Source: Mobula hypostoma (taxonomy: Eukaryota). Taken from it: DNA of 64,000 nt. The position numbers were made by a program, and so were the translations under genes. Each line of letters opens with the position of its first letter. Positions within the stretch are counted from its first letter, which is position 1. Below the pieces are notes generated by a model. That model was not told the origin of the DNA and ran no database searches. It was given only the letters and a program-made list of their open reading frames with translations. The stretch covers positions 25,916,001 through 25,980,000 of the forward strand of contig NC_086108.1 of the NCBI RefSeq assembly GCF_963921235.1, read 5' to 3'. This document shows, piece after piece, positions 1 through 64,000 of the stretch.

Positions 1-81
1 TCTATGATTTCACGCTGAGTGTACCAACGATACTACCAACTGTACCCATGTTTATGTTAGATCTTCCTGTTTCCTTACCAA

Positions 82-360
82 GAATTTTCCACCACTCTGC
101 TAGTCATACCATTGACCGTGTCCATTCACAATTCTCCACCACTCTGCTGGTTGGGCCTTTGAGCATGTCCATTTACAATTCTTCACCACTCTTCTGGCCA
201 GGCCTTGACTGTGTCCAGTTACAATTCTCCACCACTCTGCTAGTCATGCCATCAAACATGTTCATTTACAATCCTCCACCACTCTGCTGATCGTATCCTT
301 GACTATGTTCATTTACAATTTTCCTGCACTCTGCTGGTTGGGCCCTTGACAATGTCCACG
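82..360. repeat. Degenerate ~46-bp minisatellite, about 6 units
   Basis: A unit like (t)tacaattctccaccactctgctg-(n)-ttga-(n)-tgtcca recurs about every 46 nt. It explains the repeated FSTTLLV in ORF 48..290. Confidence 0.8.
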
Positions 361-638
361 GCCAACTTACAACCTTTTCCCTCTCCCATCGAGAACTGCA
401 GCAGGTTTTCCCTTATCCTTTCTCTCCACCACATTCCACAGATGCTATGTGCACCAAATATACTTTCCTCTTTCTTTCTCTTACAGCATTTTAATGTACT
501 GTTTATTGCTGGCGTAGGTTGCTGCTCGGTTATAACCAACAGTCTGTCCTCACATATCCCCTGCATGCACAAGTCGCTCATTCTGGATTCCAAACAGTCC
601 TTCCACATCAGACAGCAATTTGGCATTTACTTCTTTCC

Positions 639-1215
639 AGAATCAGAATCAGGTTTAATATCACCAGCATATGTCATGATATTTATTGTCTTTGTGGCTG
701 CAATATAATGCAATGCATAATAATAGAGAAAAGACTGTGAATTACAGCAAGTATAGATTTTAAACAGTTAAGTTGAATAAGTAGTGGAAGAATTTTAAAA
801 AGTAGTGCGGTAGTGTTCATGGGTTCATACTCCATTGAAAAGTCGGATATCTGAGGGGAAGAGCTGTTCCTGAATCAATGAGTGTGTGTCTTCCTGTACC
901 TCCTTCCTGGTGGTAGTAATGAGAACAAGGCATGGCCTGGGTGATGGGGGTCATGATGGATGCCACCCTTCTGAGGCATCGCTCCTTGCAGGTGTCCTGC
1001 ATACCTTGGAGGCTAGTGCCCATGATGGAGCCAACTAATTTTATAACTCTCTACAGCTTATTTCAATCCTGTGCAGTAGACCCCCAACCCCACATACCAG
1101 ACAATGATGCAACCAGTTAGAATTCTCTCCACGGTACATCAGTAAAATTTTTTGAATGTTTTTGTTGGCATACCAAATCTCCTCAAACTCTCAGTGAAAT
1201 ATAGCTGCTGTTGTG
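639..1215 (-). mobile_element. Rex1/Babar-type LINE 3' fragment
   Basis: The agaatcagaatcagg tail is (TCTGAT)n on the minus strand. ORF 817..1023 (ERCLRRVASI) matches the C-terminus seen in the other copies in this window. Confidence 0.75.
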
Positions 1216-1669
1216 TCCATGTTGACCATTTCATTTATTATTCATATTTCTGTCTTTTCCACAAAAGGAAAACCAAATGCAAATGTGGTTATTGTTCTTT
1301 CTAAATGTATCCGTTCTGTCTGGCCCTGACATTCCAGTGCTGACATTTTTCCCCAGTAACAGATCTGAGAGTATTTCTGCTACTTTCATTTACACTTCCT
1401 GAAAAACTCACTTTTGCCTCTTTTGAATTGAATGGCCTTTACCTTTGTCAGTTCATCACTGCAGTTCTTCTGTTCGATTTTCTCTTCTTCTCACCCCTTT
1501 CCCTTTCTCTGCACTTGAGTAAAACTTGATGTACATCTCACATTTCCCCAGTTCTGATGCAAAGTTATTAATCTGAAATTTAAATCTGTTTTCCCTCCAC
1601 AGAGACTGAGGGATCCATTAAGTATTTCAAAAATTTGCAATGCTCTTCTGTATATTTCCTTCTGACAGC

Positions 1670-1925
1670 TTTTCTTTCTCCATCTCCCTCTCTCTCTCTC
1701 TCTGGTACTTCAAGTTTTTGAGTCTCTCTGTCTCTCTCGGTTGATGCATGGCATTCTATATTAAAATATAGGTCTCTCTATCTTTTTTTACAGCTCTCCT
1801 TTGTTCCCCTCCAACTACTTGAATCTCAATCTCTCTCTCTCTCTCTTCCCCCTTCTCCCTCTCCCTGTCCCTCTGTCCCTTTCTCTCTCTCTCTCTCTCT
1901 ATCTCTCCACATGTAGCTCTCTCAG
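1670..1925. repeat. CT-rich microsatellite / low-complexity tract
   Basis: Several (CT)n runs, seen directly. Confidence 0.85.
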
Positions 1926-2872
1926 TCATTGTACAGTTCTGCTTTTGTGTCGAGGGTAGCCATTACTATCTGTGTGTGGGTGGCTTGCCTAATAATATGT
2001 AGCTCCCGCTGGAAGGGATTGCAGCTGTCACTCTCTGTTAACACGCATCCCTCCCAATCAGTGGGTAGCTCCTTCTATCATGATACATGGCCCTTTAACT
2101 TGGCATGGAAATTTCTATTTTAATAGAGGGTCTATGACTTAAAACAGTGTCACTGTTTTTCTCTTTCCACAGGTACTTCTTGACTTGCTGATTATTTCAA
2201 GCATTTTCTGTTCTTATGCCAGATTTTCAGCACCAGCATTTATTTTGGTTTATCATTGATTCCGGTGCACACTCACAAAGAACAGTTGAATCAAATTAAT
2301 TTCACATTTGTACAAAATGGATTGCTAAAAGCAGAAAGAAGCTGCAGATTTAAGCTGTTCAAGACATGTCTGGTCATATTGCATATTCAAAGCAAAATCA
2401 GTGAATGCATAGAAGCAAAAATAATGGGCAACTGATAAAGAATCCTTCAAGTAGGTTAAGGTATCACCTCTGTGATAGCTGAGTACTCCCAGAACATATG
2501 GAAGAGGTTCACTTGACATCAACAGATATCAATATTCATAACTTTAATCTTCAATATCTGGGGAAAGTCAGATATGATTAATGCAACACGAAACACATTT
2601 CAAGCATAGCTTCACAGAGATTTAATGGGCATTGACCCACGGTGACAATCTCCAAGGTACCTCATCAATTGTACATCCTTGCTCCATCTCCCACTTGTCC
2701 TGAATAGCTGCAATATGATTGTAACTTGTTGGTAGAAGACTGGAATGTAAATGAATTTCACATCATTTATCTACTAGACTAGCTGGCACAGGTCTTCCCA
2801 TTGAGTAATATGAATCTTGGCTCATCTCAGACTGATCAGGAACTCTGCCAGTGTGCAGTTATCCTTTGCACC

Positions 2873-3055
2873 AACACAAAGTGCTGGAGGAGTTCAGGAC
2901 TCAGGCAACACCTGTGGAAGGAAGTGGACAGTTGGTGTTTCATGTCAAGACCTCCAGATGAAGGTCTATTTATTCTCTCCATAGATGCTGCCCAACAACT
3001 GAATTCCTCCAGTGCTCCATGTATTGCTCCAGATTCCAGCATCTGCAGCCTCTCC
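2873..3055. mobile_element. Degenerate palindromic Penelope-derived element
   Basis: acacaaagtgctggagga...gatgctgccc...ttcctccagtgc...ccagcatctgca has the same architecture as 14052-14271. Confidence 0.6.
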
Positions 3056-3959
3056 TGAATCTGTCAAGCTCTCGCTGAAACTCTTTTCTGACTCTGTCCA
3101 TCTTTAGTCTTCCTTCCGCCTCGGTTGCAAATTCTGTTGACGCAGACTGATTTGAAAACTGTGGTGGGCAATAGGATGGGTCTCTGATTTCATCATCGCA
3201 TTACCATGCTTAGCCAAGTTAGGGATAAAGAACATGCAGTCCATGAAAGAGATGGAGAGATTCATTCAATATGCTCAGACCCCTTATTCAATCACCCTGC
3301 TAGAAAATGGAAGCCACAGAATTACATATATGATAGAAGAACAGGCTCTTTAATCTTTAAATCCCTCCATCTGCAACAACTCTCTGACCATTTAATCCCA
3401 TATGATTCCCATCAACTCCCCCCAAATTCTGTCACTCAAATAGATGATGGAGCCAATTTAGATTTGCCAGTCAACCAACTGAGCTGCATGTCAGACCACC
3501 TGAAGGAGATTCCCTCTGGTCGGAAGGAAAAAGTTCATATTCCATAAAGACAACACAAGTGGTCAGGATTGAATCTGAATAGCAGGAACCGTGAGGCAGC
3601 AATTCTACCTTTTGTGCCTCTGTGACACATATATAAAGACAGTTGCCTTTGGGACCTGCCACTTAATAGTTCATAAAGATCATTATACTCTGTCTATAAA
3701 AAGTATTCACCATACCCCTTTGGACGTTTTCATGTTTCATTGATTTACAACATTGAATCACAATGGATTTAATTTGGCTTTTTTGATACCAATCAACAGA
3801 AAAACACTCTTTCGTGTCAAAGTGAACACAGATCTCTACAAAGTGATCTAAATTAATTACAAATATAAAATACAAAATAATTGATTGCTTAAGTATTCAC
3901 CCCTTTCAGTCAGTATTTAGTAGATGCACCTTTGGCAGCAATTATACCCTGGAGTCCTG

Positions 3960-4892
3960 TGTGGATAGGTCTCTATCGGCTTTGCACATCTTGACACTGC
4001 AATTTTTCCCCATTCTTCTTTATAAAACTGCTCAAGTTCTGCCGGATTGCATGGGGATCGTGAGTGAACAATCCTTTTAAAATCCAGCCACAAATTCTCA
4101 GTTGGATTGAGGTCTCACTCCACGACATTAACTTCATTGTTTTTAAGCTATGCCTTTGTAGCTTTGGCTTTTGCTTGGGGTCATTGTCTTGCTGGAAATC
4201 AAATCATCTCTCAAGCCACTGTTCTCTTGCAGACTGCATCAGGTTTTCCTCCAGAGTTTCTCTGTATTTTGCTGCATTCATTTTACCCTCTATATTTACA
4301 AGCCTTCCAGGGCCCGTGGCAGTGAAGCATCTTAACAGCATGATGCAGCCATGCTGTTAAAGTGTGATTTTGGTGACGTGCAGTGTTTGGCTTATGCCAA
4401 ACATAGTGATTAGTCTGATGGCCAAAAAGCTCAATTTTGAAGTCATCAGACCCTATGACCTTCTTCCAGCTGACTTCAGGGTCTTCAGCATGCATTCTGG
4501 GAACCTCTAGACAAGATTTCATGTGACTTTTTCAACAGAGGCTTTCTCTTTGCCACTCTGCTATAAAGTTGCAACTGGTGAAGCACCCAGGCCACAGTTG
4601 TTGCATGCATAATCTCTCCCATCTCAGCCACTGAAGCTTGTAACTCCTCCAGAATTGTCATAGGTCTCTTGGTGGTCTCCCTCATTAGTCTCCTTCTTGC
4701 ACGGTCACTCAGTTTTTGAGGACAGCCTGCTCTAGTCAGATTCACAGCTGTGCTATATTCTTTCTATTTCATGATGATTGACTTAATTGTACTCCAAGGG
4801 ATATTCAGTGACTTGGAAATTTTCTTGCATTCATCTCCTGACTTTTCATTAACCTTTTCGCGAAGTTGCTGGGAGTGTTATTTTGTCTTTAT
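3960..4892 (-). pseudogene. Tc1 DDE transposase pseudogene
   Basis: Minus-strand peptides GCPQKLSDRARRRLMRE...VAKRKPLLKK (HTH/NLS), GSDDFKIELFG (first D), FQQDNDPKQK (second D) and DLNPTENLW (E). Frameshifts and stops present; start codon decayed to ATA. Confidence 0.9.
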
Positions 4893-4971
4893 GGTGTAGA
4901 TTTTGCCAGGATACTGACTCACCAGCAGTTGGACCTTCCAGATACAGGTGTATTTTTACTACAATCAATTG

Positions 4972-5246
4972 GCCGGCTGGTGGTGCAGTGAAAGCAGCTC
5001 CGGACTCCGGAGCGAAGGTTCCCGAGTTCGAATCCAGGTCGGGCCACCCCCGAGCATGCTTTCCACCTATGCCGGGTTGAGTGTCCAGCTAGCCACTCGG
5101 CCTCATAAAAAATACAAGGGTTGAGTCAGGAACATTCATAATGTGACCCGGTTAATTCTGACACCACGTACCAGCCAAGAATGGCTGAATGTCTGATACG
5201 ACATGTTTAAATCATGTTTAAATGACACGTTTAAATGCTTAAAAAG
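4972..5246 (+). mobile_element. tRNA-derived SINE inserted in the Tc1 element
   Basis: A-box-like tggtgcagtg and B-box gttcgaatcc. Tail has repeated gtttaaat and an A run. TSD ctacaatcaattg at 4959-4971 and 5247-5259. Confidence 0.85.
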
Positions 5247-5829
5247 CTACAATCAATTGAAACACCTTGACTACACACAGGTCTCAGAAAAAAATATCAG
5301 ATCTCCACTTAACTAATTATGTGACTTCTTAAACCAATTGACTGCACCAATGATAATTTGGTGTGTCATATTAAACGGGGTGAATACTTAAGTAATCAAT
5401 CATTTCTTTATTTTATTTATAATTAATTTATATCACTTTGCCATGAAAGAGTCTTTTTCTGTTGATCAGTGTCAAAATAAAGTCAAATTATATCCACTGT
5501 GATTCAATGTTCTAAGACAATAAATCATGAAAACTTCCCGGAGCGGTGGGGGGGTGGGGGGGGTGGTGGAAACTGAATACTTTTTATAAACACTGTAATG
5601 TCAAAATTCTTGACAACCCATACTCAGATGTGGAATTACTAAATAATACAGGCTTGGTGTGAATTATTTCAGTGCTAAAAGGCATAAAGTCTTTTTCTAT
5701 GGACACCATAGAAAATACTTACCTCAGATGACTTTGCCATTAGCTGCAAGAACATGGCATGGCTCAGATGTTAGGGATCTTATAATAGATTCTTGAGGCA
5801 GTGCCAATAGTGGGGGGGGGGGACGTACC

Positions 5830-6950
5830 TGTGTCGCATTGACAGAATCCACTCCTTTCTGCAGCTCCTTGCACTTCTGCATATTCAGGTTGCTGTACCA
5901 GACCATGATGCAACAGCCAATCCTCCAATGTGGACTGGCATATGTTCACCCTCCTTCTCCTTTCTGAAGTCAATGTTCAGCTCTTCTGTTGAGCTAGAGA
6001 CTGTAGTGGCACCGCTCAAACAGGTGACCTATCTCGCTCTGGTAACCTCACTCAGGTCACCACCTGTGTTGTTTCCAGATATAGTATGGTTGTTAGTGAA
6101 CTTGAAGTTGGCATTGGAGCAGTTGTAACCATACAGCTACGTGTGTGTAGACAGTAGAGCAGGGGGCTAAGCATGCAACCTTAATCAGTGAGGAAGAGGT
6201 GCTATATCAATCCCCAGGTATTGAGGTCTTCTAATGAGGAAGTTGAATATACAATTACAGAGGGAGGTGCAAAGACCCAGGACCTTAGGCTTGATGATGA
6301 GTTTGGATGGAATGTCTGTGTTGAATGTTCAGCTGTGGTCAAAGATCAGCGGCCTGATGTATTAAGTTCCTGTTGTCCAGGTAGTCCAGTACAGAGTGAA
6401 GAACCAGAGAAATTGCATCTGCTGTTGACTTGCAGTGGTGGTAGGAAAATTGGAATAGGTGCAGGTCATCTCTGAGGCAGGAGCAGATTCACACTATAAC
6501 CAACCTCTTGAAGAACTTCATTATGGTTGATCTAAGCATTTCCAGATGGGAGTCATTGAGACAGGTCACCAGGACAATATATGCCTTTTTGAAGCAGGCA
6601 AGTACCTCAGACAGCAGAAGCCAGAGGTTGAAAGTGTCTGCAAATTCTTTAGCCAGTAGGATGGCACAGTTTTTAGTACTTGGCCAGGTACGTCATCTGG
6701 ACCAGACATCTTATGTGGATTCACCCTCTTGATAGATGCCTGGATATTGGCCTCAGAGGAGATGTGGGGGCTAGCTTGGTTGTTTCAAAGTTCTCGCTAT
6801 CAAAGCACGTATAAGAGGCATTGAGCTCATGTGGGAACGGTGGTGTTAATAAACCTTCTCTGCAAAAAGCAGCTGAAATGCAAGATGGAGGCTGGGAGGC
6901 TGCACAATTATAAAATGCCATGCATGCTCTTAGATTCTGTCAGATGGAAA
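5830..6950 (-). mobile_element. Old Rex1/Babar-like LINE RT fragment
   Basis: Decayed minus-strand RT: agcagggggctaagca (reverse of the CVLSPLL region) and LQKGVDS/VWYSN C-terminal motifs. Confidence 0.6.
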
Positions 6951-7057
6951 TAAGCTTTGTAGTGGCATTCTGCCAAAGAGAAAAGTACAGCAAACCTGAG
7001 GATTTGGCATGAGATACACATCTCAGATTGGAAAACAAATATTAGCAATAATTTAGA

Positions 7058-7225
7058 AACACAAGAGAGTATACATGCTGGAATCTGTAGCAACAAACAG
7101 ACTGCTGGAGGACTGATGCAGGGTTTCAAGATAAAAATCTGTCAATTCCTGTCCCTGCTGCCTGCCACACCCCCCTCACCCCCCCATACAGATACTGCTT
7201 GAGCTGCTGAGTTCCTCCAGCAGCC
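7058..7225. mobile_element. Degenerate Penelope-derived hairpin element
   Basis: ctgctggagga...ctgatgcagggtttc...gctgagttcctccagcag. Confidence 0.55.
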
Positions 7226-7865
7226 CCCTGGCAACAAAGTATACAGGTGTTTTGCTGTGCTTTATTTTCACCTGATAATGTGAACTGAAAATTAAATTTA
7301 CAGTCTGAGAGAAGCTTGTAGTGATTAATAAACATGAATACAGTGAGACCTCTCTGAACGTTTGTTTCTAAGTTACATAAGAGATCTGATAGGAGGCACA
7401 TCAGATTCGCTGAAGGGACCAACTCCAATTGAATTAAAAGCATAACTTAGCCAATCACAACACTGGTTCTTTCCTCAAAATAATAATTCAGAGAACTCTT
7501 GCTTTGACGGCTCAACTTTTGCTTTTCTGGCTTTTATAAAGGAAACAGCTCAGAAGCAAAATGGGGGTGTGCACTCATTAAGGTGGAGCAGCACATAGCT
7601 GTGCAATCATCCCCAAGAGTGAGATCGAGGAAGCTGGATTTGTGTTTTAATCACTCTTCAATAGTTTGTGTGGGATTAGATTTCTTCACAGATATTTATT
7701 TCTTATTCACCACTGTCACAGTTCAGAGGGGACAACTAAGAGGCTGAGGCATTGCACTGTTGATTCTTATTTTAAATGTGGATGTTAATATAGTCTACAC
7801 GTAAAGACACACATCAAAGTTGCTGGTGAACGCAACAGGCTAAGCAGCATCTCTAGGAAGAGGTA

Positions 7866-7903
7866 CAGTCGACGTTTCAGGCCGAGACCCTTCGTCAGGA
7901 CTA
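7866..7903 (-). ncRNA. Minimal type-I hammerhead ribozyme motif (opposite-strand copy)
   Basis: The reverse complement of cagtcgacgtttcaggccgagacccttcgtcaggacta is identical to the 8072-8109 motif. Confidence 0.7.
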
Positions 7904-8071
7904 ACTGAAGAAAGAGCTAGTAAGAGATTTAAGAGACACTGAAGAAGTTTAAATCTTCTCTTTGACGGGAGTTCAGTGAAACCATCTCTCACTGCTCCCC
8001 ATCTGGAATTTCTTCAGCTATCTCCCCCTCCCCCTCCCACTTTTAAATCTCTTACTAGCTCTTTCTTCAGT

Positions 8072-8109
8072 TAGTCCTGACGAAGGGTCTCGGCCTGAAA
8101 CGTCGACTG
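8072..8109 (+). ncRNA. Minimal type-I hammerhead ribozyme motif
   Basis: uaguc-CUGACGA-agggucucggccu-GAAA-C-GUC/gacug: complete core, helix I (aguc:gacu), helix II, palindromic ACGU in place of helix III, predicted cleavage after 8104. Confidence 0.7.
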
Positions 8110-8402
8110 TACCTCTTCCTAGAGATGCTGCCTGGCCTGCTGCGTTCACCAGCAACTTTGATGTGTGTTGCTTGAATTTCCAGCATCTGTAGAATTCCTT
8201 GTGTCCACACATAAAGATGCTGTTGCTACATTGAGTGAAGAGGTGGATGATGAAATGCAGGACACACTATTTAATTACCTCTGTTTCAATAACATACGCC
8301 TTTCCTCATCTTAAGAATGCTACTTTCTTCCCTTTAGAGAAATTAAGAGATCCAGAATTCAATATTATGTTATGTATATGCCAACAAGGTTTGGAGACTT
8401 CC

Positions 8403-8582
8403 AACACACGCTAAATGCCAGAAGAACTCAGCAGGTCAGGCAACATCTATGAAAATGAATAAGCAGTTCAATGACTGTTTAGTTTATTCATTTCCATTGA
8501 TGCTGCCTGAGCTGTTGAGTTCCCCCAGCTTTTTGTATGCATTGCTCTGGATTTCCAGCATTTGCAAAATCCCTTGTGTTTT
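8403..8582. mobile_element. Palindromic Penelope-derived element, ribozyme core deleted
   Basis: aactcagcaggtcaggcaacatc...gatgctgcctgagctgttgagtt arms and a ccagcatttgca tail. Confidence 0.65.
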
Positions 8583-9715
8583 GGAGACTTTCAAATTTAG
8601 TAGTTGAGGAGAAGGAGAGAAAGGGTTTGTATTTCTGTAATGTATTTCACAAAACCTCAGATAGTTCACATCCAGTCCTTCTAAACTGTTGTCTCTATTG
8701 TATTTCAGAAGAGGCAGCAGGTAGAAGATGCTAAGCAAAGTAAGATTGCAAAGAGGTTTATTTTTGCGACACACATTTGATACAGGCTTAGACGGGCCTC
8801 TGTCTTTTCACTACTTAGCTGAAGCTTCAACATCAGTTCAGGCAGACAAGAAATGATCCCTGTGTTTTCATGGGTTAGAACTATCGCACATTCGTTTCAC
8901 AGACTGGTGGCTAAGTCAAACGCAGACTGAGATGCAAGTCAACAAATAGAACATAGGACCATGCAGCACTGGATCTGGCCCTTTGGCCCACGATGTTGTA
9001 CTAAGTCAATTTAGCTAACGATGCACTATGACACTAATCTATTCTGCCTGCTCATGGTCCCTATTTCTCCATTCTTATAACTATCTAAGAGTCTCTAAAA
9101 TGCCTCTACTGTCTCCACCACTTCCCCAGGTAAAAAATTCCAGGTATTCAACATTCCCTGTGTAAAAAGCTTGTCCCACATATCTTTGAACTTTGCCCTC
9201 TTGCCTTAAATGCATGCCCTCTAGTGGGGGTGGCATGGTAGCATTGTATGTCAATAAATAAATAAGTAGTTGATCCTGAGAAAAAGATGCCAGTTTTCAA
9301 ATACTTTGGAATAATCATAATTTGCAGTGGTGCAGGAGAAGCACTCTGGTGTACCTCCTGTAATATATGGATCTATTTCTTTTAGAGCAATGAACCGCAT
9401 CCCCCCTCACCCCCCCCCCCGCAGCACTATGTATTGATCTATTGTCTGTTCATGTGCATTGTTCTCTCTCGTAGCAATGTGTATACCATTAAAGTAATCA
9501 CCTGTGTGCATACTTTTATTTAATATATATGTGATTATACACAGACACAATAAATTGGCAAAGAGTACGAACCTGAATGTCAAAGAATATCACCAACTAC
9601 ATCAACAGTTATGGGACGAAATTGTGAGAGTTAAACAGCATGAGAAAGCCATCACAGGCTCTAACAAACACATGAGTAACAGCGAAAGACATGCTGAATT
9701 TAAAGTGAAAATAAC

Positions 9716-10150
9716 ATGACAGTGGTTTCAGTCGGGAAAGCTGACGAACTTGACAGCGCTAATGAAGGCTGATAGTTGTACATCAAGAGGGTGGAACTGC
9801 ATTGTAACATGAATGTGGAGGAGCAAAAGAAAGCCCCTATATTTCGTAGCTTAATGGGCCCAAGAACGTCAGTCTCTTACGCAACTTAGTAACCACTGAA
9901 AGCCAGCAAGCAAGACATTCAAAGAAATTGTTACAACTTTATGAAATCGTTCAGCCCTAAACTGCTGGTAATAGCTGAGAGATTTAGATTTTACAAAAGG
10001 AAGCAGTCAAAAGAAGAAAGCCTTTCTGAGTACATTAAAGAACTGCACAAACTTTCCCAGTATTGTGACTCTAGAGATCGACTTTCTAATGCATTAAGGG
10101 ACAGGATTAGATGTGGCATGCATTGTCAAAGCACTCAAAAGAGGCTATCA
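9716..10150 (+). pseudogene. Gypsy gag remnant
   Basis: FSPKLLVIAERFRFYKRKQSKEESLSEYIKELHKLSQYC...ALRDRIRCGM is a typical Gypsy gag segment. Confidence 0.85.
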
Positions 10151-10195
10151 TCTGTCATGCATAGAACCGCATAAACTAAAACAGATCACAAAATT

Positions 10196-10830
10196 GGGAT
10201 TGTGAAACGGGCCCAGCAGAGATTGTACTTTCTGAGGAAGCTTAAACAAGCATCACTCCCCACTAACATCTTAACTACATTCTATAGAGGCGTGGTTGAG
10301 AGTGTGCTAACCTTCTGCATCACAACCTGGTACTCCAGCTGCAGTGCTGTCGACAAAAAAGCCTTGCAGAGGGTGGTTAGGGGAGCAGAGAAGGTTATTG
10401 GGGTCTCCCTACCTTCTGTCCAAGACCTCTTTCAGAGTCCATGCCTCCAGAAGACACGGTACATCATTAAAGACCCCTCACACCGTCTCCATGAACTGTT
10501 TGTTCTTCTGCCATCAGCCAAACGTTACAGGAGCATCAAAACTAAAACCACAAGGCTACTAAACAGCTTCCTCCCACAGGCAGTCAGACTGCTAAATTGC
10601 TGCTCCACCTGACTCTGCTTTGGACACTTTTAACTTGCACTGGACACTTATAACTGATTTTAACTGACATGTGGCTGTTGTGTTTTACTATTTATTGTTA
10701 TGTTTATTATTTTGTGTTGCGTTTGTTATGTTATGATTGCACTGTCCCTGAGAAACGCTCTCTCATTCTGCCCTGCAGAGCTGATGTACGGTTAGAATGA
10801 CAATAAAGTTTTTTGAATCTTTGAATCTTT
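10196..10830 (+). mobile_element. Rex1/Babar LINE 3' fragment inserted in the Gypsy element
   Basis: ORF 10202..10612 KRAQQRLYFLRKLK...SFLPQAVRLLN (C-terminal domain), then aataaa and a (ttgaatct)n tail. Confidence 0.88.
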
Positions 10831-12010
10831 GAAAATCATCTGCATCACCATGGACGTGTCTGGTGTAAGCCTGAAAATAGATGTGGATACAGGGTTACCT
10901 TTGTTCATAATTTCAGAGGCTGACTACATCAGACTGTTTTCTGTGATGCCATTAGAGAACACCTCAGTGATGCTGAAGACTTACATGGGTGAAGAAGTGT
11001 CTACCAATGGCAAACTGAAAGTAAATGTAATGTATGGAGGGCAAACTCAACAGTCAGAGCTTTATGTATTAAAAAGTGGAGGGCCAGCACTTTTCGGACA
11101 TGAGTTGTTGAGAAAAATCCAACTAGACTGGCACTCAGTCAAAGCTCTCAGTGTGACATCAACAGGCAATGGCAGCCCAAATGGTAGCACTAACCAGAGA
11201 TTGTCACAGCTGCTTAATGCTAATGAGAAGGTGTTTGAGAAGGGAATAGATAAACAGATCGAAGACTTTGCCAAAGGCTGTTCGGAATGCCAAACAAATT
11301 CAAAATGCACCCCTACAGGCACTGTACACTCTTGGGAGTGGCAATCTTCACCATGGCAATAAGTACATATTGACTTTGCTAGGCCATTCATGGTCTCCGT
11401 GTTTCTGATTGCAGTGGGTGCTCATTCGAACTGCCCAGAGGTTATATCAATGATGTCAACCACCCTAGCAAAGACTGTCTCTGCTCTGAGGATGATCTTT
11501 GCCAGAAGCAGCTTACCAGAACGAATTGTGAATGACAACAGACCCCAATACACATCAGAAGAATTCTGACTGTTCATGATGAGAAATGGCATCAGACATT
11601 TCAAGTCAGCTCCCCACCAACCAGTTAGCTGAAAGGTTTATCCAAAATCTTCAAGAAGCCCATTAAAGTGATGGACAAGAAGGACATTCATCTACAGCGC
11701 AAGGTGGACAACTGCCTTTTTGTCTATCAGAACTCTGTTCACGCGATGACAAATCAAAAACCTGCAATGCTGTTCGTAAGCAAGAATCTGAGATCTTGCA
11801 TAGACCTCCTGAAACCAGACCTCCGGAGGGAAGTACAAAATGTTCAGCCAGTTGCCAAGTGAAGCAGCAAGGAGCTTTGAGATTGGACAGGAAGTCCTAG
11901 CGCATGATTAACGAGAAGAAGCGTGGACACCAGTAGGATAGCTACAAGAACTGGACCATTGATTTACACAGTGGATGTTGGAGATCAGACATGGAGACAT
12001 GAAGTCATCA
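10829..12010 (+). pseudogene. Gypsy aspartic protease fused to integrase remnant
   Basis: IDVDTG protease motif, then GIDKQIEDFAKGCSECQ (zinc-finger end), PWQ*VHIDFARPF and RIVNDNRPQYTSEEF (integrase core). Confidence 0.88.
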
Positions 12011-12527
12011 TGTGGACCAGATTCTGGATGCTCAACTGAAGAAAACACCTGAGTCAACTGCATCTAACAAAATGGACACATTACAGTCACCAGATTTACC
12101 CCACAGTGATAATATCACTGACCGCAATGTGACACCCGAAACTAAGAAGGTTGTCTTAGAGAAGACACCTACCAAACCTGATGCCACACCACAGGACCAG
12201 AGGCATAAAGAGAATGTTATTGTTGATAAGACACCTGCCAGACCTGACGCCACTTCACAAGTCCAGAGATGCTACCCTGAAAGAAACAGAGCGCCAGCCA
12301 AAAGACTGAAACTTTTGGATGTTTATTGTGAAAACATGTTTATTTGGAATATTGGTTTATAAAAGAGAAATTGAATGTTTTCTACATATACAGTTTTATG
12401 TTGCATGATTCTAAAGGGAGAGGAAGTATAATGCATGGATCTATTTCCTTTAGTGCAATGACCCCAACCCTGCCACCCCCTCGCACCCCTGGACTATGTA
12501 TTGATCTGTTGTCTGTGCATGCAAGTT

Positions 12528-15095
12528 GAATAGGAATAGGAAGTATGTTCTGTACTGGGTGTCAGATGTGGATGTCCTGGAGACTCCCAGCCTCCTGGAC
12601 AGCCACATCTGCACCAGGTACATCCAGCTGCAGCTCCTTAGGGACTGGGTTAGGGAACTGGAGATGCAGCTTGATGGCCATCATCTGATCAGTGCAAGTG
12701 AGAGGCTGTAGGCAAGTAGTCACACCGGGGCCTTGGTGGACAGATAAGTGGGAAACAGTCAGGAGAGGGAAGGGCAAGAATCAGATACTAGAAAGAACCC
12801 CAGTGACTGTTCCCCTTAACAATAAGTACTCCTGTTTGAGTACTGTTGGGAGGGACAACCTGCCTTGGGGAAGCAACAGTGGCTGTGTCTCTGGCACAGA
12901 GTCTGGCCCTGTGGCTCAGAAGGGTAGGGAAAGGAAGAGGATGGCAGCAGTGATAGGGGACTCTATAGTTAGGGGGGCAGACAGGCAATTCTGTTGTCAC
13001 ACGAAAGAAACATGGATGGTAGTTTGCCTCGCAGGTGTCAGGGTCCGGGATGTTTCTGATCGCATCCACGATATCCTGAAGTGGGAAGGCGAACAGCCAG
13101 AGGTCATGGTACATATTGATACCAATGACATAGGTGGGAAAAGGGAGGAGGTCCTGAAAACAGACTATAGGGGGTTAGGAAAGAAGCTGAGAAGCAGGAC
13201 CTCAAAGGTAATAATCTTGTGCCTCGAGACAGTGAGTATAGGAATAGAATGAGGTGGAGGATAAATGAGCGGCTGAGAGATTGGAGCAGGGGGCAGGGAT
13301 TCAGATTTCTGGATCATTATGACCTCTTTTGGGGCAGGAGTGACCTGTCCAAAAAGGACAGGTTGCACTTGAATCCGAGGGGGACCAATATCCTAGCAGC
13401 AAGGTTTGCTAACACTATTGGGGAGAGCTTAAAGTAGAAACGCAGGGGAGTGGGAGCCAAACTGAAGAGGTGGAGGAAGGGGCGGTTAACTCACAAATCA
13501 AGAAAGCTTTTAGGCAGTGTGAGAGGGAGGATAGGTAGGTGATAGAGAAGGGATACGTTCAGACTGATGGTTTGAGGTGTGTGTATTTTAATGCAAGGAG
13601 TATCAGGAAGAAAGCAGATGAGCTTAGAGCGTGGGTCAGAACTTGGAGGTATGATGTTGTGGCCATTATAGAGACTTGGATGGCTCAGGGGCGGGAATGG
13701 CTACTTAGGGTGCCAGGCTTTAGATGTTTCAGAAAGGACAGAGATGGGAGGAAAAAGAGGTGGGGGCGTGGGACTGCTGATCAGAGATAGTGTCACGGCT
13801 GCAGAAAAGGAGGAAGTCATGGAGGGATTGTCTACTGAGTCTCTGTGGGTGGAAGTTAGGCACAGAAAGGGGTCAATAACTTTACTGGGTATTTTTTATA
13901 GACCAACCAATAGTAACAGGGACATCGAGGAGCAGATAAGGGGACAGATTCTGGAACAGTGCAATAATAACAGGATTGTCATGGTGGGAGATTTTAATTT
14001 CCCCAATATTGATTGGCATCTCCCTAGAGCAAGGGGTTTAGATGGGGAGGAACACTCACAACACGCTGGAGGAACTCAGCAGGTCAGGCAGCATCCGTGG
14101 AAAAGATCGGTCACCGTTTCGGGCCAGAACCCTTCGTCAGGACTCAGTCCTGACGAAGGGTTCCGGCCCGAAATATCAACCGATCTTTTCCATGGATGCT
14201 GCCCGACCTGCTGAGTTCCTCCAGCGTGTTGTGAGTGTTGCTTTGATCCCAGCATCTGCAGGTTATTTTGTGTTTAGATGGGGAGGAGTTTGTTAGGTGT
14301 GTTCAGGAAGATTTCCTGACACAATATGTCAATAAGCCTATAAGAGGAGAGGCTGTATTTGATCTGGTATTGGGAAATGAACCTGGTCAGGTGTCAGGTC
14401 TCTCAGTGGGAGAGCATTGTGTAAATAGTGATCACAATTCTATCTCCTTTACCATAGCATTGGAGAGGGATAGAAGCAGACAAGTTAGGAAAGCTTTTAA
14501 TTGGAGTCAGGGGAAATATGAAGCTATCAGGCAGGAACTTGAGAGCATGAACAGGGAACAGATATTCTCAAGGAAATGTATGGCAGAAATGTGGCAAATG
14601 TTCGGGGGCTATTTGTGTGGTATTCTGCATAGGTAAATTCCAATGAGACAGGGAAAGGTTTAGGGTGCAGGAACCATGGTGTACAAAGGCTGTTGAAAAT
14701 CTAGTCAAGAAGAAATGAAGAGCTTACAAAAGGTTCAAAAAACTAGCTAATGATAGAGATCTAGAAAATTATAAAGCTAGCAGGAAGGAGTTTAAGAATG
14801 AAATTAGAAGAGCCAGAAGGGGCCATGAGAAGGCCTTAGCGAGCAGGATTAAGGAAAACCTCAAGGCATTCTACAAGTATGTGAAGAGCAAGAGGATAAG
14901 ACGTGAGAGAACAGGACCAATCAAGTGTGACAGTGGAAAAGTATGTATGGAATAGGAGGAGATAGCGGAGGTACTTAATGAATACTTTGCTTCAGTATTC
15001 ACTACGGAAAAGGACCTTGGTGATTGTTGGGATGACTTACAATGAACTGGAAAGCTTGAGCATATAGACATTAAGAAAGAAGAGGTGCTAGAGTT
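12528..15095 (+). mobile_element. CR1 LINE 5' half: ORF1 (zinc finger plus SGNH esterase) and ORF2 APE endonuclease
   Basis: ORF1 CTGCQMW...HICTR, VIGDSIVRG and VHIDTNDIG. ORF2 YFNARSI, VAIIETW, GDFNFP and SDHN motifs. Confidence 0.92.
14052..14271. mobile_element. 220-bp palindromic Penelope-derived element with two back-to-back hammerhead-like cores
   Basis: Arms of ~95 bp centred near 14145. Perfect 16-bp TSD gtttagatggggagga (14036-14051 and 14272-14287) interrupting CR1 ORF2. Confidence 0.85.
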
Positions 15096-15524
15096 TGCAT
15101 GCTCATCTAGTGGGTGTTTCTTCCAGACGCTCAGCTTTCCTACCACGTTTAAACAGCTCGCTGCTTAGTAGGTCAGCTGATTACTGCAAGTCTTTCCAAG
15201 TGTAGAGCTGAGTAATTGGATCTGTCCGAATTGATGGAAATGTGGAGAGAATTTTAAAAAATAGAATTAATGTAGGATTAGCATAAATTAGTGTTTGGTG
15301 ATCAGTATGGACTCAGTGGGTCAAAAGGCCTGTTTTCATCCTGTATGATTCCAACACTATGCCTTGATATAGAACATAGAACAGCACCGTTCCTGTACTG
15401 TGTGCAATTTACATTTGAACACCCTTCACATGCCTGATGTGGACTTGCCAGAAAAAAAGGTGTTCCCAATTAACTCTTCTTAGTTTCTATCTAATGCCCT
15501 CGTAACTTGCCCTACTGCAATTTA

Positions 15525-15785
15525 AGACTCACCCACAAGGAACATACCTATCCTTATCTATATCTATCCTGAAAGTTAAGGAGTTATGGTCACTTTTTCC
15601 TAACAGCTCAACAACTGAAAGGTCAGACACCTGGTCAGACTCATTACCCAACTCCAGGTCCAATACATTGGACCGTTCACATATTGATTTAAGAAACACT
15701 CTTCCATTCACTTAACAAATTCTGCCCCATCTAACCTCTAGCTCTAAGAAGGTCCCAGATAATATTAGGGAAGTTGAAACCCTTC
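15525..15785 (-). mobile_element. CR1 endonuclease fragment
   Basis: ORF 15529..15711 VLDLELGNESDQVSDLSV...SDHN. Confidence 0.8.
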
Positions 15786-15984
15786 CCCACCGCCCCCCAC
15801 CCCCCATGACAACAGCCCTATTATTTTTACATATTTCCTTTATCTGTTACTCCTGGTAATATCAACCACAGCAAATTCTGTATATATGATATTTTCTGTA
15901 ATAATGTAGTAACTTGATTCACTGGGTTTACTGTCTTTGCTGAAACAAAGCTGCATCTTAGATATTCCTTTGCGAAAGAGCTAG

Positions 15985-16310
15985 AAGTGCTGTTATCTCA
16001 TGGGTTCTTAGGCCTTGGTTTCATTTTGATCTCAGGTCCCGTCTATGGAATCTGGGCATATCCCTGTCACTGCATGTGTTTCCTTCAGGTACTTCAGCTT
16101 CCTTCCTGGGCATACAGAAAGGTTTGTAGTCTAACTGACCACTGTAAATTACCCTTTAGTGTAGTAAGTGCCTAATACACCAAATACCTATTGACAGATG
16201 TCTTCAAGAGAATAAGTTGCAGAGTATGTCGTGAAATGAGGAGAGGGAGGAGAGGATTGATGAAGCTGTACTGTTGGGATCACAATGGACCCGATGGTTT
16301 GAACGACTCT
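15985..16310 (+). mobile_element. Degenerate HE1/V-SINE
   Basis: V-domain-like tgtttccttcaggtacttcagcttccttcc...actgtaaattaccc. Confidence 0.55.
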
Positions 16311-17283
16311 TTTTTTTATCGTGATAAGCAAGTAAGCACAAAGTTTAAGCCATGGGCCACATACTTTTGCAGGTCCAGCACTGTATGGACCAAAAGTTGT
16401 GGGGATGAGGGACCTTTATGTGAAGGAAAGACTGGAGAAGTTGCAGTTGTTTTCCTTGGACCAAAATAGATTAGGAGGAAATTAGACAAGAGCACAACAA
16501 AGTAAGCTCAAGTTAATAGAGCGAAGATGTTCTGATTAGCTAATAGCACAAGGCTCAGAGAGCACAGATTCCCAATTATGATAAAAAAGATAAAAAAAGG
16601 AAAAATACTTTTTTACATAGATAGTAAACCTGGAGTAGTCCATGACTGACAGCAGTGGAAACAATCGTGAATTTTCAAAAGGTAATGAGAAAATCCGAAA
16701 GGGAAAATTCCTTGTCAGTATAGAGTAAGTGAAATAGGACTGACTGGATTGCTTTGGAAAGACTCAACATTGTGTCAACATCTTCCTCCCATAAGAATTC
16801 TATGACAGTATTCCTGATCGGATCCAACGCCTTGTAAAAGCAATAAAGCCATACTGCAGGAATAAATAACTAGATTGGAGGATCTTCTCTGCATGTGTTA
16901 CTGATTATATGCCCAATTGATAAATTTCAGACAGTCATAGGCGTGCAAATAAGTCGAGGAAGCTGTGGAGGGCGGACAAGGGAGTTGATGAGAATAGTCG
17001 GGGCAAGATTTCTCTGTGCACTGAAACAGATTGAATAAGCTGAAATGGTCTCATTTATTTTCATATGAAAATAATAGACATTTTGTGATAAAAGTCTGCA
17101 TTAGCAAGACAGTTTTTATCACTGTTATGTGGTTTGAGGCAAACAAAAGCTGTCATTTATACATTTGTTAATTGTCCAGATGTCTGCATTTCCTAGGAAG
17201 GGCCATATATGGCAATACATTTGTATAATCTCAGGATGTACGGCAACAACTCACCAAGACTCTTCAGACAACATCTTCTAAAC

Positions 17284-17363
17284 CAGGGATTCCTAACCTG
17301 GGGTCCACAGGTTTCTTGCTTAATGGTATTGGTCCATGACATAAAAAAACATTGGGAACCCCT
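17284..17363. mobile_element. Short hAT-like MITE
   Basis: Termini cagggattcctaacc ... ttgggaacccct are inverted, with the CAGGG-type end of hAT MITEs. Confidence 0.5.
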
Positions 17364-17788
17364 CTTCTCAACCCATGACCTCCATCAGGTAGAACGATAA
17401 GGGCTGCAAACGTAGGGACTGCCCGCTCCTGGAAGTTGCTTTCAAGCCACTCACCATCTTGACTTGCTATGCCTTCACTCTCGCTGAGTCACACTCCTGG
17501 AACTCCCTCCCTAACAGCCTTGTGGCTATACCCACACCTCAAGTTCTGCAGTGGTTTTAAAACACAGCTCACGAACATCTTTTCAATGGCAAACAGGGAT
17601 AGACAATTAAAGGCTGGGATGCCCACCTCCCTTGAATTAAAAAAAAGTCTAGTGTCATATATTAGAGGATGTGCATTTAAGGTGAAAAGGAGTAAGTTTA
17701 AAAGTTTAAGGGAGATATGTGGGGCATGTTCCTTACACTAAGAGCGGTAGATGCCTGGGATGGGCTTTCAAGAATAGGGAAGGAAGCA

Positions 17789-18174
17789 GTGGGCAGTGGA
17801 GTGGAGATACATCTCTACCAAAGGAGGTGAAAGGTACTCCTACCCTCCACTAGCCTGCAGGTCACCTTTGGGCAAGGTGTAGCACCTGCTCAGCCCCCTG
17901 ATCAGGGTCACATGAAGCCATGGGAACAGGTGGTGGATGGTTGCATGAACAGTTGGTGCACATCACAAGTCCTGGTTATGTGACCACTGACACCTGGCAG
18001 ACATTCTCTGAAGAGTATTGATAATAGATGGGATCATCCATCTTGTAAAGACACTGTGCAGAAGAAGGCAATGGCAAACCATTTATGTAGAAAAATTTCC
18101 CAGGAACAATCATGGCCATGAGACCATGATCACCTATGTCATACGACAGGGCATGTTTAGATGATGATAATGAT
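17789..18174 (+). mobile_element. RTE-tailed SINE inserted in a CR1 3' fragment
   Basis: gaagaaggcaatggcaaacca (BovB/RTE-like motif), (GAT)n tail, TSD ggaagca at 17782-17788 and 18175-18181. Confidence 0.65.
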
Positions 18175-19299
18175 GGAAGCAAAGGCTATAAGTAGAGAAA
18201 TGATTATGTACGGAATGGAGGGGTATGGATCATGTACAGGCAGAAGTGATTTTGTTTTGTTATTTAGCATCCTGTTTATTGCAGACCTCGTGGGTTGAAG
18301 AACCTGTTCCTTTTGCACTCTTCTATGTTCTACGCTCTATATACTGTACAGAAGAGCTCATAAGCTACCAGTTGAGTACTCAACCACTTTATGTAGTTTG
18401 AAACTTTATCTTAATTTTAATCTTAAGTAAGATCAATTTGTTTTTTTCAAAATTTTCAATATTTTAGTACCAGCGGGAAAAAGCATTTGCATTCTGTTGA
18501 ACAGTCCAAATTCGTTTAATCAGAATTCATTTGTATGATCTAAGTATGTTCCCATTTTTCTAAATCTAAACTGAGTTACTCCCAGTCTTGTTCTTGCTGT
18601 TGCTCTGCAGGTACATTCTGCCATCGTCCTATGCTTTCATATGCTGGAACTTTCCTCTTTCAATTTTGTCAAATGTCAGCTGCTAATTGGGTGCAGCTCC
18701 ATGTGCGAAAATTTTTGAATTCTGCCAGGTTCAGAGCTTGTAACGTGCTACTGCTGACAATAGCCACACGTTCAATTTCCTTGTGTTCTGAAATGGAGCC
18801 TTGGCAATTTTCCTGGGTTTTGTTTAAAATAATCTCCACAGCAAATCAACAACTATTTGATTTCTGTCAATCTTACAGTATGAAAGTAAGTCCTCGTGTT
18901 AAAGATGGGAGAACAAAGAGTTCTGATTTACACCATTCAGTGGAATGATATGTCCCTGCTGCATTGATAGTAGTTGTGTTCCATTACTTTTAGTTGTGTC
19001 CTACCATTGGATTTACTTAATAGATTGGGGGAGGGGGCGGGGGCGGGGGCAGAGGCAGAAAGTTTTATTCCAATTGTTCCTAAGAGATGTATGTGAACTA
19101 TTGTATTGAGTGACAGAATATCCCACCTTAGCTTTATGATTAATTCAACAGACTGGAAATTGGTTCTCAGTGTTTATTCAGCACCGTGCAATACATAATC
19201 GATTTTACCTTGAATTAAATTGGACTGGTTATTTCCAGATAGGTCTCAGCAAATGTGTTTGTGACCTCAATATGGAGTCAGACTTGTCTGTAAATATAT

Positions 19300-20945
19300 C
19301 AAAGTTCAAAGTAAATGTATTATTGAAGTATGTACATGTATGTTGCCATATATTACCTAGAGATTCATTTACTTGCAGGTATTTACAGGGGGAAAAAAAC
19401 GATAGAACTTCACAAAAAACAATACATAAGCAGACAAAGACTGAAAAACACCAATGTTCAATGTGCAAAAACAGGACAAATTGTGCAAATAAAAGTAATA
19501 CTGACATCGTGGCCTGTAAAGGGTCCTCGAAACCAAGTCCGTAGGTCATGGAAACAGGGCAGAGCTGTGGTGATTAAAGTTATTCATGCTGGTTCAGGAG
19601 CCTGATGATTGCAAGGTAATACCTGTTCCTGAACCTGGTGGTGTGGAACTTAAGAGTTTGTACCTCCTGCTCAAAGGAAGTAACGAGAAGTGGGCATGTT
19701 CTGGAGGGTGGGGGCCATTGATGATAGATGTGGATTTCTTGTGGCAGTGCTCCACATAAATGTATTCAATGGTGCAGAGGGCTTTGTCCATGATAGTTTG
19801 GCTGTGTCCATCACTTTCTGCAGACTTTTTTGTTCCTGACCATTATGCAACCAGTTAGGATACTCTTCACTATGCATCTATAGAAGTGTGCCAAAGTTTT
19901 TTGGTGACATGCTGAAGCTATGCAACTTCAAAGAAAGTAGACGCACTGTTATGACTTCTTTGTGATGGCAGTTGCGTGCTGGTCCCTCGACAAATCCTCT
20001 GATATATGGATGGCAAGGAATTTAATGGTACTGAACCTCACAAACCTCCATTCCCCTAATGAGGAATGGCTTATGGGGAGAAGAGGAAGAGGTACAATGT
20101 AGTAGGTGATAAGTGAAACTGAGAGAGGGGGAGGTGTGAAGTAAAGAGCCGGGAGGTCGATTGGTGAAAGAAATAAAGGGCTGGACAAGGGGGAATCTGA
20201 GGAGAGGACAGAAGGCCATGCGAGAAAGGGAAGGGGGAGGAGCACCAGAGGGAGTGATGGGCAGGTAAGCAGATAGGCGAAAGAGGAAAATAGGAACAAG
20301 GAAGGAGAAGGAGGTGAAGGGCGGCAATTACCAGAAGTTCGAGAAATTGATGTTTATGCTAACAGGTTGGAGGTTACCCAGATGGAATATAAGGTATTGC
20401 TCCTCCAACCTGAGTGTGGCCTCATCTCAGCAATGGAGGAGGCCATGGACTAACATGTTGGAATGGGAATGAGAAGTAGTATTGAAATGAGTGACCACCG
20501 GAAAATATTACTTTTCCTGGCATAATTATGGCTAATGAGTTGTGGGCATGCTAGGTTGGCGCTGGAAGTGTGGTGACATTTGCAGCTACCTCAACACAAT
20601 CCTCAAACTGTGCTGGTGGATGATGCAAACTATACATTTAACTGTGTAAGTTTCAATATTTTGACGTACTTATGACAAATAAAGCTAAATGAGCTCCTTA
20701 CTTCTGCTGATGTTGAGTGAGAGGTTGTTTGGCACCACTCAACTAGAATTCCAATCTCTCTTCTATATGCTGATTCATTGCAACCTTTGATTTGGCCATC
20801 AACAATGGTGTCATTAAGATGACTTAAATATTGCACTGGAGCTACATTTTGCAACACAATCAACAGTATAAAGTGAGTAGAGCAGGGGTCTGAACACACA
20901 GCCTTGTGGTGCACCTGTGCTGATGGAGATTGTGGAGGAGATGTA
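19300..20945 (-). mobile_element. Rex1/Babar LINE fragments, interrupted by a Penelope fragment
   Basis: aaagttcaaagtaaa tail. Peptides QKSLQKVMDTA and KFLAIHISEDLS; SAQVHHKAVC is the shifted GAPQGCV motif. Confidence 0.7.
20075..20515 (-). mobile_element. Penelope-like element 3' end: GIY-YIG endonuclease C-terminus and pyrimidine-rich 3' region
   Basis: Minus strand reads PVVTHFNTTSHSHSNMLVHGLLHC*DEATLRLEEQYLIFHLGNLQP, the V..HF...H and E..LI..L...P.G.N-like pattern of PLE endonucleases. Confidence 0.8.
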
Positions 20946-21899
20946 TAGGGAGCTATCGAGGTCCAGGTTTTATAGAGATTAGGATCCTTGAGACTGAAAA
21001 AGGACATCTTGAATGCCACTATTGTATTGGTTTCCACTACCGCCCCAGCACCCATCATTCTTTGTGTAAAAATCTGCCCTGCACACCTCCTTTAAACTTA
21101 CCTCACCATAAAGCTACATTTGTATTAACATACAAATGTCAAATATATTGTATTGACCATACAGTTGTATTGAATTTATACCCTGAGAAAAAGACTCTAT
21201 CAGTTTACTCTATCTATGCCTCTCTTAATTCTATAAACTTCCATCAGGACTCTCCTGAACCTCAGATTCTCCTGAGAAAACAATCTCCAACCTCTTCTGA
21301 GTGACAACATAGGCAGAGTGTGCTACACCTCTAAGCTTTCACCAAAGTCTTTACAGCCTTCCTGTAATGGGGCGTCCAGAGCTGCGAGCAGTTTTCCCAG
21401 TGCAGCCTAACTAAGTTCTACACAACTGCAACATTAGTCATGGCTACACCCTATTCCCCAATAACGTATGCAATCTGCCATATGCATTCTTTACCAATCT
21501 ACCTACATATATTGCTATTCTCAGGGATGTGTGGACTTGGATCCCAAGACACTTCCTCAACCATCCACCCAACACTTCTACTCATTCTTGACATTCCTCA
21601 TTGTTACTCTCACCCCAAATGCACTTGAACCATCTGGGGGTGAAGAGGAGCTAGTGATCTCTACAGATTGCACAGTCTCTGGTGCTAGGAGGAGGAGATT
21701 TTGGAAATAATAAATAAATGGTATCACTGGCTGTTGAAACTGAATACATAGGAAGCTCTCAGAATCCCTGCAATGCAAATAAATAAAAGCCACCCACCGG
21801 TCGTATGGCATACAGTCATTCTGACTTGGTTCAGAGTTTGTACATTGCCAGGATTGTTATGACTTTTATTTTCTTCTGGACCATAATACAACAATAGGA

Positions 21900-22118
21900 A
21901 ACAGAAGGCATTCACAACTGTTGTTCTCTTCCATGCCTTGTGGCACATCAGGTGGCATTTTGGCATTTCTGTGGCATTTGTTTTTTACAAGGCCGAGTTG
22001 CTAGCTCAATGCTCAACCTAGCGTGGATGGAAATGGGAATGCCAGGAGCCGGCTGGATTAGAACTCAGGACCATTCACCTCAAAGTCCAGTGCTGATTCC
22101 ACTAGACTACCACTTGGC
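21900..22118 (-). mobile_element. tRNA-derived SINE, same family as 4972-5246
   Basis: Minus strand tggtagtctagtgg...gagttctaatcc...gttgagcattgagctagcaactcggcc matches the 4972 copy. Confidence 0.7.
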
Positions 22119-22749
22119 ACAAATCATTCACAATACAGAGGGGGAATTCAATCGGTGTATGTCTTTTTCGATGTTTATTATAGCATCAAATCTCTCACAA
22201 ACGGTTAACAGCACTAGTGTTTCCTCTTTAAACATATACCTGGTTGAGAAGCTGTTTCATATGTCCCCGCCTCTCAGTTGGTAACAGTGAGGATGGCACG
22301 AGGAACTGATGAGAGTGCACCACAATGGAGCTCATTCACTCAATGCACCAGCGTAGATCCTGCCATTTCAGGGGGATCATCAAGAAGCTGGACAGGTTTC
22401 CTTCAAGTTATTCATATCATGCAAGGAAGGAGATGGCGTAGAAGGGGCAGCAGAGGATGGAAGAATGGGTCTCTGCAGTCACTGCTCAACTACATGCATA
22501 TGCTCTACCCTGAAATGAATCAATGAAATGGCCAATCAGTGGATTACTCCTTAATCTTCCAACATGATGTGTTAACTGGTGACTTTTACCCTTAGTCCCA
22601 GAATCACAACATTACCTATCAATTATATCTGGTAGGCATCCAGTTGTTGTTTCAACAATAGAACATAGAGCTCCACAGCACAGTACAGGCCCTTCAACCC
22701 TAAGTAACCTACTCTAACCTTGTAACCTACTTTAAGATCAAGCTTACTC

Positions 22750-25700
22750 TTCCCTCCTACATAACCTTTCTGAATTACTCTCACTGCAATCTTCAGCCTG
22801 TAATTTCTCTCTACGCAGTATACTTTTGAACCATCTCAATAAACTAGCTATTTTACGATCTTCTGGAGGTCTTGGAAGACTTAACTCTCAAGCATGCAGG
22901 TACAGTACCTTAAGTAGATGAATGTACATTACCATGGCTGGAAGAGAGGGAGGAGGGGAAGACTCCAAGCCAGGCTGAAATGTCAAGCAATTGAAGTTCC
23001 TCTACTCAGCATCTTGTTAGCAAATGTATAGTCACTGGAAAACAACACTAAGGACCTAAAGGCAAGATTGTTGTATTGGAGGAAAATGAAGAATTGCAGT
23101 GTTTTGTGTTTCATGGAGACATGGCTCACTCCAAACACTCCAATACATCGGTAAGACCTGATGGCTTCTTGATACGCAGGATGGATTGGACTGCTGTTTC
23201 AGACAAGAAAAGCAGTGGGGATCTGTGCTTCATGAGTGCTTGGATCTGGCAGTTTTGTGTGACTCTTGTTCTCCCAACATGGAGCATCTAATGATTAAGT
23301 ATCCACTGTTCTACTTAGTAAGAGAGTTCTCCTCCACAATCTTCACCACAGTTTACGTGCTGTTAAAAGCCGACGTTCACCTGTCGCTCGAGATATTAAA
23401 TGCTGCCATCACCAAACAGCCCATCCCAAAGAATTTCAAATCATAGTCAGGGACTTCAATCAGGCCTGCTTGACAAAATCTCTACCCAACTATCTTGAAC
23501 ATATAACCTGCAGTATCAGGGGTTCCAACACACTTGATCACTGCTATACTACAATGAGGAATGTCTAAGCTCTATGTCTAGATCATATTTTGGGAAATCT
23601 GATTACTTGGCTGTCCTCCTACCTGAATACAGGCAGGGGCTGAAGTCCAAGTCGCCAGAGATAAGATAAAGACAACAAAGAGTGGGGGGAGCGGCCACAG
23701 GATTACTTCAGGTTGGTGAAATGGGACGTGTTCAAAGGCTCAACAGAGGGTCTGAATGAATACACCACGGTTGTCACAGAGTTTATAAAGACAGTTGTAG
23801 ATGAATGTGATACCACAAAATCATTCAGAGTCTTCTCGAACCAGATCCCCCGGATGAACGATGAGTTCCACAATCTGCTGAGGGCCAAATCAGAGGCATT
23901 CAGGTCTGGTGACCAAAAAGATACAGGAGGTTCAGTGACAATCTCTGGAAAGTCATCTCACAGGTGAACTGGCAATTCTGGACTAAACCTGAATCACTGA
24001 AGGATGCTCAACAGCTGTCACAGGGCTTGAATTCTGTAACCTATTACAAAGTGAAACCAAGCAACACAGGCAACAACAAGGTTTCACTCCCAGGTGAGCT
24101 CAATAACTTCTATGCTCGCTTTGACCATCAAAACATGGAGGAACCTTCACGTATACCCACAGCACCCAATGACCTTGTGATTTCAGTATCTGAGGCCGAC
24201 ATAAGAGGTTTCTTCACGAGGGAGAACCTACAGAAAGCATCTGGCCCAGATGAGGTACCTGGCCGAGTACTAAAGACCTGTGCAGATCAATTTGATGGAT
24301 TGTTCACCGATATCTTTAACTTCTTGCTTCAGCAGTCTAAGGAACCCATCGGTTTCAAACAGGCTTCAGTTATACTGTTGCCCAAGAAGAACATGGCAAC
24401 CTGCCTTAATGAATATTACCAGTAGCACTTACATCAACTGTGATAAAATGCTTTGAGAGGTTTGTGATGAAACAGATCTACTCCTGCCTGAGAAGCGACT
24501 TGGGTCTGCTTCAATTTGCCCACCAACACAACAGATTCACAGCAGATGCCTTTTCATTGGCTCTTCACTCAACCCTGGAACATCTGGACAGCAAACATTA
24601 GAATGCTCTTTATTGACTACAGCTTGGCATTCAATACTATCACCCCCTCAAAATAGATCAATAAGCTTCAAGGCCTTGGCCTCAATACCTCCTTGCGCAA
24701 TTGGATACTCAATTTCCTCACTTGCAGGCGCCAGCCAATTTGGATTGGCTAAAACATCTCCTCTACAATCTCCATCAGCACAAATGCACCACAAGGCAGT
24801 GTGCGTAGACCCCTGCTTTACACTTACGACTGATGCTAAGCGCAGCTCCAATGCTATATTTAAGTTTGCTGATGACAGCACTGTCACTGGCTGAAACAAA
24901 GATGGTGACAAATCAACATATAGTCCAGAGATTCAAAATTCGGAGTGGTGCCACAAAAACAACCTCTCATTCACTGCCAACAAGACTAAGGAGATGATTA
25001 TTGACCTAAGGAGCAGAAAACCAGATGTCCATGAGCCAGACCTCAGTGGGGATGAGAGGTGGAGAGGATCTACAACTTTAAATTCCTTAGTGTATGAGAG
25101 GATCTGTCCTGGGCCCAGCATGTAAGTACAATTACAAAAAGAGTAAGGCAGCATCTCTACTTCATTAGAAGTTTGTGAAGATTCTGAAACTTTGACAAAC
25201 TTCTATAGAAGTGTGGTGGGGAGTATATTGCCTGGCTGCGTCACAACCTGGTATGGAAATACCAATGCCCTTTATTTACAAAATGTAGTGAATATGGCCC
25301 AGTCCATAATGGGTGAAACCCTCCCCGACCCTGAGCACATGTACACAGAGCGCTGTTGCAGGAAAGCGACATCCATCATCAAGGATTCCCACCACCCAGA
25401 CATGCTCTCTTCTTACTGCCATTAACAGAAAAGTGGTACAGGAGCCTCAGACCCAGACCACCAAGTTCAGGAAAAGTTATTACCCCTCAATCACCAGGTT
25501 CTTGAACCAGAGGCCATAACTTCACTTAATTGTTCACACAGCCTATAGACTGACTTTCATGAATTTGTCATCACATGTTCTTGATATATTATGCTTCCTT
25601 ATTTATTATTGTTAATTTTATTTCTTTTTTTATTTGTACTGTTTGTTGTATTTTTCCCATTATTTGTTCATCTGTCCTGGTGGGTGTGGACTTTCACTGA

Positions 25701-25805
25701 TTCTAGTGTGTTTCTTGGATTTACTGTGTATACCTGCAAGAAAATGAATCTCTAATTTGTTATGGTGACATATATGCATTTTGATAATAAATTTACTTTG
25801 AACTT
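22750..25805 (+). mobile_element. Near full-length decayed Rex1/Babar LINE (endonuclease, RT, 3' tail)
   Basis: KASGPDEVPGRVLKTCADQ, LPKK...CLNEY and KFADDSTV motifs, C-terminal domain, aataaatttactttgaact tail. Confidence 0.9.
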
Positions 25806-25890
25806 GGATTTTTCTATCATCCGTGTGCCTACCTAAGAATTTCCTGAGTGCCCTTAATACAATAAGGCACACATTCTACGATTCAGGAAC

Positions 25891-28720
25891 TGTCATTGTC
25901 CGGATCGGGGTCCCTTTAAATTTACCTTGTTTATGTTATGATCCGGACCGTTGATTCCCTGATTTCCCGTGACCCTCAGCTTTGGTGATTAGAGGCAATT
26001 AACGCTCGGCTGAATCGGTAGTTTATAATCTCCGTCTTTCAGCCGTTCGGCGCGCGAGTGTCTGAAAAGTCATCAAAAGTAAAATCTGCCAATGTCATCT
26101 GGCCGAAGCAAACCTAGTCTCTGCCGAAGCGAGTGCCGGTAATTCACCCTTCCTCACCAGAGCAACCCTGTCCAGTTACCTCTCTGAAGCGAGCCTGCAA
26201 AGTTTCCTCATCAAGGTGAGTCCGTCAGTTAACCCGCCGGAGAGAATCAGGAGCCGCTGTCTACTGTTCCTGGGCCGAGTCTGGAGCTCGGCGCTACCCA
26301 GAGGTTCCAAGCACCACGTCCTGGCTCTGGCGGCGTCCAAGTACGACGTCCGCGTCCTGGCTCCGGCGGCGTCCAAGTACCACGTCCACGTCCTGGCCCC
26401 GGCGGCATCCAAGTACCACATCCAGGTCCAAGTCCTGGCCCTGGCGGCATCTGAGTACCAAGTCAAGTCCTGGCCCTGGTGGTCTGTGATTCCTGTCCTA
26501 CCCTCCCTGTCTGAATCCCTTCTCTGCCACTCTCACCTCTAGCCCTCATCTGTAGCCCTCGCCTGCACCTCGGTCTAGTTCTATCGCTGGAGCTAGATAG
26601 GAACTGTGTTGTTCTTTGGTGTTTGTCTTGTCTTGTCCTCGCCTCCGTGGGGTAAGTCAGGCCGTCTTGCTGTTGCCCCGTGGGGGGTCATGTCTTGTCA
26701 TGTCTTGTCCTCACCTCCGTGGGGTAAATCAGGCCGTCTTGCCGTTGCCCCGCGGAGTCTCATGAGTCCCGGCCCTATGTCCTGTACCCAAGGAAGGGTC
26801 CCGACTCTGTGTTCTGTGTATGTGTTCATGGTTCCATGTACCTAATCTCCCCAGACCGAGGCTCTGTTTTCCATGTTCCTCCTCTCCCTAGCCCATATCA
26901 TGTCCATGCCTGGTTCTGGGGTCCGAGCCCGAGGAAAGACCCAGGTACTGGGTCCTTGCCCCATCTCGGGCTCGGAATCTATAGCCTAGCCTCTTCATGT
27001 CTCCTGTAGTTCTGGGAGCCGATTCCGAGTCCAAGCCCAGACCCTTGGTCCCAGCCTAGTCATAGTCCTGATCCTGTTCGCTATTCCTGCTTCTGCTTTG
27101 CTCTCCTGGTATCGAACAATAAACTAAATCTAATTAACCTCACAAGATGTGTCTTGCATTTGGGTTCACACTTGCACCCAATGCTCCCACCATTGTGACA
27201 GAACGCGCTTGCCAAACATGGACCCAGCAGACACAAACTGTTTTTCCAAACTCCTGTCAGCCTGAAAGTCAAGGTGTTGTTCTGTTTTGCCCACTGGCCA
27301 AATCCTCCTCCACCCACCCAGGTCATTGATAATACAGGGAAATCTGTTGGTCGCCTGGAGGCTCCCATTGGGAGGGGGGTACCGTCATGGTCCGGATCAG
27401 GGTCCCTTTAAATTTACCTTGTTTATGTTACGATCCGGACCGTTGATTCCTTGTTTTCCCGTGTCCCTTGGCTTCGGTGATTAGAGGCAATTAATGCTCG
27501 GCTGAACTGGTAGTTTATAGTCTCCGGCTTTCAGCCATTCGACGCGAAAGTGTCTGCAAAGTCATTAAACGTACGGTGTGCCGATGTCATCTGGCCGGAG
27601 CAAACTTAGTCTCTGCCGAAGCGAGTGCTGGTAATTTGCCCTTCCTCACCAGAGCAACCCTGTCCAGTTACCTCGCCGAAGCGAGCCTGCAAAGTTTCCT
27701 CATCAAGGTGGGTCCTTCAGTTAACCCGTCGGAGAGAATCAGGAGCCGCTGTCTACTGCTCCTGGGCCGAGTCTAGAGCTCGCCACTACCCGGAGGTTCC
27801 ATGTACCACGTCCTGGCTCCGGTGGCATCCAAGTACCACGTCCACGTCCAAGTCCTGGCCCTGGTGGCATCCGAGTACAAAGTGAAGTCCTGTCCCTGGC
27901 AGCATCCGAGTACCAAGTCAAGTCCTGGCCCTGGCGTTCTGTGATTCCTGTCCTACCCCACTGTCTGAAACCCTTCTCTGCCCCTCTCACCTCTAGCCCT
28001 CGCCTGTACCTCGGTCTAGTTCTATTGCTGGAGCTAGATAGGAACTGTGTTGTTCTTTGGTGTTTGTATTGTCTTGTCCTCGCCTCCGTGGGGTAAGTCA
28101 GGCTGTCTTGCCGTTGCTCCACGGGGGGTCATGTCTTGTCTTGTCTTGTCCTTGCCTCCGTGGGGTAAGTCAGGCTGTCTTGCCGTTGCTCCGCGGGGGG
28201 TCCTGTCTTGTCTTGTCTAGTCCTCGCCTCTGTGGGGTAAGTCAGGCCGTCTTGCCGTTGCCCCGCGCAGGGTCATGAGTCCCGGCCCTATGTCCTGTAC
28301 CCAAGGAGGGGTCCCAGCTCTCTGTTCTGTGTATGTGTCCATGGTTCCATGTACCTGCTCTCCCGAGACCGAGGCTCTGTCTTCCATATTCCTCCTCTCC
28401 CTAGCCCATGTCATGTCCATGTCTGGTTCCGGGGTCCGAGCCCGAGGCAAGACCCAGGTACTGGGTCCTTGCCCAGTCTCGGGCTCGGAGTCCATACCCT
28501 AGCCTCTTCATGTCTCCTCTAGTTCTGGGAGCTGATTCGGAGACCAAGCCCAGACCCTTGGTCCCAGCCTAGTCGTAGTCCTGAGTCCTTATCCTGTTCG
28601 CTATTCCTGCTTCTGCTTTGCTCTCCTGGTATCGAACAATAAACTATATCTAGTTAACCTCACAAGATGTGTCTTGCATTTGGATCCACCCTTGCTCCCA
28701 ATGCCCCCACCATTGTGACA
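25891..28720 (+). mobile_element. Non-autonomous Tf1/sushi-type LTR element: two ~1.3-kb LTRs and a 182-bp internal region
   Basis: LTR1 25891-27200 (TG...CA) and LTR2 27383-28720. TSD ggaac at 25886-90 and 28721-25. PPT gggaggggggt. Gag start MDPADT. Inserted in a Rex1 3' fragment (ttcaggaac|agcttcttcc). Confidence 0.92.
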
Positions 28721-28969
28721 GGAACAGCTTCTTCCCCTCTGTCATCCGATTCCTAAATGAACACTATCTCACTACTTTTTTAATTCTGCCTTTTCTCTTC
28801 TTTGCACTATTTATTTTAACTGAACAATTTTAATAGACATATATATTTACTTACTGGAATTTGGAATTTTTCCTCTATATTTACTTATCATATATTTCAT
28901 TGTACTGCTTCCATAAAGTTAACAAATTTCACGACATATGCTGGTGATATTAAACATGATTCTGATTCT

Positions 28970-29610
28970 GGTATCTGCCTCTACCACCACCCCTTGCAGG
29001 GCATTCCAGGCACCCACCACTCTCTGGCATTCCCCCTATACTTTCCTCCAATACCTTTAAAATTATGCCCCCTCATATTAGCCATTTCTGGCCTGGGAAA
29101 AAGTCTCAATCTATGCGTCTTTTCATCTTGTACACCTCTGTCAGGTTGCCTCTCATTTTCCTTTGCTTCAAACAGAAAGCCCTAGCTTGCTCAACCTATC
29201 TTCATAAGACATGCCCTCCAGTACAGGCACCTTCCTGGTAAATCTTCTCTGGGACCTCGCTAAAACATCCACATCCCTCCTCTAGTGAGACAAGCAGAAC
29301 TGAACAAAATATTCCAAGTGTGGTCTAACCAGGGTTTTATAGAGCTGTAACATTACCTCATGATTTTTGAATTCATTCTCCTGAGACTAATGAAGGCCAA
29401 CACACCATATACCTTCCTACTACGTACTCCTTTCAACTTGTGCAGCAACTTTGAGGGATCAATGGACATGGCCCCTAAGATTCTTCTGTTCCTCCACACT
29501 GCCAAGAATAACCCTGTATTCTGACTTCAAATTTAACATTCCAAAATGTATCACTTCGCACTCCTCTGGGTTGAATTCCATCTGCCACTTCTCAGTCCAT
29601 CTCTGCATCT
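28970..29610 (-). mobile_element. CR1 3' fragment
   Basis: ccaagtgtggtctaaccagggtttta is the reverse of the KTLVRPHLEY region. Confidence 0.75.
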
Positions 29611-31403
29611 GGTCAATTATACAGATTATAAATATAGCACCTGATGGAATCTGGAGTTGGCTGCATACACAGAGATTGGAGGAAAATTGAATAGGTGTGC
29701 ATGAAGGCTACCACAGAACTTTGAGTATCAGATGCATCAGATTAAGACAGTCAAAGTGGTAAGTTTACAGTAAATTTCTGGTGGGGTGGGCCAAGCAGAG
29801 TCTTCTGATAGTCATCCACCTTCTCCCTTTGCGTGCTACAAGATTCTGGAACTGTCTCTAGCAGAATCCTGGAATGGATATGCAGCCATGTTTAAGGCAG
29901 GGAATGATATTCACAGCAACTTTTAAACCACCAAATCTTGTTATGGAATAAGGAAAGAGACTGCCACTAGCTCAAGGAAAAACCTAAAGTTCTTGAGAGA
30001 AAGTTTGCCACTTTGTTGGGTCCACTTGTCCACTATACGCCCTGAGTGGTGCATGCGGCCTTTCACAATCTGTGCCATGCCATTGAAGCTCCTCTCCTTT
30101 GCAGCTGGAGGTTTTTGTCCGGGCTCTTCCTTGTGCTTCTGTGGTTTTCCACAGTGTCCTTGCTGTCACAGTATCACTTGTATCTGCATAGATATGGAGG
30201 CTGTAATCTGGAGCAAGATTCAGCAGATCAGGCAGCATCCATGGTACAAAATGGACTGTTGGCACTTAAAGTTAAGACCCTTCATCTGGTCTAGTGTTCC
30301 TTCAGTGTTTTAATATGCCACTCTGCATAGATATGGCTCCTGAAAGTCAGAAGTGCACTTCATAAATGGTCAATCTAAACTTCGAAATTTGCAAACGTAA
30401 TTTTTAAAACTTATTTCCAAGTTTTTACAAAGTGTGCTCTTAGTTTCTCAAAGCAACCCACGCCATCATTTCTGTGAACATAACCTTTCACAGAGTCACT
30501 CAAGAAAGCATCTGTAAGGTTGGAGCACAAATTAATGGATATGCTTGCCAAATCATCAGCCCCCTCCAATCTTGCACTGTGAACATGTTGAAGTTGGGAG
30601 AATTGTTTGCCTGCAGAGTGAAGTGCCTCAACACATTGTCATTTTTAATTCCCTTTATCTCGGAGATATTTCTGTACCCACTTGCCCCGAAACCTAAAAG
30701 GAGCTTTGAAAGCACCTACAGGAGGTTTTGCCTCAAGATGGCAGCTTCTATCGTCAAGGATTCACACCATCTGACTATGCCCCTTTCTTACAGCTATCAC
30801 TGAACAAGAAGTACAGATCTTGATCCCTAGTCCTACACCATTGAGTTCAGGAACAGCTACTTTCCTACAACTATCCGACTCTTGAACCAACCTGTACCAC
30901 TCTAATCCTACCTTTGCAATGGAACACTAGGAACCATCTCTTGCACTACCATGGACTTGCCACTTTGGATATTTTTTGCACTAAACTCTTACTCTGCACT
31001 ATCATATTTTTCTTCACTGTCTAGCATAGTCTACTTATAATTTATACATAAATGTGTAAGTGTATTGAACATACTTGCTGTAGATAAGTTTTTCATTGCA
31101 GCTGAACCTCAGTGTATTTCGACACATTACAATAAACTTAACTTGGTTTCTTGATCCTGTCTGCGTGGAGTATGGGGTTCATCTGAGACCTCCACTTTCC
31201 ACTCACGTTCTGAGAGGAGTAAAATTGGCCTCTGTGTATTACCCAGCGTAGGTTCATGGCAAAGCAATCAAAAGAAGAGTCAAGACATATGTGTGTAAGA
31301 GAAAATGTCGTGGAGAATACAGAGAAATTAGGAGAGAATATTTGGACTAATGGGACTTCTCTAGTACCTCATGGGTTTGATTGTTTCAACCTATGTTGAA
31401 ATA

Positions 31404-31933
31404 TAGCACTATGCAAATGCCTTAGGCACTTTTATATATATCTAAGGTGCCTAAGGCCCTTGCATGGTACACGGAGTGGAGAGCGTTTGTAAATCTGATG
31501 GAAGGGAAGGATGTTGGGAATGGTAAGGGTAAAGCGCTGTTGGAGAGATGTGGGACAGGTGGCAGAGAAGGAGCTCCAGGAGCAGGGCAAGGCACAGGTA
31601 CAGCCCTGAAACACAGGCAAGATCATTTGATTCCAAGCAATTGGCTTATTGATCATTACAGAATGTCCCTATGGTGCTTCAGTCTCCTTCCCTTCTTCCT
31701 TCTCCTTTTCCCAACCATGATGCCCCTCTCTCTACCCACATTCCACTCTCAGTCACAATTGAGGCCCAAATCAGAATCAGGTCTATTATTACTAACATAT
31801 CTCATGAACTTCTGTTTTTATTTTGTGGCAGCAGTACCATTCAATACAGAAAATTACTATAGTACTGAAAAGAATTTTTAGGCTCCCGAGCCATATACAG
31901 CATGTGTGCCTAAGACTTTCACACAGTACTGTA
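31404..31933. mobile_element. Two tiny Tc1/mariner-like MITE copies flanking a LINE-tail-derived repeat
   Basis: Inverted cttaggcac...gtgcctaag at about 31420-31455 and 31875-31915; terminus cagtactgta. Confidence 0.5.
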
Positions 31934-34900
31934 AGGTAAAACTAAATAGTATCAGAGAACTGAAGCTGAAGTGGGAGAAGAAAAATGATGAAAGCTATCA
32001 TGGTAATGGAGAACTCACTTCAAATATTTCTACTTTAAACTTTCATTTCCTGTGTAACCACAGGCCATCTTGTGTCCCTTTAGCCCATTCTGATTCTGCT
32101 TCTACACCCGAAGTAACTGAGGAGACTTTAATAGAGCTTTCACAGGCTCCAACATAAAAGACGACTGGCTAAGAGTATCTCAGATCAGTCTGAGCAGGAA
32201 TGTCAGCAGCCCGCAGCCATCTCTCTGAAGCCCACGGGCGTTGCACCATGGAGAGCTAACTGCTAAATGAAGAATTATTATCTGTGTTTGCACATGGGAA
32301 TTTGAAGAAGTTTTTACTTGCCCTGCACAAATGCAATTCTTTTCCATCATATTACCGTTTTGACCATTCTTAGTTGTTGTTCTCTGATGAATATGAGGTT
32401 AATATAAATGGAAGCCGAAGAGCAGGGGTTGGAGTAATGGGGAGGACTGACATGAAAAATAAGGTTGGTTCCAGGATTGTTTATGTCAGTAGCTTTGTGA
32501 CAGACTGTAGGGGGAAAAACACATTCATTGGCACCTTGTGTCTGGACACTGTGAGAAATTGACCTTATCACTCTTCTTCTGTATCTCAACTCCTTCCTAC
32601 TCTCCTGAATTATCTGTGGAGGCTCCAAGCTATCTTGCATGTCCCTCCGCCAAATTCTTGACCTGTTGTACATCCCGTGCAGAAGACAGCAAATGTTAAG
32701 CCACCTGGAGTTACTAAGTGGGGTCTCCTCAAGGGCAGATTGATACCTGTGGCTGAAACCTATCATCGATGGATTAACTTTCAGACAACACAGAGCAGTA
32801 AGAGTTTTTTTTTAAATCTCTTACCGGGTCAGGTCAGATCATCAGGTCAGGAAATGTTGGTGTTTAAAGGGATAAAGGTACTCTTGTATAAACATCAATG
32901 AAAGCTAACATGCAGGTACAATATGCCATTAGGATGAAGGTTCTCAGCCTGAAATGTTAACGATTCATTCATTTCCATAGGTGCTGCCCGACATGCTGAG
33001 TTCCTCCAGCATTTTGTGTGTGTTGCTTTAGATTTCCTGCATCTGCAGATTTTATCATGTTTATGGTGAATTATTTGTTTATCTTTATTATGAGAGGAAT
33101 TGAGTAGAGAATATTATTTGCGGAATATAAAATACGTTCTCTACAGTTTCGAAGAATGAAATCAGATCTCATTGAAGCATACAAACTCCTCACAAGGCTC
33201 AACAGGCTGGATGTAGGCAGGGTGTGTGGAATGAGGAGTCACAGATTCAGAAGAAAGTTTGGGCTATTTAAGTTAGGGATTAGGAGACATTTCTTGAGGA
33301 CATAGAATCTTTAGAATTCTCTACTTGGGAAGACTGTAGAAGTTCCTGCTTTCTACAAGCCTCTACTGTTCCTCTCTCTGTTGGTTGCCTTTCAAATTCT
33401 ACCTTCTCCCTTTTGACTCTGATGTGTAGCTACTGCTGCTTGGACTTCATTGAGGACCAATAAACAGTAGTACCGACACTCATCCTGATAGAGTATATAA
33501 CATAGAGCAAGCAGTACAGCACATAAATCTGTGTGACCTGATTGATCTGATGTGACAGAACAATCTCCAGAATGTACTGAGAAAACCCACAGCAAAAGTG
33601 TTGTGAATCAAATTTTCCCACTGCTGGATAAGAAATTAGCTGCTAGTTCTTACTGTGACTGGCAATTGTCCCCAAGGTGGGCAAAACGCCTTCACTTAGT
33701 ATTATAATCTCAAATCTCAGACAGCTTTGGAAATCCATGAAACTGATGTTAAAATGTGTTGAAATACCGCTCTAATTGAGCAACTAATATATGATAATTG
33801 CCAGCCTGCTGTTCTGAAGGAGTTTGCGTGCATTCATGAGGGAAATTAGTGGGAAGAATCTGGCTTCACAATTGGCTGTCAATTCCGTCAGCTTGTCAGC
33901 CCACCTACATCTGAACTCATGCACTCCTCCACGATAAGATGCAGCTCAGCGTTCCAAACACATTCTCTTGTAAATATGATATAAAGAAACCATGCAACAG
34001 CTGTACTGCTATGTAAAACAGATGTACTGACATGATAAACATAAAATAATAGCTTGGGCTAATAATAAATTCATGAAACATTTATCCATTATGAAAGAGC
34101 AATATTGATTGGACTGCATTTTACGATCATTCTCTTGTCTTAGCTCATCTAGTGTTATAGTAAATTATAACCAAGCCCCCACTTCCTTGAATCCCAACTA
34201 GATAATACACGCAGGCAATTACAACAGTTCTAATGTGTGTCTAATTACTGAGAATGAACAGCTATTATAATTCCCAATGTATCCACAATTCAAACCTGAC
34301 AATCTCACAAGCATCTGGTATTGTACAATAAGCAAATAACTTCATTTGCAAAAGTTATTGACCAAATGGTTTTTATAGTACCCTGAGTTGCACACTTTGG
34401 AAGCAAAGAACTGAGCTTCATTTCATCTTTTGGGAAAGAAAACTATCTGTCAATGGTGAAAGATATGAAGAAAAATTAAATGGGTTGTTGGGATTTTGGG
34501 TACCTAAAGTGTATCTGAAAGAATACAATGAAAGGGTCCCACTGTAGATAGAAATCTGAAATAAAACTGAAAGTGCTGGATCTTCTTAAAACTGATGAAA
34601 GCTCTTTGACCTGAAATGTTAACTCTACTTCTGCCTGATTCATCAGTGCTTCCAGCATTGCCTACATTGACAAGATCTGCTCCATCTCCAAAGGGTTTCC
34701 CATTTATATTATCACTTCATGCTTCACACCTTCATGTTTGTCAGATATCCTCATTGCCATAAGAATCAAAAGGAAATTTTGGAAATGCTCAGCTGGACAG
34801 GCAACAACTTTGGAAGGAGAAACAAGTCCAACAAAGGGTTCAGATGAAGAAGCCTTGACCTGAAACGTTAACTATTTCTCTGTATTTCTAACATTATTTT

Positions 34901-35069
34901 GCCGTTTTGTTTTCACATTTGCAGCACCTGCAGGTTTCCAATTTTCACTTGGTTTCCATATTTGCTAACGATATAGAAAGAGGTTATTTTAGCCCATCCA
35001 GTGCACATGAGCTAGCAGTAATCTCGTTCTCTGCTGATTGTCCATTCTGTCCACGTGCCCAGCTCCACC

Positions 35070-35270
35070 TGTCACCAAATTACGCCTCCAGTGACGAATT
35101 AACCTACCAACCCCCATGTCTTTGGGGTGTGGGAGGAAATGGGAGCACCCAGCGGAAACCCAGGTGTTCACTTGGGTGAAGGTGAAGGCTCTGCATGGAC
35201 AGTACTCGAAGTCAGGATCAGACGTAGGTCAATGAAACTCTGAGGGAGCAGCTCTTTTAAATGAACTACT
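35070..35270 (-). mobile_element. HE1/V-SINE
   Basis: tgtgggaggaaatgggagcacccagcggaaaccc is the reverse of the V-domain. Confidence 0.65.
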
Positions 35271-36749
35271 GCACAACCCAAGACATAAATTGATGACCAT
35301 GCTCAGACGTGAGGGGATTGAAATGAAATATTTCAAATGTTTCTTTCTCCACAGATGATGTGTGATCTGATGTATTGCCAACTTTTCCTGATATCATCTA
35401 GATTGGAGGTTTCCAGCCTTTTTTATTCCATGGACCTTTATCATTAACCAAGGAGTCTAGCTTGGGAATTTCTGATTGAGAAGGACCATCCTTTGGCAGG
35501 AGTTAATAAAATACTCTCAACTCATTAGCTACTTTCCTTAGTACATCAACTTTCAACAAGTAACTATTTTCAATATTTTTTTATCCAATGTTTCAATGTC
35601 ACTTGGTTGCTGTCATTCATATTAGGATCATAAATAATTTCCCGCCTTGAAAGTTTGATTGGCACTAATTATATCTTACTATTAAAGAACATTTAAGAAT
35701 ATTGGTGGGACTGTAATTATTTGATATTCCATTGGAATCTATTTCAGTTTTCCCATTACAAGGAAATAAAATGTAGAATGCAAATAACTGTGCACCTGTG
35801 AAAAACCTGTGCTGAGAGAATTGTGTATTAAAGATAATTTTGGATGCCCAGGAATTAAACTGTCACAGTTTATTCAACCATCTGAATTTCAGGCAAGAAG
35901 GGCAATTGCTTTAATTTTTTGGGTCTGCCGCCTACATGCTAGAATATATATTCCTGTCCAACATTGCTTCATGCATAATTTAACACAGAGGTTAACCTGC
36001 AGGGCAGGTTAGAGTGGAAGAAAGAACGCTATCAGATTCTAATGAAACTCAACCTCCATCAAAAATAGAGCCTGAAATAATTTTATTTCCAAGTCACCAA
36101 GGGCTGGTTAAACAACATTGACCAAAAAATATAGGAAAACAATGCACAATAAGCTGGACAAAGTCAATAAGTCAGGTAATTTTTACAGAAGGAAATGAAT
36201 GCACATTATTTTGAGTTGAAAATCTTCATCTGGACCTAATGCAGTCCAGATGAACATAAACATAAACATTGACTATTCAATTCCCTCCACAGATGCTGAC
36301 TGACCCATCATTCCCTCCAGCAGTTTGCATGTTATTTCAGATTCCTGCATCTGCATTTTCTTTTTCTCCTGCCTCCAAGCAGGAGAGCATATGTTGAATG
36401 ACTCTTTAAGGTTAAAAGATTCATGTACATACAGGCTCCAAACTTTCTTATTGCACTGCCCCATCTGTAAAGGAATTTGTGGCTCCCACATTGGTCTTAC
36501 CAGCCCCACTTCAAAACCCAGCAGAACCAAGTCATCCTTGATCCTGAGGGACTGCCTGTGCAAATGAAGCTGCAAACACTGTAGTTCCTAGAGATTAGAA
36601 GTTCTTGTCTCTGAGAAATCAGCAGCTTTATCCCCTCAGGCTGGTTCTTTTCCTCCATTTCGGAATCAGAATCAGAGTCAGGTTTATTATCACCAGCATG
36701 TGTCATGAAATTTGTTAATTTGCAACAGCAATGCATTACAATACATAAT

Positions 36750-39555
36750 TGGGGCATGGCACTTGATCAGAGATAGCGTCTCTGGGAGTTAGATATGGCC
36801 CTTGTGGCTAAAGGGATCAGGGGATATGGAGGGAAGGCTGGTACAGGGTTCTGAGTTGGATGATCAGCCATGATCATACTGAATGGCAGTGCAGGCTCGA
36901 AGGGCTGAATGGCCTACTCCTGCACCTATTTTCTATGTTTCTATGTTTCTATGTGTCACGGCTGCAGAAAATGAGGAAGTCTCCGTGGGTGGAAGTTAGG
37001 AACAGGAAGGAGTCAATAACCCTACTGGGCATTTTTTATAGACCACCCAATAGTAACAGGAACATGGAGGAACAGATAGAGAGACAGATTCTGGAAAGGA
37101 GTAATAATAACTGAGTTGTTGTGGTGAGAGATATAAATTTCCCAAATATTGATTGGCATCTCCCTAGAGTGAGGGGTTTAGATGGGGTAGGTGTGTTCAG
37201 GAAGGTTTCTTGACACAATATGTAGATAAGCCTACAAGAGGAGAGGCTGTACTTGATCTGGTATTGGGAAATGAATCTGGTCAGGTGTCAGATCTCTCAG
37301 TGGGAGAGCATTTTGGAGACAGTGATCACAATTCTATCTCCTTTACCATAGCATTGGAGAGGGATAGGGATACACAAGTTAGGGAATCGTTTAATTGGAG
37401 TAAGGGAAACACTGAGGCTATCAGGCAGGAACTTGGAGGCATAAATTGGAAACAGATGTTCTCAGGGAAATGTACCGAAGAAATGCGGCAAATGTTCAGG
37501 GGATATTTGCGTGTGGTTCTGCAGAGGTACATTCCAATGAGACAGGGAAAGGATGGTATGGTACAAGATCCGTGGTGCACAAAGGCTGTTGTAAATCTAG
37601 TCAAGAAGAAAAGAAGACCTTACAAAAGGTTCAAAAAACTAGGTAATGATATGAATCTATAAGATTAAAAGGCTTGCAGGAAGGAACTTAAGAATGAAAT
37701 TAGGAGAGCCAGAAGGGGCCATGAGAAAGCCTTGGCAGACAGGGTTAAGGAAAACTCCAAGGCATTCGACAAATATGTGAAGAGCAAGAGGATAAGAAGT
37801 AAGAGAATAAGACCAATCAAGTGTGACAATGGAAAAGTGTATATGAAACCGGAGGAAATAGCGGAGGTACTTAATGAATACTTTGATTCAGTATTCATTA
37901 CAGAAAAGGATATTGGCAATTGTAGGGATGACTTGCAGTGGACTGAAAAGCTTGAGAATGTACATATTAAGAAAAAGGATGTGCTGGAGCCTTTGGAAAG
38001 CATCAAGTTGGATAAGTCACTGGGACCAGACGGGATGTACCCCATGAGGGAAGTGAGGGAGGAGATTGCTGAGCCTCTGACAATGATCTTTGCACCATCA
38101 ATGACAGGAGAGGTTCCAGAGGATTGGAGGGTTGCGGATGTTGCTCCCTTATTCAAGAAAGGGAGTAGAGATATCCCAGGAAATTTTAGACCAATAAGTC
38201 ATACTTCAGTGTTTGGTAAGCTGATGGAGAAGATCCTGAGAGGCAGGATTTATGAAAATTTGGAGAGGCATAATATGATTAGGAATAGTCAGCATGGCTT
38301 TGTGAAACTCAGATTATGCCTTACGAGCCTGATTGAATTTTTTGAGGATGTGACTAAACACATTGGTGAAGGTAGAGCCGTAGATGCAGTTATATAGATT
38401 TGATAAGGTACTCCATGCAAGGCTTATTGCAAAAGTAATGAGGCGTGGGATCCAAGGGGACATTGCTTTGTGGATCTAGAACTGGCTTTCCCACAGAAGG
38501 CAAAGAATGATTGTAGGTGAGTCATATTCTGCATGGAGGACGGTGACCACTGGTGTGCCTCAGGGATCTGTTCTGGGACTACTACACTTTGTGATTTTTA
38601 TAAATGACCTGGATGAGGAAGTGGAGGGTTGGGTTAGTAAATTTGCTGATGACACAAAGGTTGGGTGTGTTGTGGATAGTGTGGAGGACTGTCAAAGGTT
38701 ACAACGGGACATTGATAGGATGCAAAACTGGGCTGAGAAGTGGCAGATGGAGTTCAACCCAGATTAGTATGAAGTGGTTCATTTTGGTAGGTCAAATATG
38801 ATGGCAGAATATAGTATTAATGGTAAGACTCTTGGCAGTGTGGAAGGTCAGAGTGATCTTGGGGTCCGAGTCCATAGGACACTCAAAGCTGCTACGCAGG
38901 TTGACTCTGTGGTTAAGAAGGCATACGGTGTATTGGCCTTTATCAATTGTGGGACTGAGTTTAAGAGCCGAAAGATAATGTTGCAGCTATATAGGACCCT
39001 GGTCAGACCACACTTGGAGTATTGTGTTCATTTCTGGTCGCCTCACTATAGGAAGGATGTGGAAACCATAGAAAGGGTGCAGAGGAGATTTACAAGGATG
39101 TTGCCTGGATTGGGGGGCATGCCTTATGACAATAGGTTGAGTGAACTCAGCCTTTTTTCCTTGGAGCAACGAAGGATGAGAGGTGACCTGATAGAGGTGT
39201 ACAAGATAATGAGAGGCATTGATTGTGTGGATAGTCAGAGGCTTTTCCCCAGGGCTGAATTGGCTAGCACGAGAGGGCATAGTTTTAAGGTGCTTGGAAT
39301 TAGGTACAGAGAAGATGTCAGGGGTAAGTTTTTTATGCAGAGAGGGATGAGTGCGTGGAATGGGCTGCCGGCAGTGGTGGTAGAGGCAGAAACGATAGGG
39401 TCTTTTAAGAGACTCCTGGATGGCTGCATGGAGCTTAGAAGAACAGAGGGCTATGGGTAAAGCCTAGGTAGTTCTAAGGTAGGGACATGTTTGGCACAGC
39501 ATTGTATGCCAAAGGGCCTGTATTGTGTTGTATGTTTTCTATGTTTCTATGTTTC
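36750..39555 (+). mobile_element. CR1 LINE ORF2 (endonuclease end, RT, 3' UTR); a second CR1 3' end is nested at 36781-36953
   Basis: GVPQGSVLG, KFADDTK and LVRPHLEYC motifs, (tttctatg)n tail. It splits a minus-strand Rex1 tail (36660-36750 and 39555-40170). Confidence 0.93.
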
Positions 39556-40170
39556 CAATAATATAGAAAAGATTAATATACAGTAAGTACATACACTGTA
39601 ATTATATTAAATAATTAGATTAAAAATAGTGCAAAACCAGAAATGATATTAAAAAAGTGTGTAAATGTTCAAGGGTTCAATATCCATTTAGGAATCATAT
39701 GGCAGAGGGAAAGAAGCTGTTCCTGAATCGCTGAGTGTGTGCCTTCAGGCTGATGGTAACAGTGAGAAGAGGGCATGTCCTGGGTGATGGGGGTCCTTAA
39801 TAATGGACGCCGTCTTTCTGTGGCACTGCTCCTTGAAGATATTTTGGATACTATGGAGGCTACTACCCAAAATGGAGCTGCCTAATTTTACAACTCTCTG
39901 TAGCTTCTTTCAATCCTGTGCAGTAGACCCCCCCCCCCCCACCCAACCTCCATACCAGACAGTGATGTAGCCTGTCAGAATTCTCACCACGGTATCTCTC
40001 CAGAAGTTTTCAAGCATTTTTGGTGAGAAACCAAATCTCTTCAAATTTCTGATGAAATATAATCGTTGTCTTTGCTTCTTTCTAGCTGTATTGATATGCT
40101 GGTGCCGGGTTAGAGATCTTGACACCAGGGGAATTGTTTACTCTCTCTAATTCTGATTCCTCGATGAGGA
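39556..40170 (-). mobile_element. Rex1/Babar 3' fragment
   Basis: ORF 39910..40125 RKKQRQRLYFIRNLKRFG. Confidence 0.8.
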
Positions 40171-42989
40171 CTTGGGAGTCATTCGTCAGGACAGTTCTGT
40201 GTTCCGTGCTATGCTTGTGCAAAATGATCTACTTTCAGCTGACATGAGGGGCATAATTGATTCAGGAAGCAGACAATTGTATGAAACAGATTAAAAAACT
40301 TGAAGTGTTGGAAACTCTCAGCAGAACATGCCACATAATGTGAGAAGAAGATACCAATGGCCACATACTTTAGACTTACTTTGTAGGAACAATGTTGTTC
40401 TCACTGGCTGCCTACCTGCCTCATTACATATGCTTCCTCCTTTCCATGCCTTCTTCCCTTTCATAACACTCTGCCCTTTGAACTAGCCATCCCTATGTAC
40501 CACTCTGCTCTGTTCTGTTGTTAATCATCCATTCCTCAGTAATCTATCTGTTCATCACTCACAACCCCACGCCCCCTCAGAAAAGAAGCTCATTCATTCC
40601 CAGTTCTAGTTGTTTTTATGAAGCCTTGATCATTTTAAAGACCTAATTGATTTGCCTTGCTTAGTATTGAGCTCTATTTTGAAAAAAATGAACTAAAAAC
40701 CAGATAATAAAAGACACAATTTCCTCTCCCCTTTTCAGCATAAGATTGTGTGTGCGGGCACAGACACACGCATAATACAAAGTATATCAGATAAAATTCA
40801 TGGAATTCTCTAATTAAATTTCCTTCAAGTAATTTTGAATAGCAGCTGAACAGGATAAGTCAAGCGCTTAAGGTATTAATTCTATGGTTTCAGTATGAAT
40901 GGCATAATGCATCTGTATCTGGGTAACAAAATGACAGCTGCTGGCACGAAGTAAAGTCCAAGCTCTTGTTTGTGAAAGAGAAAGAGCTCTTCATGTAAAG
41001 GATCTTTAATGAAGTGAAGAATTTAAGAGACAGTAAGCAGATTAGGCCAGTCCCTCCAGCTACCTCCTCTTTTTTAAAGATTCATCCCATCCTGACTTTG
41101 AAATATATTGATAATTATTCAGTATCACTCCATTTAGATCCTGAAATTCCTGCACAATAACTTTCTGGGAGCATTTTCAGTGGGAGCAAGACAGCAATTC
41201 AAGAAGGCAGCTCATTATGAGCACTTTGTCAAGGGCAATACATTGCCAGTTGTGTTCAGTCCAGAAAAGGTATAAAAGTTCCATGAAAGTATGTATGCTT
41301 CAAAAGATACAAAACTGTTTAATTTTGTAAATTGAGCTGCATTAGCTTTGGCGATTTGTGGTGGAAATTTGGAACATACTGTATGTTACTATCATAGGCC
41401 ATTCCTCCAGATCAATATTTTGTGCTTCTATTAAAACCCTATTGCATGGCATGGCAAGGAATTAATACAGATAAGGGTGAATATTTTCACAATGGAGTTC
41501 CACTATTCAAACAGTGGTTTTGAATAAAGTGATTACTAGATTTCATTGCTCAGAAACAAAATCCACTTTTCTTTTCTCCCCCCCATGCCATAATCCTTGA
41601 AACGAGCTGTATGAAATCTTCACACAAGCAAAACAGCTAGTTTCTAACTATCTGTAAAATATTTTCTGTCATTGGTACATTTTGCAAAGTGGTTCACCTC
41701 ATATATCTAATGCCTTCACTAATTCAATAACATCATTACAATATCCTTGATCTATCTGTCAAGAAGCATCAATCTCCAAGTCTGATCAGTCTTTTAGGCA
41801 TTCAACCTATGAGCAATTGCCTGACTGACAAAATTGCTGGTTTCATGATAAATCCCCATTTTGATTAGTTGGGTACATCAATAATCTGAAACATCTTGAT
41901 CCAACTTCATGTAATAACATAACCAGGAGTACTATGCAATTGTCCCTGCACTCAGAAAACACAAGGAATGGGACTAAATTTAGGTTCTACGGTCCCTTAT
42001 TCTGCTCCAGCACTCAAAGAGATCATGAATGATCTCATGTCTTCTCCACTTTCTCGTCTAATCCCAGTAACTCTTTCTTTGCTGGCTGCTTGCAGTTATA
42101 TTGTTCACAGCTTTCCACTTACTCATTGACTGAGCAACCACCAGTCTCTGAACTAAAGACCCAAATTCACAACTGAATGTGAATTTCACTTTAACTCATT
42201 GGCAAGCCACACTGAGACAAGTCTTAGCTCATTCAGCAGGAGAAAATAATGTCCTAGCATAGGACCTATCAATCCCTCCTCTTATATAAACAAAAGCATT
42301 GATGATTCGGAAATCTGACATAAAAACAAAAACACATGGAGGTGCCCAGAAGGTCAGACATCCACCAATGGAAGCAGAAACAGAATTTGCTTTGAAGGAC
42401 ATCAGTCAGAACTTTATTTGATGAAGGGTCTTTTTTCTATAACTCAACACCGTTTTTCTTTCCACAAAATATTTGCAGATTTTTTTGGTGTTACATTTGT
42501 AAACTTCAAATCTGGGAATTTTAGTAGGAACATCCCCTGTTACTCCATCTATCCACTTTGGAACCATGGGATGCAATCTCTGCTGTATTTTATGATTTCT
42601 GCTGTATTTTCTCTTCAACAATCTTAATTATTTTAAGTTACTCCTAATCATTTTAATTTTGTTTCTCTCCCATTTCTGGTTCTTTATAATTTCATCTGCA
42701 ATAAAGATGACTACGAAGTATTTGCTGAAAATAAAAAAGAAGGAAATTACTGATTACACTGTAGAGAATATTATCTATCCCTCTGACAATACCGTACCAA
42801 AGCATTTTCTCCTACCACATTCACAAACATAACTGGTATCTCCTGCACTAAACTGTAGCAATACCTGCAGGGAAAGTCACCGTGTACCTACATTAACAGC
42901 TAGAGTAGCTGGGCTAGTGGTAGCTTATGATCCCACAAATTAACCCTTATTGAAGTAGTTCATGTTCTGTCAACATACCAGTTAAGGGA

Positions 42990-43315
42990 ATGGAAATAGA
43001 GAGAGAGATAGAAAGAAATGAGAGAGAGAGAGAGAGAGAGAGAGAAGGAGAGAGAGGAGAGAGCCAGCAAGACGGAGGGAAAGGGAGAGAGAGGGAAGGG
43101 AGGGGAGAGTGAGTGAGAGGGAGGGAGAGGACAGAGAGAGAGGGAGAGAGACAGAGAGAGAAGGAGAGAGATTGGAGAGTGAGCGAGATGGAGGGGGAGG
43201 GAGGGAGGGAGAGGAGAGAGAGAGGGAGAGAGAGAGGAGAGCGAGTAAGAGGGAGGGAGAGGGAGGGGGAGGAGGGAGGGAGGGAGGGTGAGAGAGAGAG
43301 AGGAAGAGAGAAAGC
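42990..43315. repeat. GA-rich polypurine microsatellite
   Basis: About 320 bp almost entirely G and A. Confidence 0.95.
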
Positions 43316-44456
43316 AAAATATTACTGACATTCACACATTAGCATTAAACGGTTTTTTTTGTGTTTGAGCTCAGAGCCTTTAGAAAATTCAACAGGCAAA
43401 AGCTGAAAACTCTCACAAATGAGGCTGAATTGTTTGTGTTCATATAGCACTGCATGACAGATTGGGGTGAGCTTATTTTGAGACAAATGACGGTCCTTGG
43501 AAGATTATTAAATTTATAGTTCCATCTAAAATGTATCTCACAGTGAGTTGATAGTTCTATTGAAATTATTATTGCATCCTAATTTCTCACAAAGTGTAAC
43601 CCACTGCAAGTTGTCTTTGACCACTTGGAATGTAATTCAATGATGCTTTTATGAGAAATTTATTAAATCTCTCCCATATTTGACACTGGAAGGGGAGAGA
43701 GCTGTAGTTTATAAGGAATGTATCAAAAACATAGTGGGGATCAGGTAGGGAGAGAGGAGCATGAAACAGCCTTAGAATAAAAGAAAATCTAAATTTATAA
43801 TTGCTCATGACAAGTGGAGTTTTGCTTGAAGTAAGAACTCCCATCAAAGAGGATAATAGAGTCAAGGGGCAGTGTGGCCTGGTCAGTCCTATGCCCCATT
43901 AGCGTCTGGGATAGTGTGAACGATATTCAAGCTATAGCTAGTAACAACATTTTGAAATATAAGGAATATGATGGATGTCCTTGCACCAATGACTACATTG
44001 AGATTACCGTAATCTGTTGCTCTCAGGTATTTCATCACAGAATAAGAAATTCCTCTTTATTGATTTACAGATCATCTGCACAGATGGTGGTAATTAGTAG
44101 CTTGTAAGCACAGGTAGGCCGGGGAGATAAGAACATTGTTGCTCTGGTCAGATTGCCGTTCCTTCCTATGTATTTGTTTAAACCAGAGGAAATTATTTCA
44201 ATTTCATTTTGTTCCTGTTGGAGTTTATTTTCCTCTGTACGTTGAATGATATTTTGAGAATGATAGACAGTTGCAATGTTTGCATAAGTATAAAATGCAC
44301 ATTCCAATGAATGACTTCTGAGAGTCTGCAAAAAAACTCAGCAGAAAATGTTCTGTAGCAAGAAAACTGTAATAAAGCTGTTGTCTCTTTTCCAGTATCA
44401 GATGAAGGGATCAAACACAGTTTCATGCATTTTTTTAAAGAGTCCAGTGATACAGG

Positions 44457-45168
44457 TTTAGCCCCCCTGGCCAGCCTCAGGGTCACTCAGCTCACTGTCG
44501 TCTAGGGAAACAGCCCTCGGCCCCGCCAAACTAGGTAATAGTTTGTGTGGATGCTGTGTGATGTACCCCATCCCGCCCAACTAACAGACAATGCACCAGA
44601 TATGATTAAATGATTTACGGTTTATAGATATTACTGGAACCATATAATTAATAGAGAATAAAATATAAAATAAAAATAAAAGGCGCCACACTTATCAAAG
44701 TTCAATCTCTTCGTGCACAAACAGTTGGAGCTCAGGAACCTCCTTCTTCACTCTGCGACCCCTCGAACCACTTTGACCTGCCGCCTGGGACCAACAACGG
44801 TGAGCGAACAGATGCTCCACACAAGTCTGTCTCCGTCTCCTCTCCTTGCCGAACACCCTAGACCTCGGAATCCTGTTTGGGGTCCGACCCCGTTAGCGGA
44901 CTCACAGCACCTGGTTCATCCTCTGACTCTCTCTCCCGCCTTCTGCACAAAAACCCGCGCATCACACTAATTTACAGACACACAGAAAGAATAACATCTA
45001 TCCCAATTGGTGTGTTCATCCTCTTATCAGTAACATGATCCAAACAATCTACTAGCAGGAGGACTTTCTCAACAGTTAACATAACAAAGAAGCCATTTCA
45101 ATTATAGCATAACAAAGAAGCCATTTTAATTAGACTACGCAGTGACATAAAAGAAGAAACCCCTTACA
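44457..45168 (-). mobile_element. Solo LTR
   Basis: Absent from the homologous right arm. Minus strand begins tgtaagggg; the other end is decayed (tttagcccccc on plus). 4-bp TSD cagg/caga. Confidence 0.75.
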
Positions 45169-45394
45169 CAGATAAAGGTAAAGAATGTTGAGTGCAGATT
45201 AACTGTGAGTGTCAGTTCTGAGACATACATCCAATCCCAGAGTAGGTGCCACGGTAGTGTAGCAGACAGTATGATGCTATTACAGCACAGGTTGTTTCGG
45301 AGTTAAATAACGATGCTGTTCTGTAGAGAGTATCTCCTCCCTGTGATTGGTTAATAGCTCAATTGTAAATTGTCCTGTGATTAGGTAAGGGTAA

Positions 45395-45560
45395 CAAACA
45401 AGAGGAAATATGCAGATGGAATCCAAAGCTAGGCTCACAAAATGCTGGAGGAACTCAGCAGGCCAGGCATCTTCTGTGGAAAAGGGTCCTGACGAAGGGT
45501 TTCTGCTTTTCCATAGCTGCTGCCTGGCCTGCTGAGTTCCTCCAGCACTATGTGTGCATT
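45395..45560. mobile_element. Palindromic Penelope-derived element inside a SINE remnant
   Basis: gctggaggaactcagcaggccaggca...gtcctgacgaaggg...tgcctggcctgctgagttcctccagc. Confidence 0.7.
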
Positions 45561-47823
45561 GCTTAGGTTAGATGTAATCGAGTTTGCCGGGGGTTGTTGT
45601 ATTGCGAAATAAATAAAGAAATAAATAACTCTACCAAGTAAGTAAGCTTTTTTCACTGCAAAAGGTATGAGCAAACACTATGGCCATGGAAGTAAATACA
45701 ATAGAGACGTTTAATGAATTTCAGCAATACCCAGGAATGGAAGGATATTGAGCATGTGCAAGCACAAGGAATCAGTTTAATTAGGCATCATTAGCTTAAT
45801 TGATTCAGCACAAAATTGTAGACCAAAGGACCTGTTTCTTTGCTCGATGTTGTATGGTTTATGTTCTGGCTCTGAAGCACAAGTCTCATAAATGAACCCA
45901 GTTGAATAATGCTTTACTCTTATTTGATATGAACCTAGTGCAGTACTTTTTACATTGTAAAGTGTTGTTGAGTGACATTTCATCAGATGTTGTTCTAATA
46001 TTTCACTCATGTCATTTATCTTGTTGAACTCTTAATGGCAAAATGATAGGAAGATGGGTAAGAATTTGCATATTGTCAATAAAGCTGATGAATGATCCCA
46101 TTTGCAGTTCACAATAACAGGTTTCACATGTTGAGTTATGATGAGCAGGGTCAGAAATGAATCTCTTATTGGTTGTATGTCTCAGAACTAACACTTTCAT
46201 CTTGTCAGTTAAACTGCACTAAACATTCTTTACCTTTATCTGTATCATGGGGCTCTTAAACGAAATGCATGAAACTGTGTTTGATCCCTTCATCTGATAC
46301 TGGAAAAGAGACAATAGCTCAAATATGGTTTTCTTGCTACAGAACATTTGCCGCTCAGACTCTCAGAAGTCATTCATTGGAATGTGCATTTTATATTTAT
46401 GCAAACATTTTGACTGTCCATCACCCTCCAGATATCATTCAACATACAGAGAAAAATAAACTCTAACAGGAAAAAAATGAAATGGAAATAATTTCCTCTG
46501 GGTTTATACAAATATGTAGGAAGGAATGCCAATCTGACCACAACAGTGCTCTTATCTCCCCAGCCTACCTATGTTTGCAGCAAGCTACTAATTACCACAA
46601 TGAATTTCTTATTCTGGGGTGGATCCAGTAGCACTTACATCAACAGTGATGGAGTGTTTTGAGGGGTTGATGATGAAATATGTCAACTCCTGCCTGAGAA
46701 GCAACTTGGATCCGCTCCAATTTGCTTACTGGAGCAACAGGTCCCCAGCAGATACCATCTCGTTGGCTTTTTATTTACTCCTGGAACATCTAGACAGCAA
46801 AGGTGCATAAATTAGAATGTTTTTTATGGACTAAAGCTTGACATTCAATACCATTATCTGCTCAAAACTAATCAATAAGCTTCAAGACTTTGGCCTCAAT
46901 AAATCCTTGTTCAATTGGATCCTCAATTTCCTCACTTGCAGAACACAGCCTGTTCAGATTGGCAATAACATCTCCTCTACAATCTCCATCGCCATTAGCA
47001 CATGCACACCATGAGGTTGTGTGTTTAGCCCCCTGCCTTACTCACTTTATACTTAGGACTGTGTGGCAAAGTGCAGCTCCAATACCATATTCAAGTTTGC
47101 TGATGACACTACTGTCATTGACGGAATCAAAGGTGGTGATGAATCAGCATACAGGAGGGAGATTGAAAATCTGGCTGCATAGTGCCACAGCAACAACCTC
47201 TTACTCAATATCATCAAGACCAAGGAGCTGATTATTGACTTCAGGAGGAGGAAACCAGAGGTCCATGAGCTAGTCCTTATTGAAGGATCAGAGGTGGAGA
47301 GCATCAGCAACGTTAAATTCCTCAGTGTTATCATTTCAGAGGACTTGTCCTGGGACCAGCATTTAAGTGCAATTACAAAGAAAGCACGGCAGTGTCTCTA
47401 CTTTTTTAGGAGTTTGCAAGGAATTGGCATGACATCTAAAGTTTTGACAAACTTCTAAATAAGAGTGATGAAGAATATATTGACTGGCTGCATCACAATC
47501 TGGTATGGAAACACCAATACTTTTGAATAGAAAATTCTACAAAAAGTAGTGTATGTGGTTCAGCCATCGCAGATAAAGCCCTCCCCACCATTGATTATGT
47601 CTACATGAAGTGTTGCAGAAAAGCAGCATCTATCATCAGGGACCCCCACCACTCAGGTCATGCTCTCTTCTTACTACTGCCAACAGAAAGAAGGTACAAG
47701 AGCTACAGGATTCACACTGCTAGGTTCAGGTACATTTTTTATCCCTCAACCATCAGGCTTTTGAACCAAAGAGGATAGCTTCACTCAACTTTACTAGTCC
47801 CATCACTGAACTTTTCCCATGGG

Positions 47824-48594
47824 TGTCATGGCCCGGTCCGTGAGGTCTGCATTCTGGTTCACGGTCTGGTCCAGCGATTCCTTATTCCGGGTTTTCCTGT
47901 TTTCCCTTGTTCCACTTGGTGCCTTAATTGAGGCACCTGATTCTCATTTTGGGTTGGCACATAAATACCTCTCAAACCAAGGATTCCCTGCTGGACTATT
48001 CCCTTCCCCTTCCTTCTGAAGCCCTGTCAAGTTCAACCGCCGGAGTGAGACTGCAGCCTTGCCACGCCAATATAAAGAACAATCTATTGTTGAGTTTGGA
48101 ACTATCTCTTTGTGTCCCCATGTTTAATGTCCGTGTCTAAGAAGAGTTCCGGCCCTAGGTCCTGTTCCCAAGGAGGGATCCTGACTCGGTGTAAAGCCCC
48201 GGCCCTAAGTCCTGTTCCCAGGAAGGGTCCCAGCTCTGTGTTCTGTGTTCCTGTGCTCCAAGTTCCATGCGCCATGTTCCAGACCTGTCCAAGTCAAGGC
48301 TTCATGTTCTCATCCAGTCCGGGAGTTGCTCATCCAGTCCAGGAGTCCCTCGGCAGTTTACCTTGGCAAGTGTCCTCGGCAGTCATCCCGGCCCTGCGTC
48401 CTAGAAAGGGTCCCATGTTTCTAGTCCAAGTTCTAGCCCAGGCCCTGAATCTTAGTCTCGTCCAGGGCCTGTGTCAATGTCCAGCATCATTTTTTCCTTA
48501 TTCACCTTGCTATCTCAATAAACCTAGTCCTGTTCCTAGTACTTCAGTGTCTGTGTCTTGCGCTTGGGTCCACTCCCAACGTCCCCTTATGACA
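47824..48594 (+). mobile_element. Solo LTR
   Basis: tgtcat...atgaca termini, aataaa near the 3' end, 5-bp TSD atggg at 47819-23 and 48595-99. Confidence 0.9.
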
Positions 48595-48807
48595 ATGGGC
48601 TCCCTTCCAAGGACTCTTCATCCCATGTTCTTGATACTTATTGCTTATTTTTTCCTTTTGTATTTTCACAGTTTGTCATTCTTAGCACATTAGTTGAACC
48701 CAAGCTGATGTGGTCTTTCATTGATTCTGTTATGGTTATTATTCTATTATAGATTTATTTAGTATGCCTGCAAGAAAATGAATTTCGGGGTTGTATATGG
48801 TTTCATA

Positions 48808-50492
48808 TCTCTATACTACTAAAACTCTCATGCTCTGTCTGCCTGTTTGTCTGTTTGTGACCTCCAATTAGCATAAACGGTACATTACAGCCACACTTTT
48901 TTTTGGCTAAATCGAATTAAAATATGCTAACCTATAGAATGCAGGCAAAGTTCAGGGTTATATATTCATATAAAATTGCTCATTCACCCAAAATTAACAG
49001 GCTCGCTTTCACCTGAGAGCTGATCCGCCATCACAGACATTTGGACGCGACAGCCCGATGCATGCTCATGGCCAGCCTAAGCAGCGACACCTACCGGAGC
49101 AAAAGGGCAGGGCAGCTCTATTTCGAGGGATCACATTCTGCTAATCACCATCAGCATGTGCAGGATTGGGACAGATCTACTTGCCACCCATCAATAAGAG
49201 ATAATTAAATCTTATTGTAATGACGTACTTCGAGACACCGTGCACAATTCTGATTTGATGGAGACAGACGTGAGAGTACGGAGGAACATTTGGAGAAACT
49301 TCTGAAATGCCCACTTTACTGCCTCTGCTACTGTGTGGTAACCAGAATCTCTGGAGCAGAAGGCTCCAAATCCTCGGCTTTGCTTGTTTCAGCGGCCTGG
49401 GCTAGGTCGAAGGCGCTCAGCAGAGGATGGTGTTCGGGAGACTGTATCGGAGGGGCTGGTCAGAGGCTAGAAGTTTTCAGATGGACGGACTCAGTGTCGG
49501 CTGCTTCCAAGGCATCGGCAGCTGTCGGTGCCTTGGAGGTTTATGGCAGGGAGTCTCTCCCTTTTGCCGCCTGCTATCAGGGTCTCAGGAGTCGACCGGG
49601 ACTTGAGACTTTTTTTTACCGTGCCCATGATCTGTTCTTTATCAAATTATGGTATTGCTTTGCACTACTGTAACTATATGTTATAATTATGTGGTTCTGT
49701 CAGTGTTAGTCTTTGGTTTGTCCTGGTTTCTGTGGTATCACTCTGGAGGAACATTGTATCATTTCTTAATGCATGTATGCATTTCTAAATGACAATAAAA
49801 GAGGACTGAGTGTTCTCATAATCTAATCTAATAAAACCCTTTGCTGCAGTCAAAGGATAGTGGTGACTTTATCATGTCCATTTAGGAGAGCACCAACCAC
49901 ATCATCAAGAATAATCAGCATCCTTTGGTTCATATCTTCTGTCCAGCATTAGGGTAAAAAAAAATGGTCAGCCTAATTATGCCGCGTGGAAAGGGAAGCG
50001 GGACATTATGGTCAAGAGATGACGCCAAATGTTGTCAGGAAACTGCAAGGAGAGAGAGAGAACAAGAATCGGATGAGGCCAGGGCCGCACGACTCCAGGA
50101 TCAAAGAGTCAGGACAAAAAAAGATGAGGGAAGAAGAGGCAGAGGAGGAGAGGCATGCACGTCTCCAGGATCAGAGACAAACAACAAACAGCAGAAGAGA
50201 TGAAGAGATGAGGAATGAAAGGGCTGCACATCTCCATAATGACAATGAGAGGCACAAGGGTGGCAGATAAACCAGAAATGATGCCATCAAAATTGTCCTT
50301 CGTAAAATGAGGAGGAGCTATATTTGCTTTGCTACGCGTTGTTCTTCTTTAATAAACTGAGGTTTTCTACTTCAGTTTACAAAGCAAAGTGATACCAATA
50401 GCATTCAGGAAAATTTAATGTTCATTCTGGTCACATCAGACTGCACTACCATTCCTTCAAAGGGTGCCCCAATGGGTCACCCCACTGTCTAG
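48808..50492 (+). mobile_element. Non-autonomous Helitron with STPR-like repeat remnant
   Basis: 5' A|TC(TC)TATACTACTAAAA. 3' hairpin gggtgccccaatgggtcaccc (50462-50482) then CTAG (50489-92). No TSD; the host LINE tail is continuous across it. Repeats ESDEARAARLQDQR and EEERHARLQDQR. Confidence 0.82.
49232..49831 (+). mobile_element. Non-LTR-type repeat (SINE or LINE 3' end) inside the Helitron
   Basis: Ends in gacaataaaa...(aatct)n tail. The 5' boundary is uncertain. Confidence 0.55.
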
Positions 50493-51243
50493 CATGTACT
50501 TAATAGTAAATTTACTTTGAACTTTGAAACACCTGCAGTGAGAGATAACAGTAACCTCAGTGTAGTCATTGGTACTAGGTAGACATCATTTTCCTTACAT
50601 CTCTTGATGTTTGTTAGTAGCTGTATCTTGAATATAATTCACGCTATCCCAGCCACTAATGGGGCATAGTGAGTGGTGACTGACCAGGCCACACTGCCCC
50701 TTGGCTCTATTATCCTCCTTGCTGGCAGTTCTTACTTCAAGCATAACCCCACTTGTTATGAGCAATTATAAATGTAATTTTTCCTTTGTTCTCACGCTGT
50801 TTCACACTCCCTTCTCTATGTGTATAGAGGCTGACAAACATTAGCACAGATGTAAGAAAATAATCCAGTAACTTTTAGCATTACATCCAGTGTGATTTGT
50901 AGAGTTCTGTGTTTGTGAATATGAAATGAGCTGAGTTTCACACTTTTTATATTAAAAAGAACTGAAGGCAGAAATGTCACCATTTCAAACAACTTTAATC
51001 TCGGTCTATAGAAGTAGACAGTGCATTTAAAATGGAATATAGAACACCCATCTATGAGGCTGGAATGGTTGCTGCTAACATTAATCTTTTTATTTATTCC
51101 ACAACATTTTGTCGGCTTTTCCTTTCTGACGACTTGATCAGAGACATTACATTATGTATTGTTGATTGTGGGCTAGGCACTTCATCACAATTGAAGCTGC
51201 ACCTGTGGGATAACCTGCACAATGATCATTGAGAAACAATACC

Positions 51244-53090
51244 AAAGTTCAAAATAAAAAGTAAATGTATTACTAATGTACATGTATGTCCCCATATACA
51301 ACGCTGAGATTTATTTTCTTGTGGTCATTCACAGTAAGTACACAGAACATAATGGATTTAATGAAAGACCACACCCAATAGAATGGACAGATAACCAATG
51401 TGCAAAGACAAAAGAAAGAAAAATAAAAAAATATATGTAATTATTAGGTGGGGGTCTGTTCACTGTCTGTTCTCCAAGTTAGGAAAATTCAGACACATCT
51501 GTGCCCAGATTGGGTGGTGTTCTGCTCAGCGTCTGTTCTCCATATTAAGGGCAGCTGAAACTAAAGCCTGCCTGTAGATATAAAAGGTAATACCCTTTCA
51601 CTTTAGAAATGGAGAGATGTCTACCGAATACAGTGATACAGCCACTGCCTGGGCATCACTAGGGCATGCCTGAAGCCAGCGCAGGACATGACAATAAGCA
51701 AACCACTAGTGGTGCACTGCTGAATAGACGGGCAGACCCCAGGAAAGCCCAAAAAGATGCTGCCAACATTCAAATTTGCCCACCGACACCACAGGCTATG
51801 ACTGCTGCAAGTGTTTTTCAGGGGAGCAGTCCACCTACAACTGTGAGCACTCAAGCAGTTAAGAGAAGAAAGACATGCATGAAATGGTCATTAGAATTAA
51901 GCACATTCATAATGCGTGTACATTACTGAGTAACCGAACTTGACACTGACATGACAGGATACAGGGAAAACTTCATCAACAATTACACAGTAATATCTAT
52001 GTCAGTCTTCAGAAAGCCACAGTAATAAACGCTAGTAGAATAATCCAAAAGTTCATAGCAATTGACAAATGAGCGTGCTTGGCTCTGCCTGTATCTCAGT
52101 TTTTACCAGCTTGAGCTGAGAAAAAAAAAATAATAGTACAAAATAAGCAATAAATTTTGAGAAGATGAGATAAAGAGTCCTTGAAAGTGAGCCCACTGGT
52201 TGTGGGAGCAGTTCAGTGATGTAGTGAGTGAAGTTGAGTGAAGATATCCCCTCTAGTTCAAGAGCCTGGTGTCTGAGGAGTAATAACTGTTCCTGAACGT
52301 TATTGTGGGTCCTGAGGCTCCTGTGCCTTCTTCCTGATGGTAACAACGAGAAGACAGCATGGTCTGAGTGGTGGATGTCCTTGATGATGGATGCTGCTTC
52401 CCTGTGACAGCACTCCATGTAGATGTGCTCTGTGATGCGGGGGGGTGGGGGGGAGGACTTTACACATGATAGATTGGGCTGCATCTACTTTCTTTGTCGG
52501 TTTTTCTGTTCAAGAGCATTGGTGTTTCCATATGAGGTTACAAATCAACCAATCAATATACTCTCCACCATATATCTATTGAAGTTTGTCAAATTTTATA
52601 GATGACATGCCAAATCTTTGCAAACTTCTAATTATGTAGGGGCATGGCCATGCTTTCTTACATGGTAGGCCTAGGACAGATACACTGAAATGATACCACC
52701 GAGACATTTAAAGTTGCTGATTCTCTCTACCTCTGATTCCGAGGGCTGGCTCATGGATCTCCGGTTTCCCCCTCCTGGTCAATAATCAGCTCCTTTGTTT
52801 TGCTGACATTGAGTGAGTGGTTGTTGTTGTAGCACCACTCAGCCAGATTTTTGATCTCCCTCCTATATGCTTATTTGACACAATCTTTGATTCGACCAAT
52901 AGCAGTGGTGTCGTCAGCAAGCAAAAATGGCACTGGAGCTGTGCTTAGCCTCACAAACATAAGCATTAAGTGAAAAGAGCAGGGGGCTAAGCACCTAGCC
53001 TTGTGGTTCACCTGTGCTGATGGAGATTGTGGAGGAGATGTCGCTGCCGATCCAAACTGAATGAGGTCTGCAATTACAGACCAGGAATCT
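51244..53090 (-). mobile_element. Rex1/Babar 3' fragment, split by the R4-type insertion
   Basis: aaagttcaaa tail. ORF 52053..52484 ECCHREAASIIKD...FSLLPSGRR; LADDTT. Confidence 0.8.
51447..52135 (+). mobile_element. Internally deleted Dong/R4-clade non-LTR element
   Basis: N-terminus from ATG 51609 (PLPG...RRKTCMKWSLELSTFIMRVHY*VTELDTDMTGYR) is joined to the C-terminus IYVSLQKATVINASRIIQKFIAIDK* (stop 52070-72). Short UTR, A10, taata. Confidence 0.68.
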
Positions 53091-53639
53091 CCAAGACAGC
53101 CAGAGTTCCTTAAAAAGTGCAACTGATGGCATCACAACTTATTTACCCAATGCCTGAAGGCTGCAACTGAAGTCTCAAATAAGAAAAATACCATTTCAGG
53201 GAGGCAATAGAGCAAACCTGATCAAACGTCCTCCACAGAAATGTTTTATTCCATTCTGTTTACAATTGGATCTGATCAAGATGGTGTCATATTTTTTTGT
53301 GCCAGCCATCTTTTTCCATTGTCACTCTCACACCTAGTTCTGCCACTTGCAAAAAGGAGGTTCATGAAGCACAGGCAGCATAAAGTAGACCTTTCATCTT
53401 TCCTTGCAATCCCTCACATTTCTCTGTCACTCATAGAAGTTCCTCCCTCACAGGTTCCCATATGAGTATTGGTAGAGTAGACACCCTCGGGGGGAAGGAA
53501 ACATGAGATGATAATCAGCTTTGCATTGTTGGTCATTAACAATTATTGTCAGTGTAACATACTACAAATTGCATCAGTCTAATTTTTACACAACTGCAAA
53601 GTGGTTTGTTTATTGTCACACCACTATTGTAAGTTTAAG

Positions 53640-55503
53640 TGGGACATGAGGTTGCCTTGGCAGTCAAAGTGAAGGATAATCCAAAGAGCTTTTACAGGTA
53701 TATTAAGAGCAAAAGGATTGTAAGGGATTAAATTGGTCCTCTTGAAGATCAGAGTGGTCGACTATGTGCGGAACCAAAGGAAATGGGGGAGATCTTAAAT
53801 AGGTTTTTTGCGTCTGTATTTACTAGGGAAACTGGCATGAAGTCTATGAAATTAAGGGAAACAAGTAGTGAGATCATGGAAACTGTACAGATCGAAAAGG
53901 AGGAGGTCCTTGCTGTCTTGAGGAAAATTAAAGTGGATAAATCCCCGGGACCTGACAGGGTGTTCCCTCGGACCTTGAAGGAGACTAGTGTTGAAATTGC
54001 AGGGGCCCTGGCAGAAATATTTAAAATGTTGCTGTCTACGGGTGAGGTGCCGGAGGATTGGAGAGTGGCTCATGTTGTTCCGTTGTTTAAAAAAGGATCG
54101 AAAAGTGATCGGGGAAATTATAGGCCAGTAAGTTTAACATCGGTAGTAGGTAAGTTATTGGAGGGAGTACTAAGAGACAGAATCTACAAGCATTTGGATA
54201 GACAGGGACTTATTAGGGAGAGTCAACATGGCCTTGTGCGTGGTAGGTCATGTTTGACCAATCTATTGGAGTTTTTCGAGGAGGTTACCAGGAAAGTGGA
54301 TGAAGGGAAGGCAGTGGATATTGTCTACATGGACTTCAGTAAGGCCTTTGACAAGGTCCCGCATGGGAGGTTACTTAGGAAAATTCAGTCGCTAGGTATA
54401 CATGGAGAGGTGGTAAATTGGATTAGACATTGGCTCAATGGAAGAAGCCAAAGAGTGGCAGTAGAGAATTGCTTCTCCGAGTGGAGGCCTGTGACTAGTG
54501 GTGTGCCACAGGGATCAGTGCTGGGTCCATTGTTATTTGTCATCTATATTAATGATCGTATGATAATGTTGTAAATTGGATCAGCAAATTTGCTGATGAT
54601 ACAAAGATTGGAGGTGTAGTAGACAGTGAGTAAGGTTTTCAGAGCCTGCAGAGGGACTTGGACCAACTGGAAAAATGGGCTGAAAAATGGCAGATGGAGT
54701 TTAATACAGACAAGTGTGAGGTATTGCATGTTGGAAGGACAAACCAAGGTAGAACATACAGGGTTAATGGTAATGCACTGAGGAGTGCAGTGGAACAGAG
54801 GGATCTGGGAATACAGATACAAAATTCCCTAAAAGTGTCGTCACAGGTAGATAGGGTCGTAAAGAGAGCTTTTGGTACATTGGCCTTTATTAATCAAAGT
54901 ATTGAGTATAAGAGCTGGAATGTTATGATGAGGTTGTATAAGGCATTGGTGAGGCCGAATCTGGAGTATTGTGTTCAGTTTTGGTCACCAAATTACAGAA
55001 AGGATATTAATAAGGTTGAAAGAGTGCAGAGAAGGTTTACAAGGATGTTGCCGGGACTTGAGAAACTCAGTTACAGAGAAAGGTTGAATAGGTTAGGACT
55101 TTATTCCCTGGAGCGTAGAAGAATGAGGGGAGATTTGATAGAGGTATATAAAATTATGATGGGTATAGATAGAGAGAATGCAAGCAGGCTTTTTCCACTG
55201 AGGCAAGGGGAGAAAAAAACCAGAGGACATGGGTTAAGGGTGAGGGGAGAAAGTTTAAAGGGAACATTAGCGGGGGCTTCTTCACACAAAGAGTGGTGGG
55301 AGTATGGAATGAGCTGCCAGACGAGGTGGTAAATGCGGGTTCTTTTTTAACATTTAAGAATAAATTGAACAGATACATGGATGGGAGGTGTATGGAGGGA
55401 TATGGTCCGTGTGCAGGTCGGTGGGACTGGGCAGAAAATGGTTCGGCACAGCCATAAAGAGCCAAAAGGCTTGTTTCTGTTCTGTAGTTTCTATGGTTCT
55501 ATG
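53640..55503 (+). mobile_element. CR1 LINE RT and 3' end, low divergence
   Basis: ORFs 53783..54574 and 54658..55332 with YMDFSKAFD, GVPQGSVLGPLLF and LVRPNLEYC; ttctatggttctatg tail. Confidence 0.95.
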
Positions 55504-57123
55504 GTAAGCGTCATTCAGTGTGCAACAGCAGTCAATGCTGAGCTTGCAAATGTTCAATCCAATGCATGACGCTGCCGTGACCAATCTCAGCACACTGAAG
55601 AATGGTACATGGCTTAAATGAAAACACACTTGAGCATTTCCCGTGCCTAGATAATCACTGACAACAAAGCAAAATCAAATGATTCAGAGGGTGGAGAAGA
55701 CCACAGTCAGTGTGGATTGGAAACAACATCTCTCGCTGACAATTAACAACAGTGCTCCTCAAGGATGTGTACTCAAGAAAAGCATTATTAAGAACACCCA
55801 CCACCCAGGACATGTCTTCTTCTCATTCCTACTATTAGAAATGAGGTACAGACGTGTAAAGACACACACTCAGCATTTTGGGAACAGCTTCTTCCCTTCT
55901 GCCATCAGATTTCTGCATGGACAATGAACCCATGAACACTACCTCATTATTTTTGCTCTCTTTTTCACCACGTATTTAATTTTATTTATGTATGTATGTA
56001 AAAATACCTGATTCTGATTCTGAAAATCACTTTTTGGCTTTCACAGCCTTGCATCTATCATGCTCCACAGCCATACAAGAAGTTTGTGATGGCCCAGCAC
56101 TAAGTTCTGAAGCTCCAGTGATTGGATAGGTAATGGAGCAATGATCTACTGGCACTCAACTGCTAGCAAGCTCAAAATGAATGATCATATTTGGTTGACA
56201 GACCTGAGCCACAGGACTCTCTGCATTTCTGTCCTTGCTCTGTACTTCAGTATCAGGCCCCTGCGTTATCTGAGCAGGACTCTGCTCATAATGAAGAGAC
56301 ATTTGAACACACGGATGGAATATCACTGGTTCTGCAGAAGATAGACAAGTTTCCATTTACTTTTCCACTGGTCTGCCAGAGTGTGCACCAAGGAACAAGT
56401 CCATTTAAGAGGATTCTGAGGTGATGGGACAGGAATAAATGAATCATGCATAACCAAAGAAGTTAAGGAGGATATGAACAGGAGAAAAGATACAAAGCAA
56501 AATTTAGTGCTAAGTTTAATTCAATGAAAGAAAAGTAAAAAATAACCATGGAGGAGAAAATCAATCATGAGAACAAATTAGAATTTATCCTCAAAGAAAA
56601 TAATGCTAAGATAACACTTATTGCAAATAAGAAAATGAGAAAGGTGTTAAACAGATTTCAATCCTTACAGTCCACAAAAGCTTCACTGGGGTGATGGCAA
56701 GTTTGGAAGGATTATCCCATGAGCAAAGATTAAGTGAGTTGGTGAGATATGGAGGTGTTCTCCTCATGATTCGTCATCTCCTGCTTTCAGTCAGACTGAG
56801 TTGACGGTACACTCACCAGCTAACTCTGCAACTATCTCACAATAGCATTCCAATCATGGTCCTCACCTGTATCCTCTAGGATACTGTAAATGAAGGAAGC
56901 CATCTTTCATTGTGCCTCTACATCAGATTCCCTGTACCTGGTTCCAGACTGCACTCATCTAGTAGCCTGTGCAAGTCACTCTCTTCCTCCCACAGAGATG
57001 GTTATTGTGGGTGTCAGGTGCAATGACTCACTTTGGTCATAATTCTCATTGTTCCCCTCCTCCTAATCCCACCCCCACTTACCCCTGTCACAATCATCTT
57101 CTGATTCTTGTGCTTTGTATGGT

Positions 57124-57625
57124 TGTTGTTGTTCGTCCATCGTTGACGTCGATGAAGACCTCGACACCATTATGATGGTGTCAAGACTAGCGCGTGATTT
57201 GGATTTAAGTGAGGGAGAGTTGTGCAGCGTCAGCCTCACTCTCTCTTCCCAATTCCCATCTGGGTCCAGTGGCAAGACAGAGTCTAGACGGCTGGAGATG
57301 GGGCTAGGCGCAGTGGATGACCAGGACATCTTCTGTGTCTTGTCCTGCTCTACACGTTCCACAATGCTTGCAGAGACCGCCTTCTTGACCCTTGGACCTT
57401 CCATTGGTCTCGTCCGCTCAATCCGCCGGAGTCTGTCTTCACATGCTGGGATAGACAACTCCCTATCTCACCGAGGGTTTGAGACCCGTCGGCTACCCTC
57501 ACCTGGTTTAGCTGGCTTGTCGAAGCCATTGCCCGGGGTGTGGCCGCTGTCGCATGCAAACAGCTACGGGGAGCCACAGGTGAGAGCTGAGTGCCAGGTG
57601 GGGACCAAAGGTGGACTAAATGTGA
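57124..57625 (-). mobile_element. RTE-derived non-autonomous element / SINE
   Basis: (CAA)n tail on the minus strand, 12-bp TSD gctttgtatggt at 57112-23 and 57626-37, GC-rich body. Confidence 0.72.
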
Positions 57626-57654
57626 GCTTTGTATGGTAGTGTCCCACTCAAGGA

Positions 57655-58090
57655 CAAGAATATAGAACATTCAAAGTTCAAGCCTCTTGGCCCACAATAT
57701 TGTGCCAAACTTCTAACGTTCTCTAAGATCAATCTAACCCTTCTCTCTTACAAAGTATATAACCCTCTATTTTTATATCACTCATGTGCCTTTCTAGGAG
57801 TTTCTTAAATTTTCCTGATATATCTATCTCTACCATCACCCACCCACCACTCTCTCTGTAAAATAAAATTACCTTTGACATCCCAACTATACTTTCCTCT
57901 AACCACCTTAAGCTGATGCCCCTTGTATTCGCCATTTCCATCCTGGGGAAAAGGTCTCTGGCCATCCACTCGATCTATGGCTCTTATTATCTTGTAGACT
58001 CTATTGAGTCACTCCGCAGAGAAAAGCCACTGTCTGCCTAACCCATCCTCATTCCTTAATCAAGGCAGCATCCTGGTAAACCTCCTCTTC
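57655..58090 (-). mobile_element. CR1 3' fragment
   Basis: ORF 57729..57965 DLFPRMEMANTRG...FKKLLERHM. Confidence 0.75.
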
Positions 58091-60194
58091 ATATTTAACT
58101 GAAATGACAAGCAGTTAATGAGGGAAAAGTTGATTGGACAAGCAATTAATACTGGAAGTTGCACCGTACCCAGACACCTTTCTAGTAATATGATGGTGAG
58201 GTGTCTCGTGTGCTAATGTCAACGTCTGCCTGAGAGATGAACATGCTGCTTGATACTGATGATGTGACAAAGATGAGCAGTTGAGTGATTACATGATCTT
58301 GAAATTGTCAATGGAAAGAATTCACATGGGGTTCAGGGTTTACCTTTAGAACAAACTTTCTATATTACAAGCACATGTCAACAGTGGACTGACTATTCCT
58401 GGAACCAGTACTCACTGATCCAAAGTTTCCATTATTCTTCCATTATTTCTTATCTATTTTCCCCCTTTAGCTCTACCCTGCATGTCTTGTATAAGCGGAG
58501 AGTAAGGTAAGCTTTTTGCTGTGTTAGGTTTCATGAGTTGTCAAGCTTCTGTGCAGTTCCACCTTATATGCACTATGGCAAGTTTCTGTACCATAGTTTA
58601 TGGGACAGATGATAGGTTGGTAACTAGGCATGGATTTACTATAGTTCAGCCTGTAATATGTAGTTTGGGTTGGCTTGAACTCATTTCAGTTACCACTCTC
58701 TGGAACCAATCCTGCAGAGTCCCCCTTCAGCTGTCAGCCTGATCCCTACTACAGAGCTACAGAACCATTTCACTACTCCCTGTTACAAAAGGATGGCTCT
58801 GTTTGCCTTGTTGCACCCAAGAGAGGGTTGTGGAGTGCAGTTATGGATTCAATATCAAAGCCTGTAAGAGAACATCATCTTTTTGATGATAACATGTGTT
58901 GGTTGGGAGCCTGGTGGGGGTGTGCATGAAATTCATCTTGGCATACCTTTTAGGACATATAACATAGAATATTAAAGCACAGGAGCAGACTCTACCTACA
59001 AAATTGTGCTGAGCTAATTAAATTAGTAATCAATTGCCCAACTAAATTAATCTCTTCTGCCTAACATCCTTCACTGTTCACTACACCACCAGTTTGGGAG
59101 TTAACCTTTTCTACCCAGCTTGACCTACCCATCATCCTTCACTCTCCTCAATCCACCAGCCACCTCAGGCTTCCATCTCACCCACTCCCTCTCAGTCCTG
59201 AAGCAGGGTCTTGACCCAAAATGTCAACAGTTCCTCTCCCCACATATACTTTCTTCATTCAGATGCAAAATAAGCTATAACTGCAGAAATTTTGAAAACA
59301 TGTCTCCGTGACGAATAGAAAAAATCTTTCATGGATGGAAATGAGAAAATGTAAGAGTGGGTAGCTGATTCATTCAAGCAATAAAGCTCCTCAGATTGAT
59401 TGCAGCCATTTCAACATGAGAAAGCTTTTCCAGAATTACTTGTCCAATCCCCCATTTATGTATCTGCCTTATTGTAAACACACAGCTGGTGATGACTCAT
59501 CACAGTGCCATAACTCCCAGCTGCTAGCCATACTCTTGATTCTCTGTTCTTAGTGGCTCACATTAGAATAGTGCTACTTGTCATACTTTGAAACCTATAT
59601 TGACAGTGACCATGTCAATCTTAATATTTCCAAACTCTTTGCCATGTTGCACCCAGCTTGGCAAGAAGCTGATAGAGCCATATGGTCATTAAGTCAACAA
59701 GTCATAGAGTTATGGAGAGATGTAGCACAGAATCAGAATCAGAATCCGATTTATTATCAATAAGATGTTGTGAAGTTTGCTGCTTTTGTGACAGTAGTAC
59801 AGTATAATACATAAAAAATTACTCTAAATTACAATAAAAAGCACATAAAAAATAAATACGTAGTGCAAAAACAGCAAAATAGTGCAGTTGTGTTTATGGC
59901 TTCATCGACCGTTCAGGAATCTGATCGCAGAAGGATAAAGCTGTTCTGGAAATGCTGAATGCGTGCCAGTGAGAAGACGGCATGTCCTTGGTGGTCGAAT
60001 CCTTAATTATGCAGTTCTGATAAATCACTCAGGACAATGAGTCTATGCTGACCGTCAAACGCATATTTTACATAAATCCCATTTTATTCTCTTTACATTC
60101 TCTTTAAGTCCCTCATATCCTGTCATTCATTTACACTTGGGCAATTTGCAGTGGCCAAATGACCCATCAAACAGCATGTATTTGGTATTATATT

Positions 60195-60615
60195 GGTAGC
60201 CTCCAACATGATAGCATGAATATCGATTTCCTTTTCCTGTAAAAATGTTTTCCCTCCCCCTCCCATCTTCTTCTCTTCCCCATTCTGTCCTCCTACCTCT
60301 TCTCATCTGCCTGTCACCTCCTCCTTCTCATTCTTCTATGGTCTACTCTCCTCTCCTATCAAATTCCTTCACCTCCAGCCTCTTCCCTACCCACCTGGCT
60401 TTACCTATTCCTTCTAGCTATCCCCCCTCCCTTTCCCTTCCCTCACTTTTTTATTCTGGTGCCTTCCCCCTTTCTTTCTGGTCCTGAAGAAGGGTCTCAG
60501 CCCGAAATGTCGACTGTTTGTTCATTTCCATGGATGCTGTCTGATCTGCTGAGTTCCTCCAGCATTTTGTTTGTGTTGCTTTGGACTTGCAGCATCTGCA
60601 GAATTTTTTTGTGTT
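60195..60615 (+). mobile_element. Penelope 3' end with hammerhead motif, inserted in a minus-strand HE1 SINE
   Basis: GSLQHDSMNIDF (endonuclease end), pyrimidine tract, then gguc-CUGAAGA-agggucucagccc-GAAA-U-GUC/gacug at 60480-60516. Confidence 0.8.
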
Positions 60616-61536
60616 TACATATTTGGGATGTGGTAGGAAACCGGATCACCCGGAGGAAATCCATCCAGGGAGAATGCGCAAACACCACATAGACAGTGTA
60701 CGAGCTCTGAATTGACCATGAGTCTCTGGTGTTAGAAGGCAGTGACTCTACGAGCTGCCCACTACACTTTTAGAACTGAAACTCCAAAGCTCATTTCCTA
60801 TGTTATCTTGCAAAGCCTTGCCACTTCCCATGTTCTATCATTCAAAAAATAAGTTCTGACATGCAAGGACTCGCCACCATTTGTTTTATTGGTTCTCTCC
60901 TTCCAACCCTTGCACCCTGACCAACTCTTCATTAGGCAGAAGATACAAAAGTCTGAAAGCACATACCACCGAGCTCAAAGACGGCTTCTATCCCACCTTT
61001 TGAACAGTCGCCTGGTATGATGAAATGTGCACTTAACCTCACAATCTATGTACTTCATTGTTGCCTTACACTTTATTGCCTGCCTGCATTGCACATTCCC
61101 TGTTAAAAACGTCACTCTGCATTCCGCTATTGGCCCTCTTCGCACTTTCTCAGTGCATTGATGTGATGAAATCACCTGCATGGATGACATGCAAAACAAA
61201 AATACTTGCTGTATCTCCGTACAATAGACTATGATAAACCAATTTACCATATTTACCAATTTATTTTACAATCATCCTCAGTGTTTCTGCTTCAGATTCA
61301 GAATCAGAATCAAGTTTATTATCACCGGCATGTGATGTCAAATTTGTTAACTAAGCAGCAGCAGTTCAATTCAATACATAATTTAGCAGAGAAAAAAATA
61401 ATAAATAAAATAAAAATAATAATAATAAATAAACAGGTAAATTAATTGCATACATATTGAATCGATTTTTAAAAAAACATGCAAAAAGAGAAATACTGTA
61501 TATTAAAAAAAAGTGAGGTGGTGTCCAAAGACTCAC

Positions 61537-63105
61537 AGAACATAGAACATAGAATAGTACAGCACAGTACAGGCCCTTCAGCCCACAGTGTTGTGCCGAC
61601 CCTCAAACCCTGCCTCCCATATAAGCCCCCAACTTAAATTCCTCCATATACCTGTCCAGTAGTCTCTTAAACTTTACTAGTGTATCTGCCTCCACCACTG
61701 GCTCAGGCAGTGCATTCCACCCACCGATCACTCTCTGAGTAAAAAATCTTCCTCTAGTATCCCCCTTGAACTTCCCACCCCTTATCTTAAAGCCATGTCC
61801 TCTTGTATTGAGCAGTGGTGCCCTGGGGAAGAGGCGCTGGCTATCCACTCTATCTATTCCTCTTATTATCTTGTACACCTCTATCATGTCTCCTCTCATC
61901 CTCCTTCTCTCCAAAGAGTAAAGCCCTAGCTCCCTTAATCTCCGATCATAATGCATACTCTCTAAACCAGGCAGCATCCTGGTAAATCTCCTCTGTACCC
62001 TTTCCAATGCTTCCACATCCTTCCTATAGTGAGGCGACCAGAACTGGACACAGTACTCCAAGTGTGGCCTAACCAGAGTTTTATAGAGCTGCATCATTAC
62101 ATCGCGACTCTTAAACTCTATCCCTCGACTTATGAATGCTAACACCACATAAGCTTTCTTGACTACCCTATCCACCTCTGAGGCAACTTTCAGGGATCAG
62201 TGGACATGTACCCCCAGATCTCTCTGCTCCTCCACACTACCAAGTATTCTGCCATTTACTTTGTACTCTGCCTTGGAGTTTGTCCTTCCAAAGTGTACCA
62301 CCTCACACTTCTCCGGGTTGAACTCCGTCTGCCACTTCTCAGCCCACTTCTGCAACCTGTCAATGTCTCTCTGCAATCTTTGACAATCCTCTACACTACC
62401 TACAACACCATCAACCGCTGTGTCATCTGCAAACTTGCCAACCCACCCTTCTACCCCCGCATCCAGGTCGTTAATAAAAATCAGGAAAAGTAGAGGTCCC
62501 AGAACAGATCCTTGCGGGACACCACTAGTCACAATCCTCCAATCTGAATGTACTCCCTCCACCACGACCCTCTGTCTTCTGCTGGCAAGCCAATTCTGAA
62601 TCCACCTGGCCAAACTTCCCTGGATCCCATGCCTTCTGATTTTCTGAATAAGCCTACCGTGTGGAACCTTGTCAAATGCCTTACTAAAATCCATATAGAT
62701 CACATCCACTGCACTACACTCATCTATATGCCTGGTCACCTCCTTAAAGAACTCTATCAGGCTTGTTAGACACGATCTGCCCATCACAAAGCCATGCTGA
62801 CTGTCCCTGATCAGGCCATGATTCTCTAAATGTCCAGAGATGCTATCTCTAAGAATCTTTTCCAACAGCTTTCCCACCACTGACGTAAGGCTCACTGGTC
62901 TATAATTACCCGGACTATCCCTATTACCTTTTTTGAACAAGGGGACAACATTTGCCTCCCTCCAATCCTCTGGTACCATTCCCGTGAACAATGAGGACAT
63001 AAAGATCCTAGCCAGAGGCTCAGCAATATCTTCCCTCGCCTCGTGGAGCAGCCTGGGGAGTATTCTGTCATGCCCCGGAGACTTATCCGTCCTAATGTAC
63101 TTTAA
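61537..63105 (-). mobile_element. CR1 LINE RT and 3' end, low divergence
   Basis: ORFs 62197..63159 and 61603..62175 with RT motifs (GVPQGSVLGPLLF, KFADD); (ttctatg)n tail. Splits a Rex1 tail. Confidence 0.95.
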
Positions 63106-63820
63106 CAAAGTCCATTTAGGAATCGGATGGCGGAGGAGAAGAAGCTGTTCCTGACTCACTGAGTGTGTGCCTTCAGGCTTCTGTACCTCCTACCTAATGG
63201 TAACAGTGAGAAAAGGGCATTCCCTGGGTAATGGAGGTCCTTAATAATGGGAGGATTTACAACCTTCTGCAGCTTCTTTCGGTCCTGTGCGGTAGCCCCT
63301 CCATACCAGACAGTGATGCAGCCTGTCAGAATGCTCTCCATGGTACAACTATAGAAGTTGTTGAGTGTATTTGTTGACATGCCAAATCTCTTCAAACTCC
63401 TAATAAAGCATAGCCGCTGTCTTGCCTTCTTTATAACTACATTTATAGTTGTGCGCTTTCAGGCTTCTGTACCTCCATCCTGATGGCAACAATAAGAAGA
63501 TGGCAGGTCCTTGATGATGGGGGTCCTTAATAATGGATGCTGCCTTTCTGAGGCACTGCTCCATGGAGATGTTTTGGATACTACAGAGGCTAGTGCCCAA
63601 GATGGAGCTGACTAATTTTACAACTTTCTGCAACTTATTTCGATCCTGTGCAGTAGCTGCCCCCACCCCCATACCAGATGGTGATGCAGCCAGTCAGATT
63701 GCTCTCAACAGTGCATTTGTGAAAGCTTTAGAATGTTTTAAGTGACAAACCAAATCTCCACAAACTCCTAAAGGAACATATCTGTGGTCTTGTCTTCCTT
63801 CATAGCTGCATCAATATGTT
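63106..63820 (-). mobile_element. Two tandem Rex1/Babar 3' fragments
   Basis: ORFs 63156..63395 and 63400..63672 both encode AQDR.KLQKVV...LLP.G.RYRSLKAH. Confidence 0.85.
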
Positions 63821-64000
63821 GTGAACTATGCAATGTGAATTTATCACAAGACCACAGGTATCAAAATGAAAACAAATGCACTGAAACATTTGTTAGGCCT
63901 TTCACTTCAGTTATGTAAACTGCGGTCCTCGAGAATCAGAGTTACAACACAAGAGCAAGTTCGTGCCCACAGCACTCAGCAATCTGAGTTTGAGCTGTCT

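What the first reader, a model, noticed from the sequence alone, without database searches (positions are those of the whole stretch)
7808..8202. Inverted Penelope pLTR insertion with an intact minimal hammerhead ribozyme on each strand
Seen: both arms of a TSD-flanked inverted repeat carry CUGACGA-helix II-GAAA-C-GUC, with helix I closing as aguc:gacu and the palindrome ACGU replacing helix III. Established: Penelope-like elements encode minimal type-I hammerheads that are proposed to work as dimers via a palindromic loop 3. Inference: a transcript from either strand would carry one sense ribozyme plus its perfect antisense copy, giving self-cleavage in competition with a long dsRNA hairpin, a possible built-in switch.
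Basis: partly seen in the sequence, partly recalled or inferred. Interest (0 to 1): 0.75.

Follow-up and report, generated by a model that had tools for sequence, protein, structure and literature searches.

The report
Ordinary mirror-image Penelope transposon stub
This 395-base insert is one of thousands of mirror-image stubs left by a very common Penelope-like jumping gene; each half carries the element's small hammerhead ribozyme motif, but an RNA read across it is predicted to lock the motif in a long hairpin, so it is likely an insertion by-product and not a switch.

Summary
Observation confirmed. The arms (7807-7935 / 8040-8168, 97%) carry identical minimal hammerhead motifs. A relative's contig shows the empty site, fixing the 395-bp insert and a 15-bp TSD. 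The insert is made of pieces of an RT + GIY-YIG Penelope-like element: a tail-less inverted pLTR arm, ORF codons 3-30, and a pLTR end with tail. It is ordinary. The exact 36-mer motif occurs 32,886 times, 8 head-to-head pairs lie among the first 100 matches, and 15 of about 46 sampled young insertions are inverted. Dual min-HHRs on opposite strands were reported in 2014. The switch is not supported: on both strands the antisense arm is transcribed first, the hairpin is -273 against -12 kcal/mol, and a published single min-HHR did not cleave. The motif also has G10.1-U11.1 in place of the conserved G-C. Side result, which this scan has noted before on other DNA: family 5' ends pile up at the ribozyme's front edge, not at its cut site. 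No cleavage or locus-specific RNA data were available.

The parts
7793..7807 (+). Left copy of the 15-bp target-site duplication
   Evidence: 13 of 15 identical to 8203-8217; empty site in organism C holds one copy
7808..7935 (-). Inverted, 5'-truncated pLTR arm without the tail (mirror of 8040-8167)
   Evidence: tail-less arm typical of family pairs
7867..7902 (-). Minimal type-I hammerhead motif, minus-strand copy (predicted cut after 7871)
7936..8019 (+). Piece of the same element's ORF start, codons 3-30, with one in-frame stop that the L047 copy also has
   Evidence: matches 52-135 nt downstream of the 5' pLTR tail in L038-L047; translations
8020..8168 (+). 3' part of the pLTR, sense arm; TATA-like TTTTAAA at 8041-8047 and initiator-like motifs at 8067-8077 (motif names recalled, function untested)
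8073..8108 (+). Minimal type-I hammerhead motif, plus-strand copy: helix I 8073-76/8105-08, core 8077-83 and 8097-8100, extra A8084, helix II 8085-88/8093-96, palindrome 8100-03, predicted cut after 8104
   Evidence: 32,886 exact copies in the genome
8169..8202 (+). 34-bp PLE tail, present on this arm only
   Evidence: family 3' ends are bimodal at about 8169-8175 and 8199-8205
8203..8217 (+). Right copy of the target-site duplication

Best explanation
The insert is a non-coding, head-to-head inverted stub of an abundant endonuclease-bearing Penelope-like element, likely made in one integration event, and its two hammerhead motifs are passengers of the pLTR that are predicted to be trapped in a 129-bp hairpin in any RNA read across the locus. 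Shown: the element identity, the three pieces, the TSD and empty site, the copy numbers and the tail asymmetry. Inferred: the GIY-YIG nuclease cut the target with a 15-bp stagger and both target ends primed reverse transcription, one at the distal start (tail kept) and one at the proximal start about 30-34 nt upstream (no tail). The sense cDNA jumped from the pLTR to the ORF start, and the two truncated cDNAs were joined 5' to 5'. Whatever role the ribozyme has likely belongs to the parent element's RNA, where two same-strand pLTR copies could dimerise, and not to this locus.
For: Parent element: L047 shows pLTR-ORF-pLTR about 3.55 kb apart plus an inverted arm. RT piece matches RVT_1 at E 2.5e-5, below the curated cut-off. 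C-terminal piece resembles GIY-YIG/HTH_animal clusters at 0.97. Abundance: 210 pLTR hits in 140 evenly spaced 10-kb stretches; 43,642 exact copies of a downstream 28-mer; 32,886 of the 36-mer motif. Among the first 100 listed motif matches, neighbours within 1 kb form 8 head-to-head pairs, 1 same-strand pair and 0 tail-to-tail pairs, which extrapolates roughly to 2,600 letter-perfect dual-motif loci. 15 of about 46 young insertions in the 1.4-Mb sample are inverted, and 3 of the 15 span both motifs. With 8 more pairs from 29 pattern loci, 23 of 23 pairs have one arm with tail and one without, and 19 of 23 have an 11-18-bp TSD with at most one mismatch. Folding: hairpin -272.9 against -12.2 kcal/mol for the isolated motif; helix I probability below 1e-40 on both strands as the motif emerges. 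Literature: PMC4209133 (dual min-HHRs about 100-700 bp apart on opposite strands; single motif inactive), PMC3846280 and PMC8557442 (inverted pLTR, one-sided tail, TSD), PMC11167929 (two RT starts define the tail, both strands primed, cleavage not needed in vitro).
Against: No cleavage assay or locus-specific RNA data exist here. Folding was equilibrium per prefix, not a kinetic simulation. The insert is shared with organism B, so it has persisted through a species split, and I could not read B's ribozyme copies to test constraint. Both arms keep TATA-like and initiator-like motifs, so outward transcripts lacking the antisense arm are not excluded. The two-ended priming model is inferred from insertion anatomy and from a different (Poseidon) element.
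Confidence: 0.86

Rival explanations
1. One reading: in a read-through RNA the ribozyme fold competes with the hairpin, so cleavage is toggled.
For: Both motifs keep all 11 core positions. The isolated 46-mer forms helices I and II with probability about 0.96.
Against: The antisense arm precedes the ribozyme on both strands, and about 32 bp of duplex is available before helix I begins. The energy gap is about 260 kcal/mol. There is no second sense copy for the dimer, and a single min-HHR was inactive in PMC4209133. In the isolated fold the core also pairs with the cleavage-site strand.
Confidence: 0.02
2. Each arm acts as an outward-facing core promoter. The two divergent RNAs start at helix I, lack the antisense arm, and pair through ACGU to cleave as a dimer in trans.
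For: Family 5' ends pile up at 8070-8079: 20 of 65 arms at risk, against 1 of 74 at 8100-8109 (Fisher p 9e-7). That fits an RNA start at helix I. TATA-like motif 32 nt upstream is kept in both arms. RNAs starting at 8073 or 7902 form helices I and II with probability 0.3-0.95 over the first 130 nt.
Against: Only 33-53 nt of upstream pLTR remain. Promoter activity is untested. The ACGU duplex is worth only -1.7 kcal/mol and the lowest-energy dimer is an inactive rod. G10.1-U11.1. Even cis dimers cleave poorly (PMC4209133). The helix probability falls to 0.1 or below at 300 nt.
Confidence: 0.04
3. The relevant product is the hairpin itself: read-through RNA from such loci supplies long dsRNA for Dicer or ADAR and helps silence the family.
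For: 129-bp, 97% stem; thousands of such loci. PMC3846280 passages mention small-RNA profiles on inverted Penelope copies in a rotifer.
Against: No evidence that this locus is transcribed, and no small-RNA or editing data. This would be a side effect compatible with the best explanation.
Confidence: 0.06
4. The 395-bp palindrome is itself a mobile MITE-like or retrozyme-like unit.
For: Other copies join the ORF start to the pLTR by internal deletion (L039, L042/L053).
Against: None of the other 29 loci fetched, nor the other 9, shares this copy's junctions. Inversion points differ from pair to pair.
Confidence: 0.02

Closest known systems
Insertion units of EN+ Penelope-like elements with an inverted 5'-truncated pLTR, a one-sided 30-40-bp tail and a TSD (Arkhipova et al. 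2013, PMC3846280; Craig et al. 2021, PMC8557442)
   Same: Head-to-head inverted pLTR arm, tail on one arm only (34 bp), TSD, 5' truncation, internal deletion.
   Different: TSD is 15 bp here (family mostly 13-15) against 8-10 bp in the rotifer copies. No coding capacity is left. The centre is an 84-bp piece of the ORF start.
Minimal type-I hammerheads (min-HHR) of metazoan PLEs (Cervera and de la Pena 2014, PMC4209133)
   Same: No helix III loop, palindromic 15.2-16.2, 4-bp helix I, unpaired base between 9 and 10.1, found in pLTRs, and reported in pairs about 100-700 bp apart on opposite strands.
   Different: Helix II is 4 bp with two G-U pairs, shorter than the 7-8 bp of the Schistosoma motifs. 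G10.1-U11.1 is the majority state of the young lineage (32,886 against 4,891 exact copies with C11.1).
Poseidon element PAc of Anolis carolinensis (Frangieh et al. 2024, PMC11167929)
   Same: Two discrete 3' ends about 30 nt apart that match two internal RT starts; genomic copies here also run through the predicted cut site.
   Different: This family has a CX4CxxC linker (Neptune/Nematis type), and its ORF starts about 150 nt downstream of the cut site rather than inside the ribozyme.
Non-LTR retrozymes (bioRxiv 10.64898/2026.07.22.740005)
   Same: Short non-coding PLE-derived DNA with a type-I hammerhead.
   Different: Retrozymes are same-strand tandem repeats that allow cis dimers; this locus has one motif per strand.

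Membership tests
EN+ Penelope-like element (family of origin) | Single ORF with RT followed by C-terminal GIY-YIG endonuclease | tested here: met
   RT and EN pieces upstream of the same pLTR in L031-L035 and L047; RVT_1 E 2.5e-5, below curated cut-off; GIY-YIG clusters at 0.97; Pfam and NCBIfam gave no GIY-YIG hit. The copies seen are broken; the insert itself has no RT or EN.
EN+ Penelope-like element (family of origin) | pLTRs in direct orientation flanking the ORF | tested here: met
   L047 direct repeats about 3,550 nt apart
EN+ Penelope-like element insertion | Inverted 5'-truncated copy, 30-40-bp tail on one end, TSD | tested here: met
   (23 of 23 pairs asymmetric; 19 of 23 with TSD)
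Neptune/Nematis clades | CX2-5CxxC motif in the RT-EN linker | tested here: met
   CKRNKCYTC in translations; motif definition from PMC8557442 passages
Neptune clade | Placement in an RT phylogeny with reference PLEs | not tested
   no reference PLE RTs were fetched
Minimal type-I hammerhead of PLEs | Core CUGANGA, GAAA, UH; palindromic 15.2-16.2; extra base after 9; short helix I | tested here: met
Minimal type-I hammerhead of PLEs | G10.1-C11.1 pair | tested here: not met
   G10.1-U11.1 in both arms and in 31 of 42 young copies; C in 32 of 59 older copies
Minimal type-I hammerhead of PLEs | Core more conserved than flanks, with helix covariation | tested here: inconclusive
   Between four subfamily majorities 4 of 29 ribozyme columns differ against 25 of 57 3' flank columns (p 0.007). 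Per-copy tests not significant (p 0.056 young, 0.16 old). No compensatory changes seen. A6 is C in 14 of 59 older copies.
Active hammerhead ribozyme | Site-specific self-cleavage as a dimer | not testable with these tools
   needs an in vitro assay
Non-LTR retrozyme | Same-strand tandem units each with a hammerhead | tested here: not met
   one motif per strand at this locus

The most novel reading that the evidence does not exclude
Head-to-head PLE stubs that keep the pLTR core promoter on both arms are two-state loci. Read-through RNA buries the ribozyme in a hairpin (off), whereas divergent transcription from the two internal starts releases two sense ribozymes side by side that dimerise in trans through ACGU and cut off their own capped 5' ends (on). 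Thousands of such loci would exist in this genome.
Probability: 0.04. Interest if true: 0.6.

Novelty: new member of a known kind. Interest (0 to 1): 0.1.

Why it matters
As a locus it matters little: it is one of thousands of like stubs, with a layout already in print. Its use is as a clean example of PLE integration, with TSD and empty site confirmed. The family data around it bear on the open question of what PLE hammerheads do. Integrated copies run through the cut site and stop at the ribozyme's front edge, the most successful young lineage lacks the G10.1-C11.1 pair, and an older lineage carries A6C. All three fit cleavage being dispensable for copying.

Tried and rejected
Rfam scan of 3000-13000 at E<=1: four chance-level hits, no hammerhead. 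No RNA holder listed. Four runs guessed to be RNA, kept as contigs, were laid on 1-18000; the listed pieces were short and lay on repeats, with no listed splice joint and no piece tying the insert to its own flanks, which says nothing about expression or a host gene. Three 64-nt DNA searches returned nothing because very common words are skipped. Idea that 5' truncations mark the cut site: rejected (1 of 74 at 8100-8109). Idea that the pile-up at 8070-8079 reflects splicing to an upstream exon: by eye no shared upstream sequence in the non-inverted copies listed, so not favoured. Idea that U11.1 is post-insertion CpG decay: rejected, since exact 36-mers with four other CpGs intact carry T 32,886 times and C 4,891 times. 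The per-column conservation test gave core 0.858 against 3' flank 0.875 (p 0.91). It padded truncated copies with unrelated flank, so it was redone on spanning hits only; both are reported. PDB search with the RT piece: nothing. A paper search for Penelope + hammerhead + antisense + hairpin + inverted repeat + shark (5 of 6 terms) listed two unrelated reviews; I saw no title or abstract proposing an antisense switch, in a library that lacks most subscription papers. Lunse et al. (PMC5785218) is not held. A search for the effect of G10.1-C11.1 changes gave no usable passage.

Full report
Observation. The inverted repeat is real: arms 7807-7935 and 8040-8168, 129 nt, 97% complementary, 104 nt apart, with four mismatches that all lie outside the ribozyme. 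Both arms carry the same motif. On the plus strand helix I is 8073-8076 with 8105-8108, the core is 8077-8083 and 8097-8100, an extra A sits at 8084, helix II is 8085-8088 with 8093-8096 around a 4-nt loop, the palindrome ACGU is 8100-8103, and the predicted cut follows 8104. The TSD is 7793-7807 / 8203-8217, 13 of 15 identical. Laying four DNA runs on 6800-9200 showed an empty site. An organism C contig joins 7792 to 8203, skipping exactly 395 + 15 bases; an organism D contig joins 7800 to 8217, six bases more than expected; organism B shares the insert. One qualification: helix II closes with G10.1-U11.1, whereas PMC4209133 lists G10.1-C11.1 as highly conserved.

What it is. The sense arm is the 3' end of a pLTR. 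Copies that extend upstream lead into a GIY-YIG domain, a CX4CxxC linker and an RT (RVT_1 E 2.5e-5, below the curated cut-off; GIY-YIG clusters at 0.97; no GIY-YIG hit in Pfam or NCBIfam). L047 holds pLTR-ORF-pLTR with repeats about 3,550 nt apart and an inverted arm. The 84-bp centre (7936-8019) is codons 3-30 of the same ORF. So the insert is an inverted tail-less pLTR arm, then the ORF start, then the pLTR end with a 34-bp tail. The linker motif points to the Neptune/Nematis type (PMC8557442); no tree was built.

How common. The genome has 3.48 Gb. A downstream 28-mer occurs 43,642 times exactly and the 36-mer ribozyme motif 32,886 times. Among the first 100 listed motif matches (first 8.5 Mb of contig C1), neighbours within 1 kb form 8 head-to-head pairs, 1 same-strand pair and no tail-to-tail pair. 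That extrapolates roughly to 2,600 loci with two letter-perfect motifs. In 140 evenly spaced 10-kb stretches there were 210 pLTR hits, 67 of them at 87% identity or more. Of 61 young arms kept (identity at least 88%, reaching 8140, away from stretch ends), 30 formed 15 inverted pairs, about a third of 46 insertions, and 3 pairs span both motifs. Adding 8 pairs from 29 of the 30 pattern loci (L144 dropped as a duplicate of L143), all 23 pairs have one arm ending at the tail end and one ending about 30 nt earlier, and 19 of 23 have an 11-18-bp TSD with at most one mismatch.

Mechanism. The two discrete 3' ends match the two internal RT starts that define the tail in the Anolis element, whose protein cuts and extends both target strands (PMC11167929). 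I infer that both ends of a staggered cut primed cDNA, one from each start, and that the truncated products were joined 5' to 5'. This is inference from anatomy and from another clade's element. It makes the second ribozyme a by-product.

The switch. Because the arms are head-to-head, the antisense arm is transcribed before the sense ribozyme on both strands. Folding growing transcripts gives helix I probabilities below 1e-40 from the moment the motif is complete; the hairpin is -272.9 kcal/mol against -12.2 for the isolated motif. These are equilibrium folds of each prefix, not kinetics, but about 32 bp of arm duplex can form before helix I begins. The motif cannot close helix III alone and each strand has only one sense copy. 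PMC4209133 found no cleavage for a single min-HHR and low cleavage for dimers. The lowest-energy dimer of this motif is an inactive rod, and ACGU contributes only -1.7 kcal/mol. There is no predicted competition to toggle.

Results are mixed. Between majorities of four subfamilies (47, 24, 7 and 6 of 136 aligned copies), 4 of 29 ribozyme columns differ against 25 of 57 3' flank columns (p 0.007) and 12 of 13 upstream columns. Per-copy tests on spanning hits were not significant (young, 42 copies, p 0.056; old, 59 copies, p 0.16), and a padded alignment pointed the other way. No compensatory helix changes were seen. A6 is C in 14 of 59 older copies, and U11.1 is the young majority (31 of 42; genome-wide 32,886 against 4,891). 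Any constraint acted on parent elements, not on this locus.

Family 5' ends. Of 86 young arms, 20 of 65 at risk end at 8070-8079 and 1 of 74 at 8100-8109 (p 9e-7). Copies therefore come from RNA not cut at 8104, and the RNA likely starts at helix I, where initiator-like motifs lie about 30 nt downstream of a TATA-like motif (names recalled; PMC2377424 places the Drosophila promoter in the pLTR but describes it as internal and TATA-less). I saw this before looking it up; the scan's earlier notes report the same pattern on this and other genomes, which is not independent evidence. It opens the one route by which this locus's ribozymes could be free: outward transcripts from 8073 and 7902 lack the antisense arm and form helices I and II with probability 0.3-0.95 over the first 130 nt. 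That is the novel case, at about 4%.

Comparison with what is known. PMC4209133 states that dual min-HHRs were found about 100-700 bp apart on opposite strands. PMC3846280 and PMC8557442 describe the inverted pLTR, the one-sided tail and the TSD. What I saw of each paper: PMC4209133 and PMC11167929, parts 1-2 of 4 of the text (abstract, results, discussion); bioRxiv 10.64898/2026.07.22.740005, part 1 of 5; PMC8557442, PMC3846280, PMC2377424, PMC6765202 and PMC544870, passages only; Lunse et al., only a reference-list entry. No supplements were read; those of PMC4209133 may show fish motifs closer to this one.

Verdict. The sequence observation is confirmed and the identification as a PLE stub with min-HHR motifs is right. 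The switch is not supported. It is a new member of a known kind; interest 0.1.

Noticed in passing
family-wide, window-equivalent 8070-8079: 5' ends of young copies pile up at the front edge of the ribozyme (20 of 65 arms at risk) and not at the cut site (1 of 74). The spot lies at initiator-like motifs about 30 nt downstream of a TATA-like motif, so it is likely the RNA start. Earlier notes of this scan report the same on this and other genomes.
   Followed up: partly
family-wide, position 8096: The dominant young lineage has G10.1-U11.1 (32,886 exact motif copies against 4,891 with C), and an older lineage has A6C in the core (14 of 59 older copies).
   Followed up: partly
window 8060-8120: With pLTR sequence upstream of 8073 included, helix I probability falls to 0.1 or less; in an RNA starting at 8073 it is 0.3-0.95 over the first 130 nt.
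   Followed up: partly
L038, L043/L048, L053: Internally deleted mini-copies place two same-strand hammerheads about 400 nt apart, a retrozyme-like layout that would allow a cis dimer (loci were picked by the ORF-start query, so not a frequency estimate).
   Followed up: no
window 8402-8581: Older inverted stub of a related subfamily (arms 8402-8462 and 8484-8544, 75%) with a tail to about 8581 and no recognisable ribozyme core; another old piece at about 7070-7222.
   Followed up: no
window 14072-14261: Older inverted pair with a decayed hammerhead motif at 14150; further old copies at 32933, 45443-45564, 59194 and 60481.
   Followed up: no
L047:1506-5797: Near full-length copy: inverted arm, 5' pLTR, broken ORF starting MPTLKK, RT, CX4CxxC linker, GIY-YIG, 3' pLTR.
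   Followed up: partly

Follow-up and report, generated by a model that had tools for sequence, protein, structure and literature searches.

The 64-kb stretch of DNA analysed here, referred to as the window, carries on its plus strand a LINE fragment (13672-15093) whose APE endonuclease region (Pfam PF03372, E 1.6e-6; PF14529) is interrupted by a 220-bp insert at 14052-14271. We take this LINE to be CR1-like from its motifs, while Pfam gives only an APE-type LINE domain; the preliminary description, which had a CR1 ORF2 broken by the insert, is thus borne out for the interrupted endonuclease frame and the exact 16-bp duplication, with the CR1 assignment staying tentative. The duplication is perfect, as had been claimed: the plus-strand copies at 14036-14051 and 14272-14287 are identical; their score is 16, and none of 300 random flank pairs scored above 9. 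The left copy is native LINE sequence through which the LINE frame passes, and with the insert and one of the two 16-bp copies taken out the frame runs on past the site. Of the 32 contig pieces from public runs that were listed, 8 are LINE copies matching exactly from 14272 onwards, which indicates that the duplicated 16-mer is native to the LINE, and no contig bridging the junction of the tail and the target site duplication (TSD) was found among the 32 listed pieces of 121,894 (organisms A, B and C). The LINE paralog at 36978-37989 (86%) is without the insert; as 10 nt are deleted from it precisely at the insertion site, it offers no clean empty site. A weak OSK (SGNH-like) match at 12689-13249, which would suit an esterase-type LINE ORF1, sits immediately 5′ of the interrupted endonuclease frame.

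The insert itself is built of two opposed arms and a one-sided tail. The inverted, tail-less arm (14052-14144, minus strand) is a 5′-truncated terminal repeat of a Penelope-like element (PLE), and the direct arm (14146-14238, plus strand) consists of a hammerhead motif followed by ~57 nt of downstream terminal repeat. Both arms are 93 nt long, and 85 of the 93 positions are complementary and 8 mismatched, the inverted arm being 85/93 identical to the direct arm once reversed. They meet head to head in an odd palindrome, CTCAG (14143-14147), in which the C at 14145 is unpaired. The tail, 33 nt of unpaired sequence (14239-14271, plus strand), stands at the right end only. Together these measurements agree with the hairpin and ~30-nt unpaired tail first described from the letters. 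The earlier wording that the insert is little more than two hammerheads is right about the two opposed modules, which however account for only 72 of the 220 bp (33%). Microhomology is present at the junctions with the target: the first four bases of the TSD, GTTT, are also the end of the family's tail, and its last base is the inverted arm's next base. Folded as RNA, the insert reaches −178.7 kcal/mol (z −22.8; 0 of 200 shuffles equally good), and no promoter or ORF was found inside it.

We searched the window for relatives with a profile made from 12 arms, the seed arms of which match by construction. This gave 24 matches at 16 loci, 3-4 of them weak. Paired head-to-head arms are found at 8 of the 16 loci, at 2.9, 7.1, 7.9, 8.5, 14.1, 34.8, 36.2 and 45.5 kb, and two further loci, at 30.2 and 42.4 kb, are head-to-head by eye. 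Fold-back copy B (7808-8203, plus strand) has 129-nt arms (125/129) with 104 nt between them, two intact hammerheads, a tail and a TSD of 15 bp (13/15); it is younger and of a different subfamily, and ~45 nt of its inter-arm stretch matched nothing that we could assign. Copy C (8402-8579, plus strand) has no hammerhead core, a tail and a TSD of 11-15 bp, and in this old copy, the ends of which are approximate, both arms start near the nominal cleavage site, a GTCGAC palindrome. Copy D (45394-45564, minus strand) has its tail on the left and a TSD of ~12 bp (10/12), and its arms are unequal, as are those of copies E and F. An inverted repeat of ~270 bp (44180-44455 and 46240-46504, 87-90% complementary) surrounds the 1.8 kb that includes this 45.4-45.6 kb fold-back, and may be a TIR element. 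Elsewhere in the window, 25886-26922 and 27378-28435 form a tandem duplication of ~1.5 kb (85-91% alike) with GC-rich short repeats inside, and a frame at 10817-11359, which in Pfam resembles an aspartyl protease and the zinc-binding domain of an integrase weakly and below threshold, is possibly a decayed piece of an LTR retrotransposon.

The copies share a 3′ end. The tail of the insert also terminates copies at 8.2, 8.6, 33.0, 45.4 (reversed) and 60.6 kb, to the right or to the left according to orientation, and in copies A to D the ends of the tail-less arms agree within ~6 nt. The copies at 33.0 and 60.2-60.6 kb, which share this 3′ end, are single-armed and 5′-truncated; the latter is a long copy without an inverted arm (copy L, 60187-60616, plus strand). 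The direct arm matches the 60.5 kb copy at 79% and the 33 kb copy at 78%; what had been put forward as identity with the Penelope 3′ end at 60195-60615 thus amounts to 79% over 132 columns. TSDs were significant in 5 of 11 tested copies (16/16, 13/15, 14/15, 10/12 and 9/10) and none was significant in the other six, which are the older ones. A twelfth copy, reverse-oriented at 30183-30336, whose tail is shortened and whose inverted arm is very short, is bounded by an exact 15-bp repeat (15/15, at 30183 and 30322). Across these six copies detectable TSDs range from ~10 to 16 bp.

Short, non-coding and nearly all hairpin, the insert resembles a conventional MITE that depends on a DDE transposase, and in the preliminary description fixed short TSDs together with a matching transposase would have meant just that. 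The TSDs vary between ~10 and 16 bp, however; the inverted repeat is not terminal, with 33 nt beyond it on one side, left or right by orientation, and the single-armed, 5′-truncated copies with a common 3′ end (33.0 and 60.4 kb) stand equally against such an origin, which we consider next to impossible. The earlier suggestion of retrotransposition despite the MITE look is supported instead, given the one-sided tail, the long and variable TSD and the match to the published PLE pattern. Inserts of this kind are easily mis-annotated as MITEs or as ribozyme RNAs.

The same repeat family is very abundant in the public contigs of three organisms. Contigs placed on the right arm and LINE flank number 44,089, 46,510 and 24,663, which are not copy numbers. 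Judging by the types of repeat, the host is probably a cartilaginous fish. The conserved motif of the family gave 0, 0 and 0 matches in viral, metagenome and prokaryotic genome contigs, and in the literature searched, most of it open-access, nothing relevant came up on a family named from sharks or rays or on a PLE derivative resembling a MITE.

Each arm carries one minimal hammerhead module, and the cores read as first reported, GAAAUAUC on the plus strand and GAAACGGU on the minus strand. The motif of the terminal repeat fits the min-HHR consensus in Fig. S3 of PMC4209133, and a scan of the window with Rfam at gathering scores matched 0 families; minimal hammerheads fall below those models. 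The plus-strand module (14146-14181) is a minimal type-I hammerhead with an intact core (CUGACGA, GAAA, AUC) and a nominal cut after 14177. All four pairs of stem II are present, and two of the four pairs of stem I, the core-proximal pair at the cut site being lost; the intact hammerheads at 7.9 and 8.1 kb have 4/4 pairs in stem I. The minus-strand module (14109-14144) is broken by a change of U16.1 to G. Of the eight positions at which the arms differ, seven are at CpG (7 of 18 CpG positions vs 1 of 75 others, p = 2e-5). When inserted, the arms were near-identical; CpG decay came later. In related contigs G makes up 78% (run X1) and 80% (run X5) of the depth at 14175 and 89% in both runs at 14178, with G at 14175 at 37% of depth in run X9, which has few contigs over 14175-14178; consensuses of loose-end contigs read GAAAC(G/A)TCGAC. 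Given the CpG placement of the arm differences and the G majority in related contigs, the AUAU of the plus core is most reasonably read as a decayed ACGU, a minority state that fits CpG decay. The hint in the preliminary description that AUAU is a functional variant that has been kept is not supported by this comparison, since the state is a minority one, CpG-derived and next to a lost stem I pair. A compensatory origin of AUAU was also considered and rejected, CpG decay explaining the change and the adjoining stem I pair being gone.

The arrangement of the two modules bears further on their activity. In every transcript of the insert one module is sense and the other antisense, and the two pair together. 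Freeing the hammerhead from the hairpin carries a penalty of 52.7 and 56.5 kcal/mol in silico, and the computed probability that core bases are unpaired inside the hairpin is below 0.001. Minimal hammerheads require a partner on the same strand and cleave poorly even so (PMC4209133). As the cores are buried, the modules damaged and a same-strand partner needed, no ribozyme activity is expected; both ribozymes are predicted to be decayed and locked within the hairpin, and self-cleavage is not expected. The idea that the two modules act as a dimer was ruled out, as they lie on opposite strands.

These results weigh on the first of the two readings offered earlier, a self-propagating, non-autonomous hairpin in which the 220-nt fold-back is transcribed, cut by its ribozymes and retroposed whole, keeping a fixed centre. 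Such a family would account for both arms ending at one place just outside the hammerheads, for the nearby turn of copy G and for the palindromic AUAU and NUH triplet retained by the plus core, and U-A-U cores do exist in min-HHR families of the coelacanth (PMC4209133, Fig. S3). The centre of the insert argues otherwise. The 19-mer that spans it occurs once in the 64-kb window, and the 14145 junction is found in 0 of the 7 other profile-paired loci there, these copies being of mixed age and from other subfamilies. In the public contigs there are at least three opposite-strand joints at three different places among the 15 of 17 joints listed, a view that does not take in 14145 itself. When run within these 64 kb, the comparison of hairpin centres proposed in the preliminary description shows variable junctions, with the qualification that copy G (36.2 kb) turns nearly where the insert does, but with a 7-nt spacer. 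The two arms of the insert are 91% alike and no more than 85% like any other arm, as those of copy B are 97% alike and no more than 71% like any other; in the older copies C, D, E and G arm-to-arm values are 73, 84, 49 and 58%, not clearly closer than to other copies. Furthermore, the pairing of sense with antisense modules means that a min-HHR dimer cannot form within the element, stem I of the plus module is broken, U16.1 of the minus module is lost and AUAU is in the minority among related contigs. With no shared junction in the window, arms most like each other and ribozymes predicted dead, we regard a propagating hairpin family as very improbable.

A shared centre would in any case not establish such a family by itself, since the arms tend to begin at the hammerhead edge and independent events could therefore reuse the same centre. 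In the six best-resolved fold-backs, judged by eye, 6 of the 12 arms begin within −7 to +2 of the first core base of the hammerhead, and adding four weaker fold-backs makes it 11 of 20, still a small sample; the 5′ end of the single-armed copy at 32.93 kb also lies at the hammerhead edge. In copies that keep upstream sequence (8.06 and 59.19 kb) a pyrimidine tract and AG, resembling a splice acceptor, come just before the hammerhead, and the 59.19 kb copy has CTCAG at the corresponding upstream place. The clustering could reflect a pause of the RT, microhomology at small palindromes or a defined short RNA. The last of these leads to a different account, in which a short RNA of ~130 nt, comprising hammerhead, downstream stem-loop and tail, is mobilised in trans by PLE proteins in the manner of a SINE and inserted head to head. 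The clustered ends, including that of the 32.93 kb copy, and the tract with AG at 8.06 and 59.19 kb speak for it; it is also in keeping with the intron of Drosophila virilis Penelope, which ends at helix I (PMC4209133), with the finding that pLTR sequences are enough to be mobilised in trans (PMC3846280) and with the derivation of retrozymes from pLTRs (10.64898/2026.07.22.740005). Against this, the clustered ends are ragged over ~9 nt and no common upstream exon or leader is found, other copies reach 37, ~110 and ~300 nt further upstream, into the end of the ORF, and an RT pause or palindrome microhomology would cluster the ends equally well; the copies sampled are few, and the old ones are hard to delimit. 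We consider this account unlikely, and give a similarly small chance to its more specific form, in which a defined short RNA arises either from a transcription start or through processing at the upstream site that resembles a splice acceptor, and is mobilised in trans by a PLE and paired head to head by double priming. Were it true, SINE-like units that depend on PLEs would form a class numbering hundreds of thousands of copies, of which the insert would be the cleanest form.

We propose instead that the insert very probably represents a one-off, dead-on-arrival insertion by an endonuclease-bearing Penelope-like retrotransposon of this very abundant family, which probably belongs to Neptune. 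The family shows the features of PLE insertions: a min-HHR in the terminal repeat, an inverted 5′-truncated copy placed head to head, a one-sided tail, and a variable TSD with a common 3′ end and variable 5′ truncation. This corresponds to the second reading of the preliminary description, a minimal product of Penelope inverted-end insertion, which fits the tail, the long and variable TSD, the microhomology and the variable junctions. In the sequence of events that we envisage, the RT-endonuclease of the element would cut both strands of the LINE with a stagger of 16 nt. One 3′-OH would prime at the outer RT start, the end of the tail, aided by pairing of GTTT with the target, and the 3′-OH of the other strand would prime at the inner RT start, 33 nt further in. 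Both cDNAs would then break off early, on reaching the hammerhead's 5′ edge after ~95-130 nt, and would be joined through the small palindrome CTCAG (14143-14147), with repair yielding the TSD. To our knowledge, the joining of two PLE cDNAs has so far had no experimental demonstration, and a genome rich in such inserts is well suited to counting junctions, tails and TSDs as a test of it. Within this scheme we lean towards two separately primed cDNAs as the source of the arms; that one cDNA folded back or primed itself is a real but lesser possibility. Snap-back of a cDNA, or self-priming on antisense RNA as proposed in PMC3846280, would leave the same arms as double priming. The hammerheads simply ride along with the terminal repeat, and the insert is not expected to move.

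The source element probably belongs to the Neptune clade, judging from a short peptide. In the copy at 60.19 kb the first ~15 codons resemble, by eye, the end of the Neptune GIY-YIG domain (compared with the rows of Fig. S2 in PMC8557442). Pfam and Atlas searches with the 21-30-aa frame at 60.15-60.24 kb gave no match, and a six-frame motif search of the whole window for a PLE RT or endonuclease returned three chance-looking matches, none of them PLE. No ORF for an RT or a GIY-YIG endonuclease could thus be connected with the repeat in the window, and its link to a PLE protein is weak.

The pattern is already in print (PMC3846280, PMC8557442, PMC11167929), and the insert is a further example of it. 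Indeed it reduces the published PLE unit, comprising an inverted 5′-truncated repeat, a direct repeat, a 30-40-bp tail and a TSD, to its smallest form. In Pen2a_Av of the rotifer Adineta vaga the inverted pLTR is 37 bp shorter than the direct ones, the tail is 31 bp, TSDs are 8-10 bp and palindromes occur at the inverted junctions (PMC3846280), and an inverted 5′-truncated copy with a one-sided tail of 30-40 bp is described for PLEs in general (PMC8557442). The insert follows both in having a head-to-head truncated repeat beside a direct repeat with a 30-40-bp tail at one end only, an inverted copy shorter by about the length of the tail, a palindrome at the junction and a single TSD around the unit. 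It differs from Pen2a_Av in that its parts are only 93 and 126 nt long and hold no ORF, in its TSD of 16 bp rather than 8-10 bp, and in belonging to a vertebrate host in which the copy number is very high. Inverted pLTRs and short extensions are also among the features that curators have been told to expect (PMC8969392).

The closest biochemical parallel is PAc, a Poseidon element of Anolis carolinensis, whose protein cuts and extends both target strands, with two RT starts bounding the tail and ribozyme cleavage dispensable (PMC11167929). By the scheme above, the insert would share with it the two RT starts bounding the tail and the cutting and extension of both target strands, and it has a hammerhead in the repeat as well, but PAc belongs to the Penelope/Poseidon clade, unlike the family of the insert, which is Neptune-like by a weak peptide resemblance. 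Joining of two cDNAs is not among the reactions reconstituted in PMC11167929.

As for the ribozyme, the terminal repeat resembles the min-HHRs of metazoan PLEs in its CUGANGA, the extra base before stem II, G10.1-C11.1 and GAAA, and likewise in the palindromic 15.2-16.2, the short stem I and the U-rich 5′ flank (PMC4209133), and departs from the consensus through the damaging changes in both modules of the insert. Pairs of min-HHRs on opposite strands, 100-700 bp apart, were noted earlier in the same work, and the supplement file searched has no shark or ray entry. Finally, the insert is like the non-LTR retrozymes in being short, non-coding, hammerhead-bearing and derived from the pLTR of a PLE (10.64898/2026.07.22.740005). 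In retrozymes the units follow one another head to tail, in tandem, each with a sense ribozyme, whereas the insert is head-to-head with its ribozyme buried; identity with a retrozyme, which needs the tandem arrangement and a sense hammerhead per unit, was rejected on these grounds.

What the first reader, a model, noticed from the sequence alone, without database searches (positions are those of the whole stretch)
43750..50818. Hidden ~0.8-kb inverted duplication of apparently non-TE sequence
Seen: after removing a solo LTR from the left arm and a LINE/LTR/Helitron stack from the right arm, the arms align collinearly in inverted orientation around a ~930-bp spacer. They are visibly diverged with indels, but two blocks are identical: 52 nt (44381-44432 vs 46263-46314) and 40 nt starting TATAAAA (44289-44328 vs 46356-46395). 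Inference: local constraint or gene conversion on a duplicated regulatory or exonic unit, or else the long TIRs of an ancient fold-back transposon.
Basis: partly seen in the sequence, partly recalled or inferred. Interest (0 to 1): 0.7.

Follow-up and report, generated by a model that had tools for sequence, protein, structure and literature searches.

The report
Old two-copy inverted duplication, patchily homogenised
A 770-base piece of non-coding DNA was copied once, in reverse, about 930 bases away, long ago; the two copies have mostly drifted apart and collected transposons, with signs that in one related species one copy partly overwrote the other, which is a known process and shows no function here.

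Summary
With a 712-bp solo LTR and a 3.9-kb LINE/LTR/Helitron-like stack removed, the arms align inverted at 628 of 720 columns (87.2%) around a 932-bp spacer; the 52- and 40-nt identical blocks are exact. The arm is not a transposon family: contigs of four organisms give at most two arm versions per place, while 45 bp of the LTR drew thousands-fold depth in the window's own species. No target-site duplication, arm tandem repeats or transposase were found. Both arms with their flanks exist in two relatives, so the duplication predates those splits. The identical blocks exceed chance only modestly (P 0.02-0.05 for the 52-mer, 0.002-0.005 for both, 0.2 by window scan). In relative D the arms collapse into one 110-bp contig that covers the stretch between the blocks and ends inside them (chance about 0.0002-0.02): inter-arm gene conversion. 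Constraint is not shown: arms are no better conserved than the flank and the blocks vary in relatives. But the window species' own blocks look ancestral rather than freshly converted, so a slowly evolving core stays possible. Ordinary kind; low interest.

The parts
43750..44456 (+). Left arm, outer and middle part (non-coding, two-copy)
   Evidence: copy number
44289..44328 (+). 40-nt block identical to rc 46356-46395; starts TATAAAA; no CpG
44381..44432 (+). 52-nt block identical to rc 46263-46314; no CpG
44308..44417 (+). Span over which the two arms of relative D collapse into one 110-bp contig (inferred conversion tract in D)
   Evidence: table 8, records 24, 26, 27, 28, 29
44457..45168 (.). 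Solo LTR, 712 bp, flanked by CAGG/CAGA (3 of 4 match); high-copy family in the window's species; absent from D's left arm
   Evidence: tables 2 and 7
45169..45235 (+). Left arm, inner part
45236..46167 (.). Spacer, 932 bp; holds a dispersed hairpin repeat (45396-45567) and a dispersed repeat fragment (45698-45936); no Pfam hit
46168..46621 (-). Right arm, inner part; lacks 11 nt (left 44329-44339) and 31 nt (left 44053-44083), both present in D's right arm
   Evidence: records 26, 27
46622..50526 (+). Insertion stack in the right arm: decayed LINE (46622-47823, 48600-48807, tail 50493-50526) with nested LTR and Helitron-like element; LINE junction also present in D
   Evidence: table 7
47824..48594 (.). 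Second solo LTR, TGTCAT...ATGACA, 5-bp duplication ATGGG
48808..50492 (+). Helitron-like element: TC start after A, 3' hairpin then CTAG (next base C, not T; hairpin z -1.6)
   Evidence: end rules recalled
50527..50816 (-). Right arm, outer part; carries an 8-nt insertion relative to left 43888, shared with right arms of D and G
   Evidence: tables 4 and 7

Best explanation
A single old local inverted duplication of about 770 bp of single-copy non-coding DNA. Shown: two arm versions per genome; both arms with their own flanks in relatives D and G; later lineage-specific decay and transposon insertions (LINE before the split from D, solo LTR and two right-arm deletions after it). Inferred: it arose when DNA synthesis switched to the opposite strand about 0.9 kb away, copied about 770 bases backwards and returned, and has no function that needs both copies. 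Because the arms are close and still over 80% alike, one arm occasionally serves as repair template for the other: strongly indicated in D (110-bp identical tract, right-arm type), suggested in C. The two identical blocks in this window are CpG-free stretches that kept the ancestral state in both arms; they are best read as the long-run tail of uneven neutral divergence, possibly helped by older conversion.
For: Copy number: summed contig depth over the arm 4-13 against 4 on the flank in the own species, 13,183 on the LTR start; at most two arm versions per place in all four runs (tables 2, 8). Age: right outer flank seen as loose end at 43749 in D and G, left flank joined to the arm in D and G, LINE junction in D, empty LTR site with left-type letters in D (table 7). 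Conversion in D: records 24 (left, depth 5.75) and 26 (right, 6.73) end at 44337, record 27 (110 letters, depth 10.3) spans 44308-44417, records 28 and 29 start at 44388; D's arms differ by at least 22 of 270 just upstream; chance of a run >=110 is 0.005 at that divergence, 0.0002-0.018 for 7-11%, and 0.002-0.023 for the 52 inter-block bases alone. At 4 of the 4 listed sites in that tract where G's arms differ (44342, 44368, 44369, 44374) D carries G's right-arm letter. No arm-level constraint: arm 35/517 vs flank 17/400 differences to C, 41/444 vs 11/204 to G. Conversion works mainly above 80% identity and falls with distance (PMC3924818, passages).
Against: Three of D's four right-type sites are CpG positions and could be parallel changes. 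Relatives were seen only as low-depth contig pieces with mismatch counts, not as sequences. The arms lack the roughly 200 bp of unbroken identity that makes conversion efficient (PMC3924818), and conversion fades as duplicates diverge (10.1101/135152, passages). The origin mechanism is untested: no outgroup without the duplication was seen.
Confidence: 0.6

Rival explanations
1. The duplication caught a cis-regulatory element; a 100-150-bp core (44289-44432) is under moderate purifying selection in both copies, and its high identity in turn seeds conversion there.
For: Both arms kept the ancestral state over 92 bases where about 12 differences are expected at 12.8% (post hoc P 0.002-0.005). 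D differs from the window's left arm at about 1 of 58 block bases against 9 of 52 between the blocks (partly inferred). Identity tracts of A, C and D overlap the same region. Inner part less diverged than outer (50/428 vs 54/304 events, P 0.024).
Against: The D contrast is largely built in, since the blocks were chosen for having no arm differences; 1 in 58 is compatible with D's own rate (P 0.05-0.48). Arms differ inside the blocks in C (44304), D (44307, 44418) and G (no shared 31-mer across 44212-44414). Arm no better conserved than flank. Window scan not significant (P 0.20). A 712-bp LTR was tolerated 24 bases from the 52-nt block. No host gene found in the window (343 of 358 frames scanned).
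Confidence: 0.2
2. Same duplication, but purely neutral drift with no exchange between arms; D's 110-bp tract and this window's blocks are both chance or contig-graph artefacts.
For: Single-run P values are only 0.02-0.05 for the 52-mer; four genomes were looked at; contigs are low depth (3-10) and simplified.
Against: D's node has the exact two-in, two-out form with 30-letter overlaps and about doubled depth; P 0.005 at the lower bound of D's arm divergence; C shows a single contig over 44335-44441 and a mixed-type contig further out.
Confidence: 0.1
3. The arms are the long terminal inverted repeats of a very old fold-back or Mutator-like element of which only this copy is still recognisable.
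For: Form fits: long inverted arms round a non-coding middle; fold-back elements can have few complete copies (three for Tetris, PMC4079207, passages).
Against: No third version in four genomes at >=80% likeness, no 3-10-nt direct repeat at the outer ends, no tandem repeats in the arms, no transposase in arms or spacer, whereas a Tc1-type relic elsewhere in the window did hit. Copies under 80% alike would have been missed.
Confidence: 0.06
4. The arm is a duplicated exon-bearing fragment (66-nt exon from acceptor-like TTTTCCAG at 44396 to donor-like AAG/GTAAAG at 45177) of a gene or lncRNA, kept in one orientation.
For: Acceptor-like and donor-like signals are visible in both arms (sequence); a 36-codon frame from an upstream ATG is open in both.
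Against: LTR inside it in the left arm; donor-like GT reads TT in D's left arm (table 7); 4 synonymous vs 6 non-synonymous codons; no Pfam hit.
Confidence: 0.04

Closest known systems
Non-allelic (interlocus) gene conversion between nearby duplicates (Mansai, Kado and Innan 2011, PMC3924818; Harpak et al., 10.1101/135152; passages read)
   Same: Short tracts of a few hundred bases or less copied between paralogues over 80% alike, favoured by short distance; lineage-specific identical patches.
   Different: Here the paralogues are 770-bp non-coding inverted arms at about 8-13% divergence, near the limit where conversion fades; evidence is from contig graphs, not sequences.
Mammalian X/Y palindromes (PMC8327919, passages read)
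   Same: Inverted arms round a spacer, shared between species, open to arm-to-arm exchange and spacer inversion.
   Different: Those arms are 8-140 kb, up to 99.99% identical, and mostly carry protein genes; these are 0.77 kb, 87% identical, interrupted by transposons, with no gene found.
Template-switch inverted repeats, four-point model (PMC5453318, passages read; PMC8604942, abstract only)
   Same: A reverse-complement copy of nearby DNA creates an inverted repeat with a spacer; later switches can homogenise arms and invert the spacer.
   Different: The events described there are short mutation clusters; this copy is about 770 bp from about 930 bp away, and the pre-duplication state is not available.
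Fold-back transposons (Tetris, Galileo; PMC4079207, passages read)
   Same: Long inverted arms round a non-coding middle.
   Different: No 8-10-bp TSD, no tandem repeats in the arms, no dispersed copies, position shared with relatives.

Membership tests
Fold-back / Mutator-like transposon | Long terminal inverted repeats round a middle domain | tested here: met
   770-bp arms, 932-bp spacer
Fold-back / Mutator-like transposon | 8-10-bp target-site duplication | tested here: not met
   No direct repeat of 3-10 nt for left ends 43735-43755 and right ends 50811-50831 at matching offsets; decay with age cannot be excluded
Fold-back / Mutator-like transposon | Dispersed copies or fragments in the genome | tested here: not met
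   At most two versions per place in contigs of four organisms at >=80% likeness; LTR control strongly positive; no third match in the window
Fold-back / Mutator-like transposon | Tandem sub-repeats in the arms | tested here: not met
   TRF score 30 on 43700-46700: four short A/T rows, none in an arm; outer right arm covered only at score 50
Fold-back / Mutator-like transposon | Transposase relic in the middle or an autonomous partner | tested here: inconclusive
   No Pfam hit in spacer or arm frames scanned; non-autonomous copies need none; no genome held to look for a partner
Duplicates under non-allelic gene conversion | Lineage-specific tract of arm-to-arm identity longer than divergence allows | tested here: met
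   D: 110 bp, P 0.0002-0.018
Duplicates under non-allelic gene conversion | Letters of one arm type found in both arms of one species | tested here: inconclusive
   D has G's right-arm letter at 4 of 4 listed sites in the tract, 3 of them CpG positions; G's left letter is not printed
Duplicates under non-allelic gene conversion | Species-specific changes shared by both arms inside the window's own two blocks | tested here: not met
   None among 40 of 175 rows shown (table 3); about 4-6 expected for a recent event
Sex-chromosome-type palindrome | Arms of many kb with >99% identity | tested here: not met
   0.77 kb, 87.2%
Sex-chromosome-type palindrome | Location on a sex chromosome | not testable with these tools
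   No genome held
Conserved non-coding element | Lower divergence than neighbouring DNA across species | tested here: not met
   Arm 6.8% vs flank 4.3% (C), 9.2% vs 5.4% (G); neither difference significant. Block-level test inconclusive
Conserved non-coding element | Open chromatin, CAGE or reporter activity | not testable with these tools
   No such data available
Template-switch duplication | Outgroup with the unduplicated state defining the switch points | not tested
   D and G carry both arms; no unduplicated relative was laid

The most novel reading that the evidence does not exclude
A sub-kilobase, gene-free inverted repeat older than several species splits whose core is a duplicated regulatory element kept alike in both copies by selection, and which thereby acts as a recurrent conversion and inversion hotspot: independent homogenisation of the same 140 bases in three lineages, and in relative C a crossover between the arms that flipped the 6.9-kb interior.
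Probability: 0.12. Interest if true: 0.5.

Novelty: new member of a known kind. Interest (0 to 1): 0.25.

Why it matters
As it stands it is a clean small example of an old inverted duplication with arm-to-arm exchange at about 8-13% divergence, near the limit where conversion is thought to stop; useful as a natural test case in a slowly evolving lineage, and a warning that identical blocks between paralogues need not mean function. It would matter more if the core proved to be an active enhancer or promoter kept in two convergent copies, or if the interior were shown to flip between species.

Tried and rejected
No whole genome is held for this window, so copy number rests on one laying of contigs. 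Run search: no RNA holder listed; this is no evidence on expression. Exact-pattern scans: 0 matches in metagenome and viral contigs for patterns of the 52-nt block; 2 matches for a 19-mer of the 40-nt block, both limited to the pattern itself, so chance. Rfam at E<=1 on 43000-51500: 6 matches, all below gathering score, 5 on the spacer hairpin repeat, none in an arm. Pfam: 343 of 358 stop-free frames of 42 aa or more outside self-matching repeats, plus 37 of 110 shorter frames around the locus, gave no host gene; hits at or above the curated cut-off were a Tc1-type transposase (4488-4763) and ALKBH8_N in the LINE relic; frames of the outer right arm were not scanned themselves, only their left-arm counterparts. 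A sushi-domain-like reading of YQMKGSNTVSCI (recalled resemblance) had no Pfam support. ESM Atlas gave no usable hit for the frame at 57066-57467. RNA fold of the inner arms plus spacer only shows the expected arm pairing, with no shuffle control. Parts without contig cover (for example D over 43350-43594, the right arm over 43948-44036 in all runs) prove nothing. Earlier-finding look-ups near the place, by sequence and by words gave nothing.
Full report
OBSERVATION. The self-comparison of the window finds three inverted matches that line up as one pair of arms: 43750-44034 with 50816-50525, 44084-44455 with 46601-46240, and 45154-45235 with 46257-46168. Removing the insertions gives 628 identical of 720 ungapped columns (87.2%) with 12 indel events (cut one base off, gave 627 of 719 and K2P 0.14). 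The spacer is 932 bp. The two identical blocks are exact and cannot be extended: 52 nt at 44381-44432 and 40 nt at 44289-44328. The spacer holds two dispersed repeats, at 45396-45567 and 45698-45936.

ARE THE BLOCKS MORE THAN CHANCE? Modestly. Shuffling the differences along the alignment gives a longest run of 52 or more in 2.4% of 100,000 trials, a second run of 40 or more in 1.1%, both in 0.2%; the mean longest run is 33. Holding CpG columns fixed (22 of 30 differ) or shuffling only the inner part raises these to 3.8-4.9%, about 2% and 0.5%. A scan for the cleanest 100, 150 or 200 columns is not significant (P 0.69, 0.20, 0.24). Neither block has a CpG.

COPY NUMBER. No genome is held. A run search with the left arm listed 22 runs: four of the window's own species (organism A, 92-93% of 75 words), twelve of seven other organisms with 4-13%, and six added by species label. 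I laid 4 of the 22 (A, C, D, G) on 43350-44500 at 80% likeness. In A summed depth is 4 on the flank, 4-13 on the arm and 13,183 on the first bases of the LTR; the same last bin reads 525, 44 and 6 in C, D and G. The tool warns that summed depth is no copy number, so the count rests on the pieces: apart from overlaps at contig ends, no run shows more than two arm versions at any place (31 of 343 pieces listed, the longest; the depth bins leave no room for many more). With no TSD, no tandem repeats in the arms and no transposase, the fold-back reading fails the features given for Tetris (PMC4079207, passages).

AGE AND HISTORY. D and G each have one contig joining the left flank to the arm and another whose loose end at 43749 matches the window's right outer flank (table 7). 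D also has the LINE junction, and a left-type inner end with no LTR. So the order is: duplication, LINE insertion, split from D, then the solo LTR. The 11-nt deletion of the window's right arm is absent from D, G and the one C contig there, and the 31-nt deletion is absent from D. Differences to the window's left arm are 60/743 for D-left, 41/429 and 23/203 for G-left, 23/344 for C, against 12.8% between A's arms. Earlier unchecked notes call this genome a devil ray; slow substitution in sharks and rays (recalled) would make the event tens of millions of years old.

EXCHANGE BETWEEN ARMS. In D, the left contig (depth 5.75) and the right contig (6.73) both end at 44337; one 110-letter contig of depth 10.3 spans 44308-44417; two contigs start at 44388, one with left-type inner letters (table 8). 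These 30-letter overlaps are the form two copies take when identical over 44308-44417 and different at 44307 and 44418; A's contigs show the same form at its known block edges. D's tract covers the 52 bases between A's blocks, where A's arms differ by 8 substitutions and an 11-nt gap and where D differs from A-left at 9 listed sites, and it ends inside both blocks. D's arms differ by at least 22 of 270 bases just upstream (36 differences of D-right to A-left, 14 listed as shared with D-left; my count). A run of 110 then has P 0.005, or 0.0002-0.018 for 7-11% divergence; even granting invariant blocks, 52 identical bases have P 0.002-0.023. At the 4 listed sites in the tract where G's arms differ, D has G's right-arm letter; three are CpG positions. 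In C two versions merge at 44305 into one contig that alone covers 44335-44441 (depth 8.7; collapse or a missing arm cannot be told apart), and another C contig has a right-arm letter at 43792 and 481 unlike letters beyond 43762, yet lacks the right arm's 8-nt insertion and the LINE. That could be a crossover, a long conversion or a contig chimera; its loose end was not printed. G's two contigs run unbroken over 44212-44414, so its arms share no 31-mer there. Conversion mostly needs over 80% identity and falls with distance (PMC3924818, passages); mean tract about 250 bp in humans, fading with divergence (10.1101/135152, passages).

RESULTS AGAINST MY READING. If A's blocks came from a recent conversion in A, both arms should share A-specific changes. 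None of the 40 rows shown (of 175) lies in the 92 block bases; such rows would be among the best supported if ranking follows summed depth, which is my inference (it fits the count of 23 places for A when 24-26 letters at alignment ends are dropped). At A's branch rate of 4-6.5%, none is expected with P 0.003-0.025. So A's blocks look ancestral in both arms, which leaves chance (0.002-0.005), older conversion, or slower evolution, with comparable weight.

CONSTRAINT AND CODING. The arm is not better conserved than the left flank: 35/517 vs 17/400 to C, 41/444 vs 11/204 to G (P 0.11, 0.12). The blocks are not invariant: arms differ at 44304 (C), 44307 and 44418 (D) and at least once per block in G. 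D's roughly 1 change in 58 block bases fits its own rate (P 0.05-0.48). The TATAAAA and the acceptor- and donor-like signals round a 66-nt stretch are visible, but the LTR splits that stretch in the left arm, the donor-like GT is TT in D-left, and the open 36-codon frame differs by 4 synonymous and 6 non-synonymous codons. No Rfam family lies in an arm. No host gene was found: 343 of 358 longer frames outside self-matching repeats and 37 of 110 shorter frames at the locus were scanned against Pfam; small exons could be missed.

MECHANISM. Most likely (0.6): one templated reverse copy of about 770 bp made from about 930 bp away by strand switching during replication or repair (inferred; compare PMC5453318, passages), followed by drift, transposon insertion and occasional arm-to-arm conversion (indicated in D, suggested in C). 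Rivals: constrained regulatory core 0.2, drift without exchange 0.1, lone fold-back relic 0.06, duplicated exon 0.04.

KNOWN KINDS AND NOVELTY. It works like a miniature, decayed version of the X/Y palindromes but is not one (arms 8-140 kb, up to 99.99%, mostly with genes; PMC8327919, passages). Seven literature searches (listings of 1-20 papers each) showed no title or abstract start about this locus; the library lacks most subscription papers and no supplements were read. 10.64898/2026.09.05.749481 and PMC8604942 were seen as abstract and outline only. Verdict: a real, previously unremarked locus of a known kind; interest 0.25.

Noticed in passing
window 44457-45168: The solo LTR's family looks greatly expanded in the window's species: summed contig depth on its first bases 13,183 against 525, 44 and 6 in C, D and G.
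   Followed up: partly
record 17 (organism C), laid on 43762-44105: Contig with a right-arm letter at 43792 and 481 unlike letters further out, but without the right arm's 8-nt insertion or LINE: possible crossover that inverted the interior, or a chimera.
   Followed up: partly
window 43350-43755: The left flank is somewhat better conserved than the arm (4.3% to C, 5.4% to G; not significant); it might hold a conserved element itself.
   Followed up: partly
window 3722-5538: Tc1/mariner-type relic: transposase hit at 4488-4763 (Pfam HTH_Tnp_Tc3_2, E 1.9e-12) between inverted ends 3722-3906 and 5374-5538 (75%).
   Followed up: no
window 9893-11566: Weak gag, protease and integrase Pfam hits in order, all under the curated cut-offs: a decayed LTR-retrotransposon interior.
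   Followed up: no
window 57066-57636: Overlapping stop-free frames of 134 aa (minus) and 190 aa (plus), no Pfam hit, no usable Atlas hit for the minus frame; unexplained.
   Followed up: partly
window 25886-27210 and 27378-28730: Two adjacent direct copies of a 1.3-kb repeat, 82% alike, with internal 36- and 72-nt tandem units; a short match to the LTR at 48195-48285.
   Followed up: no
window 45396-45567; also 7803-8204, 8402-8581, 14048-14294, 32933-33079, 60470-60622: A dispersed hairpin-forming short repeat that gives sub-threshold microRNA-like Rfam matches.
   Followed up: no
window 45245-45295: Sequence resembling the head of a tRNA-derived SINE right at the inner end of the left arm (recalled resemblance; only one match in the window).
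   Followed up: partly
window 13838-15114 and 36978-38011: Two 85-86% alike LINE copies, one interrupted by a hairpin repeat at 14048-14294.
   Followed up: no
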